From contig JBEKXL010000003.1 in the NCBI GenBank assembly GCA_049512075.1, forward strand, positions 64,001-128,000: DNA of 64,000 nt, given 5' to 3'. Source of the DNA: Candidatus Bathyarchaeia archaeon. Lineage in GTDB: Archaea; Thermoproteota; Bathyarchaeia; Bathyarchaeales; Bathycorpusculaceae. The position numbers and the translations under genes were made by a program. Of the stretch, positions 1-64,000 are shown piece by piece. The notes under the pieces are model-generated. The model was not told the DNA's origin and did not search any database. It saw only the letters and a list, made by a program, of their open reading frames with translations. Position 1 is the stretch's first letter. Every line of letters begins with the position of its first letter.

Positions 1-135
1 TTTTGGCAATTCACTTTCGACCATTGGAACAAGGTTCCAGACGATCTTGCAAAGGAAGTAATCAAAAAACTTCGCAGAGGAAGAGGATTGCCTGAAGAGA
101 TTCCCACACCACAAATGTTTGTGGATGAAGCTTGA
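1..135 (+). CDS. fusA: Elongation factor EF-2 (or EF-2 paralog), C-terminal fragment; gene starts upstream of window
   Basis: Frame +1 reads FWQFTFDHWNKVPDDLAKEVIKKLRRGRGLPEEIPTPQMFVDEA*, matching the archaeal EF-2 domain V tail pattern (FW..F.HW..VP...I..LR.R.GL..EIP). Confidence 0.8.
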   Translation, partial: FWQFTFDHWNKVPDDLAKEVIKKLRRGRGLPEEIPTPQMFVDEA

Positions 136-153
136 CTCCGCAGGGATGAGCGT

Positions 154-1026
154 ATGAAAATCCAGTTGAGCCCCTCACGCCCCTTCAACCTAGATTTCAC
201 TCTCTGCTGCGGCCAGACATTCAGATGGGAAAAGCAGGGAGACTGGTGGTACGGCGTCGTTGGACAAGCGCCTTGCAAGATACGACAAACCGGCAAGACG
301 TTGGCGTTCGAAGGTGTAGACGCAGGTTTTGTCGAAAACTACTTTCGCTTAGATGATGATCTACCAGAGATTTTTTCACGTATCAACAAGGACAGGAACA
401 TCGAAGCAGCCATCAGCGAGTTCAATGGTCTGCGCATCCTCCGCCAAGAGCCCTGGGAATGCCTGATTTCATACATCTGTGCAACGTACAAGAGCATCTC
501 AGCAATTAAGGGCATGCTGGCCAATCTTTCCAGAAGGTTTGGCGAAGAAACCCGCAAAGATACCCAGATTCTTTACACTTTTCCGAAACCCGCAAAACTG
601 GCAAAAGCAGGCCTACACGAACTGTTGGCTTGCGGTCTGGGCTACCGAGCCAAATACGTATCCGAAACCGCAAAGTTAGTCCGTGAAAACACTCTCGACC
701 TTGAACGATTAGAAAAAATGGCTTACGCGAAAGCGAAACAAGAGCTGACCAGTCTTCCAGGTGTAGGTCCGAAGGTCGCAGACTGCGTCCTACTGTTTTC
801 TTTGGAAAAACTTCAAGCTTTTCCAGTTGATGTGTGGATAAGACGGGCTATCCTGAAGTATTATGCACGGTATTTCCCAAAGGAATTCGTCAAGAGATTG
901 TCCGCGCAAGAATCGCTGAGCAGTTCAGGGTACGAGAAGTTAGGTTCCTTCGGAAGAGAATACTTCGGCGATTATGCGGGATACGCGCAAGAGTACCTGT
1001 ACCATCATGAACGCATGCATCACTAG
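154..1026 (+). CDS. ogg: 8-oxoguanine DNA glycosylase/AP lyase (OGG1 family, HhH-GPD)
   Basis: OGG N-terminal TL.CGQTFRW, LRILRQEPWECLISYI, HhH motif LPGVGPKVADC and FPVDVW. Confidence 0.9.
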   Translation: MKIQLSPSRPFNLDFTLCCGQTFRWEKQGDWWYGVVGQAPCKIRQTGKTLAFEGVDAGFVENYFRLDDDLPEIFSRINKDRNIEAAISEFNGLRILRQEPWECLISYICATYKSISAIKGMLANLSRRFGEETRKDTQILYTFPKPAKLAKAGLHELLACGLGYRAKYVSETAKLVRENTLDLERLEKMAYAKAKQELTSLPGVGPKVADCVLLFSLEKLQAFPVDVWIRRAILKYYARYFPKEFVKRLSAQESLSSSGYEKLGSFGREYFGDYAGYAQEYLYHHERMHH

Positions 1027-1192
1027 TTAAGTTCGCACCGCCAGGAACTTGGCCAAAGTTTCTTTTCATTTGTCAATGCAAGAAAACCGTGCATTCAGAC
1101 GGAACCGTAGGTTCTTCCAGCTTCAGATAATCTAAACCCAAAAACACTTAAATTAACTTGAAAACAGCAATATAGGAGAAAACAGGCAAGGA

Positions 1193-1290
1193 GGGCCCGT
1201 AGCTCAGCCAGGTTAGAGCGCCAGGCTCATAAGCGCATCAAGCGTTCAGAAACCTGTTGGTCCCCGGTTCAAATCCGGGCGGGCCCACCA
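1193..1290 (+). tRNA. tRNA with CAT anticodon, most likely tRNA-Ile2(CAU), with a 20-nt intron at position 37/38 (1232-1251) and encoded CCA
   Basis: Acceptor GGGCCCG/CGGGCCC, D arm GCTC..GAGC, anticodon CAT at 1228-1230, T arm CCCGG-TTCAAAT-CCGGG, ACCA end. The GGGCCC acceptor is typical of archaeal Ile rather than Met tRNAs. Bulge-helix-bulge intron. Confidence 0.9.
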
Positions 1291-1326
1291 TACTTTAGGT
1301 TCGGAACCGCCCCGACTCGGATCCAA

Positions 1327-1343
1327 ATGGGTTCAAGTCCCAT
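1327..1343 (+). other. Isolated tRNA T-arm-like hairpin (possible att remnant)
   Basis: ATGGG-TTCAAGT-CCCAT perfect 5-bp stem with TTC loop, just downstream of the tRNA at the edge of an AT-rich islet. Confidence 0.45.
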
Positions 1344-1435
1344 AGGAAAAATAGCTGCGTATCCCCTGAAGAAGCCGAGTTCTCAAGTATTTCACGCCCT
1401 AATCGCCTACGTTAAGAAAATCAATGCGCAAGTTT

Positions 1436-1945
1436 TCAGCGAAAGAATTTCTTAAGCACACATTTCAGATTATGGTCGTAATATTCCTGTTTGCCAATAT
1501 AAGCAACATTTGCCGCTCTATTTTCTATCTGTTCTTTTTTAAGCCCATATCCTTCGATGCATTTTCCAATATCTTCAAGATCTCTATCGTTAAGTCTTAC
1601 GATTTTTGTTGCCACAATGTCAACTGGGTGCAGAGCTCGCAATGATATGCGTTCCAAATTGGCTATTTCTATACTATTCGTTAAATAGTCATCAGGTAGG
1701 TTCTGACTGAAGATACATCCATCCTGATATACATCAATCTTGTAACCATGTGGCACATTTTTCTCGGCTCTCTTGTACTCAGGAAAGTCACTGCTAGGAA
1801 TTGTGAAGTCGATGTCTATTGTTGATGGCCTAAGATCAAGCAGTGTCATTGCTGTTCCACCGACGGCTATGAAAGTGATTTTTCTGCCAAGTTCATTGTT
1901 TAACTCTTCTAGAAAGTTGAGTAATGCAGTCTTATCAAGTGGCAT
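1436..1945 (-). CDS. Nucleotidyltransferase, DUF6036/AbiEii-like (putative toxin)
   Basis: GGTAM....R.TIDIDF NTase motif and C-terminal K..R..DRDLEDI; start overlaps the stop of the upstream gene. Confidence 0.75.
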   Translation of the reverse strand: MPLDKTALLNFLEELNNELGRKITFIAVGGTAMTLLDLRPSTIDIDFTIPSSDFPEYKRAEKNVPHGYKIDVYQDGCIFSQNLPDDYLTNSIEIANLERISLRALHPVDIVATKIVRLNDRDLEDIGKCIEGYGLKKEQIENRAANVAYIGKQEYYDHNLKCVLKKFFR

Positions 1946-2987
1946 TGTATAATCTCATTTTTTGCAGAATGCTTTGTTCATCCGCCAGTGTTTCTTCTAA
2001 TTTGAAGGTCTTCAAAATATCTATTGTCTCAGCAATTTCACCTGCAGGTTTTATCTCTTGCAGAATTCTCAGCAAACCTAAGAGCTTCCCACCTGTTCCG
2101 AATTTCTGACTTAAGAAGGCTAATAGGTTACTTCTAAAACTGTTTTTTGCTAGAACTATTGGTATAGCTTCCAGTCGTCTCGGATCGTCTAGAAGTAACA
2201 GGGCGGTGATCAAGTATTCGATGCAGAATTTCTTGCCTTGTTCTATTTTGAGACCAAATTCTTTGTATCCAAATCTACCAAGATTGTAGACAATATCCAA
2301 ATCTGAGATGCTAGCTGGTTTTGTTTCTGTCCTAATAGATTTGATTTCGGTTTCTTCTGCAATTTCTCTGATTTCACTCCAGAACGCCTGAGGACAGAAA
2401 AAGGCGGTCTTTCTGAATAGGGCTTCTCTGAGGGGATTGATCTCATCCGACCTTATTAGATCAGAAAAATCATCTTCGTCTAGGATAAGACTGTCTGTTC
2501 TTAGGTTATACTTGTTCTGCAGTTTCAGCATTTCTCTGTAAAGCCTAACAGTCTCATTATGATAATCAGATGTTTTCCTTAAGAGAAAGAGCAACTCAAT
2601 TCTGTTGAGTTTGATGTTTTTTGCAGGATTTATGAAACTAATCGATTTTATTGCGCATGTCTCATTCAGAGACTTGTCCATTTCTGTTAGAAATATTAGC
2701 AAGTCATTTCTGTTTTTTAAGAATTCCATCTTTTTCTCTATTTCCATCTCCGACAGGAAATCGATCAGTAAGTAATTCTGAAAGTTTAGTTTAATAATGG
2801 AAGATCTTCCTAGGTTGTTGAGATTGAGCAGACCTTCTTTCTTTAGTTCCTGCAATTTTTGATAGATGTTCGCATAATATGCAATACCATAGGTATCCTT
2901 GATTCTCTCGGTAAGCTGATTAATTGACAAAGATTCACCTAAGTGTGATGATATTGTATCTAGGATTCGAAGCGTAGGTGTATCCAT
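1935..2987 (-). CDS. Winged-HTH protein with degenerate NTase-like central domain (putative antitoxin/regulator)
   Basis: N-terminal SINQL....GIAYYANIYQKLQELKKEGLL wHTH; translationally coupled to the NTase gene; AT-rich. Confidence 0.6.
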   Translation of the reverse strand: MDTPTLRILDTISSHLGESLSINQLTERIKDTYGIAYYANIYQKLQELKKEGLLNLNNLGRSSIIKLNFQNYLLIDFLSEMEIEKKMEFLKNRNDLLIFLTEMDKSLNETCAIKSISFINPAKNIKLNRIELLFLLRKTSDYHNETVRLYREMLKLQNKYNLRTDSLILDEDDFSDLIRSDEINPLREALFRKTAFFCPQAFWSEIREIAEETEIKSIRTETKPASISDLDIVYNLGRFGYKEFGLKIEQGKKFCIEYLITALLLLDDPRRLEAIPIVLAKNSFRSNLLAFLSQKFGTGGKLLGLLRILQEIKPAGEIAETIDILKTFKLEETLADEQSILQKMRLYNAT

Positions 2988-3015
2988 TTTGTATTTCTCT
3001 CCTATGTCATTGTTT

Positions 3016-3070
3016 TATAGCTAATTGACTATATACTGATTAACTATAATATTATAGTAAATGGACTATA
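3016..3070. promoter_or_regulatory. Three tandem TATAG-N8-CTATA palindromes (putative operator array)
   Basis: TATAGCTAATTGACTATA (3016-3033), ATATACTGATTAACTATA (3031-3048), TATAGTAAATGGACTATA (3053-3070), immediately upstream of the wHTH gene. Confidence 0.65.
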
Positions 3071-3401
3071 ATAAAAAGATTACTACCAACTACTCGACAT
3101 CTAACAATTCGAGAATAATATCTTTCGAAATATTCTACAAGCAAAAGCAAATTCTCCCTTCATCCGATAGCGCGCGCGCTGGACCCTGATTGGCCATTCC
3201 TAGAAAAATAGCTTCGCCGTTGCGTTAAATGATGCTTATTCCTTCGGGGTTCACAGACTTTCCCCATCGTAACCGCAATTCTTTCATGACCCTGAAACGG
3301 GTATTCTAACTGATGTAAGTTTACAAAGAGGGTTTATAGATACTTAAGAAAAAAGAGGAGAGAACATGAACCATTCATAGAAAGCTGGTTCATTCTCATG
3401 G

Positions 3402-4214
3402 CTAGGGGCTCCATGGACCCCAGATGTAGAACTCGACTTCGCCGCCTATTACGCATGGCAGATATGGCACTGGCGGATCGTCCTTTGTCCCTAAATAGCC
3501 TCTAATGTCGTGATAGCCCATTGATCCGACTGCTTTGAAACTCATTGTTATGTTACCTCCGATGTCTCCTCCTATGAAGCCTCCGGTCACTACGGGTCCT
3601 TCAGTCTGCAAGTGTGATGTCGCAAATCCCCAAAGGTTGTTGTCATAGGTGAACTTGAGTACGTCTACTTCGTTCATGGGGTTAAGCCCCATCTGGAACG
3701 CGGCTGTTCCAAGTGGTCCTCCGTATGCGTGAAGGAGTATTTGGTCACCATCTTTGTAGACGGTTTTCTGAGGGCTGAGCTGCAGAGTCGGCATGATGGT
3801 GAAGTTAGCGTCCATTATGCCTGTTCCAGCGCCGTTCTGGGTTGCGTTAACGAAGTGAGCGATATCAGAGAAGTCATATGGTGCAATGATCGTGGTGCTG
3901 AAGTTTCCACTTAAGGGGACTGTTATCCCAGTCTTTATGGCATAGAAGCCCAAATGCCCCGCGATGCCTGGAACATCAAGTATGAATCCGAACCAGTATA
4001 GTTTTACAGTGGCTCCAGAGGTAAAACCGGTTCCTTTGACGGTGATCGGTGTCTGCACGGGTCCAGCGGTTGGAGAGAGCGTGATCTTTGGGGCGGGGTC
4101 CGAAGACACTGAAGCACTCTGCGAATGCATAGCCAATATGGCGAAGCTGCCCATAGATACTGCGAAGATAATCACAAGTAGGAGCGCAACATAGTTGCGT
4201 ACATTTTTGCTCAT
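3402..4214 (-). CDS. Secreted/membrane-anchored hypothetical protein with Ig/IPT-like domain
   Basis: N-terminal hydrophobic signal, ITLSPTAGPVQTPITVKGTGF IPT-like motif, GGAGGTGA SD upstream. Confidence 0.7.
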   Translation of the reverse strand: MSKNVRNYVALLLVIIFAVSMGSFAILAMHSQSASVSSDPAPKITLSPTAGPVQTPITVKGTGFTSGATVKLYWFGFILDVPGIAGHLGFYAIKTGITVPLSGNFSTTIIAPYDFSDIAHFVNATQNGAGTGIMDANFTIMPTLQLSPQKTVYKDGDQILLHAYGGPLGTAAFQMGLNPMNEVDVLKFTYDNNLWGFATSHLQTEGPVVTGGFIGGDIGGNITMSFKAVGSMGYHDIRGYLGTKDDPPVPYLPCVIGGEVEFYIWGPWSP

Positions 4215-4404
4215 TCTGTTTCACCTCCTATCATGAGTGAAATCACTCCTTGGAGCGGTTCCAAGTGAAAACCTGCTCTTAAGCGTCTATCGAACAACGG
4301 CTATAGTACCAATTCGCACATAGAGCGGAGCGTCCTTGCCGGCCAGGCGGTTGACCACAAAACTTTCAAGATATCGAACCTTATCCATAGTGTAATCAGG
4401 GTCA

Positions 4405-5295
4405 TTGGGAGAATCGAAGGCCGTGAGGACAGAGGACCTTAAGAAGATTGTACTCAGGATGTTTGGAAGCAGAGAGTTTTACGGTTATGAGGTTCACAAG
4501 AAGCTTGCCTCTGAAAAGATTGAGGTCGGTATTAGTCGTTTGTACAGAGTTCTTACCGGGATGTTGCAGGTTGGATTGCTTGAGGGCCGATGGGAGAAAG
4601 GCCAGCTTGGACCTCGGAAAAGAGTGTACAGAATCGGCGAGAAAGGCAAGAAGGAACGTGAGAAACTTCTTTTGGATGCCATTGAGACCGTCCACGGGTT
4701 CTACAGCGAGTACCTGCTCAACCTGCCTGCTAAGACCAATGTTCTCAACAGTATGTGCAAACTACTGTCCAGTAACGTGGACAGAAAAGGAGAAATCGCC
4801 TACATTTCTTCCCAGTATTCAGTGATGCACGAGAAAATATTGCACTATCTTCACGGTAAGGTGCCCCAAGCGAAGATATACTTTATAAAGCCAGCCTCGT
4901 TGGCCGTGGACCGCAATTTTGACAACTTGTGGTTCTTGAACGGGACTTACGATAACATCCCGTTAAGAAGTGGTTTCGTTGATCTAGAGATTGTCGCAAA
5001 AGTTCCAGAAAAGGATTCTCTGGAGAAATCCTTGAGTGAGTGGCACAGAGTGCTGAAGCAGAGTGGAACATTAGCAATAGTGACGCCAACAGTTCTCATA
5101 CGCAAATACAAAGACCCATTGTCGATAGGCAACTTTATTGAGAAATATGAACACGAAGCCTTGGAAAAAGGCGAATACATGGAGACTGAGCCGCTCAGAG
5201 CGCTACTGCAGAAATTTTTCCACAAGGTTGAAGAAAAACAAATCGTCCACATGACCATCTTTTTGGCGCATAAACCACATTTTCCTCCTCAATGA
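4405..5295 (+). CDS. PadR-family wHTH fused to a class I methyltransferase-like domain
   Basis: YGYEV...LYRVL..M...G...GPRKRVYRIGEKG PadR motif; C-terminal NIPLRSGFVD...EWHRVLKQSGTL MTase motifs. Confidence 0.75.
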   Translation: MGESKAVRTEDLKKIVLRMFGSREFYGYEVHKKLASEKIEVGISRLYRVLTGMLQVGLLEGRWEKGQLGPRKRVYRIGEKGKKEREKLLLDAIETVHGFYSEYLLNLPAKTNVLNSMCKLLSSNVDRKGEIAYISSQYSVMHEKILHYLHGKVPQAKIYFIKPASLAVDRNFDNLWFLNGTYDNIPLRSGFVDLEIVAKVPEKDSLEKSLSEWHRVLKQSGTLAIVTPTVLIRKYKDPLSIGNFIEKYEHEALEKGEYMETEPLRALLQKFFHKVEEKQIVHMTIFLAHKPHFPPQ

Positions 5296-5549
5296 CTAGA
5301 AGATTAGCAGAGCAAATTTCGCTACTGCCGCACGTTGTGAAATGTAGAGTAAGCAGAAAGAATAGGAAACACAAAAGAACTCATCAAGTTTAGACGTAAG
5401 TAGCCTCTAACTGTTGAATACTCCTTAGCAGCGCGAACAAAGGCTACTCGAACTCAGAGCGTAACGGTGCGCCAAGAACTCTACGGGCTATACTTCTTCA
5501 ACGCGCCCGCTCGCCATCTCAGGCAGATCCTTTGCAGGGAGAGTCTTCA

Positions 5550-6125
5550 TCACACGACGGCCAGGTAGGCCATCACGAATACTATTGATATCTGGAATAT
5601 TGTCTGACTACCAGCAAAGTAGATGTTTCTCATGCCAAGTTTCACAACCTTCTCTGTGTTTGGGTTTGCCTTCCTGAGCTCTAATAGGACGCGAACTTCA
5701 TTGGGCAATATCAGGCCAAAGCCTTGAACCGACAAGATAACGACAATGACGATGGCTATGATTATTGGTGTGGAGGAGAAACTTAACCCCAAACGACCAG
5801 CTAGGTAGATTCCAGCAGTTATGCCGACCGAGGCCAACCCCGGCATAAAGAACAGCATCATAGGCGCAAGCTTCTTTATGACCTCAACGCGGCTTTGCGG
5901 GGAGAGACCCCGCATCACCCTGCTCATCACAAGACCCATGAACAGGTCTATGCCCGTCCAAGTTCCGGCGATAAGCACATGAACATAATTCAACAGAAGG
6001 AGACTCCCACTCAACAACGCTGCGATCAACGCAACGACGGGGACGGCCAAAGTCAAAAAGGCACTCGGCCCTACGATTGGACTGGCTCTGCTAGTTGAAG
6101 TTGACGTACCCGGAGGTTTTGTCAT
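5550..6125 (-). CDS. Integral membrane protein
   Basis: About 5 hydrophobic segments; YVHV..G..WTGIDLFMG motif. Confidence 0.7.
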   Translation of the reverse strand: MTKPPGTSTSTSRASPIVGPSAFLTLAVPVVALIAALLSGSLLLLNYVHVLIAGTWTGIDLFMGLVMSRVMRGLSPQSRVEVIKKLAPMMLFFMPGLASVGITAGIYLAGRLGLSFSSTPIIIAIVIVVILSVQGFGLILPNEVRVLLELRKANPNTEKVVKLGMRNIYFAGSQTIFQISIVFVMAYLAVV

Positions 6126-6318
6126 ATTCTTCCTCGCACTGAGCTACCGATACCTAGTTCTACCGCAATTTGTATTTGGAATTTTCGACCCGGCCTATAC
6201 AGCGCGCCCGGGTGGACCTGAACCCGTTTGGGTAACCAGCGGGTCAACTTCTCCAAAAACCAGAAGAACCATGATGTTCACGTTACACGCTTTTCTGATA
6301 AACCCCCAAAATCAAACG

Positions 6319-6799
6319 CTATTCTTCAAGCTTGAGAACAAGATGTGCGACTCTTCTCCCGAGTTCCTTGCAGTACTCAATCTCTTTCGCGTGCGGTGCG
6401 CCTACGGCTGCCGCGCCGAAATGTTTGTCATCCGATCTTCCCTGAATAATCATGCCGTGGACCAGCATGGCTTCAAGAATCGAGAGCAACGTGGTTTCCG
6501 CACCCGTCGCTGTCCCCCCTGAGCTTGTGAAAGCCGCTCCGACTTTTCCTTCAAGTTTCCCATGTATCTTCACCGAGCCGTCGATGAAATCCTTGAGTTT
6601 GCCCGACATTTGCCCGTAGTATGTTGGTGAACCCATTATGATGCCGTCAGCGCAGCACAGATCATCAAGGGCTTGCCTGTTCAACCTTCTTCACAGTCAC
6701 CTCAACATTCTTAACCTGTTTGACACCGTCGGCAACCGCCAACGCCATTTTCTCCGTATTCCCAGTCTCGGAACAGTACACAACTAGAACTTTCGCCAT
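6319..6799 (-). pseudogene. Flavodoxin/WrbA-like NAD(P)H oxidoreductase interrupted by a +1 frameshift
   Basis: ATG 6799 reads MAKVLVVYCSETGNTEKMA...EQASP* (TGA 6667-6665); the flavodoxin continues in the next frame (LDDL..ADGIIMGSPTYYG) to 6319; one extra C in AGCCCTTGA. Confidence 0.8.
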
Positions 6800-6914
6800 A
6801 TTACCTCACGCCTCGAGTTCTTATGCCCATATCATGTTTTAAGTCTTAAGTCATTCTGTTCAAACGCGTGTTTTTGGCAAGAATAGAACATTGTTCCACA
6901 ACCTATAAGTGTCA

Positions 6915-7022
6915 AAAGATCGCCTTAAATTGAAGATGAGGGAAGATGGCAGTTTTACTCACGAGGGGAGAAAGGAGAGAAGGGAGAAAAATACAACTAC
7001 CATCTTCCCTCATTCAAGTTCC
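6915..7022 (-). ncRNA. Candidate hairpin small RNA; ends approximate
   Basis: 19-bp inverted repeat 6936-6954/6995-7013 whose only mismatch is a G-U pair on the minus strand; 40-nt loop; BRE+TATA-like GAAAAACTTAAAAG (7055-7042) upstream. Confidence 0.5.
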
Positions 7023-7260
7023 AGTATTCATGCACATGTTGCTTTTAAGTTTTTCTTCCGTTTTTGAATCGAATCTACAAAAAAACAGGACGAAAAATTC
7101 TTCCAAACCATTGCGGACCCAATTTCTTATTTAGATTTCTCCGTTTTGATGAAAAGCGCGTCTTCTGATACAGGTGCGATACGACAAGATCGTTCCAGTT
7201 TGATCTTGAAAGATTTCCTGTTTCCATTCTCTTCAGCGCGCGAGGGTTCCGAAGGCAGGC

Positions 7261-7818
7261 TTAACCGAAACTCCTAATTATCTGATCTACCGTCAGAATC
7301 TTTGCACTGTAAATGTTTCTCAAGTATTCCAATCCTTGCTCATGGTCTTCTTTCGTGAAAGCTTCCACGCCGTCCTTCGCAACTATTATTTTGTAGCCCC
7401 TGAAGAATGCATCGGCGGCCGTGTGTCTCACGCATATGTTGGTGTGTAACCCAGTCAGAATGACTGCCCTGACGCCTTCTCCATGATACAGGCTCCTGAG
7501 AAGCATGTCCAAGCCTGTTTCGTGAAAGCCGCTGTACGTTCGCTTTTCAACAATGTAGTCTGTTTTCTGGGGTTTGAGCTCAGGGATAACCTCAGCTCCC
7601 TTCGTGCCCTTTATGGCGTGTTTTCCCCATCTTTCAACGACCTCTTCATCAACGGGAAGATGCGCGTCGTTACTGTAGATGACTGGCGTCTTGTGTTTGC
7701 GTGCGGCCACTACCAGCTTCTTCAGGTTTGGAATGATGTGCATGCACCTCTCACACTTCAAACCTCCAGTGACGAAGTCGTTCAGCATATCAAGAACAAT
7801 CACAGCCTTATTGTCCAA
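7261..7818 (-). CDS. Isochorismatase/nicotinamidase-family cysteine hydrolase
   Basis: LDMLNDF, EKRTYSGF, GLHTNICVRHT (Asp-Lys-Cys triad). Confidence 0.9.
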   Translation of the reverse strand: MDNKAVIVLDMLNDFVTGGLKCERCMHIIPNLKKLVVAARKHKTPVIYSNDAHLPVDEEVVERWGKHAIKGTKGAEVIPELKPQKTDYIVEKRTYSGFHETGLDMLLRSLYHGEGVRAVILTGLHTNICVRHTAADAFFRGYKIIVAKDGVEAFTKEDHEQGLEYLRNIYSAKILTVDQIIRSFG

Positions 7819-7874
7819 AAACTCAACTCCTTGGTAGACTCTTGCGCAAAGAATGAAAAAAAGTTTATGGTCAG

Positions 7875-8948
7875 CTATTTTTCAGCTTCCAAAGTATACG
7901 GACCCTTCGTAAGTTTCTCGGCTTTGCCTTCTCGTACCAGGACGGTGTCTTCAATGCGAATGCCTCCAAAGTTCGAGATGTATATGCCAGGCTCGTTTGT
8001 CATAACGTTGCCGACAATCAGTACATCTTTGCTCGTCGCTGCGAACGCGGGAGGTTCATGAATGTCCAGGCCCACGCCGTGGCCTAGGCCGTGGATGAAA
8101 TACTGCGCATACCCTGCATCCTGTATTGTTTTCCGGGCTATTTGATCTATGTCTTTGCCTTTTGCCCCGGCTTTTATGGCTTGATGGGCCTTTTCCTGGG
8201 CCGTTTTGACAATTTCGTAAATTTCCGCTTGCTTTTCAGAGGGCTTCCCAGCCACTATCGTCCTTGTCATATCGGAAAGGTAATGCTCATAATTGGAGCC
8301 TATATCCACAACAACAAGATCGCCTGCACGGATTTTTCGGTCAGCGCACCCGCCGTGGGGATAAGCGGAACGGACACCTGATGCAACTATGGTCTCGAAC
8401 CCTGTTCCCCAACCGCCCTCCTTGCGCATCGCATGCTCGATTTCCGCTGCAACCTCAATTTCGGTAACTCCAGGTCTTATGGTCTCATATGCTGCCTTCA
8501 TGCCTGCACCAGTAATCATTCCGGCTTTTCGCATAAGTCGGATTTCTTCTTCATCTTTCACTCTGCGCAACTTCCAGATGAGACCACTCTGCACCTTCAA
8601 TCTTGCGCGTCCGCGGAAACCCTTTGCAAGCAAGCGGTAGAAATCATAGCTCAACGTGTCTAACGCAATTTTCTCCACCTTGGAAGCCTTGAGCAGGGGG
8701 GTGAATCTTTCAGTCAGTTTTTCGCCCACTTTGAGAAGCTCAACCTTGAAACCTTTTGCCTCCGCTTTCGTCTGCTCGTAATTGACATCGTACACGTAGA
8801 GCGTGTTTTCGCCTCTTTTTGGAATCAGCAAGCAGAACGCGCCCGGAGTTCCGGTAAAATACAACAGGTTTTTTTCGTTGCCAACCAAAAACGCGTCGAA
8901 CCCCTTCTTCTCGAAGGCCAATTCCCTTAGAGCATCTATCCTGTCCAA
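7875..8948 (-). CDS. pepQ: Xaa-Pro peptidase (M24B)
   Basis: SDMTRT, HGLGHGVGLDIHE, NEPGIY, GGIRIED metal ligands. Confidence 0.9.
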   Translation of the reverse strand: MDRIDALRELAFEKKGFDAFLVGNEKNLLYFTGTPGAFCLLIPKRGENTLYVYDVNYEQTKAEAKGFKVELLKVGEKLTERFTPLLKASKVEKIALDTLSYDFYRLLAKGFRGRARLKVQSGLIWKLRRVKDEEEIRLMRKAGMITGAGMKAAYETIRPGVTEIEVAAEIEHAMRKEGGWGTGFETIVASGVRSAYPHGGCADRKIRAGDLVVVDIGSNYEHYLSDMTRTIVAGKPSEKQAEIYEIVKTAQEKAHQAIKAGAKGKDIDQIARKTIQDAGYAQYFIHGLGHGVGLDIHEPPAFAATSKDVLIVGNVMTNEPGIYISNFGGIRIEDTVLVREGKAEKLTKGPYTLEAEK

Positions 8949-9010
8949 AGTTTTTCACCGTCACGAAAGAAGCCGTTTAGAATTCTAAGCTAAAATGCTT
9001 TGTCCCTCTG

Positions 9011-9310
9011 TCAGCCGCCGCTCACGATAGGCATCAGGACCACATGGTCTCCGTTCTTGAGTTTTGTTTCGACCCCGTTCAACTGATTAAGCAGGTAACC
9101 GTTAACCGTGGCTATGAAATTTGACTTTATGTCCTTGCCACCGGCTTCATAAAGGGCGTCCTTGAACGACTTCCCATGCTTCTCAGAAAGCACCGTGAGC
9201 AAGTCGCTGATTGACGCATTGTCATCTACGTCAATCTCTTCCTCTCGTCTGCTCCCCAATATGTTCTTGATGTGACCTAGGTACTCAACCTTAACTCTCA
9301 AACCAGGCAC
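9011..9310 (-). CDS. moaD: MoaD/ThiS ubiquitin-like sulfur carrier (SAMP-like)
   Basis: Beta-grasp size, C-terminal PIVSGG. Confidence 0.85.
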
Positions 9311-9441
9311 CAGAACGCCATTATTATTTAGATTTGAGGTCGCTATATATCTGTTTCAGTGCCCGACCCAGCTTTTGGAAAGTGCAGCTTTCTGACAATT
9401 CTTTTATGCTTCTCAGACAGTCTAGCTTTAAGGTGCCTTTG

Positions 9442-11124
9442 TTGATATACGACAAGCAAAAATTGGATGAAATCTCTCGGCGCAGGGAAAAATGGGAAGC
9501 AGAGACAGTTCTAAAAAGCTTTGACAAGCTTCCAGAGAGAGGCGAGTTTTCGACAACTTCTCGCATACCTGTAAACCGAGTTTACACTCCAATTGAAGCT
9601 GCAAACGTCGATTACCTGCATGATCTGGGTTTTCCAGGAGATTTTCCTTTCACCCGAGGCGTTTATCCAACGATGTACCGAGCGAGACTCTGGACGATGC
9701 GGCAATACGCAGGCTTCGGAACTGCAGAGCAGACAAACCAGCGCTTCAAGTACCTGCTCAGCCACGGTCAAACTGGCTTGAGCGTGGCCTTTGACTTTCC
9801 AACACAAGTCGGCTACGACTGCGACCATCCGATGGCACTGGGCGAAGTCGGCAAAGTAGGTGTGAGTGCAAGCACGCTGCGAGACATGGAGGTCCTTTTT
9901 GACGGAATCCCCCTCGACAAAGTCACGACTTCAATGACCATTAACGCTCCGGCAAACGTTCTACTCGCAATGTACGCTATCGTGGGACAGAAGCAGGGGG
10001 GTAAACAAGCCAAACTCGGGGGCACCGTTCAGAATGACGTTCTGAAAGAGTACGTTGCCAGGGGCATGTACATTTTCCCGCCTAAGCCCTCAATGCGCAT
10101 GGTAACAGACATTTTCGAGTATTGCTCCCGAAGCATGCCTCAGTGGAACACTATCAGCATAAGCGGTTACCACATCCGCGAAGCGGGTTCCACGGCAGTT
10201 CAGGAAGTTGCATTCACTCTCGCCAACGCCATCGCGTACGTGCAAGCTGCCGTTGACAGAGGACTGGACTTGGACGGATTCGCCGGCAGATTGTCATTCT
10301 TCTTTGCAGCACACGGCAACTTCCTCGAAGAAGTGGCAAAGTTTAGGGCCGCAAGACGTCTATGGGCGCGAATCATGAAGGACCGCTTCGGAGCCAAAAA
10401 TCCAAACTCTTGGATGCTACGGTTCCACACTCAGACTTCTGGTGTTTCACTGACGGCTCAACAACCCTACAACAACATCGTACGCGTGGCGTTACAGGCG
10501 TTGTCAGCCGTCTTGGGAGGAACGCAGTCCCTACACACGAACTCTTTTGACGAAGCCTATGCGTTGCCGAGTGAACAGGCAGTCACCGTTGCGTTGAGAA
10601 CACAGCAGATAATCGCTCACGAGAGTGGTGTAACAGAAACTGCAGATCCCTTGGCAGGCTCGTATTACGTCGAGTCTCTGACGAATGAGATTGAAGAGAG
10701 GGCTCTGAAGTACATTGAACACATCGACGGCATGGGCGGGGCAGTTACAGCCATCGAGAAGGGATTCATGCAGCGGGAAATCACCGAGAGCGCCTACAGT
10801 TTCCAGAAGGAGGTTGAAACCAAGAAGCGAACCGTGGTAGGTGTGAATGACTTCCTGAGCGAAGAGGAGGTTCCGATGAAACTGTTACAGATTGACCCAA
10901 CGACTGAAAAAAGACTCGTTGAACAGTTGAAACTGGTCAAGCAGCGAAGAAACGAAGTCAAGACAAGGGAAGATTTGCACAAGCTCCGAGGCGCGGCTGA
11001 ACAGGAAAACGTGAACCTGATGCCGTTCATAATCGAAGCCGTGAAGGAATACGCAACGTTAGGCGAGATATGCGGCACCCTGCGTGAGGTTTTCGGCGAG
11101 TACAAACCGCCGTCCATATTCTAG
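9442..11124 (+). CDS. Methylmalonyl-CoA mutase, large (substrate-binding) subunit; start likely TTG near 9439-9442
   Basis: [18 protein letters not shown] (Tyr), KEYVARG (Arg), [21 protein letters not shown]; no B12-binding domain (split type). Confidence 0.92.
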
Positions 11125-11678
11125 TTTATTACGAAGAGCGTTTCCCCTTCGTTCACAGGTGTCCCCTCAGCAACGTTTACCTCTTGAATCGTCCCGGCTC
11201 TGGGCGCCGAGATTTCGTTTTCCATTTTCATGGCTTCAATCACGCATAAGACTTGACTGGCCTTGACCTGGTCGCCCTTCTTCACCTTGACATTAATTAT
11301 CTTGCCAGTCATGGGGGCAGTCACCGCGCCCTCGACAGCCACCTTCTTGTTTGTCCCCGTCTTCTTCACGGCAACTCGCGGTGTCGGTTCAAAACTCGTT
11401 AGTGCCTGTCCTTTGTTGGCAGTCTTGACTTCCACTTCAAACCCGGCTTCTTCAACCTTGACAGGAATCTTTTTTCCCCATTCGACTTTGGGCAGTTCAA
11501 TCTTGTAGGTTTTGCCGTCTATTTCTATGACAGAGGCTTTTTCTGACGCGATTCCGTCTCTTTGAAGTTTGATTTGCCGAGGTCTGCCGTCCACCTTGGC
11601 TGTAAAAGAGTCCGGCGATGTTCTAGTCAATTCGATTTTTCGCGGTCTGCCGTTTATGACGGCTTCGTAGTCAGGCAT
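11121..11678 (-). CDS. Biotin carboxyl carrier protein (1.3S-like)
   Basis: [15 protein letters not shown] biotinylation motif. Confidence 0.92.
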
Positions 11679-11679
11679 T

Positions 11680-13224
11680 CTATGCGCCTCTTTCTGTCAC
11701 GTTCCGGCGACCTGCGAGAACCCAAGGCGATATCGTACCCTTGGGCCGGCGTTGGACAAGTGCCTGCAAGCCCGAGTTTGATGAGGTGAAGGTGGCAATT
11801 GTGGCCGATAGTGCCGCAACCTCTTCGAGTTCAGCAAGCCTTTCGGGCGGTATTGTCGTCTTCGTCTCTCCGCGCTGGGCTTTTCTCTTCTTAAAGAACT
11901 CGAAAGCTGTCTGAGGGAAGAGTACGTATGTGAGCTTGTCTTCTTCAGTCTCTAGGTAAGGCTTCACATCGTCTGGTATCTTGTCTAATGCTGGTTCCAG
12001 CTGGTCGGCTGGACGGCCAGTTATAGGTTCTTCGTCGCCGATGATTTTCTTCTTGATTTTTGGGTCTATTGGCGCTGGAGGTTTTCCATACAGGCCTCGG
12101 ACGTAATCCTTTATTTCTTTTGGCACTATGCTGTACCGTTTACCTGAAATGACGTTCAGAACAGCTTGAATCCCCACTAGCTGGCTGGTGGGCGTTACGA
12201 GAGGCGGATACCCCAATTCTTTTCTGACCCTGGGCACTTCCTCAAGAACCTCACTCAGCCGATCCAGTGCTTTCTGCTCCCGAAGCTGCTCCAACAAGTT
12301 AGAAAACATCCCGCCCGGAATCTGATGAACGATTATCGAGGCATCGACTCGTTCAGCCTTCGGGTCGATGAGCTTCAATGGATCGTAGTATTTTTCGCGC
12401 AGTTCTCGGAAGTACTGTGCTATTTCGTCCAGAAGCCCGCTGTCTAAGCATGTGTCGTACGGGGTTCCCCTGAGTCCCGCTACGACGGACTCCACAGGTG
12501 GTTGTGATGTACCCCAGGCCAAGGGTGAAAAGGCTGTGTCCAAGATGTCTACGCCTGCCTCGCAGGAACGCAGGTAGGTCATCATCGCCATTCCGCTGGT
12601 GCTGTGAGTGTGCAAGTGCACTGGCAAACCTACTTCTTTCTTCAGAGCCGTGATCAAGTTGTACGCGGGTTGAGGTGCGAGCATGCCAGCCATGTCCTTT
12701 ATACAGATGGAGTCACAGTCCAGCTCGGCGAGTTTCTTCGCGAATTCTACGAAGTGCCCTACAGTGTGGACAGGGCTTATCGTGTAACTGATTGTTCCCT
12801 GGGCATGCTTGCCGACTTTTTTGACCGTTTTGATGGCGACTTCCATGTTTCTGATGTCGTTCAAGGCGTCGAATATTCGGAAAATGTCAACACCGTTTTC
12901 CGCAGCCTTTTCCACGAACTTTATCACGACATCGTCGGGGTAGTTGTGGTAACCGACCACGTTTTGTCCGCGCAGAAGCATTTGCAAGCGTGTCTTTTTG
13001 ACATGTTGCTTCAACTTTCTGATACGTTCCCAAGGGTCCTCGCCTAGAAAACGAATTGCAACGTCGAACGTCGCCCCGCCCCATGCCTCCAAAGAGAAGA
13101 AACCGACCTCGTCCATCTTCTCAGCGATCGGGAGCATCGTCTCTGTCCGCATTCTGGTGGCGAGTAGGCTTTGATGCGCGTCCCGGAAAGTGGTATCAGT
13201 GATTTTGACGGGTTTCGAAGCCAA
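11680..13224 (-). CDS. Pyruvate/oxaloacetate carboxyltransferase (transcarboxylase 5S / PycB / OadA-like) without a fused biotinyl domain
   Basis: DTTFRDAHQSLLATRM, WGGATFD, CIKDMAG, HLHTH, GYPPLVTPTSQ; ends in a SPWVLAGR tail. Confidence 0.9.
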   Translation of the reverse strand: MASKPVKITDTTFRDAHQSLLATRMRTETMLPIAEKMDEVGFFSLEAWGGATFDVAIRFLGEDPWERIRKLKQHVKKTRLQMLLRGQNVVGYHNYPDDVVIKFVEKAAENGVDIFRIFDALNDIRNMEVAIKTVKKVGKHAQGTISYTISPVHTVGHFVEFAKKLAELDCDSICIKDMAGMLAPQPAYNLITALKKEVGLPVHLHTHSTSGMAMMTYLRSCEAGVDILDTAFSPLAWGTSQPPVESVVAGLRGTPYDTCLDSGLLDEIAQYFRELREKYYDPLKLIDPKAERVDASIIVHQIPGGMFSNLLEQLREQKALDRLSEVLEEVPRVRKELGYPPLVTPTSQLVGIQAVLNVISGKRYSIVPKEIKDYVRGLYGKPPAPIDPKIKKKIIGDEEPITGRPADQLEPALDKIPDDVKPYLETEEDKLTYVLFPQTAFEFFKKRKAQRGETKTTIPPERLAELEEVAALSATIATFTSSNSGLQALVQRRPKGTISPWVLAGRRNVTERGA

Positions 13225-13350
13225 GAGGGTTAGCTTTCCTTAATCGTCTTATCTCAAACGTGGAAAAATGAGGTGAAGCTCTATTAATTTCTGATGGTCC
13301 CCCAGGATATTTCTGATGGCTTGTTTGAATATTCGAGAGTATAATGCATG

Positions 13351-14616
13351 CTACCCGCTGGAAGGCGTGGGAGGGGTACTGGAAAGGGAGCGTTTTCCTC
13401 TTGTTTTAGTTTCCACCAATTTCAAGATGGGCGGAACCTGCAGAACCCATGGAACAGCCGCCACTATGAACGGCACAGCGACCCACGCCTGAGTCTGCCA
13501 GAGCCAAGTGCTGATGAAAGGCCCAAAAAACGATCCAACTCCCATCATCGCGTTAATTATCCCCCAAACTCTCGCTCTCCGCGCGTCATGCACAAGCTCC
13601 ATCAGCCAAGCCTGATATGCGGGAGAACCGAGGTTGCCAAAAGCAAACAAACCCACACTGACAAGGATAAACTGGAAAAGTGATCCAGTGAATGCCAAAC
13701 CAACGACAAACGGTGCCCCCAACAAGCTTGCGAGCAACAGAGGTTTCCTGCCAAATCTATCCGCCAAGAATCCGCCGGGAACCTGAACAAGCGCTGTCGC
13801 CAAACCCGAACCCAACGAGAATATCAGGCCCAACTGTGTGGCATCGACACCCAACTTGTAAATTGGAAAATCTCTGATCAAAGGTCCACCTAACCCATTA
13901 GCCACGCCCGTGAGAAGAGCGATTGCACCGAAGAGCCACAGAACCTTAGCCAACGGCATCGGAGCCTTTTCTGCAGCCTGAATATCTGAAACCTGGCCCA
14001 GAGGAACAACCCTGCCAGAAACATTCACGAGCCCGAAAGAAGCGACCAAACCAACAACTGCCACGGCTGAACCAATCATGAACGGAAACCGCAACCCTAC
14101 ACTGTCAACCAAAACGCCTCCTATCAAAGGCGCCGGCACCGTACTAATCATCCAGAACAAATTGAACCCGCCAAAAGCTTTCCCCCTCGAACTCAATCTG
14201 CTCAAATCGGCCACAAAAGCCGTGAAAGCCGGCTGAAACAAGGCCATCGCAAACATATGCACAAAATACCCGAGTACAACCAAGAACACACTCGTGACTA
14301 CCGAATAAAAAAACAAGCTTGGAGCCAAGACCACGCAAGCCAATCCAATCGTCAGCTTCTTACCAACCCTATCTGCCAGAAAACCTCCAACAAAACTCCC
14401 CGAAATCATCGCCAGACTGCTCACTGAAATCAACACCCCGATAAACTCAGTCGTAGCCTCAGGCGTCACTGCCAAAGACTTGACAAGAAAAAACACTGCA
14501 GAACCTGAAACCATCGAACTCGCAAAATTCGTAAAAAACACGATTGCCAACAGCAACAGATAATTCCGAGACCAGTAGCGACCAGAAAACAACCCTTGCT
14601 CAGCAGAGCCTGTCAT
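13351..14616 (-). CDS. MFS transporter; start uncertain (14616 or 14682)
   Basis: About 12 TM segments; GGFLADRVGKK and GGFLADRFGRK motif A copies. Confidence 0.88.
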   Translation of the reverse strand: MTGSAEQGLFSGRYWSRNYLLLLAIVFFTNFASSMVSGSAVFFLVKSLAVTPEATTEFIGVLISVSSLAMISGSFVGGFLADRVGKKLTIGLACVVLAPSLFFYSVVTSVFLVVLGYFVHMFAMALFQPAFTAFVADLSRLSSRGKAFGGFNLFWMISTVPAPLIGGVLVDSVGLRFPFMIGSAVAVVGLVASFGLVNVSGRVVPLGQVSDIQAAEKAPMPLAKVLWLFGAIALLTGVANGLGGPLIRDFPIYKLGVDATQLGLIFSLGSGLATALVQVPGGFLADRFGRKPLLLASLLGAPFVVGLAFTGSLFQFILVSVGLFAFGNLGSPAYQAWLMELVHDARRARVWGIINAMMGVGSFFGPFISTWLWQTQAWVAVPFIVAAVPWVLQVPPILKLVETKTRGKRSLSSTPPTPSSG

Positions 14617-14768
14617 GCTTTCAAACTCGAAACAACAAACAGGCAACTCCATAATTCTTAAAGGCTTCGCATCGACATGCACGTCAAAATGCTCACTGAG
14701 CCTAAACTATATGAGAAAAAGCGCGAAACCTGACGTCACTCCCATATTCAATCAAATCCGGGTCTAAT

Positions 14769-16337
14769 TCATAAAGGTACGTTGGAGTGTTTTCTGGACG
14801 GGCGGCTTTCGCGTTTTGTAGCCAGACTTTCGAGGGCGCTGATGAGTTTCGGCCGGGTTTCGGAGGGTTTGATGACCTCGTCTATGTATCCTTTCTGTGC
14901 GGCGATGTAGGGGCTTGCGAATTTCTGGCGGTACTCACTTACGAGCTCGTTGTGTTTTTGTTGAGGGTCTTTAGCTTCAGAGATTTCCTTTCTGAAGATT
15001 ATGTTGATGGCACCGTGAGGACCCATGACGGCGATTTCGGCTGTCGGCCATGCATAGTTGATGTCGGCGCCTGAGTGTTTGCTTCCCATGACGTCGTAAG
15101 CTCCGCCGTAGTCTTTTCTGAGGATGACTGTTATCTTCGGCACAGTGGCTTCGCAATAAGCGTACAGGAGTTTGGAGCCGTGTTTGATTATTCCGCCGTG
15201 CTCTTGTTCGATGCCGGGCAGGAAGCCGGGCACGTCTACGAATGTTATTATTGGGATGTTGAAGGCGTCGCAGAAACGGACGAACCTGCCAGCCTTCATC
15301 GAACTGTTAATGTCCAACGCTCCTGAGTAGTGAGCGGGTTGATTAGCCACTATTCCTATGGGTTTCCCGTTCAAGCGTGCGAAGCCGATTACGATGTTCT
15401 GTGCCCAAAGAGGTTGAACCTCGAAGAATTCTCCGTTGTCTACCACTCGGACAATGATTTCTTTCACGTCGTAGGGTTTGTCAGGGTCGTCTGGAAGCAC
15501 TTTGGACAAGCCTTCATCAACGCGGTTCGGGTCGTCACCAGTCTCTACAACAGGCGGATCCTCCAAGTAGTTGCTGGGCAAGTAGCTTAGAATCTTCTTG
15601 ATTATTTGGATGCACTGTTCTTCGTCCTTTGCGATGAAGTGAGCAACACCGCTGGTTTGACTGTGAACCATAGCCCCGCCGAGATCTTCGAAAGACACTT
15701 CTTGCCCCAGCACCGTCTTCACGACGTCTGGGCCTGTGATGAACATGTGGCTCGTCTTGTCCACCATAACTATAAAGTCAGTCAAGGCCGGCGAATACAC
15801 AGCTCCACCAGCACAAGGCCCCATCACAGCTGAAATCTGCGGTACTACTCCTGAGCTTACCACGTTCCTAAAGAAAATGTCACCGTACCCAGCAAGGCTT
15901 GCCACACCCTCCTGAATCCTAGCTCCCCCAGAGTCGTTCAAGCCGATGACCGGCGCGCCAGTTTTCAAAGCCAAATCCATAAGCTTGCACACTTTCTTTG
16001 CAAACATCTCACCAAGAGAACCCCCAAAAACAGTGAAATCCTGCGAGAAGACATAGACGAGTCTGCCATCAACCATCCCATAGCCCGTCACAACGCCGTC
16101 GCCGAGGAATTTTCGGTCGGATACTCCAAATTCCGTGCACTGGTGAACAACAAACTGGTCAATCTCGTTGAAACTACCTTCATCAAGCAAAAGTTCAATG
16201 CGCTCTCTAGCCGTTAGCTTGCCTTTAGCATGTTGCTCTTCAATTCGTTTCTGCCCACCACCCAGCCTAGCCTGCTCCCTCAACCCCTTCAGTTTCTTGA
16301 TCTTCTCCTCTACTGGAGGTTCCTTCGACATGGTCAT
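14769..16337 (-). CDS. Methylmalonyl/propionyl-CoA carboxyltransferase (12S / PccB / MmdA-like)
   Basis: [47 protein letters not shown]. Confidence 0.93.
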
Positions 16338-16523
16338 ACCGGATTCCCTCAATTTTGGCAGTAATATTGTCCTATTAAGTATTTAGACATATACAGATTC
16401 TTGCAATCAAACTTCAAAAAACATGACGCCAAAAAGCCTTCTGCAAAAAAGGTATCTTCGAATCTCCATTCGGCGGGCGCTACGTCCAGATACGACAGAT
16501 ATTGGACAAGTTGCTCAACTTAA

Positions 16524-17321
16524 CTAAAGCTTTCCGAAGACAAGGTCGCCTACAAGGATTCGTCTTTTGGTCCCGTCTTCAAGCTTCAGGATCAGCGCAC
16601 CCTCAAGATCAACATCCAACGCCAAACCATTCAACCTTTCATTCTCATCTGTAACCAGTATCGTATGACCCAGAAACCCTGCATATCTATTCCACCTTTC
16701 GAGCAGAGGAACAAAGCCGGTTTCCACGTACCCGTCGTAGATGCTCTCCATTTTCTCAAGCAATGCCTTGAGCAAACCTCCCAAACGGATTTTTCGGCCA
16801 AGCTCGTCTTCAATTGAAGTTGCGGTGGTTTTCACCGATTCCGGCAAAACGTCATTTGCAGAAAAGTTTGCGTTCACTCCAGCGCCCAGGATAACGTAGT
16901 TGACGCTTTCGCCTTTCGTGTTCATTTCAGCGAGTATGCCGCAGATCTTCTTGCCGTTCACGAGCACATCGTTGGGCCACTTTGTCTCGGTTCTCAGTCC
17001 GTACTTCTCATGTAACACTTCAGCCACAGCCAAACTGGCCACAAAAACCAGCTTTGCAGCTTCACTGGCTTTCTGATCAGGCCGGAGAACGATTGAAAAC
17101 CATAATCCGCCTCTAGGCGAGATCCACTCTCTCCCACGTCTTCCCCGTCCGCCTGTCTGAGTCTGCGCTACCGCAACTGTTCCTTCTTCCGCACCCATCT
17201 TGGCAAGTTTCTTGGCCCAATCGCTCGTCGACTTGACTTCGCGACTGAAGAAGACGCGTCTTCCAAAGCGTTTGGTGCGCAAACTCTCTTGGAACTTTTC
17301 TAGTTTTATGTCTGTCGACAC
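16524..17321 (-). CDS. birA: Biotin protein ligase (no HTH)
   Basis: QTGGRGRRGREW.SP, KWPND, KKICGIL. Confidence 0.93.
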   Translation of the reverse strand: MSTDIKLEKFQESLRTKRFGRRVFFSREVKSTSDWAKKLAKMGAEEGTVAVAQTQTGGRGRRGREWISPRGGLWFSIVLRPDQKASEAAKLVFVASLAVAEVLHEKYGLRTETKWPNDVLVNGKKICGILAEMNTKGESVNYVILGAGVNANFSANDVLPESVKTTATSIEDELGRKIRLGGLLKALLEKMESIYDGYVETGFVPLLERWNRYAGFLGHTILVTDENERLNGLALDVDLEGALILKLEDGTKRRILVGDLVFGKL

Positions 17322-17334
17322 CTAGGGCCCGCCG

Positions 17335-17751
17335 TTATGGCCCCTCACAGAGCTCCAAAAGGACACCTCTAGTGCTTTTTGGATGGACAAAAGCTATCTT
17401 CTTCCCCTCTGCCCCCGCCTTGGGCTTTTCATCAATCAATGTTAACCCCTTATGTTTGAACTCTTCAAGCGTGGCTTCAATATCGTCAACCCTCAAAGCC
17501 AAATGGTGTAATCCTTCGCCATGGGATGAAAGAAACTTCGCGATAGTGCTTTCATTGTTAAGCGGCTCCAACAGCTCAATGTGCGCTTCGTTACCGATTG
17601 AAAAAAAAGCCACTCTGACCCCTCGTTCGGCGAGGACATGAATGCCTTCAAGTTTCAAACCCAGAACATCCCGATACAAGCCAATTGCCCCATCCAGATC
17701 CTTCACCGCAACTCCAATATGATCCAACCGTCTGCCCGACACAGTCATCAA
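17335..17751 (-). CDS. mce: Methylmalonyl-CoA epimerase
   Basis: DHIGVAV, IELLEP, EGLHHLA, FVHPKSTRGVLLEL. Confidence 0.93.
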   Translation of the reverse strand: MMTVSGRRLDHIGVAVKDLDGAIGLYRDVLGLKLEGIHVLAERGVRVAFFSIGNEAHIELLEPLNNESTIAKFLSSHGEGLHHLALRVDDIEATLEEFKHKGLTLIDEKPKAGAEGKKIAFVHPKSTRGVLLELCEGP

Positions 17752-17847
17752 CCTTCTTCAATGATGCTAGAAAGCATGTCAAACACGCTATAAAGAGTTT
17801 CTAGACGCACTTTGAGGACCCTTGAGAATAGGAAGGTTGCAAACGTT

Positions 17848-17855
17848 TTTAAATA
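17848..17855 (+). promoter_or_regulatory. TATA box; probable leaderless transcript
   Basis: TTTAAATA ending 23 nt before the parvulin ATG. Confidence 0.5.
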
Positions 17856-17877
17856 ATGCCCAAAATATCAGTAACTC

Positions 17878-18153
17878 ATGCCAGATAAAGTTCATTGTGC
17901 TCACATCCTCGTGAAAACAGAACCAGAAGCCAAAGCTGTCTTAGACCGACTGAACAAAGGCGAAAAATTCACGAACATAGCCAAGGAAGTCTCACTCTGC
18001 CCATCTGGAAAACGTGGCGGAGATCTGGGCACCTTCGCCAGAGGGAAAATGGTTAAGGAATTCGAAACCTGCGCATTCACGCTTCAGAGAGGACAAACCT
18101 CAGCCATCGTGAAGACTAAATTTGGATACCACATAATAAAGAGACTCGAGTAA
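17878..18153 (+). CDS. ppiC: Parvulin-type peptidyl-prolyl isomerase
   Basis: HILVK, SLCPSGKRGGDLG.F, MVKEFE, VKTKFGYHII. Confidence 0.93.
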   Translation: MPDKVHCAHILVKTEPEAKAVLDRLNKGEKFTNIAKEVSLCPSGKRGGDLGTFARGKMVKEFETCAFTLQRGQTSAIVKTKFGYHIIKRLE

Positions 18154-18203
18154 ACACAGCCGACACTATATTGGTAGTAACAGTCACGAATTGAGAGACT
18201 CTC

Positions 18204-18791
18204 TCAGTCTGAGCGAGACCCAACTACGTTGGCGAAGTTTCTGAGGATTTCTTCCCCGTGCTCAGTATTGTTCACTTCGGGATGAAACTGAACCCCGTAG
18301 TAAGGCTTCTCCAAATGCTTCACAGCTTGCACACTGCAATTGTCTGACATGGCGAGCACTCTGAACCCTTTTGTGGACTTCACCTCGTCGTTGTGTGACT
18401 CCCAAACAAGAAACTCTTTGGGCAAACCCTTGAACAGTTCGTCTTCTTCGATGATTCTTATCCTTGCCAGTCCGTATTCGGGAACCTCAGAAGGCCCAGC
18501 CTTACCGCCACAATGCAAAACCATCAGTTGAAGTCCCACGCAGATGCCCAGAATCGGCCCTTCAAAGCTTTGCAAGTAATCGATGCACTTGCCCAGTTTG
18601 GGAGATTCCCAAGCGATTCGAGGCGCTCCTCCGCTCAGAACTAAAGCGTCAGCCTCTATCTCGTCTACAGGCGTGGTGTTGGCGATGATCTTCGAATCGC
18701 AACCGATTTCCTTCAAAACTCTCCATATCCTATGTGTCCATTGGCCACCGTTATCCGCAACGTAGATTCTTGTTGGTCTACTCATACTCAA
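18204..18791 (-). CDS. guaAA: GMP synthase glutamine amidotransferase subunit
   Basis: DNGGQWTH, PILGICVG, ESHND, GVQFHPE. Confidence 0.92.
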   Translation of the reverse strand: MSMSRPTRIYVADNGGQWTHRIWRVLKEIGCDSKIIANTTPVDEIEADALVLSGGAPRIAWESPKLGKCIDYLQSFEGPILGICVGLQLMVLHCGGKAGPSEVPEYGLARIRIIEEDELFKGLPKEFLVWESHNDEVKSTKGFRVLAMSDNCSVQAVKHLEKPYYGVQFHPEVNNTEHGEEILRNFANVVGSRSD

Positions 18792-19731
18792 TCGTCCCCG
18801 GCGGCTTGTTCGTCACGTCGAAAACAACCCTAGTGACAAAATCTTTCAGCGTGTTCGTGATTCTCACGGATATTCTCTCCAGCACGGCATGCGGAATCTT
18901 CGAGTACGCAGCGCTCATTCCATCCAGACTCTCAACCGCGCGAACCGCAATTATGTTCCCGTAAACCCTCACGTCGCCATGAACCCCCACGGTCTTGCAC
19001 GGCAGCAACACAGCGAAGTACTGCCACGGCCTGCTCATCTCTCCGTTGGCTGCAGCCTTCTCAATCTCCTCCTCTGCAATTGCGCAAGCTTCTCTAACGA
19101 TTCCCGCGCTGGCGGGATCGGCTTCTCCAAGTATCCTCACCGCCAAGCCGGGGCCTGGAAACGGCTGGCGCCCATAAAGCTCCTCAGGAAGACCTAGCTC
19201 TTTTCCGACGACTCTCACTTCGTCCTTGTACAGATCTCTTAACGGCTCGACGATTTCGAATTCTATCTTTTCAGGCAAACCGCCGACGTTGTGATGGGAC
19301 TTTATTCTGTCCCTGAGCCCACCTCCACTCTCTATCCAGTCCGGAGCGATTGTTCCTTGAACAAAAAACTTGGCGTTCTCCTTTCTGGCAACTTCCTCAA
19401 ACACTCTAATGAACAATTCACCGATGATTTTCCTCTTCTGCTCTGGATCAAATATGCCTTTTAGCTTATCATAGAACCGTTCCTTGGCGTCCACGACAAT
19501 GACGTTCAAACCCAGTTTTCTCAACATTTTTTCATTGTTCTCTATCTCGTTCTTCCTCATGTAACCAGTATCCACCAAGACACAGCGCAAGTTCGTCCCG
19601 ATAGCCTTGTTCACCAGAATCGCCGCAGTGGTTGAATCAACACCGCCAGAAACGCCCATGACAGCAACACCCTTTATCCTATCAGCCAATTCCTTAACGG
19701 TCTCGTCTATGAAACTTGCAGCATTGAACAT
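18778..19731 (-). CDS. guaAB: GMP synthase ATP-pyrophosphatase subunit
   Basis: SGGVDS, QGTIAPDWIES, IKSHHNVGG, PFPGPGL, KPPGTIEYE; likely start MFNAASF. Confidence 0.93.
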   Translation of the reverse strand: MFNAASFIDETVKELADRIKGVAVMGVSGGVDSTTAAILVNKAIGTNLRCVLVDTGYMRKNEIENNEKMLRKLGLNVIVVDAKERFYDKLKGIFDPEQKRKIIGELFIRVFEEVARKENAKFFVQGTIAPDWIESGGGLRDRIKSHHNVGGLPEKIEFEIVEPLRDLYKDEVRVVGKELGLPEELYGRQPFPGPGLAVRILGEADPASAGIVREACAIAEEEIEKAAANGEMSRPWQYFAVLLPCKTVGVHGDVRVYGNIIAVRAVESLDGMSAAYSKIPHAVLERISVRITNTLKDFVTRVVFDVTNKPPGTIEYE

Positions 19732-19896
19732 GGCGGCTACCACACGGTAGGATTGAATAGGGCACCTATAAAAGTCTTGTAAACACGTTTCGGGAATCCA
19801 CTCGACAACACGAACATCCTTACTGAGAAGAAAACTGGAAAAACTATAAAACACAGGTCACAGACTTACCTAATCTCCAATCAATAACAAAGACAG

Positions 19897-21606
19897 GTGA
19901 AATCCGTGGAGAAATTCACTCATGACATAATAATTGTTGGCGCCGGCCTAGCAGGCCTAAGGGCTGCTGTCGCAGCGGCTGAAGTTGACGGCAAACTGGA
20001 CATAGCCGTCATTTCTAAGCACCATCCTTTGCGATCGCACTCTGTTTGCGCACAGGGTGGAACAGGAGCAGTTACGAACGAAAAAGACTCTTACGACCTC
20101 CATGCTTATGATACAGTGAAGGGCGCAGATTTCCTCGCAGACCAAGACGTTGCAGAATTCTTCGTCAGGGGAGCACCGAAAGAAATAGTCCTTACAGAAC
20201 ACTGGGGTTGCCCGTGGAGCAGAACGGCTGACGGAAAAATAGATCAAAGAGCATTCGGCGGACACAGTTTCCCACGAGCATGCTTTGCCGCTGACATGAC
20301 AGGCTTTCATGAAATGCACGCCCTGTACGCGAAGGCAACATCGAACAGCAACATAAAATTCTACGACGAATGGTTCGTGACTTCCCTAATCGTAGAAAAC
20401 GCAACAGCAGCAGGTCTTACAGCGTTGGAAATGAAGACAGGTCAAATGTACGCGTTCCAAGCCAAATCAATCGTGATGGCAACGGGAGGACACGAACGCA
20501 TCTACGAGTTCACAACTTTTTCACACACGACAACAGGCGACGGAATGGCCATGGCCTACCGCGCAGGTGCAGCACTGGAAGACATGGAGTTCGTCCAGTT
20601 CCACCCAACAGGCATGGTTCCCTCAGGCGTGCTGATAACGGAGGGCGCACGAGGAGAAGGAGGCTACCTAATCAACGCCAACGGCGAACGCTTCATGAAA
20701 AAGTACGCACCTGAAAAAATGGAACTAGCGCCACGAGACGTGGTTTCACGAGCAGAACAAACAGAAATACTGGAAGGAAGAGGCTTGCAAGGACCCTACG
20801 GGCCCTACATAGCGATAGACCTTAGGCACCTGGGCGAAGAGAAAATAAACCTACGACTACCGCTCATCAGAGACGTCGCGATAAAACTCGGCGGAGTAGA
20901 CCCCGTCAAGGAACCTATACCCATCAGGCCAGCGGCCCATTACTCGATGGGAGGAATCAAGGCCAACATAAAAACTGAGACACCCATTTCAGGTTTATAC
21001 GCTTCAGGAGAATGCTCATGCCTGAGCCTACACGGGGCAAACAGACTGGGCACAAACTCCACAGCAGAATGCCTAGTCTTCGGCGCAGTATCAGGCGAAC
21101 AAGCTGCCAAACACGCGTTAACCGCAGGCTTACATGAACTGCCGCAGGAAAAATTGGCGGCAGAAGAAAAACGAGTTTTTGACCAGATATTAGGAAGCGA
21201 AGGCTCCGAAAAAGTCCCGGACATCAGGGATGAAATGAGACGAATAATGAATGAGAAAGCATGGATATACAGAAGAGGAGACCAACTCGAAAGCGGCCTC
21301 AAAGAAATCAGACATCTCAAACAAAGGTTCAAAAAGATGAAAGTTCAGGACAAGGGAAGACCATTCAACACTGGAATGCTGAACGCAATACAACTTGATT
21401 TCATGCTGGATCTAGCTGAAATCACCATGGTCTGCGCCCTCCCGCGGAACGAATCGCGCGGAGCACACTCCAGAACGGACTATCCAAAACGCGACGACCA
21501 GAACTGGCTCAAACACACACTCGCATACTACACCAAGGACGGGCCGAGACTCGAATACAGTCCAGTAACGATAACCAGATGGCCGCCAGTGGCCAGAACC
21601 TACTAG
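19897..21606 (+). CDS. sdhA: Succinate dehydrogenase/fumarate reductase flavoprotein (TfrA-like)
   Basis: [44 protein letters not shown]. Confidence 0.93.
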
Positions 21607-21620
21607 GAGCGTGAAGTGAC

Positions 21621-23186
21621 GTGAGCACCAAAGTTGAGAAAACTGTTGAATTCAACATAAGTCGATTTGACCCAGAACAGAAAAGGCATTACGTCTCAAC
21701 GTTCAAAGTTCCCATTCGCAAAGGAACAACTCTTCTCGACGCCTTGCTTTACATCAAAGATCAATTTGACGATTCACTCACTTTTAGACAGTCGTGCAGG
21801 ATGGGTATCTGCGGAGACTGCGCAATAAACGTTAACGGCAAGCCGATGCTGGCCTGTTACACACAGGTGCTTGACCTCGTAGCAGACTCTCTGACCGTTC
21901 AACCTCTCTCAAACGCTTCTGTGATAAAAGATCTGGTCGTCGACATGCAACCTTTCTTCGAAACCTACAAGAGAATCAACCCACTCCTGATTAAACCTGA
22001 AGAAGAGTTCAAGAAGCCTAATGAATTCCCCCAGAGCCAGGCGGATCTCAAGAAATACTGGGACCTAACACTCTGCATCAAATGCTCTATCTGCAACTCA
22101 GCCTGTCCGGCAGCGATAGATGAGAAGTTTCTCGGACCCTCAGCGTTGACGGCTACCTATCGATTCGTAACAGATTCGAGGGATCAAGGGCTGGATCAAC
22201 GGTTGAAACCAATGGCTGATAACGTTTGGCTCTGCACCCAATGTAACTCGTGCACGATGTTCTGCCCCAAAAAACTAGCCTGCGCAAACGCCATAGTCGA
22301 CGACCATAGCCTCTTGGTCGAAGCTGGAGACATCCCAAGAACCGTCAAAGACGTGCTCGAAAGCGTGTACAAATACCACAACCCCATGGGGACACCACAG
22401 GCAAAAAGGATGGATTGGGCAAAAGATCTGAACGTCAAAACGTTTCCAACAACAACAAAGGCCGATATCCTGTTCTTCACCTGCTGCTCAAACACTTACG
22501 ATATGAGAAACCAAGAAGCCGCAAGAACCATGGCCTCCATATTCGATCACATGCAACTCTCCTTTGCAACGTTAGGCACTGAAGAATGGTGCTGCGGAGA
22601 CCACATGCTGAGGCTCGGGGAAAAAGGCCTGTTCGAAGAACTTGCCGAGCACAACATTTCAATGTTCAAGAAATTCGATGCACAGAAAATTGTAACGTTA
22701 TCGCCACACTGCTACAACACCTTCAAGAATGACAAGCCTTACAGCGATGCCGGCCTGAACGTGCAACATTACACTCAATTCCTGGCAGAGGCCGTTGAAA
22801 AAGGAAGCATCAAACTCTCCAAACCCATAAACAAGAGAATCGCCTACCACGACCCCTGCTTCTTGGGCAAACGCAACGAAGTGTTTGACGCGCCACGGAA
22901 GATCCTAGAGTCGATGAAAGGCGTAGAACTTGTCGAAATGAGAAGGACACGACAGAGCAGCTTCTGCTGCGGCGGAGGAGCTGGAAGAGTGTGGACAGAA
23001 GACGCCTTGCCCGAAAAGAGACCCAGCACAAACCGACTCCAAGAAGCACTTAGCCTCAACGTCGACACAGTTGCCGTGGCCTGTCCGTACTGCGTAACCA
23101 CTCTAGAAGACGCGGTAAAAGTGCTAGACGTTGAAAACAAGGTTTCGGTAAAAGACATTCTAGAACTCGTTAAAGAAGCACTGTAA
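21621..23186 (+). CDS. SdhB/FrdB Fe-S domain fused to two CCG domains (TfrB-like thiol:fumarate reductase subunit)
   Basis: SCRMGICGDC 2Fe-2S, CIKCSIC and CTQCNSC clusters, then EWCCG, YHDPC, FCCGGG, ACPYC. Confidence 0.85.
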   Translation: MSTKVEKTVEFNISRFDPEQKRHYVSTFKVPIRKGTTLLDALLYIKDQFDDSLTFRQSCRMGICGDCAINVNGKPMLACYTQVLDLVADSLTVQPLSNASVIKDLVVDMQPFFETYKRINPLLIKPEEEFKKPNEFPQSQADLKKYWDLTLCIKCSICNSACPAAIDEKFLGPSALTATYRFVTDSRDQGLDQRLKPMADNVWLCTQCNSCTMFCPKKLACANAIVDDHSLLVEAGDIPRTVKDVLESVYKYHNPMGTPQAKRMDWAKDLNVKTFPTTTKADILFFTCCSNTYDMRNQEAARTMASIFDHMQLSFATLGTEEWCCGDHMLRLGEKGLFEELAEHNISMFKKFDAQKIVTLSPHCYNTFKNDKPYSDAGLNVQHYTQFLAEAVEKGSIKLSKPINKRIAYHDPCFLGKRNEVFDAPRKILESMKGVELVEMRRTRQSSFCCGGGAGRVWTEDALPEKRPSTNRLQEALSLNVDTVAVACPYCVTTLEDAVKVLDVENKVSVKDILELVKEAL

Positions 23187-23340
23187 ACCTAAAAGAATGC
23201 CTCTATCCTCTCACTCTTTCCATATATATCCACCGTCAGAACGTCGATTCATCTTCGTCCAAAACCCAAATTTTGAAACGATAAATTAATATCAACCCTG
23301 CACGTTCGTTTAGAACCAGCATGGTGCAGAGGGAACAGTA

Positions 23341-25188
23341 TTGTTTGGTTATGCAGGGCGTGTACTCTATGTTGATTTAACAACCGGAAAAACTCACACA
23401 GAACCTCTTAACGAAGAGTATGCCAAAAAATACATCGGGGGAATGGGCTTAGGCATGCGACTTTGGCTAGACAATTCCAAGCCCAAGATAGACCCGTTCG
23501 ACCCAGAAAACCCACTGGTCGTCGCGAATGGCCCCATATCGGGTACGATGTGGCCTACAGGCGGAAATGGACATGCGTTTGTTTCCAAGTCCCCGCAGAC
23601 CTTTGGGATAGGCGAGGCCAAGGCTCACGGCACTTTTGGAACAGAATTGAAAAGAGCAGGATATGATGCTGTCGTCTTCAAGGGCAAGGCCGAAAAGCCA
23701 GTCTACGCCTGGATTGATGATGATTCAGTTCAGCTTTTGGATGCTTCAGGCTTGATGGGAAAATCGCCCGGCGAGACTGAAGATGCCATAAGGGAGGAGC
23801 TGGGTGACTACTACATCCGAGTTGCATCAATAGGCGTCGCAGGCGAAAAGCTTGCCCGAATGGCTTGCATTATCAATGACAAGACCAGGGCGGCTGGAAG
23901 AACCGGCTTAGGCGCAGTTATGGGTTCAAAAAACCTAAAAGCGATTGCCGTGCGCGGAACACACGACGTCACGGTTGCCAAACTGGATGAGTTCATGGAG
24001 TATGTGAAGGAATTTCATGAAAGAATGAAAGGTCCTGCCACGCAGAAGTACAGAACTCTCGGCACGCCAGAAAACGTCCTCGTTCACAATTCACTGTCTT
24101 GCATGCCCACAAGAAACTTCAATAACTCAAGGTTTGAAGGTGCGGAGAAGATCAGCGGCGAATGTTTGAATGAGAAGTATGTCGCAAAAATCATCGGATG
24201 TAGTTCTTGCGCGATGCGATGTGAGCACATGTGCGTGGTTCCGGAGGGACCATACAAAAACACGATGACACGCATGGAATATGAAACGCTTTGGGCGCTC
24301 GGTCCCTTCTGCGGGGTTGATAGACTCGACGCAATAGTAAAGGGAATGGCACTAACGAACTATTACGGTGTGGATTCAATCAGCGCCGGCGTAACCATCG
24401 GTTTTGCAATGGACTGCTATGAGAGAGGCATACTAACTCAGAAAGAACTCGACGGCATAGACGCAAAGTTTGGCAACGCTGAAGCAATGGTTCAACTGGT
24501 TGAAAAAATCGGCAAGCGCGAAGGCGTCGGCGATTTACTGGCGGATGGAGCGAAATTTGCAGCTGATCGCATAGGCAAAGATTCCTACAAGTTGGCAGCA
24601 ACAATAAAAGGAGTTGAAACAACAGGCTATGACCTGAGATGCCTTAAGACAGCAGCGTTAGGTTTTGCCGTCTCTTTCCGCGGAGCTGACCACAACAGAC
24701 ATGGAGCCTACGCGTTTGACGTGAAGGGCAAAGTCAACAGGCTTATAGCTGAAAAGGGCAGAGGCAAGCTTGTCAGGGACATGCAAGACGTTTACAACGT
24801 CATAGACTCATTTATCGTCTGCAAGTTTTCGAGAGGCACGTACTACAAAGAACTGCCAGACATGGCGAAGCTCTACACTCTGGTGACTGGATTCGACATG
24901 ACACCTGAAGAACTGAAGAAAGCAGGCGAAAGAATAGAAAACCTTGCAAAGCTCATCAACCTCAGAGAAGGCTTGGGCAGAAAAGACGACACGCTGCCGT
25001 ACAAGGTGATGCACGACCCAATCCCAGACGAAGGCCCATCCAAGGGAGCCATGGTAACACAGCAAGAACTAGACCTGCTTCTAGACGACTATTACGAATC
25101 AAGAGGCTGGACAAAAGAAGGAGTTCCCACAGTGGAGAAGCTCAAGGAGTTAGGCATGGATGACCTGATTCACATCATCCACAAGTAA
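23341..25188 (+). CDS. aor: Tungsten aldehyde:ferredoxin oxidoreductase family
   Basis: ELKRAGYD, AAGRTGLGAVMGSKNLKA, CSSCAMRC, EYET, YYESRGW. Confidence 0.92.
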   Translation: MFGYAGRVLYVDLTTGKTHTEPLNEEYAKKYIGGMGLGMRLWLDNSKPKIDPFDPENPLVVANGPISGTMWPTGGNGHAFVSKSPQTFGIGEAKAHGTFGTELKRAGYDAVVFKGKAEKPVYAWIDDDSVQLLDASGLMGKSPGETEDAIREELGDYYIRVASIGVAGEKLARMACIINDKTRAAGRTGLGAVMGSKNLKAIAVRGTHDVTVAKLDEFMEYVKEFHERMKGPATQKYRTLGTPENVLVHNSLSCMPTRNFNNSRFEGAEKISGECLNEKYVAKIIGCSSCAMRCEHMCVVPEGPYKNTMTRMEYETLWALGPFCGVDRLDAIVKGMALTNYYGVDSISAGVTIGFAMDCYERGILTQKELDGIDAKFGNAEAMVQLVEKIGKREGVGDLLADGAKFAADRIGKDSYKLAATIKGVETTGYDLRCLKTAALGFAVSFRGADHNRHGAYAFDVKGKVNRLIAEKGRGKLVRDMQDVYNVIDSFIVCKFSRGTYYKELPDMAKLYTLVTGFDMTPEELKKAGERIENLAKLINLREGLGRKDDTLPYKVMHDPIPDEGPSKGAMVTQQELDLLLDDYYESRGWTKEGVPTVEKLKELGMDDLIHIIHK

Positions 25189-25201
25189 TGGAGGAAAAAA
25201 A

Positions 25202-25708
25202 ATGGTGAAGATTCATGAAAGAAAATTTGTATCCGCAGACCCTGACAAATGCGTAGGATGCCAAGTGTGCGAATACATTTGCTCCTTGACCAAGGAAAAA
25301 GCATTCAACCCTCTAAAATCCCGTATAAGAGTGGTCAGAATAAACCAGCTGATAAACCTGGCCGTAACGTGCAGGCTGTGCGAAGACCCACCATGCGTCG
25401 CCGCCTGCCCAAGAAAAAGCCTAACCCAGTCTGAAGAAACTGGACTGATAAGCGTGGATAAAGACAAGTGCAACGGCTGCGGATGGTGCATTGAAGCGTG
25501 CGACTACGGGGCAATCATGCTGCACCCTGACAACAAGGTTGTCTACGTCTGTGACTTGTGCAAAGAGAAAGGAGAACCGCAATGCGTCAAGTGGTGTCCA
25601 GAAGAAGCCCTCGAAGTGACCACGAGCGACGTCTTGGCGCAAAAAGCAAGAATAACAGCGGTCAAGAAGCTGTTCCAAGAAGCTGTCAAAGAAACCCAGA
25701 AAACCTAA
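25202..25708 (+). CDS. 4Fe-4S dicluster protein (AOR-associated, DmsB/HydN-like)
   Basis: CVGCQVC, CRLCEDPPC...CP, CNGCGWC, CDLC...PQCVKWCP. Confidence 0.9.
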   Translation: MVKIHERKFVSADPDKCVGCQVCEYICSLTKEKAFNPLKSRIRVVRINQLINLAVTCRLCEDPPCVAACPRKSLTQSEETGLISVDKDKCNGCGWCIEACDYGAIMLHPDNKVVYVCDLCKEKGEPQCVKWCPEEALEVTTSDVLAQKARITAVKKLFQEAVKETQKT

Positions 25709-25872
25709 CCTTTTTCCCAGCACCGCTCTAACATAATTTTTCATGGCCCGCGCAGTTCATCAGTGATGCGGGTTATGGATGTTCTTCTAACGGTTTTAAT
25801 GCGAGCACGCGCTGTAGTTCCGGTAGTTTAAAGGAAAAAGGATGGGACAGGGGTTGTGACAGCTCATCGCGT

Positions 25873-27003
25873 TTATTCGAGTACGAATATGTTTCTCTTG
25901 CGGCACATGTCTTTGAGTATTCTCGGCCAAACGGTAACGCTGACCTCGCCTAGGTGTGCCTTCTTGAGTATTGCCATTTGCGTGCGGGACTGACCGATCC
26001 CTCCGCCTATGCTAAGCGGAATCTCGTTTTTAATTATGCCCTGGTGGTACGGGTACTTGAGAAAGTCAAGCTGACCCGACATCTCTAGTTGCTTCTTAAG
26101 TGTTTCCGCGTTGACTCGGATGCCCATTGATGTCAATTCGTGGCGTCGCTTCGTCACAGGGTTCCAGATGAGAATGTCTCCGTTGAGACCGTGCATCGGT
26201 TTTCCGTCCTTGGACTTCGTCTCGGTTACCCAGTCATCATAGTCCGCCGCCCTCATTTCATGGGGGTAGCCGTCTCTGAGGGGCCAACCGATTCCGTAAA
26301 TGAAAATCCCCGGGTACTCCTGCAGAATCCTCGTCTCGCGCTGCTTGCGAGGCAGGTCGGGGTACTTGTCAAGGAGGTCCTCGGCATGCAGGAAAGTGAG
26401 CTTGTCAGGCAAGTCTGGATACTTGTCCGTTTTCAATTGAGGATAGAGTTTCTGCACGTGCTTCTCGGCGCCCTTGATGACCTTCCAGATTTTCTCCACG
26501 GTCTCGGTGAGGTACTTGAGGTTACGCTCCTTCTCAGTTATCGCCTTTTCCCAGTCCCACTGGTCAACGTAGGCGCTATGGTCATGGTCGAGGAAGTAGT
26601 CCTTGCGCACGGCACGCATGTCAGTGCACAGGCCTTCGCCAGGCTTCATCCCGAACTCTTTCAGGGCCAGCCGCTTCCACTTGGTCGCAGCCTGGACGAT
26701 TTGAGCGTCGACTGGATGCTTGTCATAGTCGTTTGAAATGTGGAATTGAATGGGTGTACGCGAGCCATCACGATCCAAAAGGTCGTTGACGCCGCTCAGG
26801 ACGTCCACGATGAGGGGAACCTGCACCATTATCAGATTGAGCTCTTTGCACAGGTTTTCCTCGATGTAGCTTTTCACCGCAAATATCGCTTTCTGCGTCT
26901 CTTTCGGGTCTAAAATAGAGTGGTAGTCTTTCGGCAGAATCTTCTCCAGCTCATCGTAGCTGCCGATACCTGGACCAGCAAGATCCGCTTTCTTGTCCGA
27001 CAT
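25873..27003 (-). CDS. asnA: Aspartate-ammonia ligase (AsnA)
   Basis: KWKR, HSAYVDQWDWE, RAADYDDW, GLNGDI, SIGGGIGQSR, HLGEV; likely start MSDKK. Confidence 0.9.
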   Translation of the reverse strand: MSDKKADLAGPGIGSYDELEKILPKDYHSILDPKETQKAIFAVKSYIEENLCKELNLIMVQVPLIVDVLSGVNDLLDRDGSRTPIQFHISNDYDKHPVDAQIVQAATKWKRLALKEFGMKPGEGLCTDMRAVRKDYFLDHDHSAYVDQWDWEKAITEKERNLKYLTETVEKIWKVIKGAEKHVQKLYPQLKTDKYPDLPDKLTFLHAEDLLDKYPDLPRKQRETRILQEYPGIFIYGIGWPLRDGYPHEMRAADYDDWVTETKSKDGKPMHGLNGDILIWNPVTKRRHELTSMGIRVNAETLKKQLEMSGQLDFLKYPYHQGIIKNEIPLSIGGGIGQSRTQMAILKKAHLGEVSVTVWPRILKDMCRKRNIFVLE

Positions 27004-27123
27004 GAATATCACACACCGAATCGGATACTCGGCCCAACAATATAAGTTTTCACCAAAGACCGCTTGAGAATCCAACATTGCCCGCGCAGTCGTAACAATC
27101 AGACGCTAACGAGGCTAAGGCAA

Positions 27124-27621
27124 CTATTCTGGAAGAAGTCCAAGCAATGTCTGGACGATTTCCTTCACGGATGCTTCAACACAGGGAGTCAGACCCTCTC
27201 CAAAATCACTCTTCTCGGGTTCCACCAGCAACAGGGCAATTCTCGCTTGGGTTGTCTCCCTAACATGCTCACAGAATATCCGCAGTGGAAGCATGTGTGT
27301 CGAAAAGGCAGGAGACATTGTCAACAGCTCAGGTTCAACAAGCTTGTAACCGCCAGGCTTTAAGCCCAGAAGCGCAGCGTCTATCAGAAGAACGTGCGTT
27401 GGACTGAAATCTACGATTTGAGGCACGGAATCTTCAGGAACCGTTTCGCATTCTATGAGGTGTACCCTATCAGAAACCTTTCCCTGCAAGTCTTGGACCA
27501 CTCTCACTCCAACATAGTCGTCCATGCGAATGGTGTTTCCAACGCCGGCCAGAACGACTCTTTCAGCGTTTGAAAGCCACTTTCCAAGCTCCTTCCGAAC
27601 ACTGAATCTTGGGTTAACCAC
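27124..27621 (-). CDS. hycI: Hydrogenase maturation endopeptidase (HycI-like)
   Basis: GVGNTIRMDDYVG, ETVPE, IDAA, STH. Confidence 0.88.
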   Translation of the reverse strand: MVNPRFSVRKELGKWLSNAERVVLAGVGNTIRMDDYVGVRVVQDLQGKVSDRVHLIECETVPEDSVPQIVDFSPTHVLLIDAALLGLKPGGYKLVEPELLTMSPAFSTHMLPLRIFCEHVRETTQARIALLLVEPEKSDFGEGLTPCVEASVKEIVQTLLGLLPE

Positions 27622-27667
27622 TAGAAATCGCCAACAGAACACAATCAGAGGAAAAAGGAAAAAGAGT

Positions 27668-29122
27668 TTATCTCTCTAGTTTCTGAACGAGTTTCCTGTT
27701 TGCGTCGTAGATTGCCACGGTTAAGGGCATTTGTCCTACGGCGAAATGTGTGGCGCATCCGAAGCAGGGATCGTATGCTCTGAAGGCCATTTCGACCATG
27801 TTGAGTATGCCTTGGTTCACTTTTCCGTCGTGTATGAGACCTTTTGCCGCGTCGCGGATGGACATGCAGATTGCTGGGTAGTTGTTGGTTGTCGCTACAA
27901 TCATGTTGACATCCTTGATAAGCGCGTCCTTGTCCAGCACGTAATGGTGATACAGTGTGCCCCTTGCTGCCTCGACGACTCCTACGCCCTCGCCGGGCTC
28001 GCCCGGCTTGTTCCGCACGTTCGTGCTCGTTATCTCAGGGTCTCTTACGAGCTCAAGCGCCCGTTCAGTCGCGTAGAGTAGCTCAATCAGTCTTGCCCAG
28101 TGGAATGCCAGAGTGCCGTGTACCGGTTTTCCGCCTAGTGTCTTGTACATTACTTCGTACTCTTCCTGTGCAAGCGGTGTTGCCATGCCGTCTGAAGCGT
28201 TGAGTCTTCCAAGCGGACCCACACGGTAGACTCCGCTGTCCGGACCGTAAACTAGGCCTTTCCATCCTACCTTCTTGAGGAACGGGAACTTTGAGTAGGT
28301 CCACTCTTCCACGTGTTCGCCGATCTGTGTCAGGTAGTCTTTTGGTTCAAACTTGAGGAATTCGCCGCCGCTGGGATAGACGACTCTGATTTTACCGTCG
28401 TAAAAGTTGACTTTGTTGTGCTCATCGACCAGGCCCATATAGTACGTGTTCATCGTGTACGCGTCGCTCTTGATCATGTCAACGTACTTCGGGTTTCCCA
28501 GAACAATGTCATGAAATATTTTCAGGGTGAATTTTGCAAACTCCAAGGACGATGCTGCCATCATCTCGATTTCTTGTCTGTTCTCTTCGCTCAGCGGCTT
28601 CGAGATGCCTCCGGGCAACCCGCACACGGGATGCGTCGCTTTTCCGCCCAGAATCGCCGTTATCCTTTGTCCGTAGGCTCGGTGCTTGATGACCTCCTTG
28701 GCCACATCCATCCCAGCCTTCTCAATGACTCCCAGTATGTTTCTTTTCTCAGGCGGAGCGTCAGGTCCAACGATGAAGTCCGGTCCACCCAGATAGTAGA
28801 AGTGCAGTATGTGGTCATAGATGATGTATCCAGCGTACATGAGTTCTCTGAGCTTTTTAGCTGCTGATGGAGGGTCAACGTTGAACGCTGCGTCCAAGGC
28901 TTTTGTGGCAGCGAAATGGTGGGCGACGGGGCAGACTCCGCAGATTCTGGTCGTGAGAATCGGCATGAGTTCAGCTCTTCTGCCGACGCAGAACTGTTCG
29001 AACCCCCTGAGTTCAGGTATCTTGAGGTAGGCGTTTTCAACTTCGCCCTCGTTGTTCAGGAATATCGAAACGTTGCCGTGTCCTTCCAGTCTTGTTATTG
29101 GATCTATGACGATTTCCTTCAT
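27668..29122 (-). CDS. mvhA: Group 3c [NiFe] hydrogenase large subunit
   Basis: TRLEGHG, L1 RICGVCP..H, L2 RAYDPCFGCATH plus cleavable tail. Confidence 0.93.
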   Translation of the reverse strand: MKEIVIDPITRLEGHGNVSIFLNNEGEVENAYLKIPELRGFEQFCVGRRAELMPILTTRICGVCPVAHHFAATKALDAAFNVDPPSAAKKLRELMYAGYIIYDHILHFYYLGGPDFIVGPDAPPEKRNILGVIEKAGMDVAKEVIKHRAYGQRITAILGGKATHPVCGLPGGISKPLSEENRQEIEMMAASSLEFAKFTLKIFHDIVLGNPKYVDMIKSDAYTMNTYYMGLVDEHNKVNFYDGKIRVVYPSGGEFLKFEPKDYLTQIGEHVEEWTYSKFPFLKKVGWKGLVYGPDSGVYRVGPLGRLNASDGMATPLAQEEYEVMYKTLGGKPVHGTLAFHWARLIELLYATERALELVRDPEITSTNVRNKPGEPGEGVGVVEAARGTLYHHYVLDKDALIKDVNMIVATTNNYPAICMSIRDAAKGLIHDGKVNQGILNMVEMAFRAYDPCFGCATHFAVGQMPLTVAIYDANRKLVQKLER

Positions 29123-30099
29123 TGTTCCATCACTTTCCTCCTGAGGATTGATGATGGTAAAGAGTACATGTAGAACGTTCCAAGAGGATCCTTGATCTGG
29201 TCCATCAGGTTGTCAACATCCTCCTGGGTGTAATGCTCCGTCTCGCCTTCCAGCCCTAGTATTGAAGCTAACGCGCTCATCATTGCTGCTCCTTGCTCCG
29301 GCGAGTTGGGACATGGTCCACCGCATCCTGTGCAGGGCATGTCAACCGTGAGGCATTGAGCTCCGCAGCCGCTGCGAGTCGCTGGTCCCATGCATATTAT
29401 GCCCTGTTCGAGCAGACACTTCTCCGGTTCTGGGATCTTTTCATGAACACGGTATATCTTGGAGATTTTCTTGTTATCCTTCTTTCGTGGGCATTCGTCG
29501 CAGACAGATTTCAACGGTGCAAGCACTGAACCCTTTGGCGGCAGCTGGTTGTTCGCGATGGCATCCACGGCAGTCGCTATGAGTTTGACTGGAGGTGGGC
29601 AACCGGGCAGGTAGTAGTCTACGTCAACGGTCTGATCCAGGGTTTTTACTGTGTTGTAGAACTCTGGAAGCTTCAATGTGCCTTCTTTTGCTTCGGTCGT
29701 GGTTTTGGGAACGATTCTTTTTGGGTTAGCGATGGACTTGCTTTCCAGATAGACTTTGTCAAAGATTTCTTTGCGGTCATGGAGATTTGCTAGGCCTGGT
29801 ATGCACCCTTCTTGGGCGCACGAGCCGAACGCCACGAGCGTCTTGGATTTTTGTCTCAGGAGCTTGGCCATGTGTTCCTGTTCCCCGGTCCTGATTGACC
29901 CGTTGAAGAAGCATATGTCTATGTACTTGTCGGGCATGGCTTCAACGTCTTTGTATTTGACGTCTATAGCAACAGGCCAGAACACTATGTCCGCGATTTT
30001 CACTACGTCCAGTATTTTCTCGTTTATGTCCAGCACTGCGATTTCGCATCCGCCGCAGCTTGCAGCCCAGTAGAAACCCAGTTTCAGTTTTTCGCCCAT
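29119..30099 (-). CDS. mvhG: [NiFe] hydrogenase small subunit
   Basis: SCGGC, FGSCA, LPGCPP, CDEC, CMGPAT.SGC, PCTGC. Confidence 0.92.
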   Translation of the reverse strand: MGEKLKLGFYWAASCGGCEIAVLDINEKILDVVKIADIVFWPVAIDVKYKDVEAMPDKYIDICFFNGSIRTGEQEHMAKLLRQKSKTLVAFGSCAQEGCIPGLANLHDRKEIFDKVYLESKSIANPKRIVPKTTTEAKEGTLKLPEFYNTVKTLDQTVDVDYYLPGCPPPVKLIATAVDAIANNQLPPKGSVLAPLKSVCDECPRKKDNKKISKIYRVHEKIPEPEKCLLEQGIICMGPATRSGCGAQCLTVDMPCTGCGGPCPNSPEQGAAMMSALASILGLEGETEHYTQEDVDNLMDQIKDPLGTFYMYSLPSSILRRKVMEQ

Positions 30100-30990
30100 T
30101 TACTTTCCACCTTCACACACTTGTCCCAATATTTTTGAACAGTCAACGCGAAGTTCATTGAAAGCCAGTTCTTCAGGCGACATTCCCATTGCCAAACCCA
30201 GCAGTTGGGGGTAATGCAGGATTGGAATACCGTAAACCTCGTTGAACATTTTTTCTATGCGCAACTCGTTCGTGTCGTACATGATGTGGCAGAACGGGCA
30301 TATTGTTATCATCGCCTGCGCATCCACAGTCTTGATGTGGTTCAGCTTGTCCCTTGCCAGCTGCAGAGCGATCTTATCGTTCACGCCAACGCTTGGAGCA
30401 CCGCAGCATTCTGTCTCATCCAGGTAATCCAAACACGTTGCCCCAGTCGCTTCAATCAAGGTCTTGAGCGTTTTCGGATCCTCAGGATCATCAAAACCGA
30501 TATATTCCTTAGGCCTCAAAATGTGGCAACCGTTGTGTTCAGCGACTTTCACGTTTGTAAGCGGCCTGACGACCATTTCTTTTATCTTCTCCAACCCTAC
30601 GTCTTCAACCAGCACCTGCAACAAGTGCTTTGCCGTAACCGTTCCCTTGAACTCCAGTCCGGCTTCCTTCAAACGCCCGTTTATCTCTTCACACATGTGC
30701 TTATCTTCTTTCAACATCTTGCTGACTTTCTTCAAAGTCCCAGCACAGCCTGGGCACAAGGCCACGACATCCAATCCCTTCTGCTCCGCTATGGCAAGAT
30801 TTCTGGCTGCCAGAATGAGCATCGTTTCGTGGCTCACAGGATCTAACGGAAGCCCGCAACAGTTGAACTCGGGCATCTCAACTATTTCCACGCCGAGTCT
30901 CTGCAGGATTTTGCGCGCGGAGATCTCGTACGCAACTACACGGTAGGGAATTGCGCATCCCAGAAACAGGAGATACTTGTGTTCGGCCAT
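30100..30990 (-). CDS. hdrB: Heterodisulfide reductase subunit B
   Basis: FLGC, CCG, CPGC, HNGCH, ECCG, CPFC. Confidence 0.92.
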   Translation of the reverse strand: MAEHKYLLFLGCAIPYRVVAYEISARKILQRLGVEIVEMPEFNCCGLPLDPVSHETMLILAARNLAIAEQKGLDVVALCPGCAGTLKKVSKMLKEDKHMCEEINGRLKEAGLEFKGTVTAKHLLQVLVEDVGLEKIKEMVVRPLTNVKVAEHNGCHILRPKEYIGFDDPEDPKTLKTLIEATGATCLDYLDETECCGAPSVGVNDKIALQLARDKLNHIKTVDAQAMITICPFCHIMYDTNELRIEKMFNEVYGIPILHYPQLLGLAMGMSPEELAFNELRVDCSKILGQVCEGGK

Positions 30991-30991
30991 T

Positions 30992-31516
30992 CTAGCCTCC
31001 CTTCTTTTCGACGCACTTAAGAAACCCTATTTCCCGAAGCGTTTTGCCTATGCTTCCAGGGTTGCCCTTCGGTAGCGGCGGCAGGCCCAGGGTTTCTCTC
31101 TTCTTTAGCCTTAACTCGGGAATTCGGTAAGCGTAGCCTGACTCGAGTATGCTTGATGCTTCCTCTTTGAACATTTGAGGAACGATGCCCTTCTCAGCTG
31201 CCAAGTTTCTCAGAACACGTATGACACTGGCCACTTCAACATCTTGTGGACACCGGTCTGTGCACGTGAAGCAGGCTGCGCAAAGCCACAGTGTGTCGCT
31301 GTTCAGCACTCTGTCTCTGAGTCCGAGCTGCGTCATTCGGATTATCTGTCTCGGCCTGTAGGTTTCGCTGAACCGTGCAACTGGACAGTCTGACGTGCAT
31401 GTTCCACACTGGAAGCAGCGCATCACTTTTTCTCCGCCGTGCATCTTTGAAATTTCGTACTTGAATTTGGGATCTATTTCTGAAGCTTTTATGGGCTTTT
31501 CAGCTGTTTCCGTCAT
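30992..31516 (-). CDS. hdrC: Heterodisulfide reductase subunit C
   Basis: [26 protein letters not shown]. Confidence 0.92.
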
Positions 31517-31956
31517 TGGGCTTCAGCTTCCATGGCTTTTACCTGGCTTGGACCAAGCTTCTTCAAGTCTTCCACCATGCTTCTGACCACAGCGGCCCAT
31601 TTGTCCCCTTCACTTGCTGAAATCCATTCTAGCCGCAGACGTTCGGGTTCTATTCCGAAGTCTTTAAGGACTCTCTTCAGCAGGTTTATTCTTCTCATGG
31701 CCTTGAAGTTTCCGCTGATGTAGTGACAGTCTGATGGTAAGTGGCAGCCTGCGACTAGCACGCCGTCCGCGCCGTCTTTGAATGCTTCTAGCACGAACGC
31801 TGGGTCTATTCTGCCGCTGCACATCACGCGTATGATTCTGATGTTTGGGGGGTACTGGATTCTGCTTACACCCGCCAAGTCTGCTCCAGCGTAGCTGCAC
31901 CAGTTGCACAGAAAACCGATTATTTTCGGTTCAAACCCGTCGTTCTTGCTCATCAT
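31513..31956 (-). CDS. mvhD: Hydrogenase/Hdr 2Fe-2S adaptor MvhD
   Basis: [21 protein letters not shown]....DCHY, WISASEG; true start MMSKND overlaps the hdrA stop. Confidence 0.93.
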
Positions 31957-34900
31957 TCTGCCTCCACTAAGGCTGCTTTGACTTGAGCAAGTATTTCCTG
32001 CGTGGTAAAGTGTCCCATCGTGATAGCATTTGTTGGACAGGCCGTACCGCATGCGCCGCAGCCCTTGCACAGGGCTTCAATCACGTGTGCGATTGGTTTT
32101 CCATCCTTGTCCTTCATTTCGACTGCACCGTATGGGCATAGATACTCACAGATTCTGCAGGCACTACATAAATCTTCGTCAACGTTTGCGATGATTCCTT
32201 CCATCTCGAGCGTGTTTTTGGAGAGTATTGTTGCGGCCCTCGAAGCAGCTGCACACGCTTGCGCGATGCTTTCTTCGACGTACTTTGGCGAGTGAGCCAT
32301 TCCACACAGGAAAACGCCGTCGGTTGCGAAATCCACTGGACGGAGTTTCATGTGTGCTTCCAGGAAGGAGCCATCCTTTGTCAGTGGCACCTTGAGCAGT
32401 TCGGCTATATGCTTGTTCTCAGGGTTCGGAATCGTTGCCGCGCTCAAGACTACGAGGTCAGGCTCGATTTCGAGTTGTTGCTTCAGCACGGGTTCCCAGA
32501 AAGCCATTTTGAGTTTGTTTCCCTCCTTGGTGAGTTCCGGCTTGCGTTCATCGTCATAGTTTATGAACGTGACCCCTTTCATTGCAGCGTCACGGTAGTA
32601 GTCTTCCTTGAACCCGTAGGATCTGATGTCCTTGAACAACACGTACACTTCGGTCTGTGGGCTTACTTCCTTGATTTTCAAAGCGTTCTTGATGGCTTGT
32701 CCACAGCATATTCTTGAGCAGTTGGGTCGCTCTTTTGTTCTTGCGCCGATACATTGGACCATGACCACGTTTTTGGCGTTGAATTCTCCTTTGGCAAGGT
32801 CTTCTTCCAGCTCATGCTGTGTCACGACCCTCGGGTCTTTGTCATAGAAGTACTCGGTGGGTCTGTATTCCACCGCACCAGTGGCGACTACCACTATGCC
32901 GTGCTGAATTTCCTTTTCGCTACCGTTCTGCTGGTGGATTTTTGACTTGAAGTTTCCCACGAAACCGTAGACGTCGGCAACTTCTGCTCCCGTGTAGACG
33001 TGTATCTTGTCATTCTTCATGACTTCGTTGACGATGGCATTTACTTTTTCTTTCGGGTCGCTTTTCTCTCCAAGTAGATAGTACATTGTGCGAAGATGAC
33101 CGCCCAATTCCTTTTCTTTTTCAACCAAATGCACTTCGAACCCTTGTTTTGCAAGCTCCAGAGCTGCCGTCATGCCGGAGACGCCGCCTCCTATGATGAG
33201 ACCGACCTGGGTGACGTTTATCACCGGTTTCTTCAAGGGTTTCAACAGTGCTGCTTTGGCAACTATTGACCTGACGAGGTCTTTGGCTTTTTCCGTGGCC
33301 TCTTTCGGCTCATGCATGTGTACCCAGCTGCACTGGTCTCGGATGTTCGTCATCTCAAACAGGTACGGGTTCAATCCAGCTTCCTGGACTGTTTCTTTGA
33401 AGAGCGGTTCGTGCGTCCTCGGCGTGCACGAAGCAACTATGACGCGGTTCAGTTTGTTCTGCTGGATTTCTTCGCGTATGAGCTTCTGTGTGTCCTGTGA
33501 GCAAGTGTAAACGTTTGCCTCTGCGTAGACCACATTTGGCAGGGTCTTTGCGTACTCCACGACTTGGGGTACGTTTACGACTCCGCCGATGTTGATCCCG
33601 CAGTGGCAGACGAAAACTCCGATGCGAGGCTCTTCTTTGCTCACGTCTCTTTCAGCAGGATACTCTCTTGCTACAACCTGTGTTCCTCTTGCGTCTGCGA
33701 TTATTCCCATGGCTCTTGCTGCTGCGCCGCTTGCTTGGGCTACGCTTTCAGGTATGTCTTTCGGTGCAGAGAAGGCGCCGCAGACGAAGATGCCCGGTTT
33801 AGAAGTGTCCATCGGAGAGAAGGTTTGTGTTTCGCAGAAGTTGTACTTGTTGAGCTTGATTCCCAGGTTTTTGGCCAGTTCTTCAACGCCCTTCGGGGGT
33901 TGCATTCCTATTGCCAGCACAACCATGTCGAACTCTTCCGTCTTTGGGTTTTCGTCTTGGACGTAATGGACGAAGAGGTTGCCCGTCAACGGGTCTTCAG
34001 TTACTCCGGCGACGCGTGATCTCGTGAATCTTATGCCATACTCTTCTTCAGCGCGGTTGCGGTAGGCGTCGAACTCTTTTCCGTACGAACGCATGTCCAT
34101 GTAGAAGATTGACGCGTCCATTTGGATGGGTGTGTGCTCTTTTGCTATGACGGCTTCTTTAATGCCGTACATGCAGCACGCCGCGGAACAGTAGTTGTTT
34201 CCGAGCTGGTAGTCTCTTGAGCCGACGCATTGGATAAAGGCCACCCTTTTCGGTATTTCACCGTCTGAAGGTCTTATGACGAGTCCGCCGTACGGGCCGG
34301 AGGCGCTCAGGATGCGTTCGAATTCGATGCTTGTGACGACGTTTTGGAAGCGTCCGTAGCCGTACTCGCTTTTGAGCCTTGCGTCGAAGGGTTCGAATCC
34401 TGGAGCGAGGATTATTGAGCCAACTTTCAGGGTTGTTTCGGTCTCTTTCTGGTCGTACTCGATTGCTCTTGCTTTGCAGATTTCGTAGCACGTTCCGCAT
34501 CCTATGCATTTTTCGCGGTCAATCTTGTACTTCAGTGGGACTGCCTGTGGATACTCCACGTAGACTGCGCCTCTGTTCGCTAGGCCTTCGTTAAACATGT
34601 CAACGGCTTCGATTGGACACTTCTGCGCGCAGATGCCGCAGCCGTTGCACTTGTCTTCGATTATGTAGCGGCTGTTTCTTCGAATCTTTACTTCGAAGTT
34701 TCCAGCTTCACCGTTCAATCCCGTGATGTCCGCGTTCGTCAGAATCGTGATGTTCGGGTGCCTTCCAGTTGCAACAAGCTTGGGTGACAGGATGCACATT
34801 GAACAGTCGTTTGTTGGAAATGTTTTGTCGAGCTGAGCCATCACTCCGCCTATGCTTGGTCCTTTGTCAACAAGGTACACTTTGAATCCGGAGTCGGCTA

Positions 34901-34973
34901 GGTCCAAGGATGCTTGTATGCCAGCGACTCCTCCGCCGACCACCATTACTGCTCCGATTTTTTGGTTTTTCAT
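31953..34973 (-). CDS. hdrA: Large heterodisulfide reductase subunit A with duplicated FAD modules
   Basis: [19 protein letters not shown]; IQCVGSRD...CS..CC; VFVCHCG; second GGGVSG and QCIGAR...CSRICC; terminal ferredoxin. Confidence 0.92.
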
Positions 34974-34974
34974 T

Positions 34975-35736
34975 TTATTCAACCTCCAAAGCCTTGTAGA
35001 GAGGTGTCGTTCCCTCGATGCTGTCAAGAGCTATCATGTTTTTTCTGCGCATGTTCACTATCTGTTTGAGAACCGCCGCTGGCTTCATTTCGGTTACTTC
35101 TGCCAAGGCCTTGACTGAAAGCGGCTTGGTTTTTGTGAGAAGGTGAATCTTGTACCTGATGAATTCGTCTTCAACAACGTCATCCATCAATGTGTCGAAT
35201 TCTTCAGGTGTGAGTTTGTCACCGTAAACGTTCACGCCTTCGGTGAGTTCCTTCTCCCTGCCAAGCAAGACTCTCAGGCGAAACTCGCCGGCAGCGTTCT
35301 TGGCAGCTAGGAGATTCACAATAGGCATGGATTCGCGCTTTGCATTTTTCAGCTGGGAAGCTCCTAGTTTCTCTATTTCCTTGGAGAACTCTTTCGCTGA
35401 GCGCGTGAAACTCGTTTCTTCCAAGGGCGAGTACCAGAGCAGGCTTAGGCGTTCAGGTTCCAAGCCTGTCAATGCCAACAGCTTCTTCAGCATTTTTACG
35501 GCGCGTTCTGCTTGCAGGTTACCTTCAACGAAGTGGCAGTCTGGCGGTTTGCATCCTGCCAGCATCACGGCATCGGCGCCTTTCTCGAATATTTCGAGAA
35601 CAACGGTCGGGTCTATTTCTCCGATGCAGTTTACGCGTGCCACGTTAATGTTGGATGGTACTGGGTTTTCGCTCCTGCAGAAGGCGAAGTTGCACATCAA
35701 ACAAACAATTCTGGGTTCTTTGTCCGTCATTCTCAT
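34975..35736 (-). CDS. Divergent MvhD domain fused to a C-terminal winged-helix domain
   Basis: CLMCNF, RVNCIG, GCKPPDCHF; C-terminal PLSVKALAEVTEMKPAAVLKQIVNMRRKNMI...TPLY. Confidence 0.75.
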   Translation of the reverse strand: MRMTDKEPRIVCLMCNFAFCRSENPVPSNINVARVNCIGEIDPTVVLEIFEKGADAVMLAGCKPPDCHFVEGNLQAERAVKMLKKLLALTGLEPERLSLLWYSPLEETSFTRSAKEFSKEIEKLGASQLKNAKRESMPIVNLLAAKNAAGEFRLRVLLGREKELTEGVNVYGDKLTPEEFDTLMDDVVEDEFIRYKIHLLTKTKPLSVKALAEVTEMKPAAVLKQIVNMRRKNMIALDSIEGTTPLYKALEVE

Positions 35737-37455
35737 CTACTCCTTGGGGGTTGGTATGGCAAAGTTTAGTATGTGCTCGTTGGTTATTTTCTTCATCGTT
35801 ATCGCCCTTACTGGGCATCTTGCTGCACAGAGTCCACATCCCTTGCACAGATCCTCGTTTATTCGTGCGATGTTGTTCTCGTCCTTTTCAGCTGCTCCGA
35901 ATGGACAGACGATGGCGCACACGTTGCAGCCTATACAGAGAGCTTCGTCGACGGCGGCCTTGTCGCCCTCGCATAGATCTGTGGTTCCGAGGCATTCTGC
36001 GCAGGGTCCGCAACCTAGGCAACGGCAAGCTTCAAACTTGGCGTCTCTCTCCAGTTTTTCCACGTAGTCTTGCACCTCTTCGAAAGCGGTATGGGATTTC
36101 TCTGAGAGAGGGTTGTACCGACGTTCTTTCTTCTTTATCTGTTTCGGGTTTTTGGCCCATGTTGCTTCTTCGATGTTCTCTTCTCTTCCCTTGTGGATGT
36201 CTTGTCCGCTCAGGTGTAGGTGAATTGACGCGGCTGCTCGTTTTCCCTGTCCCACGGCTTCGATTATGCTTGCGGGTCCAGTGGTTATGTCGCCGCCTGC
36301 GAAGACTCCTGGAATTTTGGTCTCGAGTGTTAATGGGTCTGTCGTTATCGTTGGAATCTTTGCTTTCTCATCCTGCAGGGGCTTCGGGATGCACTTACTT
36401 TCTGCTAGCTGGCCCAGGGCGGGGATGACCATGTCCACTTCGTACTTGTGCTCAGAACCGGGCATCGGCACTGGACGCCTCCTGCCGCTTTCGTCAGGCT
36501 CACCCAGCTTCATTCGCAAACATTCGAGGGCCACGACTTTGCCGTTTTCGCCGATAATCTGTTTTGGTGCAACTAGAATCTCTATTTTGACGCCGTCCTT
36601 TTCGGCTTCTTCCACTTCGCTCGGTAAGGCGGGCATTTCCTCTCGGGAACGTCTGTACAGAAGGGTGACTTCTCTTGCACCCAATCTTTTGGCTGTTCTG
36701 GCAGCGTCAATTGCGCTGTTCCCACCGCCGACCACAGCTACTCTCTGTCCGACTTCCACTTTTTTTCCAAGGGCTATGTCTCTTAGGAAGTCAACGGCGT
36801 TCACGACGCCCTTCAGGTCTTCACCCGGAACGCTAAGCATCATTCCTTGCTGGGTGCCGATAGCCAGAAAAATAGCCTTGCAGCCTTCCTCCTGCAGGCT
36901 TTCAATCGTGATGTCCTTTCCAAATTCAACGCCTGTTCTGATTTCCACGCCCAGGTCTTTGATGTAGTTTGCTTCGTTTTCCACGACGAATTTCTCAAGG
37001 CGGAAATCAGGTATACAGTAGCGCATCATGCCTCCAGGCTCGGCCATGCGTTCATAAACTGTCACGGGGTAACCGAGTTTTGCGAGTTCGTATGCCGCGG
37101 TTAGGCCTGCGGGACCCGCTCCGATGATAGCGACTTTCTCTGCGTGTCTCTTGGGTATGGGTTTGGGTTTGACCTTTCTCTGTTGGCGTTCGATGTCGGC
37201 GACGAACTTCTTCAATGCGCGTATGGCTACAGCCTGGTCCACATCAGTTCTTGCGCATGCGTCCTCACATGGACTGAAGCACACTCTTCCGCAGATTGCT
37301 GGGAAGGGCATGTCGTTTCGAATGATGTCAACTGCTTCCTTGTACTTTCCTCTTTGAATTAGAGAAACGTATGCTTGAACGTTAACGTGTGCTGGACATG
37401 CAAATCGGCATGGCGGGAGCTTTCTTTTCACGGTTGTCACAGTCTCAGTTGTCAT
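35737..37455 (-). CDS. GltD/NfnB-like FAD/NADPH oxidoreductase with C-terminal ferredoxin (HdrL-like module)
   Basis: PCRFACP, ICGRVCFSPCE, GAGPAG, GGGNSA..YRRS, RCLGC, two CxxCxxC motifs. Confidence 0.85.
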   Translation of the reverse strand: MTTETVTTVKRKLPPCRFACPAHVNVQAYVSLIQRGKYKEAVDIIRNDMPFPAICGRVCFSPCEDACARTDVDQAVAIRALKKFVADIERQQRKVKPKPIPKRHAEKVAIIGAGPAGLTAAYELAKLGYPVTVYERMAEPGGMMRYCIPDFRLEKFVVENEANYIKDLGVEIRTGVEFGKDITIESLQEEGCKAIFLAIGTQQGMMLSVPGEDLKGVVNAVDFLRDIALGKKVEVGQRVAVVGGGNSAIDAARTAKRLGAREVTLLYRRSREEMPALPSEVEEAEKDGVKIEILVAPKQIIGENGKVVALECLRMKLGEPDESGRRRPVPMPGSEHKYEVDMVIPALGQLAESKCIPKPLQDEKAKIPTITTDPLTLETKIPGVFAGGDITTGPASIIEAVGQGKRAAASIHLHLSGQDIHKGREENIEEATWAKNPKQIKKKERRYNPLSEKSHTAFEEVQDYVEKLERDAKFEACRCLGCGPCAECLGTTDLCEGDKAAVDEALCIGCNVCAIVCPFGAAEKDENNIARINEDLCKGCGLCAARCPVRAITMKKITNEHILNFAIPTPKE

Positions 37456-37516
37456 TCTCGAACCTCGCTTCACTCATCAAGTATTGTTTCCAAAGCGAAC
37501 TTATTAAATCGCCTAA

Positions 37517-37539
37517 GCCACCCTTGGCATATGGGTGGC
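37517..37539. promoter_or_regulatory. Inverted repeat adjacent to the hdr/mvh operon promoter (operator or terminator hairpin)
   Basis: GCCACCC-N9-GGGTGGC just upstream of the minus-strand TATA TTTAATAA (37508-37501). Confidence 0.5.
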
Positions 37540-37583
37540 ATAAATCGAGATCGCAGGCTTGATACGTCGTATTAGAATCTTGT

Positions 37584-38174
37584 TTATTCACGTGATCTTT
37601 CCTCCAGTTTGTCAACCCATTTGTTGTATTCGCGCGCGCCCATCAGGCTGTCAAGCTCTTGCTTCATGGTCAAGGAGTTGTTCGGTTTGATTTCCGCGAT
37701 CCATCCTTGTCCGTATGGGTCTTCGTTGACCATGGTGGGTTTTTCTCTGAGTTTTTCGTTGATTTTGGCTATTTGGCCGCTGACTGGTGAGTAGAGGTCA
37801 AACAGCAGCATCCATGTTTCGGCGACTCCGAACGGTTCCATTTTGTTGAGTTCTTTTCCAACTGGCTCTGTGCGAACTTGAGCCAGACCTCTCAGTCGCT
37901 TCTGTGCATAGTCAGATATGCCGACGCGTACGTTTCCATCTGTTGTCGTTTGAGCCCAGGTGTGTTTCGGCGTGTATAGCAATTGGTCGGGTGCGGAAGG
38001 CGTTTCCTGAGTCTTGCCCGTTGAGAATCCCTCTGCGCGCGCGAGTTCCTCCAGACGTAGGCGGATAGCCTCTGAAACAAATTCCGATATGCTTCGGTAA
38101 CGGCCTGTTTTGATGACCTTTTCGATTTCTTTTATGAGCTCCTGTCTGATGCTAATCGTCTTCCACTCAGACAT
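37584..38174 (-). CDS. Ribbon-helix-helix domain fused to a GcvH-like domain lacking the lipoyl lysine
   Basis: KTISI...YRSISEFVSEAIR (RHH); YTPKHTW..GISDYAQ..AETWM..DLYSPVSG..NEDPYGQGW (GcvH, with ESVK replaced by ETWM). Confidence 0.85.
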   Translation of the reverse strand: MSEWKTISIRQELIKEIEKVIKTGRYRSISEFVSEAIRLRLEELARAEGFSTGKTQETPSAPDQLLYTPKHTWAQTTTDGNVRVGISDYAQKRLRGLAQVRTEPVGKELNKMEPFGVAETWMLLFDLYSPVSGQIAKINEKLREKPTMVNEDPYGQGWIAEIKPNNSLTMKQELDSLMGAREYNKWVDKLEERSRE

Positions 38175-38398
38175 TCACAGGCCTTCCTTCCCTCGGTTTT
38201 GAGTTAGATGTGCTTCAAGTTTGAGTTATTTAGAGTTTTCCTTGACCGTCTAGGAAATAATCCATTGCCTGAACATAAATCAAAACAAGTAGACTGGGCG
38301 CTTCCAATCTAGAATGCGGGTCAAAACTGGCCCGATTCTCTCTGATGCTTCGAAAGCCTCGCCAGTTGGGTCTCATTAGAACCACTGAAGGAGGTAGG

Positions 38399-41200
38399 TT
38401 AACTCGGCATCGCTTCTGCTTCTTTCTGTTCTTTTGGTTCCAATTGCGTTCGTATCTGGTTCGAGGCCTGTTTTTCCTTGACCGTTTTTGGCTCTGCGCA
38501 TCTAGCTTCTTCTTCTCTGATGCTGAGCATTCCTTTCACGGTTCCGTCATCCATGTATTTGACGGCGAAGCCCATTTTCTTCATGAGACCCATCGCCCTA
38601 TAGTTGTCAGCAAGCATTATGGCATAGATCGTTTCGAGCTTCATGTCAGCGCAGATTTCAAGCACATAATCTACGAGTTTCGTGCCGAGTCCTAGACCTT
38701 GCCAAGGGTCGGCGACTATGAAGGCGATTTCACCTGTTCTTCCGTCAGGTTCTATGCTCACTCGGGCTACGCCGAGGATTCTTTTTCGTCCTTCTTCCGT
38801 CAGTTCTGCGACTATGGCTATTTCTCGGTCGTAGTCTATGTTGCAGTAGCGGACTCTGGTTTCGTGCGGTGTGTCCTTGAGTACCTGGAAGAACCTATAG
38901 CGTATTGATTCTTCTGAGAAGTTCTGGAACATTTCTAGCCATAGTGGTTCGTCTTCGGGCTTTATCGGCCTCAGTATGACCGTCCTCCCGTCTCTTAATC
39001 TCCACATGGTCTCGTATTTTGTCGGATACGGCGTGACGATGAGATGCTGGTGAGGCTCAAACTTTGTAAATACCTTTGAGGGGTCTATCACGATGCGCGC
39101 GTCGAAGGCGAAGGCTTCTTTTTCATTTATGAAAAGCGGGTTGATGTCAACCTCTTTGAGCTGCGGAAAATCAACGAGCATTTGGCTGAAGCGGACCATT
39201 ATTTCTTCCAGCAGTTTGATGTTCGCGGGAGGGAAATTTCGATATCCTTTCAGAAGTTGATACATCTTCGTTTCTTCCATCATTCTTCTGACAAGAGTCT
39301 GGTTCAGCGGTGGGATTCCTATTGCGAAGTCCTTAAACAGCCCAACTCCAACTCCACCCATCCCGAAGAGTATGACCGGGCCGAAGAGCGGGTCTGCTTT
39401 CGCCCCGATGATTACCTCGTAGCCCTGCCTCTTTATCATGGGCTGAACGGTCACGCCCAGAATCTCAGCGTCCGGATCGTGTTCCTTTGCCTTCTGCGTT
39501 ATGCGTTTGAACGCCTCTCGCGCTTCGGCCTCGCTTGTTATGTCAAGCACGACGCCGCCTACGTCGCTTTTGTGAGTTATTTGAGGAGACAGAACCTTCA
39601 TCACGACCGGATATCCCAGCTGCGAAGCCAGTAGAGCCGCTTCGTTTTCAGTCTGAGCAGTCTTCGTTTTCACAACTGGGAAGTTGTAGTACTCCAAGAA
39701 TGTTTTGGCTTCAACTTCGGTGAGTATTTCACGGTTCTCAGTCGCAACGTTTCTCAACACGGTCAAGAGTGGTCGTCTTGGCGGCACAACGTCTACTGGA
39801 AGTTCTTCCGGTGTTTCATAAAGCAATTCAAGGTTGCGCTTGTACTGGTACATGTATTGGTACGTCTTGATTGCCTGCTCGGGTGTGGAGTATGTCGGAA
39901 TGTTGTTATCTATGAATATACGGTTAGCTTCTTCCACCGCTCCATAACCCATGAAAGAAGTCAATATTGTCTTGTTTTGATAAGTTCGGCTTCTTATCAG
40001 CTCTGCGAGACTCTTGGCCACTTCCACAGGTTCTACCACGGCTTGGGCAGTGTATATTATCACTATTCCATCCACATTATCATCGTTTAGACAAGCCTCA
40101 ACAACCGCCCTGTACCTGTCGGCCTTGGCGTCTCCGAGGATGTCAATCGGGTTTCCCCTGCTCCAGAAATGAGGCAGAACACTGTTGAGAACCTCCATCG
40201 TCTTGTCGCTGAGCTTCGCAAGCGTTCCTCCCTGAGCGATTAGAGAGTCGGTTGCCATGACGCCCGGCCCGCCGGCGTTGGTGATTATGGCAAGGTTGGG
40301 GCCTCGAGGTATAGGCTGCATGCCTAGCACTGCGGCACAGTTGAAAAGGTCCGCGATTTCTTCCACTCTAACCATGCCCGCCCGTTTGAACGCCTTGTCG
40401 TAAATCATGTCTTCGCCCGTCAGCGAACCAGTGTGCGAAGCAGCGGCTTTCGCGCTTTCGCTGAACTTGCCAGCCTTCACCACGATTATCGGTTTAGTTC
40501 GGGCAAAGTGTCTCGCGGCGCTCATGAACTTTCTGGCGTCGGTGATTCCTTCAATGTACATGAGGATGCTCTTCGTCTTCGGATCAGTGCCGAAATAGTC
40601 CATGAGGTCACCGAAGTCCACGTCGATCATCGAGCCCAACGACACGAAGTTGCTGAACCCTATGTTTTCATGCATCGCCCAGTCAAGGATTGCCGTGCCC
40701 AAGGCGCCGCTCTGAGAGATGAACGCTATGTTGCCCGGCTTCGGCATCTTGCTGATGAACGTCGCGTTCAAGTGCATAATTGGACGAATCACACCTAGAC
40801 AGTTCGGTCCAACGATTCGCATGTTATATTTCTTCTTGATTTCGGTTATTCTCTCTTCCAGTGCTCTGCCCTCAGGCCCGATTTCTTTGAAGCCCGCTGA
40901 GATTACGATAATGCCGTCTATACCGGCTCTTCCACACTGTTCGAGGACATCGGGCACAGTTCTCGCCGGTGTGGCTATCACGGCAAGATCCACGGGTTCA
41001 GGAACCTGTTCGACGTTTGCATAAGCCTTCAAGCCCAGAACCTCGGTTTTCTTGAGATTGACAGGAAAAACATGCCCCCCGAACCCTGACTCTGTGAAAT
41101 TCTTCATCAAAGCATAGCCGACTGAACCCTCTTCATCGCTTGCCCCAATAACCGCCACGCTTTTCGGGTTGAAAATCTTGTCAAGATTCAAGGTAACCAA
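38399..41200 (-). CDS. ADP-forming acyl-CoA synthetase (alpha+beta) fused to GNAT (Pat/YfiQ architecture)
   Basis: VGPNCLG, SQSGA, ASHTGSL, THKSDVGGV, DINPL; GNAT ILRPIKPED...WQGLGLGT. Confidence 0.92.
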   Translation of the reverse strand: MVTLNLDKIFNPKSVAVIGASDEEGSVGYALMKNFTESGFGGHVFPVNLKKTEVLGLKAYANVEQVPEPVDLAVIATPARTVPDVLEQCGRAGIDGIIVISAGFKEIGPEGRALEERITEIKKKYNMRIVGPNCLGVIRPIMHLNATFISKMPKPGNIAFISQSGALGTAILDWAMHENIGFSNFVSLGSMIDVDFGDLMDYFGTDPKTKSILMYIEGITDARKFMSAARHFARTKPIIVVKAGKFSESAKAAASHTGSLTGEDMIYDKAFKRAGMVRVEEIADLFNCAAVLGMQPIPRGPNLAIITNAGGPGVMATDSLIAQGGTLAKLSDKTMEVLNSVLPHFWSRGNPIDILGDAKADRYRAVVEACLNDDNVDGIVIIYTAQAVVEPVEVAKSLAELIRSRTYQNKTILTSFMGYGAVEEANRIFIDNNIPTYSTPEQAIKTYQYMYQYKRNLELLYETPEELPVDVVPPRRPLLTVLRNVATENREILTEVEAKTFLEYYNFPVVKTKTAQTENEAALLASQLGYPVVMKVLSPQITHKSDVGGVVLDITSEAEAREAFKRITQKAKEHDPDAEILGVTVQPMIKRQGYEVIIGAKADPLFGPVILFGMGGVGVGLFKDFAIGIPPLNQTLVRRMMEETKMYQLLKGYRNFPPANIKLLEEIMVRFSQMLVDFPQLKEVDINPLFINEKEAFAFDARIVIDPSKVFTKFEPHQHLIVTPYPTKYETMWRLRDGRTVILRPIKPEDEPLWLEMFQNFSEESIRYRFFQVLKDTPHETRVRYCNIDYDREIAIVAELTEEGRKRILGVARVSIEPDGRTGEIAFIVADPWQGLGLGTKLVDYVLEICADMKLETIYAIMLADNYRAMGLMKKMGFAVKYMDDGTVKGMLSIREEEARCAEPKTVKEKQASNQIRTQLEPKEQKEAEAMPS

Positions 41201-41433
41201 GACTGTAACCTTCCCAGAGTACGTGTTGAGCTGGATTAAGAAATTAGAGCTTTATTAAACATGAAATACACCTGAGTATTACACCCCATTATCCATCAAC
41301 TGAAGAAGCTTATCGACATGGCTAGATAAAAAGTTTAGGAAGCCTTGATACGTTTCTAGATGTGTCGAAAGTGCAGAACAGAAATTCATGTGTATGCCAA
41401 TTTCTTTTATATGAGTTCTGAATAGCGTTCATT

Positions 41434-41976
41434 ATGTATTCAAAAACAGTTGTCTTCCTTGGTATAATTGGAGTTTCCTTGTCGTTGATTCTAGGGCTAT
41501 TGTCAATTATAGTATGGCAAATTGTCGCTGTTCTAATCGCTGTCTCATTGGGGATTCCTAGCTTGGTCTTGAACCATGAGAGACTCAAATTAGAAGTAAC
41601 TACTAAACCGAAAGAAGGAGGGAAGGAACAGGTAACTTTGGAAAAGAAAGATACTCCACTTGAAGGAACAATACTTGTGAGTCCTAAAGGCGGTTACTCT
41701 TATGAATTCGAGTATTTAGCGAAAGGCGACCATATAAAAGGGGAAATAGTCTCGACTGAACGTATAGACATCTACTTTGTTGATAACATCAATTTCGACA
41801 AATGGAATAGAGACGTTGGTTTTGACTTTAGAGACTGCAATGAAGATGTTTTGGAAACTAAGATAGACTATTCAGTTTCCAAGAAGGGAACATGGTACGT
41901 ATTGATAGAGAACAATGGAAGAAAAGTAGCTAAAGTCAAGGTTCACTTGAGTGAACATCAAGGACAGAAATCTTAA
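41434..41976 (+). CDS. Membrane-anchored protein with beta-sandwich (GOLD/emp24-like) domain
   Basis: Two N-terminal TM segments; IDIYFVD...GTWYVLIEN pattern; AT-rich. Confidence 0.55.
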   Translation: MYSKTVVFLGIIGVSLSLILGLLSIIVWQIVAVLIAVSLGIPSLVLNHERLKLEVTTKPKEGGKEQVTLEKKDTPLEGTILVSPKGGYSYEFEYLAKGDHIKGEIVSTERIDIYFVDNINFDKWNRDVGFDFRDCNEDVLETKIDYSVSKKGTWYVLIENNGRKVAKVKVHLSEHQGQKS

Positions 41977-42124
41977 ATCTACACGGCAACTGAAGACGAA
42001 CTAAAGAACTAAAGAGGGAAACAGCTAGTCATTGTCTAACTAGCTATCAACATTATGCCCAAAGAGTAGAACTAAACCTTTAAACATTGAACGAACAACG
42101 ATAATCCTTAGGCGAAGAACCTTT

Positions 42125-43339
42125 ATGCCAAAGTCTTCTTCAAAAGCACTATCAAAAATGACAACCAAACACAATCTATGGAAAAAATGGGTTCCTACTC
42201 TTGTCCTGTTTTTGGTTCCAATTCTGCTGGGTGTACAGATAGGCATTTACTATGCTGCCCCAGAGAATTTTCCAGTCGGTGTATCTTACCTTACTCGTAC
42301 TAGATATGATCCGACTTTATTACATGATCGACCAGAATTATACAGTATCATTGGTTTTCTGCCTTGCCCAGTAGAATCGTACATTGATTGTAAAATCAAT
42401 TTGAAATCGCTGGAAGAAGTGGGAGTAAAATGGACTCAGGTGAGTCATCTTACTGATAATACCACATCCCTTGAATTGGTAGAGATAACTCTTTTTCCTA
42501 TTGATTATGTGCATGATCCAATTCTGACTCTTAACGGCCAAAATGCAGCCTTTTATTTATCTAATGATACTGGCTTGCAGTGTCTTACCGCAAAGGGATT
42601 CAATCTTACGGATACTAGCCAAATTGAGACCGTCGTAACAACATTTAATGTTGAACGTGCAGCATCCAATGAAAACAGATCTGTCAATATTCCTTGGGTT
42701 TTCAATGAAAACTATGCACAAATTATCAAGTTTCCTGCTATTGATATTGCTGTTGAAAAAAACAAGACATCTGAAGAGAGCACTTTCAAGATAGTTTTTG
42801 ATCTTCCTTTCAGACAGCTTGTAACAGGTATGAGTGGTTGGGTGGACAGATTTGATTTGCCATATTCACATTGGATTTTTCTCAATCCAAATTCAACTTC
42901 AGTTCCCTATAAAGAAGTCTATTTTGAATACCCAATAAACCAAACGGTTCAATCTAGCGGAAACACATATTACTTCAAGACTAACTTCTCCGAGCAAAAC
43001 ACAGCAGATTCATACATGATTACGACCATCCCTAGCTTTGATACAATCCTTTTTCTCTTTCCTTTCATGGCGTCACCTTTTATTATTTTCATAGAAGGTA
43101 ATACACTAGGCAAACGGGAAAAGATAAGGAACTTGAAGGGATTTCTCCGCTTCATATACGGTTTTGGTTTGTCGTATTCTTTTTGCATTGCATTTGTATT
43201 TGTTCTCACAGGTGGTCTAGTACAATCGCTTTCTTTGTTTTTCTATCTTTTAGGCATAATGAGTCCATTAGGTTTTCTTACCTTGGTCTATCCCCCCATT
43301 TCCTATGCTGTGTTACACAAAACAATTCTGAAGGTTTGA
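42125..43339 (+). CDS. Hypothetical membrane protein with large extracellular domain
   Basis: N-terminal TM, several N-x-S/T sequons, about 3 C-terminal TM segments; AT-rich. Confidence 0.65.
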   Translation: MPKSSSKALSKMTTKHNLWKKWVPTLVLFLVPILLGVQIGIYYAAPENFPVGVSYLTRTRYDPTLLHDRPELYSIIGFLPCPVESYIDCKINLKSLEEVGVKWTQVSHLTDNTTSLELVEITLFPIDYVHDPILTLNGQNAAFYLSNDTGLQCLTAKGFNLTDTSQIETVVTTFNVERAASNENRSVNIPWVFNENYAQIIKFPAIDIAVEKNKTSEESTFKIVFDLPFRQLVTGMSGWVDRFDLPYSHWIFLNPNSTSVPYKEVYFEYPINQTVQSSGNTYYFKTNFSEQNTADSYMITTIPSFDTILFLFPFMASPFIIFIEGNTLGKREKIRNLKGFLRFIYGFGLSYSFCIAFVFVLTGGLVQSLSLFFYLLGIMSPLGFLTLVYPPISYAVLHKTILKV

Positions 43340-43396
43340 CAGGATGGGTATCCTAAACTACATGGTTATAAGAAAAACAAAACAGAGGGACAAAAA

Positions 43397-43945
43397 GTGA
43401 GTAAAAATAGTATGATTAGTTTGAATATTGCTTACGCACTAGGAATAATCATCATCATTTTGTTCGGTGCGGTAGTATATCTTTCAGTGAGCATAGTATC
43501 CATAAATAATAATGGCGCGTATTTCGACAGCTATGTATTACAACACGGTTATAGCAATGCTGATTATGATGCTCTGCAAAACCAAGTAAATGACTTGAAT
43601 GCCACCGCCAACCTTACAAAATCTACGGGTTGGTTCAATAACCTGACAATAAGCAATGTTGCGGGTGATGTCGTAAATTTGACACCGCCCACATCAGTTC
43701 CTTATGCAGGATATGTCGCAGTTCAAGTTAACAGCTTGACAGGAAATAACAATACGGCTGTTGAAATGATATTCTCTTCCGCGATATTCTCTTCAGGAAC
43801 CTACAATTCTGACGTTAGGCAACCAGTCGGTGTAGGTGGCACCGTAATATTTACGATTTTACCAACGACAAATCTCGTAATCAAGATAGGAACGTTAGAT
43901 GGCAGTGCCGCAACTGAAACCGTGACAATAGTATACTACTACTAA
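43397..43945 (+). CDS. Hypothetical membrane-anchored surface protein
   Basis: TM, short coiled coil (YDALQNQVNDL), beta-rich C-terminus. Confidence 0.65.
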   Translation: MSKNSMISLNIAYALGIIIIILFGAVVYLSVSIVSINNNGAYFDSYVLQHGYSNADYDALQNQVNDLNATANLTKSTGWFNNLTISNVAGDVVNLTPPTSVPYAGYVAVQVNSLTGNNNTAVEMIFSSAIFSSGTYNSDVRQPVGVGGTVIFTILPTTNLVIKIGTLDGSAATETVTIVYYY

Positions 43946-44441
43946 ACCCACTCTCCCCCTTCAGTTTAAGCCATGCCGTACAGAAGGCTCTAGTCAAGCT
44001 GAAAGCAGAGTGCGAAAGGAAGGAAGATCCACCCTAGGGGTGTTTACATCATTCTTCCACGTATGGTGTGATAGCTTAATCGTTTCGCTCGCTCGCTCTC
44101 CACTCTGAACTCCATGACTGGCGTCCTTCCGTCATCCGTATAGAGCTACTCGCTGCACTTCCAATTAAGCTGTCACGTGTATCCTACTGTAGATGCTTGA
44201 TAGTATCAAGTGATTTGTGCCTTCACGGATAGTCTCTACATGCATCCACTAAGGACGGTTGAACAGTAGGCTCTATCAGTGGCCATGGAGAACACCATCA
44301 AGCATCATGGAAATAAATCATCCTTTAATCCTATGGAAAAGCATGGACAAACACCTAAACCTACACCATAGCGCGCACTAGTGTTGAAAGTCTCACTGGT
44401 GCCTTCAGCCATTTGCAGAGCGATAATTCTTTATTCGAAGA

Positions 44442-44864
44442 ATGCCAACAAAGCACCAGCGAGGATCGCTGAGAATGTTTTCCCATACGAGTATTAGAAC
44501 GTCTAACATGGACAGGTCGATTGACTTCTACATCAGATTGATGGGCTTAAAGCTTCTGAGCCGACATGAAATAAAGCAAACCAATGCGGAAATAGCTTTT
44601 CTGCAGGATCCCGAGGGAAAAGGTGCTAGACTCGAGCTGACCTACTTCAGAAACCAGAAGAAATTCATCCAAGCAGACTATGAGGATCGATTGTTCGATC
44701 ACATCGCCTTTGACATTAAAGACATGGACAAAACCATACCAAAGTTGCGAAGCGAGAAAATCACGATTACCGATGAACCCTACAAGCTTGGGCCCACAGG
44801 TCCACTGATAGCCTTCATCGAAGACCCAGATGGAAATCTGATTGAACTAATCGAGAGAAAATAG
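44442..44864 (+). CDS. gloA: VOC/glyoxalase I family protein
   Basis: HTSIR, LELT, DHIAF, AFIEDPDGNLIELIE. Confidence 0.85.
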   Translation: MPTKHQRGSLRMFSHTSIRTSNMDRSIDFYIRLMGLKLLSRHEIKQTNAEIAFLQDPEGKGARLELTYFRNQKKFIQADYEDRLFDHIAFDIKDMDKTIPKLRSEKITITDEPYKLGPTGPLIAFIEDPDGNLIELIERK

Positions 44865-45006
44865 GGCGCTATAGATCTTTTGAGCGAAAGTTCTAGAAGA
44901 ATGCTATAGAAGTATCCTCTCTGAAGAGCGCGCGCTTAGTGCACGCCTCCGCTCTGCTACGCGGACGGCAGACCTAGAGAAAAAGTTTCGCAGAAAAAGG
45001 TGAGAG

Positions 45007-45381
45007 TCAGATTCGGTGCAGACAGTTACTTTTCGCGTTTGCCTTTTTCAGGCTCTCTAGATACGCTTTTTCACCACTTGTTTTCATGATTTGCTGCTGC
45101 CCGTTCACAAAGTTCATTGTGTGGTAGATTGATTCTTCTCCCGTTAGCTGTTGATCAAAAAAACATCCTTTCTTGATGCCGTTGCCCTTCAAGCTTTTCA
45201 AAAAAGCCAACGCATATGCGCAGTGTCCCACGATTTCGCATGAAGCGCATTTACCCCAATCCTCTGGGTAAAGGCAAGGACCGCACGTAAGATGACATGC
45301 TCTCTTTCCCGGGGTTAAATTCAAGTAAGTATCCCCTTCACAACGACAGCATTTGCTTTCCCAAGACTCATTCTCGTTCAT
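45007..45381 (-). CDS. Cys-rich hypothetical protein
   Basis: CCRC, CHLTCGPC, CASC....C clusters; TATA-like CTTATAG upstream. Confidence 0.6.
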   Translation of the reverse strand: MNENESWESKCCRCEGDTYLNLTPGKRACHLTCGPCLYPEDWGKCASCEIVGHCAYALAFLKSLKGNGIKKGCFFDQQLTGEESIYHTMNFVNGQQQIMKTSGEKAYLESLKKANAKSNCLHRI

Positions 45382-45469
45382 TTCTATTCACGCCCGTTAA
45401 GAAACTACATAGAGAGTATGTCGAAATACCGCTATAAGCGTTTCCCTCCTATTTCAAAATATCACTAGG

Positions 45470-45483
45470 TTAGCGCGCGCTAA
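45470..45483. repeat. Perfect copy of the dispersed palindrome TTAGCGCGCGCTAA (about 20 related copies in the window)
   Basis: 14-bp perfect palindrome; variants are listed in the findings. Confidence 0.8.
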
Positions 45484-45558
45484 GCGCCCCTAACGCATTA
45501 GATTACATGCTCGAAAAGTTGATTAACCAGAAAGGTAAAGTAGAGAAGGGGTACGGAA

Positions 45559-45795
45559 TTGACAGATGCATATGTATTGGCAAAAGTCGAAGCAGGACAT
45601 GATCAGGAAGTCCTCAAAGAGGTCAAGAAAATAGCAGGAGTTAGGCAAGCGACTCCGACTTACGGTGTGTATGACTTGCATGTTGAAGTTTCTTTTGACA
45701 AGATGGAAGAGCTTGACAAGTTCATCTTTGAACAAATTCGCAGAATCCCTGGGATAAAGGAAACTGCGACCTTGATAGCTTTCAAGGGGATTTAG
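45559..45795 (+). CDS. Stand-alone Lrp/AsnC ligand-binding (RAM) domain
   Basis: AYVL..V..G...TYGVYDL...IRRIPGIKET.TLI; no HTH. Confidence 0.88.
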   Translation: MTDAYVLAKVEAGHDQEVLKEVKKIAGVRQATPTYGVYDLHVEVSFDKMEELDKFIFEQIRRIPGIKETATLIAFKGI

Positions 45796-46110
45796 ATGCC
45801 CAAGATGGGTTGCAGGGAAGTCCACTTTATCAAAGCAACGCAGCCGAGCCAAGTTGATTTCTTGATTGACAAGGTCAAAGAGGCTGTGGAAGGAATGAAG
45901 CTTCCTCCAGAGTATGACGTGAGAATCTACAAGAACGTTTACAGCTGCTGCGGAGTTGGAGGCCTGGGCTTGATCATTGAAGTAGTTGGACCTGAAGAGG
46001 AGAAAATAAAGGAAATTGACTTGAGAGCTGTATCAAGGATGATGGAGTTCTGTGAAAAAGAAGGCTTGGACGTGGGCCATCACACTCTGGAAAAACACGA
46101 ATCTATTTAG
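45796..46110 (+). CDS. Hypothetical protein with YSCCG motif
   Basis: Abuts the Lrp-domain gene (TAG ATG); coding-like composition. Confidence 0.7.
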   Translation: MPKMGCREVHFIKATQPSQVDFLIDKVKEAVEGMKLPPEYDVRIYKNVYSCCGVGGLGLIIEVVGPEEEKIKEIDLRAVSRMMEFCEKEGLDVGHHTLEKHESI

Positions 46111-46231
46111 ACATGCATTTGATCATGTATCGCAAGTCTTGATGGGGAACGAGCGCCATTTTGCTTGGCTAGAATCTTAGCGCAATGTGCGCTGTTAAAA
46201 CGGGAAATGTGGGTAGAAATGAGACCGTGCT

Positions 46232-46465
46232 CTATAAGTCACGTGTAATCATTGTCGCTGTTGACCTAACATTTCCAATTTTCCTAACATGAGACACAAT
46301 CTGGTTAAGCTCATCAATCGTGTTCGCGCTCACTTTTGCTATTATGTCGTAATCCCCAAGAACATAAAAGGCCTCGTCAAAACCTTGAACCTTCCTTAGA
46401 GCTTTCAAGACATCAACTTCACAACCTAAGTTCACATTCATCATAATAAACGCCTTGAACTTCAT
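46232..46465 (-). CDS. Stand-alone Lrp/AsnC ligand-binding domain
   Basis: AFIMMNV..G..V.GDYDIIAKV...VRKIGNVRST.TMI. Confidence 0.88.
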   Translation of the reverse strand: MKFKAFIMMNVNLGCEVDVLKALRKVQGFDEAFYVLGDYDIIAKVSANTIDELNQIVSHVRKIGNVRSTATMITRDL

Positions 46466-46858
46466 CTGAATCAGCTACCCTTATGCCTGCGTCTACGTGC
46501 AGATATTTAGAGCTTTTGCCTTTCCCAATCTAGTGCGTGCTACTCTCCATTTAGTGCACGCTCTCGAAAAGCATGAATCTATGTAAGCACCCAACAGAAA
46601 TGACCATCACAACGCACATACTACTCTTTTTGAAGGCTCAGTTCATAATACACTTTACGCCCATGCATCAACTGAGCGTTACAGCAAAGAAAAAGAAGGG
46701 TTATGGAGGGCGTTGCTCGTGGTGATTCGCTAACGTGACGAGGTCTGAGATGTCGTACTCGCGTCATTGCCTTGAACTAGTCCATACAAAGATATGTTTA
46801 CATACTTGCTCGAACAACAAGAACGTGAACGCGATAAGATTCTGGAGGAGGTTGAAAT

Positions 46859-47038
46859 TTGGCGAAAGATCCGATTTGCGGAATGGAAGTGAACGAGAAG
46901 ACGGCCAAGCACAAGACGGAATACAGAGGCAAAACGTACTATTTCTGCAACAAGATGTGCAAGACGACTTTTGACCAGAACCCAGCTAACTACGTCAGCG
47001 GCCAAACGCAGCCTTCGGGCCACACTGGGCATTCCTAG
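46859..47038 (+). CDS. YHS domain protein (59 aa; not in ORF track)
   Basis: TTG start after GGAGGAGG; MAKDPICGMEV....YRGKTYYFCNKMCKTTFDQNPANY. Confidence 0.9.
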   Translation: MAKDPICGMEVNEKTAKHKTEYRGKTYYFCNKMCKTTFDQNPANYVSGQTQPSGHTGHS

Positions 47039-47211
47039 ATTGAAAAGAAACACTTGTATTCAAAGCTCAGATGTTTCCAGTGTGTTCATCTTTTTTGGAA
47101 TCGAACCTTTCATAGCGCACCTACAGGGCGAAGACTGAGAAGCAGAACTTTGGGGCAAGCATACATATCTCCACCGGCCTGAGGAAAATACATGCGAGAC
47201 CACAGGGCAGA

Positions 47212-47448
47212 TCAAAATAGGGCTTCAGAGGCTAGGCAGCGGTGAGGCGCGCGCGCGCTCCCTATCTTCGCGTGGTCAACCTTGATAGTAAACTTTTTTA
47301 TGACGCCCTTCAACCTCAATGCTTGAACCCTTTTTCTCACAGCCGCCTCGCTCATACCCAATTTCTCTGCCATATCGTTGTAAGATTTCCGCCCGTCTTC
47401 CTCCAACATTTCGATTATTCTCTCATCTTTTTCGTCAATTTGTAACAT
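47212..47448 (-). pseudogene. Truncated Lrp/AsnC regulator (HTH only)
   Basis: IDEKDERII..L..DGR.SY..MA.KLG.SEAAVRKRV..L...GVIKKFT; family similarity ends at the (GC)6 run 47247-47258. Confidence 0.75.
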
Positions 47449-47672
47449 TTAGAACCACTCTGTTTCGCACTTTTCGGTGCGTTTTTCGTACTTATTTGTA
47501 CGCAAAAAATAAAGACATTGCCAAAATAAAAGCCTTTTCTCCAAAAAAGATGTTAAAGATGGAAGAAGGGATTAGGATGCTTATGCGCACTACGAGTTTT
47601 ATGCAAAAAGAAAAATCCTTGAAAACACTCTTTCCTTCACCAAACAGCTTGCGTAGGAGGTGATAGATTTCG

Positions 47673-48089
47673 ATGAAGTTGAATGCAAACGCAAAGCTGG
47701 TCAAGAACTATAGGATAGACGTTGACGACGGCAGAGCTCATGCAATATGCCTTGATCTTGAACGAGACAGCGACGGAACTAACATGGGCCCTTCAGCGCT
47801 TGAACTAGCATTAATGAGCTTCGCAGGATGCTACGCAACAATATTCATGCTGACAGCACACAAAATGCGGGTGACCATAAAGGACTTGGAGATAAAGGCG
47901 GAGGCGGTTAAGTCCGAACAAGCAGGAACTATTACAGAGACAAAATTCGATATCACGACAAGAACAGATATGGCAGAAGAGAGGGTGCACAGACTACACG
48001 AATTGACAGTAAAAGGTTGCCCTGTTGGAAAGATCTTCGAAAAAGCTGGAGTCAAAACAACCTACAACCTCAAGATAGAAAAAAGGTAG
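47673..48089 (+). CDS. OsmC/YhfA family protein
   Basis: GPSALEL...FAGC and GCPV cysteine pair; GGAGGTGA SD. Confidence 0.88.
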   Translation: MKLNANAKLVKNYRIDVDDGRAHAICLDLERDSDGTNMGPSALELALMSFAGCYATIFMLTAHKMRVTIKDLEIKAEAVKSEQAGTITETKFDITTRTDMAEERVHRLHELTVKGCPVGKIFEKAGVKTTYNLKIEKR

Positions 48090-48170
48090 CGACCGCACAT
48101 GTCGCGGGAGATTTAAATAGAGTCTTGCGCAGATAGGCAAAGCACATGAGAAGAGACGGGCGAGTGACGT

Positions 48171-48452
48171 TTGAACTTCGACCAGATAATCTCGCTGATT
48201 CAAGCAACCATAGCCCCAGACGTTCTAATCTCCGGCTGCGCCCTCCTCTGCCTTGTAATCCAAACTCGTTACGGAAGAGTTGTTGACCGAATGAGAACCT
48301 TCAACCAGGAGCACTTTGACCTGAGAAAAAGCAAGTCCTCATCCAAGTACGGTTCAGACTATGAAAGAAGAATAGAAGAGATAAGAACCGAAGTGGCAAT
48401 GCTCATGAAGAGAGGCAACTACTTGCGCGTGCTAGAACACATGTTCTTATAA
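48171..48452 (+). pseudogene. Truncated DUF2721-like membrane protein
   Basis: IAP.VLISG.ALL.....RYGRVVDRMR N-terminus; the expected C-terminal TM helices are missing; ends just after GCGCGTGCTAG. Confidence 0.65.
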
Positions 48453-48561
48453 TAGGGTTCAAAATGGGCTTCCGGTTGAACGCGCGCCAGCCTGTTGCTA
48501 ACTCGATTTCTTTGTGTTACTTTCTGCCTAACCTGCGAGTGGCAGGATAAGGAGCACAACC

Positions 48562-50433
48562 TCAACGCCACAAGCAAAAGCCTGTTTCCTCAGTTTTCTG
48601 TAAGCGCGTAGAGTTGGGTTCTTCGTCCTTTTTTTGTAGCAGGGCTAAAGCTGAACTAACAATCAGTGTAATTGCTAAGATAGACGCCAAGATTCCAGTG
48701 CTTGGGAATTCTGGTATTTGATGGGTAGCTACGGTGAAGGAAAGCGTGCTTGAAGCTCCGACGAGGCCTAGCGTGTCTGCTGCGTAGACTGTTAGCGTGT
48801 GTGCGCCTGGGGTTAGCCCGGTCAGGGTGATGCTCTGGCTCGCGGTGGTGTTTGTTTGTCCGTCTAGGCTATAAGCGGCCCACGAGACAGGCTTGTTTAC
48901 TGTAAAGTTTAATAGTACACTATTGGTGTTAAACGTACTATTTTGCGTTGACATGATGGAAACGTTTACCGGCACGGTGTCTACTGCAAAGCTTCCAAAG
49001 TATACGGTGTTTGAGGCTCCGGTGTTAAATGCTGAGTCGGTGGCGTATACAGTTATGTTGTGGAATCCGTCTGGAAGTTGGGGCAGGGTTGTGTTTCCAG
49101 TTATGGTGGCGTTTAATCCGTTGTCTATGGCATAGCCCATCCACTGAACGGATTGGTTACTATAGAAAGTCAAGGGAACATTGCTTGAAACGTATGTCTT
49201 GTTTTCAGGAGATAAGACTGTAATGGTTGGAGGCGTAACGTCAGTTTTCAGCGTAACCGTGATAAGGTCGACATCAAGCCCGCCGTTACCGAAGATGTTT
49301 GAGGCGCCTGCCATAGCAAAATCGTTAGCGCTCATCTCAACTAGAGAATATGCTCGGGTGAACCATTTTTGCGGTTCTGTTACCGAGTCGTAGGTCTCGT
49401 TCCACAGTATGCTGCCTGACGGATCAGTTATGAGCAAGCATGCTCGATCGCCAGTCATTGCATAGTTTCCATCACTGGTCTGGATCAGTGAATACACTCC
49501 AAGCCCAGGGTAAGTTTGGCTCCACATAATGTTACCAGACGAGTCAGTCTTTACCAGCCGAGCTCCGTGCGAGCCTGTGCTATTAGTCATTGTCCAGCCT
49601 GCTAAGGCGTAGCCGCCATCGCTTGTTTTGATGACTGATTGCGTCATAGCCTCGTCACTTGGTCCAGCATAAGTCTGATTCCACTGAATGTTGCCAACGG
49701 AGTTAACTTTCACAAGCCCAAAAGCATCATTATACACAACTGCTAAAGCATAGCCACCATCGCCTGCCGAAACCACAGAATTTGCAGCTTGTCCCGGAAG
49801 CGTTTGACTCCACAACAATTTGCCGGAAGCGTCTGTTTTAACCAGCCAACTGCTCTGATAAGATCCATCTGAAGGGTTCACATAACCCGCCAAAACGTAT
49901 CCACCGTCGCCCGTTTGAATCAAACAGTTCGCCGCATCATCCAGGACACCGCCGTACGTAGCGTTCCACTGCATGACACCGTTGGAATCAGTCTTAACCA
50001 ACCACATATCAGCAGCACCAGCACCAAAAGAACGCGTGTACCCTGCGAGCGCATACCCACCGTCGCTGGTCTGAATCACACACTTCGCCACATCCTCCCC
50101 AGAACCACCAAAAGTCTCATTCCATTGCATCAAAGGACAAGAGACTGTAACATTCCCCACGGTATCGTTATAGGACGTAAACTTCAAAAGCCACATATCC
50201 AAACCACCCGCACCATAAGATGCAGTATAGCCTGCCAACGCATAGCCGCCGTCACTAGTCTTTATAATAGAATAAGCCACATCATCCTGTGATCCGCCAA
50301 AACCAGCACTACACGCTGACAATGGACCATAAGCTGCCCTAACTGGAACACAAAAACAGGAAAAACCCACCTCCAGCAAGATCAAAAACATACCAACAAG
50401 AATCATGCGATATCTTAAAGAGTGAACGTTCAT
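48562..50433 (-). CDS. Cell-surface protein: beta-propeller repeats, Ig-like domains and PEF-CTERM-like anchor
   Basis: Signal peptide; repeated (K/Q)TSDGGYALAG..WLVKTD..G..QW units; two Ig-like repeats; IPEFP + TM + KK. Confidence 0.85.
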   Translation of the reverse strand: MNVHSLRYRMILVGMFLILLEVGFSCFCVPVRAAYGPLSACSAGFGGSQDDVAYSIIKTSDGGYALAGYTASYGAGGLDMWLLKFTSYNDTVGNVTVSCPLMQWNETFGGSGEDVAKCVIQTSDGGYALAGYTRSFGAGAADMWLVKTDSNGVMQWNATYGGVLDDAANCLIQTGDGGYVLAGYVNPSDGSYQSSWLVKTDASGKLLWSQTLPGQAANSVVSAGDGGYALAVVYNDAFGLVKVNSVGNIQWNQTYAGPSDEAMTQSVIKTSDGGYALAGWTMTNSTGSHGARLVKTDSSGNIMWSQTYPGLGVYSLIQTSDGNYAMTGDRACLLITDPSGSILWNETYDSVTEPQKWFTRAYSLVEMSANDFAMAGASNIFGNGGLDVDLITVTLKTDVTPPTITVLSPENKTYVSSNVPLTFYSNQSVQWMGYAIDNGLNATITGNTTLPQLPDGFHNITVYATDSAFNTGASNTVYFGSFAVDTVPVNVSIMSTQNSTFNTNSVLLNFTVNKPVSWAAYSLDGQTNTTASQSITLTGLTPGAHTLTVYAADTLGLVGASSTLSFTVATHQIPEFPSTGILASILAITLIVSSALALLQKKDEEPNSTRLQKTEETGFCLWR

Positions 50434-50700
50434 ACGCCAACCTCCTCGAGAGCTAAGTCTAACATGATCTCTCGCGCGCTTTTATTTCTAATGTTTAGAA
50501 CGCATGTTTTGATGATTCTCGATCGAAAGATGTGCATGGGATACGCGCCTGTTCAAAGGGCAACATTCTACCTTATCATGCCGACGCGCGCGCTGGAATT
50601 GTGTTCATAGCATTAGGGTTTCTCTATCCATACCATAGAACGCTACCACCACCTACTAACCCACAGCAACAGAAAACAAACTAGGAGTTCAAGCGCGCTA

Positions 50701-50817
50701 GGGTGTTCCTAAATTCCTTCTTTGGGTGCAGTAGGCTTGAGTTGTATCTCGCTGCAAGGGACTGTGTCATGAATGAAGAAGTATAGATCGCCCGCAAATG
50801 AATTTAGGAACAAGCAT
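50701..50817. mobile_element. MITE-like element with 13-bp terminal inverted repeats
   Basis: TGTTCCTAAATTC (50704-50716) / GAATTTAGGAACA (50800-50812); GCGCGCTA directly repeated on both flanks (50693-50700, 50818-50825); no ORF. Confidence 0.55.
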
Positions 50818-50989
50818 GCGCGCTACTCTAAAGTCTATTTTGAATAGAGCTATTAATAGTTGGAGTACTGTACGCAATTAGAGAATTCTCCACGTCATAC
50901 GCTGCAGTGATTCATGAGATCAAGAGTGAACAATAGTGAAGCACGTATCTCACGCAGCGGAAACGCGCAATTGCGTGAGAAATTGCAGC

Positions 50990-51253
50990 TTAGCCCATCT
51001 TTTTTGACGCGCGCTTAGTCTTCCGCCACTTCAGTTGGCCTCCGATCTTCTCGACCAGACCTTTTTCGCAGAGAGCTGCAAGGCTCCGGTGAGTCGAAGT
51101 GTATTCTGGCGTCTTGTAGTTTATGTCCCTCGCCCACAGAATCTCAGCTATGTCTTTCGCTGTTAACTCTTGATATTTACTCAGTATATCCAATATCTTC
51201 CTTTGGTTCTCGCCGATGTGCGTGCGCCTAATCTTCCTGACCATTCGTTTCAC
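50990..51253 (-). CDS. Small winged-HTH protein
   Basis: QRKILDIL...ELTAKDIAE...HRSLAALCEKGLVEK. Confidence 0.75.
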   Translation of the reverse strand: MKRMVRKIRRTHIGENQRKILDILSKYQELTAKDIAEILWARDINYKTPEYTSTHRSLAALCEKGLVEKIGGQLKWRKTKRASKKMG

Positions 51254-51306
51254 TCACACGTTTGGACCATTCCTGCTCACTTAGCGTGCGCGCCTCAGAG
51301 GAGAAT

Positions 51307-53400
51307 TCAGCCCGGGAATGGGCAGTTCTTCGTCGGACATCCCCCTGAATATTCCGGCTCCAAGGACAGAAACCTGCCCTTGTCCGTCTTTATCTCCCCG
51401 ATGTACAGCACTTGTTCCGGCTTGCTGCCGTACCTGAAAACGGTAACTCCCTTGCATTTCAGCTTCCAAGCCAGCTCGTAGATTTTCCTAACGTCTTCAA
51501 CCGTGGCTTCCGAAGGCAGGTTAACGGTCTTCGATACAGCATTGTCGGTGTATTTCTGAAACACAGCCTGCATCCGCACGTGCCATTCAGGTGCGATGTC
51601 CAAGGCTGTGCCAAAGAGCCTCTTCACATCCTCGGGAACTCCATCAATCTTCTGAACTGAGCCGGTCTGGGCTATCTCCTCAAGCAGTCTTGCACTGTAG
51701 AAGCCTTTTTCTTTGGCCATCATTTCAAACAGCGGATTAGTCTCAAACAGTCTTGTCCCGTTCAGAACGTTCCGTATGAAGGAAATTGCGAAGATCGGTT
51801 CAATGCCTGAAGAGCAGCCAGCGATTATGCTTATGGTTCCTGTGGGCGCAATGGTTGTGACCGTGGAATTTCTGAGCGCCGAATGCTTGTCTCTCCAAAT
51901 GCTGCCCTCAAAGTTAGGGAAAGATCCTCGCTGTTGGCCCAGCTCCTCAGACCGCCTGTGCCCCTCCTCCTCAATGAACTTCATGATCTCGTCGCCCACC
52001 TTCAAGGCCTGTTCGGAATCATAAGGAATCCCAAGCTTGACAACCATGTCTGCGAAACCCATCACACCTAAACCTATCTTCCTATTCGCCAGCGTAATAT
52101 CCTCGATTTCCTTCAAAGGATATCTGTTCGCGTCAATCACGTTGTCAAGAAAATGCACTGCGTTCCTAACAGTCTCCCTGAGCTTCTCCCAATCTATCTT
52201 TCCGTCCACGACCATGTGGGACAGGTTGATGGAACCCAAGTTGCAGGACTCGTAGGGAAGCAGCGGCTGCTCGCCGCAAGGATTTGTGGACTCTATTCTT
52301 CCCACTTGCGGAGTGGGATTGTGTCTGTTGATTTCGTCGATGAATATGACGCCGGGGTCGCCGCTCATCCAGGCGGACTTTGCCATCAAGTCCCAAACCT
52401 CTTTTGCCATGAGCTTCTTGGTCTTCTCCTTGTTACGAGGGTTGACCAGCCAGTACTCGCCGTTCTCCTCAACCGCCTTCATGAAATCGTCGGTCACCGC
52501 GACTGAAATGTTGAAGTTTGACAAGAACCTAGGCTGCTGTTTGGACGTTATGAACTCGATAATATCCGGGTGGTCGACTCTTAATACGGCCATCATCGCG
52601 CCTCTGCGTTTTCCACCGGCCTTTATGATTTCCGTGCCGGTGTCAAAGATTCGCATGAAACTCACGGGTCCAGACGCTACTCCCTTGGTTGACTTGACTA
52701 TGTCGCCCTTGGGTCTAAGCTTGGAAAAATCAAAACCGACTCCTCCCCCACTCTGCTCTATCAAGGCCATGTTCTTTGCAGACGTGAAAATGCCTTCCAG
52801 CGAATCTTCAACCGGCAGGACAAAGCACGCCGACAATTGACCCAGCCGCGTCCCAGCGTTAAAGAGAGTCGGTGTGTTTGGGATGAACTCAAGCCTCGAC
52901 ATCATTCCGTAGAATATGTTTTCAGTTTCGTTTGGATTCCCGCCGTAGCTACTGTCAGCAGCCCCCACTGCCCGTGCCACTCTTTTGAAGAGCTCAGCGG
53001 GGGACTCTACGATTCTTTCATCTTCGTCCCTGAGAAGATACCTCTGTCTCAAGACTTCAAGCGCATTCACCGTCAACTTGGGCTCCTTAATTTCCAGCTT
53101 TTGTCTCAACTTCCTGATTTCCTGCTTTTTCTCCCTATAGACTTGATAGCTTTCGGCAACTTTCCCGTAACCTTTTTCCCTCAAAACCCTTACGACAGCG
53201 TCTTGCGCGTCCTCGACAGAGGGAACCTTTCCCTCGAACTCTTGTTCTAAAAGCCTGACAACCTCTTTCGTCACGATTTCAGCTTTCTCGCCATCCTCGA
53301 GTTCCACAGCGATGAAAGCCTTGTAGATTGCATCTCTTATCCTTCGCGCGTCAAAATCAACGACTCTTCCGTCCCTTTTCGAAATCTTCGACATGGGCAT
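51307..53400 (-). CDS. nrdJ: Class II (B12-dependent) ribonucleotide reductase with ATP cone
   Basis: KRDG ATP cone, PNTPTL, LSACF, TNPCGEQ, CNLGS, TIAPTGT, C-terminal Cys pair. Confidence 0.93.
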   Translation of the reverse strand: MPMSKISKRDGRVVDFDARRIRDAIYKAFIAVELEDGEKAEIVTKEVVRLLEQEFEGKVPSVEDAQDAVVRVLREKGYGKVAESYQVYREKKQEIRKLRQKLEIKEPKLTVNALEVLRQRYLLRDEDERIVESPAELFKRVARAVGAADSSYGGNPNETENIFYGMMSRLEFIPNTPTLFNAGTRLGQLSACFVLPVEDSLEGIFTSAKNMALIEQSGGGVGFDFSKLRPKGDIVKSTKGVASGPVSFMRIFDTGTEIIKAGGKRRGAMMAVLRVDHPDIIEFITSKQQPRFLSNFNISVAVTDDFMKAVEENGEYWLVNPRNKEKTKKLMAKEVWDLMAKSAWMSGDPGVIFIDEINRHNPTPQVGRIESTNPCGEQPLLPYESCNLGSINLSHMVVDGKIDWEKLRETVRNAVHFLDNVIDANRYPLKEIEDITLANRKIGLGVMGFADMVVKLGIPYDSEQALKVGDEIMKFIEEEGHRRSEELGQQRGSFPNFEGSIWRDKHSALRNSTVTTIAPTGTISIIAGCSSGIEPIFAISFIRNVLNGTRLFETNPLFEMMAKEKGFYSARLLEEIAQTGSVQKIDGVPEDVKRLFGTALDIAPEWHVRMQAVFQKYTDNAVSKTVNLPSEATVEDVRKIYELAWKLKCKGVTVFRYGSKPEQVLYIGEIKTDKGRFLSLEPEYSGGCPTKNCPFPG

Positions 53401-53478
53401 GCTTGATCAACTCAAATTTGCTACGCTCGGAATATAAGGTTTTTAAAGATAACCCGTGGCAAAAAAAAGTGTTCTTTT

Positions 53479-53640
53479 TCATTCTTTTTTGACAAACTGG
53501 TCCTTCGGAACCCCGCAGACTGGACAGACCCAGTCATCTGGCAGAGCCTCAAACGGCGTCCCAGCTTTTACTCCACGCTCGGGATCTCCTATTTCTGGAT
53601 CATAAATGTAACCGCAAACTGAACATTCCCATTTTTCCAC
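53479..53640 (-). CDS. Rubredoxin (53 aa; not in ORF track)
   Basis: [20 protein letters not shown]....[17 protein letters not shown]. Confidence 0.95.
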
Positions 53641-53751
53641 TGTTACACACCCCACATTCCCGAGAAATCATCGGTTAACAGCATCTTAAACCTACCGTCC
53701 AGTAAACGCGCTCAAGAACGTCTTTTGAGCATATTATGTTTGGAAACAATG

Positions 53752-53970
53752 TCAAATTGCAATTTGGAGTTGCTCGATGAGTTCCTTTTTCATTGCTTCA
53801 TCATCTTGAATCTGTTTCCGAGCTTTGCGCCAATCTGCGGAACAGCGCCCGTAACTCGATTGTTCGCCTATATAGTGGTGGATAACCTTGTCAACTTTCT
53901 CTTTGTTTTTGTCGGTTACCTTTATTCCAGCCTCTTGCAAAATCCCGTCAAACCATTTCCAACAAGTCAT
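53752..53970 (-). CDS. Small hypothetical protein
   Basis: Likely start MTCWKW; helical, two Cys; co-oriented with rubredoxin. Confidence 0.65.
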   Translation of the reverse strand: MTCWKWFDGILQEAGIKVTDKNKEKVDKVIHHYIGEQSSYGRCSADWRKARKQIQDDEAMKKELIEQLQIAI

Positions 53971-54082
53971 TCCTAGCCACCGAATACGCTCTTTCCGGTT
54001 TGGCTTAAGAAGATTGCGGAACCAAACCAAGAATCACAAGGCTATTATAGCTCCAAGCAGCTACGGAATGGTGGCGTTTCAT

Positions 54083-54325
54083 ATGGTCGAAGCGATAGTT
54101 CTTGTTCGAGTCGGGTCAAGCGAAAATCTGAACTTTATGAAAACTGTCAAGGAGGAACTCAGCAAGGTCAAAGGTGTCAAGGAAGTCAATGGCGTCTTCG
54201 GCCGCTGGGACTTCGTGATCAAACTGGAAACAAGAACTCTTGGAGACTTAGGCAACCTAGTTACGGATTGCGTTAGAAGCATCAAAGGAGTACAGTCCAC
54301 AGAGACCCTCGTGATGGGCTTCTAA
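54083..54325 (+). CDS. Stand-alone Lrp/AsnC ligand-binding domain
   Basis: MVEAIVLVRV...VFGRWDFVIK...VRSIKGVQSTETL. Confidence 0.88.
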   Translation: MVEAIVLVRVGSSENLNFMKTVKEELSKVKGVKEVNGVFGRWDFVIKLETRTLGDLGNLVTDCVRSIKGVQSTETLVMGF

Positions 54326-54588
54326 AACGTAGCCACAAGTTGACTAGTACCCACATCCCTTGCTTTTTATGTCTGAACTATGCCAGAAGTCCTTCAGAGC
54401 CTATTTCTATCCAGGAAAATTGAGCCACACCATCACGAAATAGTTTTTTTCTGCGTCATCCTAATTGCGCAATCCGACCAAACGAAAGTTTACAGGGAGA
54501 ACAACCAAACAAAGAGTTTACAGAACCCGGAACCAGCACTATCAGGAATAATCGAAAGAAAAAAAGGGAAATCTACAGAGCATCCGTG

Positions 54589-54744
54589 TTACTGCTTCTT
54601 TGTCTTTTCGTATCGTTGGGCACATTTTGCGCAGCAGAAAACGTATTCCTTGCCCTCAACCACTGTACGGTGAGAGGCGAGTTTGCATGCCTCCTCAGGA
54701 ATTTCCACTTTGCAGAATTCGCATCGGACAAATTGCGGCTTCAT
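54589..54744 (-). CDS. TRASH/YHS-like metal-binding protein (51 aa; not in ORF track)
   Basis: MKPQFVRCEFCKVEI....VEGKEYVFCCAKCAQRY; ATG directly follows the iscU stop. Confidence 0.8.
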   Translation of the reverse strand: MKPQFVRCEFCKVEIPEEACKLASHRTVVEGKEYVFCCAKCAQRYEKTKKQ

Positions 54745-55131
54745 TTACTTCGTATCTCCTCCTTTTCCATGCTTCTTATAATAATCTTCAATTGCGGCGT
54801 GCAACGCGTCCGCGGCAAGGTTGGAACAATGCATTTTGACAGCGGGAAGTCCCCCTAACTCATCAGCTACGTTTGCCCGCGTGATTTGCAAGCCTTCTTC
54901 CAACGTTTTTCCTTTGGCCAATTCGGTTATCATGCTACTCGTTGCAATTGCTGAGCCACAGCCAAATGTTTTGAATTTGATGTCGACTAGGCGGTTGTCT
55001 TTGACCTTGATGTAAATGGTCATCAAGTCTCCACACACAGGATTTCCCACCGTGCCGACGCCGTCAGCGTCTGGGATTTCGCCGACGTTGCGTGGGTTTT
55101 TGAAGTGTTCCATGACTTTCTCGGTGTACAT
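54745..55131 (-). CDS. iscU: Fe-S cluster scaffold IscU/NifU-N
   Basis: HFKNPRNVG, NPVCGD, FGCGSAIA, KMHCSNL. Confidence 0.95.
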   Translation of the reverse strand: MYTEKVMEHFKNPRNVGEIPDADGVGTVGNPVCGDLMTIYIKVKDNRLVDIKFKTFGCGSAIATSSMITELAKGKTLEEGLQITRANVADELGGLPAVKMHCSNLAADALHAAIEDYYKKHGKGGDTK

Positions 55132-56336
55132 TACATTCTCAACTCCTTAGGTGTCAAAGGCGACATATTTCTTAGTCTTTTGACGATGTCTGGCATTAAG
55201 CTTGCTGCATAGTCAACGTCTTCTTCAGTGTTGTGCCTGCCCAGAGTGAACATCAGGGAACCGTGAGCCTCCTCGTGCTTCAGTCCGACTGCCAAGAGCA
55301 CGTGCGATGGTTCCAGAGTCTTCGCCGTGCAGGCTGAGCCCGATGACGCGTACACGCCCATCATGTCTAGGCTGAGCAGCATGGACTCTCCCTCTATGAA
55401 GCTGTATCTGACGGAGACGTTGTCGGGCAAGCGTGTCGTGGGATGCCCGTTCAAGAAAGAGTATGGAATAGGCTTGAGCAAGCCGTCGATGAATCTGTCT
55501 CTGAGTTTTGTGAGCCGTGCGCTTTCGGTTTGCATTTCTTTCTTGGCTATCTCTGCAGCCTTTCCAAACCCTACGACGGCTGCTACGTTCTCTGTACCAG
55601 ACCTTAGACCTCTCTCCTGGCCGCCACCGTGCAACAAAGGTTCTAGGCGCACTCCATCTTTCACGCAGAGCGCACCTACACCCCTCGGCCCGTACATGTC
55701 GTTTGAAGAGATTGTGAGCAGGTCTATACCCTCGTTCCTAACGTCCACGGGGACTTGGCCACAGGCGGCCGTGGCATCAACGTGCAGATAGGCGTTCTTG
55801 CCGTGCGCGATCTTGCTGATTTCTTTTATCGGTTCGATTGTTCCTATTTCCCCGTTTGCGTACACTACTGAGACGAGGACTGTCTTGTCTGTCAGTTCTT
55901 TCTGCAGGCTTTCAAGATTCAGGAACCCGTACTTGTCAACGGGGAGGAAGACGGCTTCAAATCCTTTTGTGCTCAAGAACTTGCACGGGTTAACGACGGA
56001 CATGTGTTCGACGCTCGAGGTTAGAATTCGGGTTCCACGGTCCTTGTTGCGGTTGGCCACGCCTTTGATGGCCAAGTTGTTGCTTTCTGTTGCTCCTGAA
56101 GTGAAAATTACTGATTCTTTTTTCTCAGCGTTGATTAATTTTGCAACCTGTGCCCTTGCTTCTTCGACTGCACGCTTTGCTTCCTGTCCAAACACGTGTA
56201 GTGATGATGGGTTTCCATAGGATGACTTCATGTAAGGCAACATGGCCTCTATCACGCGGGGTTCCACGGGTCTGCCCGCTGCGTGATCCATGTAGACGCG
56301 TTTTGTAGCCGACAAGGTCCGCTCACTCAGAAGCAT
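55131..56336 (-). CDS. iscS: Cysteine desulfurase IscS/NifS family; PLP-site motif atypical; start may be TTG 56315
   Basis: FTSGATES, EH.SV, NGEIG, HVDA, SSGSACT; usual S.HK reads SSND. Confidence 0.85.
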   Translation of the reverse strand: MLLSERTLSATKRVYMDHAAGRPVEPRVIEAMLPYMKSSYGNPSSLHVFGQEAKRAVEEARAQVAKLINAEKKESVIFTSGATESNNLAIKGVANRNKDRGTRILTSSVEHMSVVNPCKFLSTKGFEAVFLPVDKYGFLNLESLQKELTDKTVLVSVVYANGEIGTIEPIKEISKIAHGKNAYLHVDATAACGQVPVDVRNEGIDLLTISSNDMYGPRGVGALCVKDGVRLEPLLHGGGQERGLRSGTENVAAVVGFGKAAEIAKKEMQTESARLTKLRDRFIDGLLKPIPYSFLNGHPTTRLPDNVSVRYSFIEGESMLLSLDMMGVYASSGSACTAKTLEPSHVLLAVGLKHEEAHGSLMFTLGRHNTEEDVDYAASLMPDIVKRLRNMSPLTPKELRM

Positions 56337-56698
56337 AGAACGGCGTCTGCGTTGAGGGCTAGATCATTGAGGGTTGCAGCGCCGACAATCTGTGCCTCTT
56401 TCGTGAAGTCGCCCCTCGGAATTCCCATCAGTCCACAGCTCTGTTCGCACACGACAAGCTTAACCCCGGCTTTGACTGCTTGATCCATTACCTCTTTGAG
56501 CGAAGGAAAACTGCCTATCTTGATTTTCTCAGCTTCACCTTTCTTGACAAGAGTGATACCCTTGATCACGAAGTAGACAGTGGCGTCAACGTTCATCATT
56601 GCAGCAGTAGTTGCCAGAATGAACGGTGCATAGGCACGTTCAGGCGTATCAACACCGCTAGTCTGCACGTACAGTATCTTTTTCTTCTTAACGCTCAT
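56327..56698 (-). CDS. DsrE/DsrF-like protein
   Basis: PERAYAPF..A, VCEQSC, GAATL. Confidence 0.85.
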   Translation of the reverse strand: MSVKKKKILYVQTSGVDTPERAYAPFILATTAAMMNVDATVYFVIKGITLVKKGEAEKIKIGSFPSLKEVMDQAVKAGVKLVVCEQSCGLMGIPRGDFTKEAQIVGAATLNDLALNADAVLCF

Positions 56699-56721
56699 TT
56701 CATTTCACTTCCTGGCAATTC

Positions 56722-56958
56722 TCATTTAACCTTCCTTATTAATATACGAACCGTATTGCCTTCCTTGTTGACGCTCACCAATTCCTGTTCCAGATTCTTC
56801 ACCAGACTCCGTATGTCAGACTCTGCAGCAGGATCGTCTGCAAGGACCTCCAAAGTCTCGCCAACTCTCAGCTCGTCCAATTCTAGTCTTGTCTTAAAGA
56901 CGGGTTCAGGACAGTACAGGCCCACACAGTCCAACGTTCTGTCAGGTTTGACCTTCAT
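56722..56958 (-). CDS. tusA: TusA/SirA sulfur carrier
   Basis: LDCVGLYCPEP, LEVLADDP. Confidence 0.92.
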   Translation of the reverse strand: MKVKPDRTLDCVGLYCPEPVFKTRLELDELRVGETLEVLADDPAAESDIRSLVKNLEQELVSVNKEGNTVRILIRKVK

Positions 56959-57032
56959 AACGTAGCCTCTGATCAAGAGAGCCAAAAAAGGGGAATAAAT
57001 TTCTTTTGGGTCTGAAAGGCCGCAACATTCGT

Positions 57033-57347
<315 letters not shown>

Positions 57348-57526
57348 TCACCCATCCCAGAATGAAAGCTTGGAAATATTAACTCTTCCGTTTCTGACGC
57401 TACGAACCGAAGTGCAGCACGTGCAGTCTGGCCTCCTTTCTTAACAGGCCACAAACGTCAATTGAAAGATCCCATTCAAGGGTTTTCACGTCGGACAGCA
57501 AAGCGCGCGACGAATGCCAACGACTC

Positions 57527-57883
57527 TTAGAAAGATAGGATTTTTTGGCCTTCTACTATCCATTTGGAAAGCCCTGTTATCGTGCCCATTTCTGTTCCTT
57601 CGACCAGGTCCTGCTCCGTTAACCCTCTCAGGTTCATACTCGTATGGCAAACATTGACGCACACACCCACCTTGACAAGGTCTGCAAGCATTCTTTCGAT
57701 GTTATAAAATCCCTTAGCAGGTTTCTGTCCCTTCTTGGCAGCGTTCACAGCGTCTCCGATCAGGAAAATGTTGACTTTCACCCTTGCGCTCGAACAAGAC
57801 AAGGCTTCTGCTAGCCTCAATGCATTCCAGATTCTCTAGTCTCCATATGGAGAACTGCTGATAACCATCGTTAGGGTCTCCAT
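57527..57883 (-). pseudogene. DsrE/YchN family protein with an in-frame TAG at codon 16
   Basis: METLTMVISSSPYGD*RIWNALRLA...IFLIGDAV; TAG at 57838-57836 where Glu is expected. Confidence 0.8.
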
Positions 57884-58074
57884 GCATCCACCTTCCTGAA
57901 CTTTCTGAAATACGTCCTACTCGTGCGCAAGCTTAAACATATCGTCTTCCTCTCGCGCGCGCTATATGATGTGTCTAGAATTGATTTCTATAACTGAGTC
58001 ACCAAAAATTACTAATCCTAGTTGCAACAAAGGGGTGTCGAGCACTCCCTAACTGCTAAAGGGAGGTTAGAAGA

Positions 58075-58476
58075 TTGTCAAAAAACGAAAATGATTCTGT
58101 GCAAACTGACCATGCTAATGGGCATGGTCGCAATAGTAGTAGCCACCGCAGAAACTTACTACGTACCAAAGCCTCTGTAATTGGCTTGTGGAGAGACATC
58201 AAAACAATCCTACGCTATCCAGTGCTAATAGCGGCATTTGCGGTAGACGCGGTCATCGTTCTTCCTACGTCTGTCATTATCGGCGGATTTGCGTATGGGT
58301 TCTTTGGCAGCATCATCGCTGTCATAATCACGCAAATCCCCATTGAAATTCTAGTGTATCAAAAAATCAAAGAAGAAGCACGCGCGGCAAAGCTTATGTC
58401 TGAAGGCTGGGAATCAAAGAAGACAACTGAAGAACTGATGAAAGAATACAAAAAGCTGCTGGAGAAGAAGAAGTAA
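58075..58476 (+). CDS. Hypothetical membrane protein
   Basis: GGGAGG SD, two TM segments, charged tail. Confidence 0.6.
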   Translation: MSKNENDSVQTDHANGHGRNSSSHRRNLLRTKASVIGLWRDIKTILRYPVLIAAFAVDAVIVLPTSVIIGGFAYGFFGSIIAVIITQIPIEILVYQKIKEEARAAKLMSEGWESKKTTEELMKEYKKLLEKKK

Positions 58477-59159
58477 CTTTCAATCCCGCGGCAGACCGAA
58501 TTCTTCTAACGCGCGCTTGGTTACATCGTTGTGTAGTTTGGGTTTGGGGATAAGACTTTACCCCTAAACCAAACCAACCACTTCGCCTACGGTCACTCAC
58601 TCCACCCTGTGACCAACTGCTCCACTCTGGTCACCAGCACTCCTCCTCCTACGCCTACACCTATACCTACCCATACAACACACACTCACACGCCGTGAGT
58701 GTTAAGGAAGCACGCGCTGTGTGGCCTTTGTGCACTAAGTCATGCTAGCTATGACCATAATACTGGGTGCCTTGTCGACGCGCATGAGTCGAAGAAATTG
58801 AGGAAAGGAGAAGGCCTCCATGCTCAAAGAAAAAAGACCTTGCAAAGAGAGCTAACTCAATTTGACGATGAACTTAGAAAATACTGCTAACGGGTGGAAG
58901 CTGAGCTGTTCGACCGTGAGAACCGTCTTGCAATGTTAGTAGACCAGATATGCAACCCCGCCCCTAAATCGATTTTTGGGGAAATCTTTCAACAGCTGAA
59001 AAAACAAGGCAAGGCTTAAAAAAACACAAGATTGTATGATAGTCGGCATTTCAGGGTGTTACGCTCTCCATTCTTTCAGATACTCTTCCAGATCCTTCTG
59101 TAACGCTTTCGTCGTTGTTAAGGTCGAAAAAGGCACGTTTTCTTTTCATTGTCGTTTTT

Positions 59160-62100
59160 TCATGCAATTCTGTAGTCCTCTTTTCCACTTTGATTAGTCT
59201 CAGGTATTGTCATGGTGAACTGTGCTCCCTTGCCTGGTTCGCCTGTTTCTTGTATGGTCCAGCCATAGACTTCCATCATCTTCTTTATCAAGTATAATCC
59301 GTAGCCCGTGCTCCCGCCTGTGCTGTAGCCCTCTTTGAAGAGCTTCGGCTTCTCTGCAATAGGTATTCCAACACCATCGTCCTCAAAGACTAGCTTGAGC
59401 GCATCTTGGCTTGTTCTTTCGTAATGGACTTTTATTCTTGTGACCTTCTGGCCGTACTTTAACGAGTTGTCAATGAGATTGTAGAAAAGTTGTCGTAGCA
59501 GCGAGTCTGCTAAAACAGTCAGCCCACGGCATTCATTTACCACATTCACACCTTTCAGGTCTAAGAAGAGCAACGCTGCCTCACTGACGGTTTTCTCCAC
59601 GTCAACGTACACTAGTTCTTCAGAGCCTAACATCTCGTAAACTCTTGCGAAATCGAAAATCTCCACCGATTGCTGAACAGCTTTTTCAATTGCCGCGAGA
59701 TCTTCGACAACTTTGCTCTCTGCGGGTAACTCTCTCTTTGCCAAATATGCTTTGAGAGCAACAAGCTGCAATTTGTTCCGCACATCATGCCTCGAAAGGA
59801 GGCCAACCACGCGCAATTTCTCATTCATGATTGCAAGTCTCTCTATGGCTTCTTGCAAGTCCTTTTCGGTCTTCTTTAGTTCTGTCGCATCTATGCCCAT
59901 GGCAATGCTGCCGACTGTTTCTCCGTTTTCGTCGAGTATGTTGTTTGAATACCAAGAAATAGTCTTCAAAGCTCCATCTTTGCATCTAATGACCGTTTCA
60001 AAATCCCGAAAAGCTGATTCGTTATGCTCAATGGTTCTCCGCTGGTGCGCAAAAATCTTGGCACAATATTGAGGGTCTGGATACAGCCATTCCCAAATCT
60101 TCTTGTGCCCAATCACTTCCTCACGAGAATATCCGGAAATAAGCTCCGCCGCCCGATTCCATAAAATCACGTTGCCCTCTCTGTCAAGAAGATTAATCCA
60201 GACAATCGCGGTGTCAATGACTTTGTTCTGAAACTCCAACAGACTTCTTGCTTGTTCCGCCGATCTCCGCACGACTTCATGTTCTTGCCTACGTTCGCTG
60301 ATGTCTGTTACAGTTCCAAGAATAGCAGATTCTCCATCATAGGTTATCAGTTTTGAAGTAAGTATTGCGTCGATTGTTCTTCCTTGTCTTGTTAGTAGTT
60401 TGTATTCATATGGTGCAGCCTCTTCTCCCTTCATGTGTTTGGCGAAGTCTGATTTTATCAGTTCTCTTGATTCTGGCGCAATTAACTTCAGGAAGTTGAA
60501 GTCTGGAGAGTAAAACTCTTCTTTTGTGTAGCCCATAATCTCCTCTGATTTCTTGTTCGCATACACGATTCTCCCCTTTTTGTTGATGAAAATCATGTTT
60601 GGAGACTGTTCCGCAAGATTCCTGAACTTCTCTTCACTTTCCCGTAAAGCTTCTTCTGCTTTCTTGCGTTCAGTAATGTCTTCTATCACACTTACAAAAC
60701 CCGTTGGGTTGCCAGAAAGGTCTTTTAAAACACTCGCAGAAACCGATAGTAGGCGTTCGCTGCCATTTTTAGCGATAATAGTATATTCTATGTTTCTCAT
60801 TAGACCTTGCTTCAGAGTTCTTTCCATGTTTTCCATTGCCCTTTGCCAGTCTTTCTTTGCAGCAGACTCGAATGCATTTCTCCCAACAAATTCACTTTTC
60901 GATGAATAACCAAACACCTTCTGAGCCTGTTCATTGCAATCCGCAACCTTACCATTCAGATCAATAACGACAATGGCATCGGCAGAAACATCAAATATGT
61001 TCTGCAACCTCGTCTGATTCTCTGATAACTCCATTTCCATCTTCTTGAATTGCGAAATGTCCACGACAATGCCTCTAAGGCCAACGATCTTGTCTTCATG
61101 AACAACGGGACCGGAACTTATCAGAACAGGAAATGTGCTACCGTCCTTTCTCTGAAATGTGTATTCATTGGTTCCAGTCTTTTCCCCACTAAATACTTTC
61201 TTCAGGTTTTCTTGTGCTCTACCTCGGTGCTCTGGAACGAGAAAATCCAGCGCGTTTAAGCCTTTAGCAAAATCCTCTCGAGTATAGCCGGTGATGACGT
61301 AGGTTCTTTCATTGACAAATGCGAGCTTTCCTTGTTCATCAGCTTCAAAAGCAATCTCCGGCAACGAATTGGCAAGCGTTCTGTATTTCTCCTCGCTTTC
61401 CCTTAATGCCTTTTCAGCTTTCTTTTTCTCAGTAACGTCTCTGAATATGCCTTCTGTCCGCAACATGTTGCCTTTTTCATCTTTTTGAACAGTGACGCTC
61501 GCCAAAATTTCAATCAAAATGCCGTCTTTTTTCTTCCAAACCATTTCCCAGTCTTTGACATATCCATTTTTCATCAATTCTCTCAGCACTCGGGTCCTAT
61601 CTTCAGGATCGGCATACAACTTAACTGCATGGGTACCAATCAACTCTTTTTGATTGCTATAACCCAAGATATTTGCCGCCGCTGGATTCAACGAGGATAT
61701 TTTCCCATCAGACCCGTTGATTAGGATTCCTTCAATGGTCGAATCAAATAGTCGCCCATATCTTTCTCCGCAAGCTCTAAGGGCCATTTCTGCGCAGGTC
61801 CTCTCTTCAGCTGCTCGTTTGCGTTCCACTGTTGTTCGTATTGCATGCCCCAATTCGCAGTAGACTGTTTCTGGATCGCCATTCTTGTTCAAGTATTGGT
61901 CTGCGCCGAGGTTCAACGCCTTGATGGCAACTTCTTCTCTACCTCTCCCAGTGAATATCAGAAAAGGAACAGTGTTGCCACTCTGCCTTAGTTCCTTAAG
62001 AAATTCAAGCCCGTCTTTGCCAGGCATCTGGTAGTCAGAAACCACAGCATCGTATGTTTCTTCCTTCAGCTTTTCCTTAGCCTCTTCAACAGAAGTTGCC

Positions 62101-62303
62101 ATATCCACTTGAAATGGGCCTTGCATTTCCAAGCATTGCTTTGCGATCTCTGAAAAGCCAGCTTCATCATCGACGTGCAAGACCTTAAGTGGCTTTTTCT
62201 CGTTTGAGTCAACTACTACTTCTGCAGAAGACTCAACAGCACATTCAGTCACGCAAGCCACTTCCATGTTCCCATAGCTGATAACAACACGCGCGCTATT
62301 CAC
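59160..62303 (-). CDS. Hybrid sensor histidine kinase: REC, 5 PAS, HisKA, HATPase; start uncertain
   Basis: HVDDE..SDYQMP..K receiver; five PAS ending D(V/I/A)(T/S); HDVRN; NLIDNS, DDGVG, GYGL. Confidence 0.92.
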   Translation of the reverse strand: MNSARVVISYGNMEVACVTECAVESSAEVVVDSNEKKPLKVLHVDDEAGFSEIAKQCLEMQGPFQVDMATSVEEAKEKLKEETYDAVVSDYQMPGKDGLEFLKELRQSGNTVPFLIFTGRGREEVAIKALNLGADQYLNKNGDPETVYCELGHAIRTTVERKRAAEERTCAEMALRACGERYGRLFDSTIEGILINGSDGKISSLNPAAANILGYSNQKELIGTHAVKLYADPEDRTRVLRELMKNGYVKDWEMVWKKKDGILIEILASVTVQKDEKGNMLRTEGIFRDVTEKKKAEKALRESEEKYRTLANSLPEIAFEADEQGKLAFVNERTYVITGYTREDFAKGLNALDFLVPEHRGRAQENLKKVFSGEKTGTNEYTFQRKDGSTFPVLISSGPVVHEDKIVGLRGIVVDISQFKKMEMELSENQTRLQNIFDVSADAIVVIDLNGKVADCNEQAQKVFGYSSKSEFVGRNAFESAAKKDWQRAMENMERTLKQGLMRNIEYTIIAKNGSERLLSVSASVLKDLSGNPTGFVSVIEDITERKKAEEALRESEEKFRNLAEQSPNMIFINKKGRIVYANKKSEEIMGYTKEEFYSPDFNFLKLIAPESRELIKSDFAKHMKGEEAAPYEYKLLTRQGRTIDAILTSKLITYDGESAILGTVTDISERRQEHEVVRRSAEQARSLLEFQNKVIDTAIVWINLLDREGNVILWNRAAELISGYSREEVIGHKKIWEWLYPDPQYCAKIFAHQRRTIEHNESAFRDFETVIRCKDGALKTISWYSNNILDENGETVGSIAMGIDATELKKTEKDLQEAIERLAIMNEKLRVVGLLSRHDVRNKLQLVALKAYLAKRELPAESKVVEDLAAIEKAVQQSVEIFDFARVYEMLGSEELVYVDVEKTVSEAALLFLDLKGVNVVNECRGLTVLADSLLRQLFYNLIDNSLKYGQKVTRIKVHYERTSQDALKLVFEDDGVGIPIAEKPKLFKEGYSTGGSTGYGLYLIKKMMEVYGWTIQETGEPGKGAQFTMTIPETNQSGKEDYRIA

Positions 62304-62390
62304 TCAAGCAGTCTAACCGTTGATAAAACAATTATGAAGTCATAATCAATACCCAAAGTCGAAAAAAGTCGATGCTTATCCAAGTGCGGG

Positions 62391-63470
62391 CTAGGCCCTT
62401 TTCTTGGTTTCAACCTTCGCTTCTATCTTGTATCGAGCAAGGTTTTCTTTTACTTTGGAGCTTACTTTGTCTGGTGAAACGTCTTTGCTCAGATTGCCCC
62501 GAACTTCTACGTGCACCCGAGGGTTCGACCCGCTGTTCGTTAGAGGCAGTATGACAGCATCGTGAAATTTTGCCCATTTTCTCCAGTCCAACTCCACAGA
62601 AACGCCCACTGATGTGCATTGATCTGAACCTGAAGGTATGGTATTATACCTTTCTTTTGGTCTGCTTGGTTGTTCGCAAATCCTTCTTTCTTCAGCGGGT
62701 CGGTTAATGTTCCGAACGCTCGTATGTTGTATTTCATGACAACCCCCATTCTCAGTTTCAGATACTGCTTCTGTTTGATCGTAAGTCGCACCCGGTTTTT
62801 CATGTTCTGCAGCACGCGCGCTAGTATTCTTGAGAGCCAGTCCAACACAGTTGCTTGACAGAGGAAAAGCAGTGATGATGAACGTCTGCGTGGAACCGTC
62901 TTCAAAGGTCCGGTTATATGTTCCCACGTCTCTTGGTTTATTGGATCGCATTACCTCAACAAGAGTCTGCGGAATTCCTTCTTTGTCTGCTTCAGGAAAT
63001 ACTTCAGTGATTTTTTTTCCACAGACCTGGTCCATAGGCATTCTCAACAGTTTTGCGCCAGCAGCGTTGGAAACAACGAGCCTGAATGAATCTAGATTAT
63101 CCCAATCCTCGAGGGAAAAGACGACGATACTTCTTTGGAAGTTGGTGACAAACTCCTGGTGTATCCATGCGCAGGCTCGTCTCAGTGATTCGTTGAAGTC
63201 GAAATCGGACTCCTTCCAGTTGAAATCCATCCCAATCTTTTCATATAGTCGCTTTGCGATGCAATACTCGAGAACGCTTGCTCCGCTACCTAGGAGTTCG
63301 TTGATGACTCTTGTGAAAATTCCAGTTTTGAGCGGAATCTCTCTTTTCCTGACGTTGAGGCGTTCCAAGCAAAGATGAACCGCTGATTTCACCTCTTCTC
63401 CGAGAGAGGACAGAGACTCGTCTATGGCTTGAAGCAAGAGAAAGTCCAAGTCGCTTTTCAGCAATGACAA
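62391..63470 (-). CDS. Apparent chimera: DUF3227/NitrOD-like domain, PAS, and an unrelated C-terminal domain
   Basis: LLQAIDESLSSLG...LLGSGASVLE..I.KRLY; PAS N.AG..L...GKKITEVFP; low-complexity linker after TAGCGCGCGTGC. Confidence 0.6.
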   Translation of the reverse strand: MSLLKSDLDFLLLQAIDESLSSLGEEVKSAVHLCLERLNVRKREIPLKTGIFTRVINELLGSGASVLEYCIAKRLYEKIGMDFNWKESDFDFNESLRRACAWIHQEFVTNFQRSIVVFSLEDWDNLDSFRLVVSNAAGAKLLRMPMDQVCGKKITEVFPEADKEGIPQTLVEVMRSNKPRDVGTYNRTFEDGSTQTFIITAFPLSSNCVGLALKNTSARAAEHEKPGATYDQTEAVSETENGGCHEIQHTSVRNINRPAEERRICEQPSRPKERYNTIPSGSDQCTSVGVSVELDWRKWAKFHDAVILPLTNSGSNPRVHVEVRGNLSKDVSPDKVSSKVKENLARYKIEAKVETKKRA

Positions 63471-63526
63471 ATCCTCTTAGCACACGCATACAATGTCTAA
63501 GCTGGAGATCTAAACTGGTTCCCAAC

Positions 63527-64000
63527 TTAAGGTGTCGTGCGCTTTTCTTCCTGTGAAGCATTTGTCTGAAGCAGTTTAGCCGTTCGTTCTTTGACGAAAA
63601 CCTTAACTTTTTCCTCGGTCATCAGATCCTCTTCTTTTCGTTTTTTCAGTCCCTTTTCTATTGCCTCTAGGAGTTTGTCGGGCATAACTGGCTTCACAAG
63701 ATAGTCATCTGCTTCCTTTCTCACTGCCTCAATAGCATTGTCGACCGTCGGGTAACCTGTTACGATGATTTTCACAGTTCTCGGCGTTGATTCACCAAAC
63801 GCTGCCAGCAATTCTGTTCCTTCAACGTCTGGAAGTCTAATGTCTAACAAGGCCACATCAAAGGTTTTTTCCTTCGCTTTGTCCATCGCCTTTCTCCCTG
63901 TGTAAGCTATGTCCGTTTCATATCCTTCCTTCTCCAGCAACAGGCTTAACGCCTCACACGTGGTCTTGTCATCTTCTACGATGAGGATACTCTTTTTATC
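63527..64000 (-). CDS. Response regulator receiver protein; 5' end beyond window
   Basis: Frame open to the edge: ILIVEDD, LLDIRLPD, VTGY, YLVKP. Confidence 0.9.
   Translation of the reverse strand, partial: DKKSILIVEDDKTTCEALSLLLEKEGYETDIAYTGRKAMDKAKEKTFDVALLDIRLPDVEGTELLAAFGESTPRTVKIIVTGYPTVDNAIEAVRKEADDYLVKPVMPDKLLEAIEKGLKKRKEEDLMTEEKVKVFVKERTAKLLQTNASQEEKRTTP

Follow-up and report, generated by a model that had tools for sequence, protein, structure and literature searches.

A fused ribbon-helix-helix and lysine-less H-protein encoded upstream of the hdr/mvh operon of Bathyarchaeia: a candidate regulator

The locus lies in a 64,000-nt stretch of Bathyarchaeia DNA (the window), on whose minus strand the ORF listing gives, as a single ORF, a protein of 196 amino acids that joins a ribbon-helix-helix (RHH) domain to the fold of the glycine-cleavage H-protein (GcvH). 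The interval originally assigned to it starts at 37501 and also spans the intergenic promoter region downstream of the ORF. No description of an RHH-GcvH fusion was found in full-text literature searches. The genes and protein domains are as follows.

37584..38174, minus strand: RHH-GcvH-like ORF of 196 amino acids, with no Cys and no lipoyl Lys
38046..38159, minus strand: ribbon-helix-helix domain, residues 6-43 (strand K-T-I-S-I-R, helix A, turn G24-R-Y-R-S28-I-S30, helix B), from RHH profiles at 20.1 vs 20.5 bits
37989..38030, minus strand: flexible linker, residues 49-62, with pLDDT <50
37611..37982, minus strand: H-protein (GCV_H) fold domain, residues 65-188, from Pfam and Foldseek (TM 0.93)
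37809..37811, minus strand: Met122 codon, in E-T-W-M instead of E-S-V-K, from alignment to solved H-proteins
35737..37473, minus strand: NAD(P)H flavoprotein of GltD/NfnB type, with Fer4_20 and a 2x[4Fe-4S] domain, which opens the downstream operon
27124..35736, minus strand: MvhD-like, HdrA (~1000 aa), MvhD, HdrC, HdrB, MvhG, MvhA and hydrogenase maturation protease, from profile matches

The gene order on the minus strand (RHH-GcvH, GltD-like, MvhD, HdrA, MvhD, HdrC, HdrB, MvhG, MvhA, hydrogenase protease) bears out the claim that the fusion gene stands directly upstream of hdr/mvh. The GltD-like gene has an alternative start, the ATG at 37455, with GAGGT before it. For the assessment of linkage, 80 Bathyarchaeia loci were fetched and the 64 with at least 2.5 kb of downstream DNA were counted; a GltD-like gene lies within 700 nt downstream on the same strand in 52 of them and an MvhD-like gene within 3.5 kb in 58, and HdrA is found within 4.5 kb in 52 of the 58 loci reaching that far. 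The gap from RHH-GcvH to the GltD-like gene is about 100-180 nt, on the same strand. Among 41 related genomes, with the line for GltD orthologues at 62% identity, a value set after the data were seen, 17 have both genes, adjacent in all 17, and 23 have neither; the genome G029 has a split RHH/GcvH pair only. Synteny with hdr is kept down to ~50% protein identity and across five families of the order, and it persists through tandem duplication of the RHH-GcvH gene (L078, L100-L103). Five of the six loci without hdr downstream adjoin a NuoE/NuoF/2Fe-2S/[NiFe]-hydrogenase cluster. The original prediction had taken homologues unlinked to hdr as a ground for giving it up; the survey of architectures and neighbourhoods finds them tightly hdr-linked.

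Of the listed sequencing runs, only a peat metatranscriptome contains any part of the stretch (0.09 of sampled words); its contigs cover short pieces of HdrC (31068-31236) and of the GltD-like gene (36433-36663, 36913-37140), and no piece of RHH-GcvH. As it is kept as contigs, transcript starts, ends and levels are not readable from it, and it is silent on co-transcription.

Profile and structure comparison confirm the predicted complete H-protein fold, and profile matches point to the predicted N-terminal RHH domain. Pfam RHH_1 matches residues 6-43 with an E value of 5.9e-4 and 20.1 bits, just below the 20.5-bit cut-off; of 36 members of the fused family, 25 have a match to it (E no higher than 0.01, lowest 2e-5) and all 36 have one to GCV_H. 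Among NCBIfam models, the N-terminal 45 residues match the ParD-type antitoxin TIGR02606 (E 5.9e-5) and CdrS (E 0.0036), and when the family profile is compared with solved structures, NikR is the only RHH match (query 6-45 vs NikR 14-53, E ~0.06). Polar and hydrophobic residues alternate along the strand K-T-[IV]-S-I-R, and Y26, S28, S30 and E31 are at least 90% conserved in the family. Such conservation together with an alternating strand is the pattern expected in RHH DNA binders. The AlphaFold2 monomer (mean pLDDT 84.6 over the 196 residues) presents residues 2-22 as one helix rather than as strand and helix, which is expected of a lone chain and lends no support to the RHH assignment. Prediction of the full-length homodimer from two copies and the family alignment resulted in a score of 0.35 vs the mark of 0.42, with controls at 0.00-0.01, which counts neither for nor against dimerisation.

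The linker differs in length and sequence between paralogues. The GCGCGCGCG run that had been pointed out at the RHH/linker boundary is indeed present at 38035-38043, within the codons of L44-A45-R46-A47-E48, and is without evident significance, as it is plain coding sequence whose residues vary among homologues. Beyond the linker, Pfam GCV_H aligns to residues 65-188 with an E value of 7.7e-31 (profile positions 1-120 of 122), and the complete H-protein fold region comprises residues 63-195. Foldseek against the PDB returns bovine and human H-protein with TM 0.93-0.94 (target-normalised), rmsd of 1.0-1.1 Å and 34-37% identity, and the ESM Atlas matches are the protein's own Bathyarchaeota clusters and ordinary GcvH only. 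A third GCV_H match in the genome (window 11172-11324) is no paralogue but the biotinyl domain of a carboxylase carrier subunit.

The core motifs H-x-W, N-x-D-P-Y-x-x-G-W and E119 are common with canonical GcvH, and so is the single His of the protein, which has no Cys. At the place of the lipoyl lysine stands Met122, as the query A-E-T-W-M aligns by phmmer with V-E-S-T-K in GcvH from M. tuberculosis and with L-E-S-V-K in human GCSH; the reported change from AESVK to AETWM, with loss of the canonical lipoylation site, is hence upheld. Nor do the homologues mostly keep the lysine, as had been named among the findings that would speak against the idea: Lys occupies the lipoyl site in none of 120 close homologues (111 Met and 9 Val, a tally including four pattern-search misses read by eye) and in none of 37 aligned fused members, as compared to 26 of 30 unfused rows; P0125, P0131 and P0143 are among the four unfused rows without it. 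The clade-specific changes of the fused members cluster on the former lipoyl hairpin (T120, W121, F125), where S to T, V to W, K to M and A to F/L give the hydrophobic T-W-M-F/L-x-F, and a three-residue insertion at 168-170 further separates them from canonical GcvH. Judged by its sequence, an H-protein domain without the lipoyl lysine cannot carry lipoate. In a quick domain tree, a branch with an SH-aLRT of 90 groups 35 of the 36 fused rows with three unfused rows that lack K and leaves the fused, long-branched P0134 on its other side; a lysine-less clade that arose once would agree with this tree, which does not demonstrate it.

The intergenic regions on the two sides of the gene carry the following elements.

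38175..38398, minus strand: the RHH-GcvH gene's own upstream intergenic region, which contains GATTTATGTTCA and has the 8-mer GATTTATG in common with the hdr promoter
37525..37542, minus strand: TATGCCA twice in direct orientation with 11-nt spacing, locally representing the repeat tTaTGTtA-N-gTGttAA that is found before the hdr TATA across the order
37517..37539, no strand assigned: inverted repeat GCCACCC-N9-GGGTGGC, 9 nt from the TTTAATAA box and genus-confined
37501..37508, minus strand: TATA-like box TTTAATAA of the hdr/mvh promoter, with conserved TTAGGCG (BRE-like) before it, from an anchored comparison of 57 loci (55 distinct)

In most lineages, a C-rich stretch and a T-run come right after the stop codon, and then a conserved TTAGrTGnc-TTAATATA before the GltD-like gene. 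This genus has no T-run after the RHH-GcvH stop codon, so that the gene could here be co-transcribed with hdr. The palindrome noted beside the operon TATA is real; it is the sole such site in the 2.7-Mb genome (the reversed control pattern gives none), and among three genus relatives it is kept in L024 through changes on both arms (GCCACGC/GCGTGGC) and in L025 and L026 with one mismatch each. It is absent in the other genera compared, the order-wide element being the pair of direct repeats. In these repeats this genus reads GCC where other lineages have GTT or GTC.

The pattern RYGYYA-N5-RYGYYA occurs in 28 of 56 distinct hdr promoters vs none of 138 other intergenic regions of the same loci, and TTTRYGYYA (forward) in 34 hdr promoters and 35 own upstream regions, each out of 56, vs 6 of the 138 others. 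These same promoters served to define the motif, partly after both sets had been seen, and the counts are inflated because the loci are kin and conserved by descent. The 170 nt after the stop codon were scanned in L061 and in eight loci that do not have hdr as the next gene (L080, L084, L086, L088, L089, L090, L091, L093), and neither motif is present in any of the nine; the repeat thus accompanies the hdr promoter and may be the site of a different factor. A double-repeat position weight matrix built from 51 promoters of other genera assigns only 10.5 bits to the window's own site, with 109 genome sites at 10 bits or more; many of its top 24 genome sites lie inside long open frames and none before a redox gene, and no regulon emerges. 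ATGCCA-N5-ATGCCA with one mismatch has 17 genome matches (9 forward, 8 reverse) as compared to 5 for the control pattern, and the most consensus-like extra site (C1:127511) is located upstream of a membrane-protein ORF.

The best reading of the locus, held with moderate confidence, is that the fusion would be a dedicated regulator of the one-component RHH kind, with a pseudo-H-protein as its effector domain, belonging to one order of Bathyarchaeia. What was observed is how the domains are arranged, that Lys is missing throughout the family, that the gene is syntenic and co-occurs with GltD-MvhD-HdrA, that promoter and terminator signals are separate and that repeats are conserved; DNA binding, the sites bound, the direction of control and any signal are inferred. 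The one-component regulator put forward in the original prediction is thus retained, backed by the gene's own terminator-like T-run, the separate hdr BRE/TATA and the conserved repeats in both promoters, and its lipoate/thiol part is not.

The N-terminal RHH domain would dimerise and bind DNA, and the lysine-less H-protein domain would act as effector, sensor or surface for protein contacts. The protein would bind, at the hdr/mvh promoter, the 11-nt-spaced direct repeats ~17-35 nt upstream of BRE/TATA (candidates being TATGCCA twice here and RTGYYA twice elsewhere), a position typical of archaeal activators. At its own promoter, it would bind the related TTTRYGYYA element, which abuts the TATA box in most lineages and thereby suggests autorepression. 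As to the signal, the residues present indicate that it is neither the protein's own thiol chemistry nor its own lipoylation. Nickel sensing, as in NikR, is unlikely, with no Cys and a sole, fold-conserved His.

It is conceivable, though distinctly doubtful, that the H-protein domain docks reversibly via its hydrophobic hairpin (T-W-M) on a flavin/disulfide-oxidoreductase subunit either of GltD/Hdr/Mvh or of the hydrogenase of NuoEF type, in the way that H-protein docks on L-protein. Depending on its occupancy or redox state, the complex would then leave more or less RHH dimer available at the hdr promoter and at the gene's own. If true, a partner-switching feedback loop would connect an energy-conserving complex with its own genes in an uncultured archaeal lineage.

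The strict adjacency to the GltD-like gene in all 17 genomes with both, on the same strand and with a gap of about 100-180 nt, also fits an accessory, adaptor or assembly subunit of a GltD-MvhD-HdrABC-Mvh electron-bifurcating complex, whose H-protein domain would dock on an FAD/disulfide oxidoreductase-fold subunit while the RHH-like head only dimerises. T120, W121 and F125 make the hairpin hydrophobic, as a protein-contact patch would be, the genome's canonical GcvH gene is itself followed by a pyridine-nucleotide-disulfide oxidoreductase gene, and the T-run before hdr is missing in this genus. Such a subunit is nevertheless unlikely, since hdr is preceded, in most lineages, by a T-run and by a conserved BRE/TATA of its own, and the RHH signature is kept inclusive of polar strand residues, which a mere dimerisation module need not do. 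The five loci that adjoin NuoEF/[NiFe] hydrogenase, without hdr downstream, point in the same direction, as having two different redox complexes for neighbours is more in keeping with a regulator than with a fixed subunit.

The originally proposed regulator or decoy, which would couple the status of lipoate or thiols to Hdr expression, for example through competition for LplA/LipA or through thiol-disulfide chemistry, is improbable. The near-perfect H-protein fold could in principle be bound by enzymes that recognise H-protein, the genome has a glycine cleavage system and two LplA-like ligases, and GcvH-like LbpA works with Hdr-like complexes in sulfur oxidisers, according to PMC6067878. However, with no Cys and no hairpin Lys, the protein can carry neither lipoate nor a redox-active thiol, and the hairpin residues read by the ligases are the very ones changed in the fused clade. 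No lipoate-metabolism gene is found among the neighbours at the loci whose ORFs were read, and both LplA-like genes are on contigs other than that of the RHH-GcvH gene, so that sensing of lipoate or thiols, or a decoy role, finds no support.

Slightly more improbable still is an RHH regulator or antitoxin-like protein with a target other than hdr, its position being an inherited gene order. The best NCBIfam match of the RHH part to a ParD-type antitoxin, the relatedness of the loci, by which synteny is partly inherited, and the absence of the repeat motif downstream in the nine loci without hdr as the next gene are in its favour. It is opposed by the persistence of synteny at ~50% identity, in five families and through tandem duplication, and by the presence and absence of the gene, which track the GltD-type module; moreover, no toxin-like small ORF was seen adjacent to the RHH-GcvH gene among the ORFs read at the locus and its neighbours.

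A genuine glycine-cleavage H-protein, as which public records name the homologues ("glycine cleavage system protein GcvH"), is refuted in substance and hardly credible, as the lipoyl lysine is nowhere in the family, the TIGR00527 equivalog model gives 100.6 bits against a cut-off of 115.85, a canonical 136-aa GcvH with ESVKA is already encoded elsewhere in the genome (contig C2), and gcvT (contig C13) and gcvP (contig C9) are not neighbours, gene position being no more than a proxy for working with GcvT, GcvP and GcvL. The public annotation arises from the looser NCBIfam subfamily model NF002270, which is passed with 121.1 bits over a cut-off of 117. Metabolic reconstructions of Bathyarchaeia that count RHH-GcvH as a component of glycine cleavage or of the reductive glycine route are an overcount, because the protein cannot be lipoylated; despite its database name, the product is more probably a gene switch than a glycine-cleavage H-protein. 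Almost nothing is known of the control of hydrogen and heterodisulfide electron-bifurcation modules in uncultured Bathyarchaeia, for which RHH-GcvH offers a candidate regulator with candidate operators. Joining a DNA-binding domain to a lipoyl-carrier fold without its prosthetic-group site would put the fold to a new use.

As compared to known systems, RHH-GcvH shares its fold with canonical GcvH (TM 0.93, rmsd ~1 Å, 34-37% identity) and differs in the replacement of Lys, mostly by Met, the hydrophobic hairpin, the 168-170 insertion, the added RHH domain and linker and the lack of gcvT/gcvP linkage. It also matches the structure of GcvH-L of Streptococcus pyogenes (PDB 5a35; Foldseek E 2.3e-5, TM 0.85, 16% identity), a divergent H-protein paralogue likewise used outside glycine cleavage. 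GcvH-L stands alone, is lipoylated and serves a sirtuin/macrodomain system as substrate; unlike RHH-GcvH, it is without a DNA-binding domain.

The order of the sHdr cluster in sulfur oxidisers is hdrC1B1A-hyp-hdrC2B2. That cluster, with its dedicated lipoate ligases, is not matched here, where the order is GltD-MvhD-HdrA-MvhD-HdrC-HdrB-MvhG-MvhA and the LplA-like genes are on other contigs. LbpA resembles RHH-GcvH as a GcvH-fold protein encoded beside heterodisulfide-reductase-like genes; PMC6067878 describes it as a lipoylated carrier whose lipoyl lysine is strictly conserved, joined in most members by two conserved Cys. RHH-GcvH, in contrast, has neither lipoyl Lys nor Cys, possesses an RHH domain and stands beside a Mvh/HdrABC/GltD-type cluster with hydrogenase genes.

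Over its N-terminal 45 residues, the protein shows RHH profile likeness to CopG, the ParD antitoxins and CdrS. These are single-domain or toxin-paired, whereas RHH-GcvH has a 135-residue H-protein domain and no adjacent toxin gene. NikR controls metal- and hydrogenase-related genes and has its His/Cys nickel site in a C-terminal domain of ACT-like fold; the C-terminal domain here is instead an H-protein fold with no Cys and one His common to GcvH. The sequence similarity to NikR is not significant (E ~0.06), and the likeness lies in the architecture, an N-terminal RHH and a C-terminal effector-binding domain in one short chain.

The RHH-GcvH gene joins a predicted ribbon-helix-helix (RHH) head to an H-protein fold. 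Its span, originally predicted as 37501..38174, comprises a single ORF at 37584-38174, and the remaining 83 nt are intergenic DNA after the ORF. The features concerned are:
37584-38174, minus strand: RHH-GcvH ORF, 196 aa (ORF listing)
35737-37473, minus strand: GltD/NfnB-like NAD(P)H flavoprotein with iron-sulfur domains, next after RHH-GcvH
37517-37539: palindrome GCCACCC-N9-GGGTGGC, single occurrence in the genome
37525-37531 and 37536-37542: direct repeats, two copies of TATGCCA, the window form of an order-wide repeat

Pfam analysis of the window protein revealed GCV_H at full length (residues 65-188, E 7.7e-31) and RHH_1 at N-terminal residues 6-43 (E 5.9e-4, 0.4 bits below the curated cut-off); residues of the RHH part also match the ParD-type antitoxin and CdrS models of NCBIfam. 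Among fused family members GCV_H is matched in 36/36 and RHH_1 in 25/36, and the NikR RHH region is a weak match of the family profile among solved structures (E about 0.06), so that the N-terminal RHH assignment is good but not beyond doubt. The AlphaFold2 model (67-row alignment, mean pLDDT 84.6) displays a disordered linker (residues 49-62) ahead of a C-terminal domain modelled with confidence, which resembles bovine, human and E. coli H-proteins with TM 0.93 and rmsd about 1 Å (Foldseek). The predicted complete H-protein fold is borne out, and the N-terminal RHH is probable.

Residue-by-residue alignments place A-E-T-W-M of the query on V-E-S-T-K and L-E-S-V-K of solved H-proteins; Met122 therefore occupies the lipoyl-lysine position, as had been proposed. 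A word-indexed search gave 846 relatives, the best 120 of which were examined at this site. Their lengths are 193-200 aa (177 aa in one) and their identities 71-93%; 111 carry Met, 9 Val and none Lys. Where a source organism is stated it is Candidatus Bathyarchaeia, Bathyarchaeota or Thermoproteota, and those with a name are called 'glycine cleavage system protein GcvH'. When 1.84 billion representatives were searched exhaustively, no more than 14 clusters scored E < 1e-30. Distant fused members show E-D-W-L, E-T-W-W, E-S-W-W, E-T-V-A-R-W, L-T-R-F and similar residues at the site, without Lys. In the joint alignment Lys stands there in 0/37 fused rows vs 26/30 unfused rows, and three of the four Lys-less unfused rows (P0125, P0131, P0143) belong to the fused clade as shortened forms or fragments. 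Clade-specific changes cluster on the former lipoyl hairpin (S->T120, V->W121, K->M122, A->F/L123, S->F125), and a quick tree has a branch (SH-aLRT 90) with 35/36 fused domains to the same side. Tandem Lys-less GcvH-like domains without RHH also occur in four longer proteins of unassigned function (P0132, P0159, P0184, P0235; 264-1391 aa).

The components needed by a real glycine cleavage system are present elsewhere in the window's genome: a canonical 136-aa GcvH with E-S-V-K-A on contig C2, GcvT on C13, a two-gene GcvP on C9 and two LplA-like ligases. Database annotation of the RHH-GcvH protein as GcvH is refuted in substance; unlike GcvH, it falls short on both the lysine and the equivalog score. 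The canonical GcvH gene shares 4 nt with the beginning of a gene for a 453-aa pyridine-nucleotide-disulfide oxidoreductase (L001 1465-3233; G000:C2, about 213.2-215.0 kb), CoA-disulfide-reductase/NADH-oxidase-like by motif, which could be a non-standard L-protein partner. The genome's third GCV_H match, a weak one, is the biotinyl domain of a 185-aa ORF in a window region where reading of the sequence gave:
within 9334-13224, plus strand: 596-aa ORF, methylmalonyl-CoA-mutase large subunit-like
within 9334-13224, minus strand: 185-aa ORF with E-A-M-K-M biotinyl motif
within 9334-13224, minus strand: 514-aa ORF, oxaloacetate-decarboxylase-alpha/pyruvate-carboxylase-B carboxyltransferase-like

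Past the GltD-like gene, the minus strand encodes an MvhD-like protein, HdrA (about 1000 aa), a second MvhD, HdrC, HdrB, MvhG, MvhA and a hydrogenase protease, confirming the position directly upstream of hdr/mvh. The HdrA call (31953-35027, TTG start 35027) overlaps its upstream neighbour (34975-35736) by 53 nt and the second MvhD call (31513-32070, GTG start 32070) overlaps its own by 118 nt; both genes probably start at internal ATGs instead, e.g. M-K-N-Q-K-I-G-A-V for HdrA. The one metatranscriptome found holds short contigs only, over the GltD-like and HdrC genes.

Eighty loci were fetched from species-representative genomes, titled Bathyarchaeia, Bathyarchaeota or Bathyarchaeales except for 'Thermoproteota archaeon' (1) and 'uncultured archaeon' (2); 64 extend at least 2.5 kb downstream and 58 at least 4.5 kb. 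A same-strand GltD-like gene lies within 700 nt downstream in 52/64, an MvhD-like gene within 3.5 kb in 58/64, and HdrA within 4.5 kb in 52/58 loci reaching that far. The hdr linkage holds in the surveyed neighbourhoods, as does the Lys loss in the best relatives, both in keeping with the original prediction. Downstream hdr is absent in six loci (L061, L080, L088, L089, L091, L093); in the last five the gene adjoins a TauE-like permease, a small conserved protein and a NuoE/NuoF/2Fe-2S/[NiFe]-hydrogenase cluster, and L061 has neither hdr downstream nor such a cluster beside the gene.

Among 41 related genomes, which are kin, the fused protein and a GltD-type orthologue (at least 62% identity, a cut-off set after the table was seen) occur together in 17, adjacent in 17/17, and are both absent in 23. 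G029 has only a split RHH/GcvH pair and no GltD-type orthologue at that identity; at G029:C65:18085-18665 a 79-aa frame matching RHH overlaps a 148-aa frame matching the GcvH-like part, the result of a frameshift or of a true split. Across an evenly drawn sample of the class the protein (E <= 1e-40) is found in 46/401 genomes (43/220 of high quality). All of these fall in five families belonging to a single order (f1 24/103, f11 11/25, f6 7/11, f7 2/18, f3 1/2), and no other sampled family yielded it.

The neighbourhoods also vary. In L081, L082, L083, L092, L098 and L103 a tblastn screen gave no full-length GltD-like gene, and in the five that extend far enough downstream an MvhD-like gene begins only ~1.4 kb past the RHH-GcvH stop; the first four encode K-L-P-P-C downstream, matching the N-terminus encoded by the GltD-like gene of the window, which suggests a shorter gene with a GltD-like N-terminus. 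In L027-L052 and many others another, more divergent MvhG-MvhA-HdrA-MvhD-HdrC-HdrB cluster lies ~2 kb upstream (about 0.4-7 kb, locus coordinates), and there hdr/mvh clusters thus flank the gene on both sides. Directly upstream in the window (38399-41200, minus strand) is a 933-aa Pat-type protein with ADP-forming acyl-CoA synthetase-like domains and a C-terminal GNAT acetyltransferase, so placed among the loci only in the genus relatives L024-L026. Tandem RHH-GcvH paralogues precede hdr in L078, L100-L103 and genomes G010, G030, G037, G150, G253, G330, G372 and G414, the second type having an extended linker and reading E-D-W-L, E-T-W-W or E-S-W-W at the site; together with the 417-aa entry P0121, holding both types within a single ORF, these pairs hint at hetero-oligomers.

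The hdr promoter, between the RHH-GcvH and GltD-like genes, and the gene's own promoter carry separate signals. The predicted palindrome is present and unique in the genome, but it is confined to the window's genus (one relative retains it with both arms altered, GCCACGC/GCGTGGC; in two others a single mismatch is present), and the order-wide element is instead a pair of direct repeats. TATA-anchored comparison of 57 hdr-proximal intergenic regions (55 distinct) revealed these repeats 11 nt apart, consensus tTaTGTtA...gTGttAA, with TTAGrTGnc-TTAATATA conserved ~17 nt past them; a C-rich stretch and T-run after the stop codon is conserved across the order and missing in the window's genus. For a motif derived from these very promoters, partly after both sets had been viewed, and with counts raised by kinship of the loci, the double repeat RYGYYA-N5-RYGYYA occurs in 28/56 distinct hdr promoters vs 0/138 other intergenic regions of the same loci, and forward TTTRYGYYA in 34/56 hdr promoters and 35/56 own upstream regions vs 6/138 control intergenic regions. 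The motif is absent from the 170 nt past the gene in all nine scanned loci whose next gene is not hdr, and a PWM from other genera did not single out the window's repeat site within its own genome. In many lineages the TTTRYGYYA copy of the own promoter abuts a TATA box (TTTATGCTATATATCA); the palindrome ATAGTATTTACTAT is conserved in own upstream regions, and GATTTATG is common to both promoters of the window. A divergently transcribed gene, read as an AbrB/SpoVT-like N-terminus with a PhoU-like body (357 aa in L038, 7801-8874, minus strand), shares the conserved promoter region holding ATAGTATTTACTAT; it occurs in 35/73 loci with enough upstream DNA, and no close copy stands at the matching place in the window's genome.

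We give an even chance to the RHH-GcvH protein being a dedicated one-component regulator with a Lys-less H-protein effector. In this mechanism, whose DNA binding, direction of control and signal we infer, the RHH dimer would bind the candidate direct repeats upstream of the hdr/mvh BRE/TATA and also the related element at its own promoter, and the Lys-less domain would act as effector or contact module. A site upstream of BRE/TATA is the typical position of archaeal activators. An unlikely alternative, though the main one, is a non-regulatory accessory subunit docking on a flavoprotein of the complex; against it stand the terminator-like and promoter signals between the gene and hdr, the gene's placement at five loci beside a second, different complex, and its preserved RHH signature. 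A regulator or decoy reporting lipoate or thiol status, as originally proposed, is highly improbable: the whole 196-aa sequence contains no cysteine, and the protein's own lipoylation or thiol chemistry cannot be the signal.

Full-text literature searches, covering papers outside subscription-only access, turned up neither a described RHH-GcvH fusion nor a described regulator of the hdr/mvh genes of Bathyarchaeia. As an RHH one-component regulator the protein would have an effector domain not described before. It is like LbpA solely as a GcvH fold beside hdr-like genes; LbpA is defined by a lysine and cysteines (PMC6067878), which the RHH-GcvH protein lacks. In its proposed working it would resemble NikR-type regulators, which combine RHH with a C-terminal sensor domain, and differ from them in the fold of the sensor.
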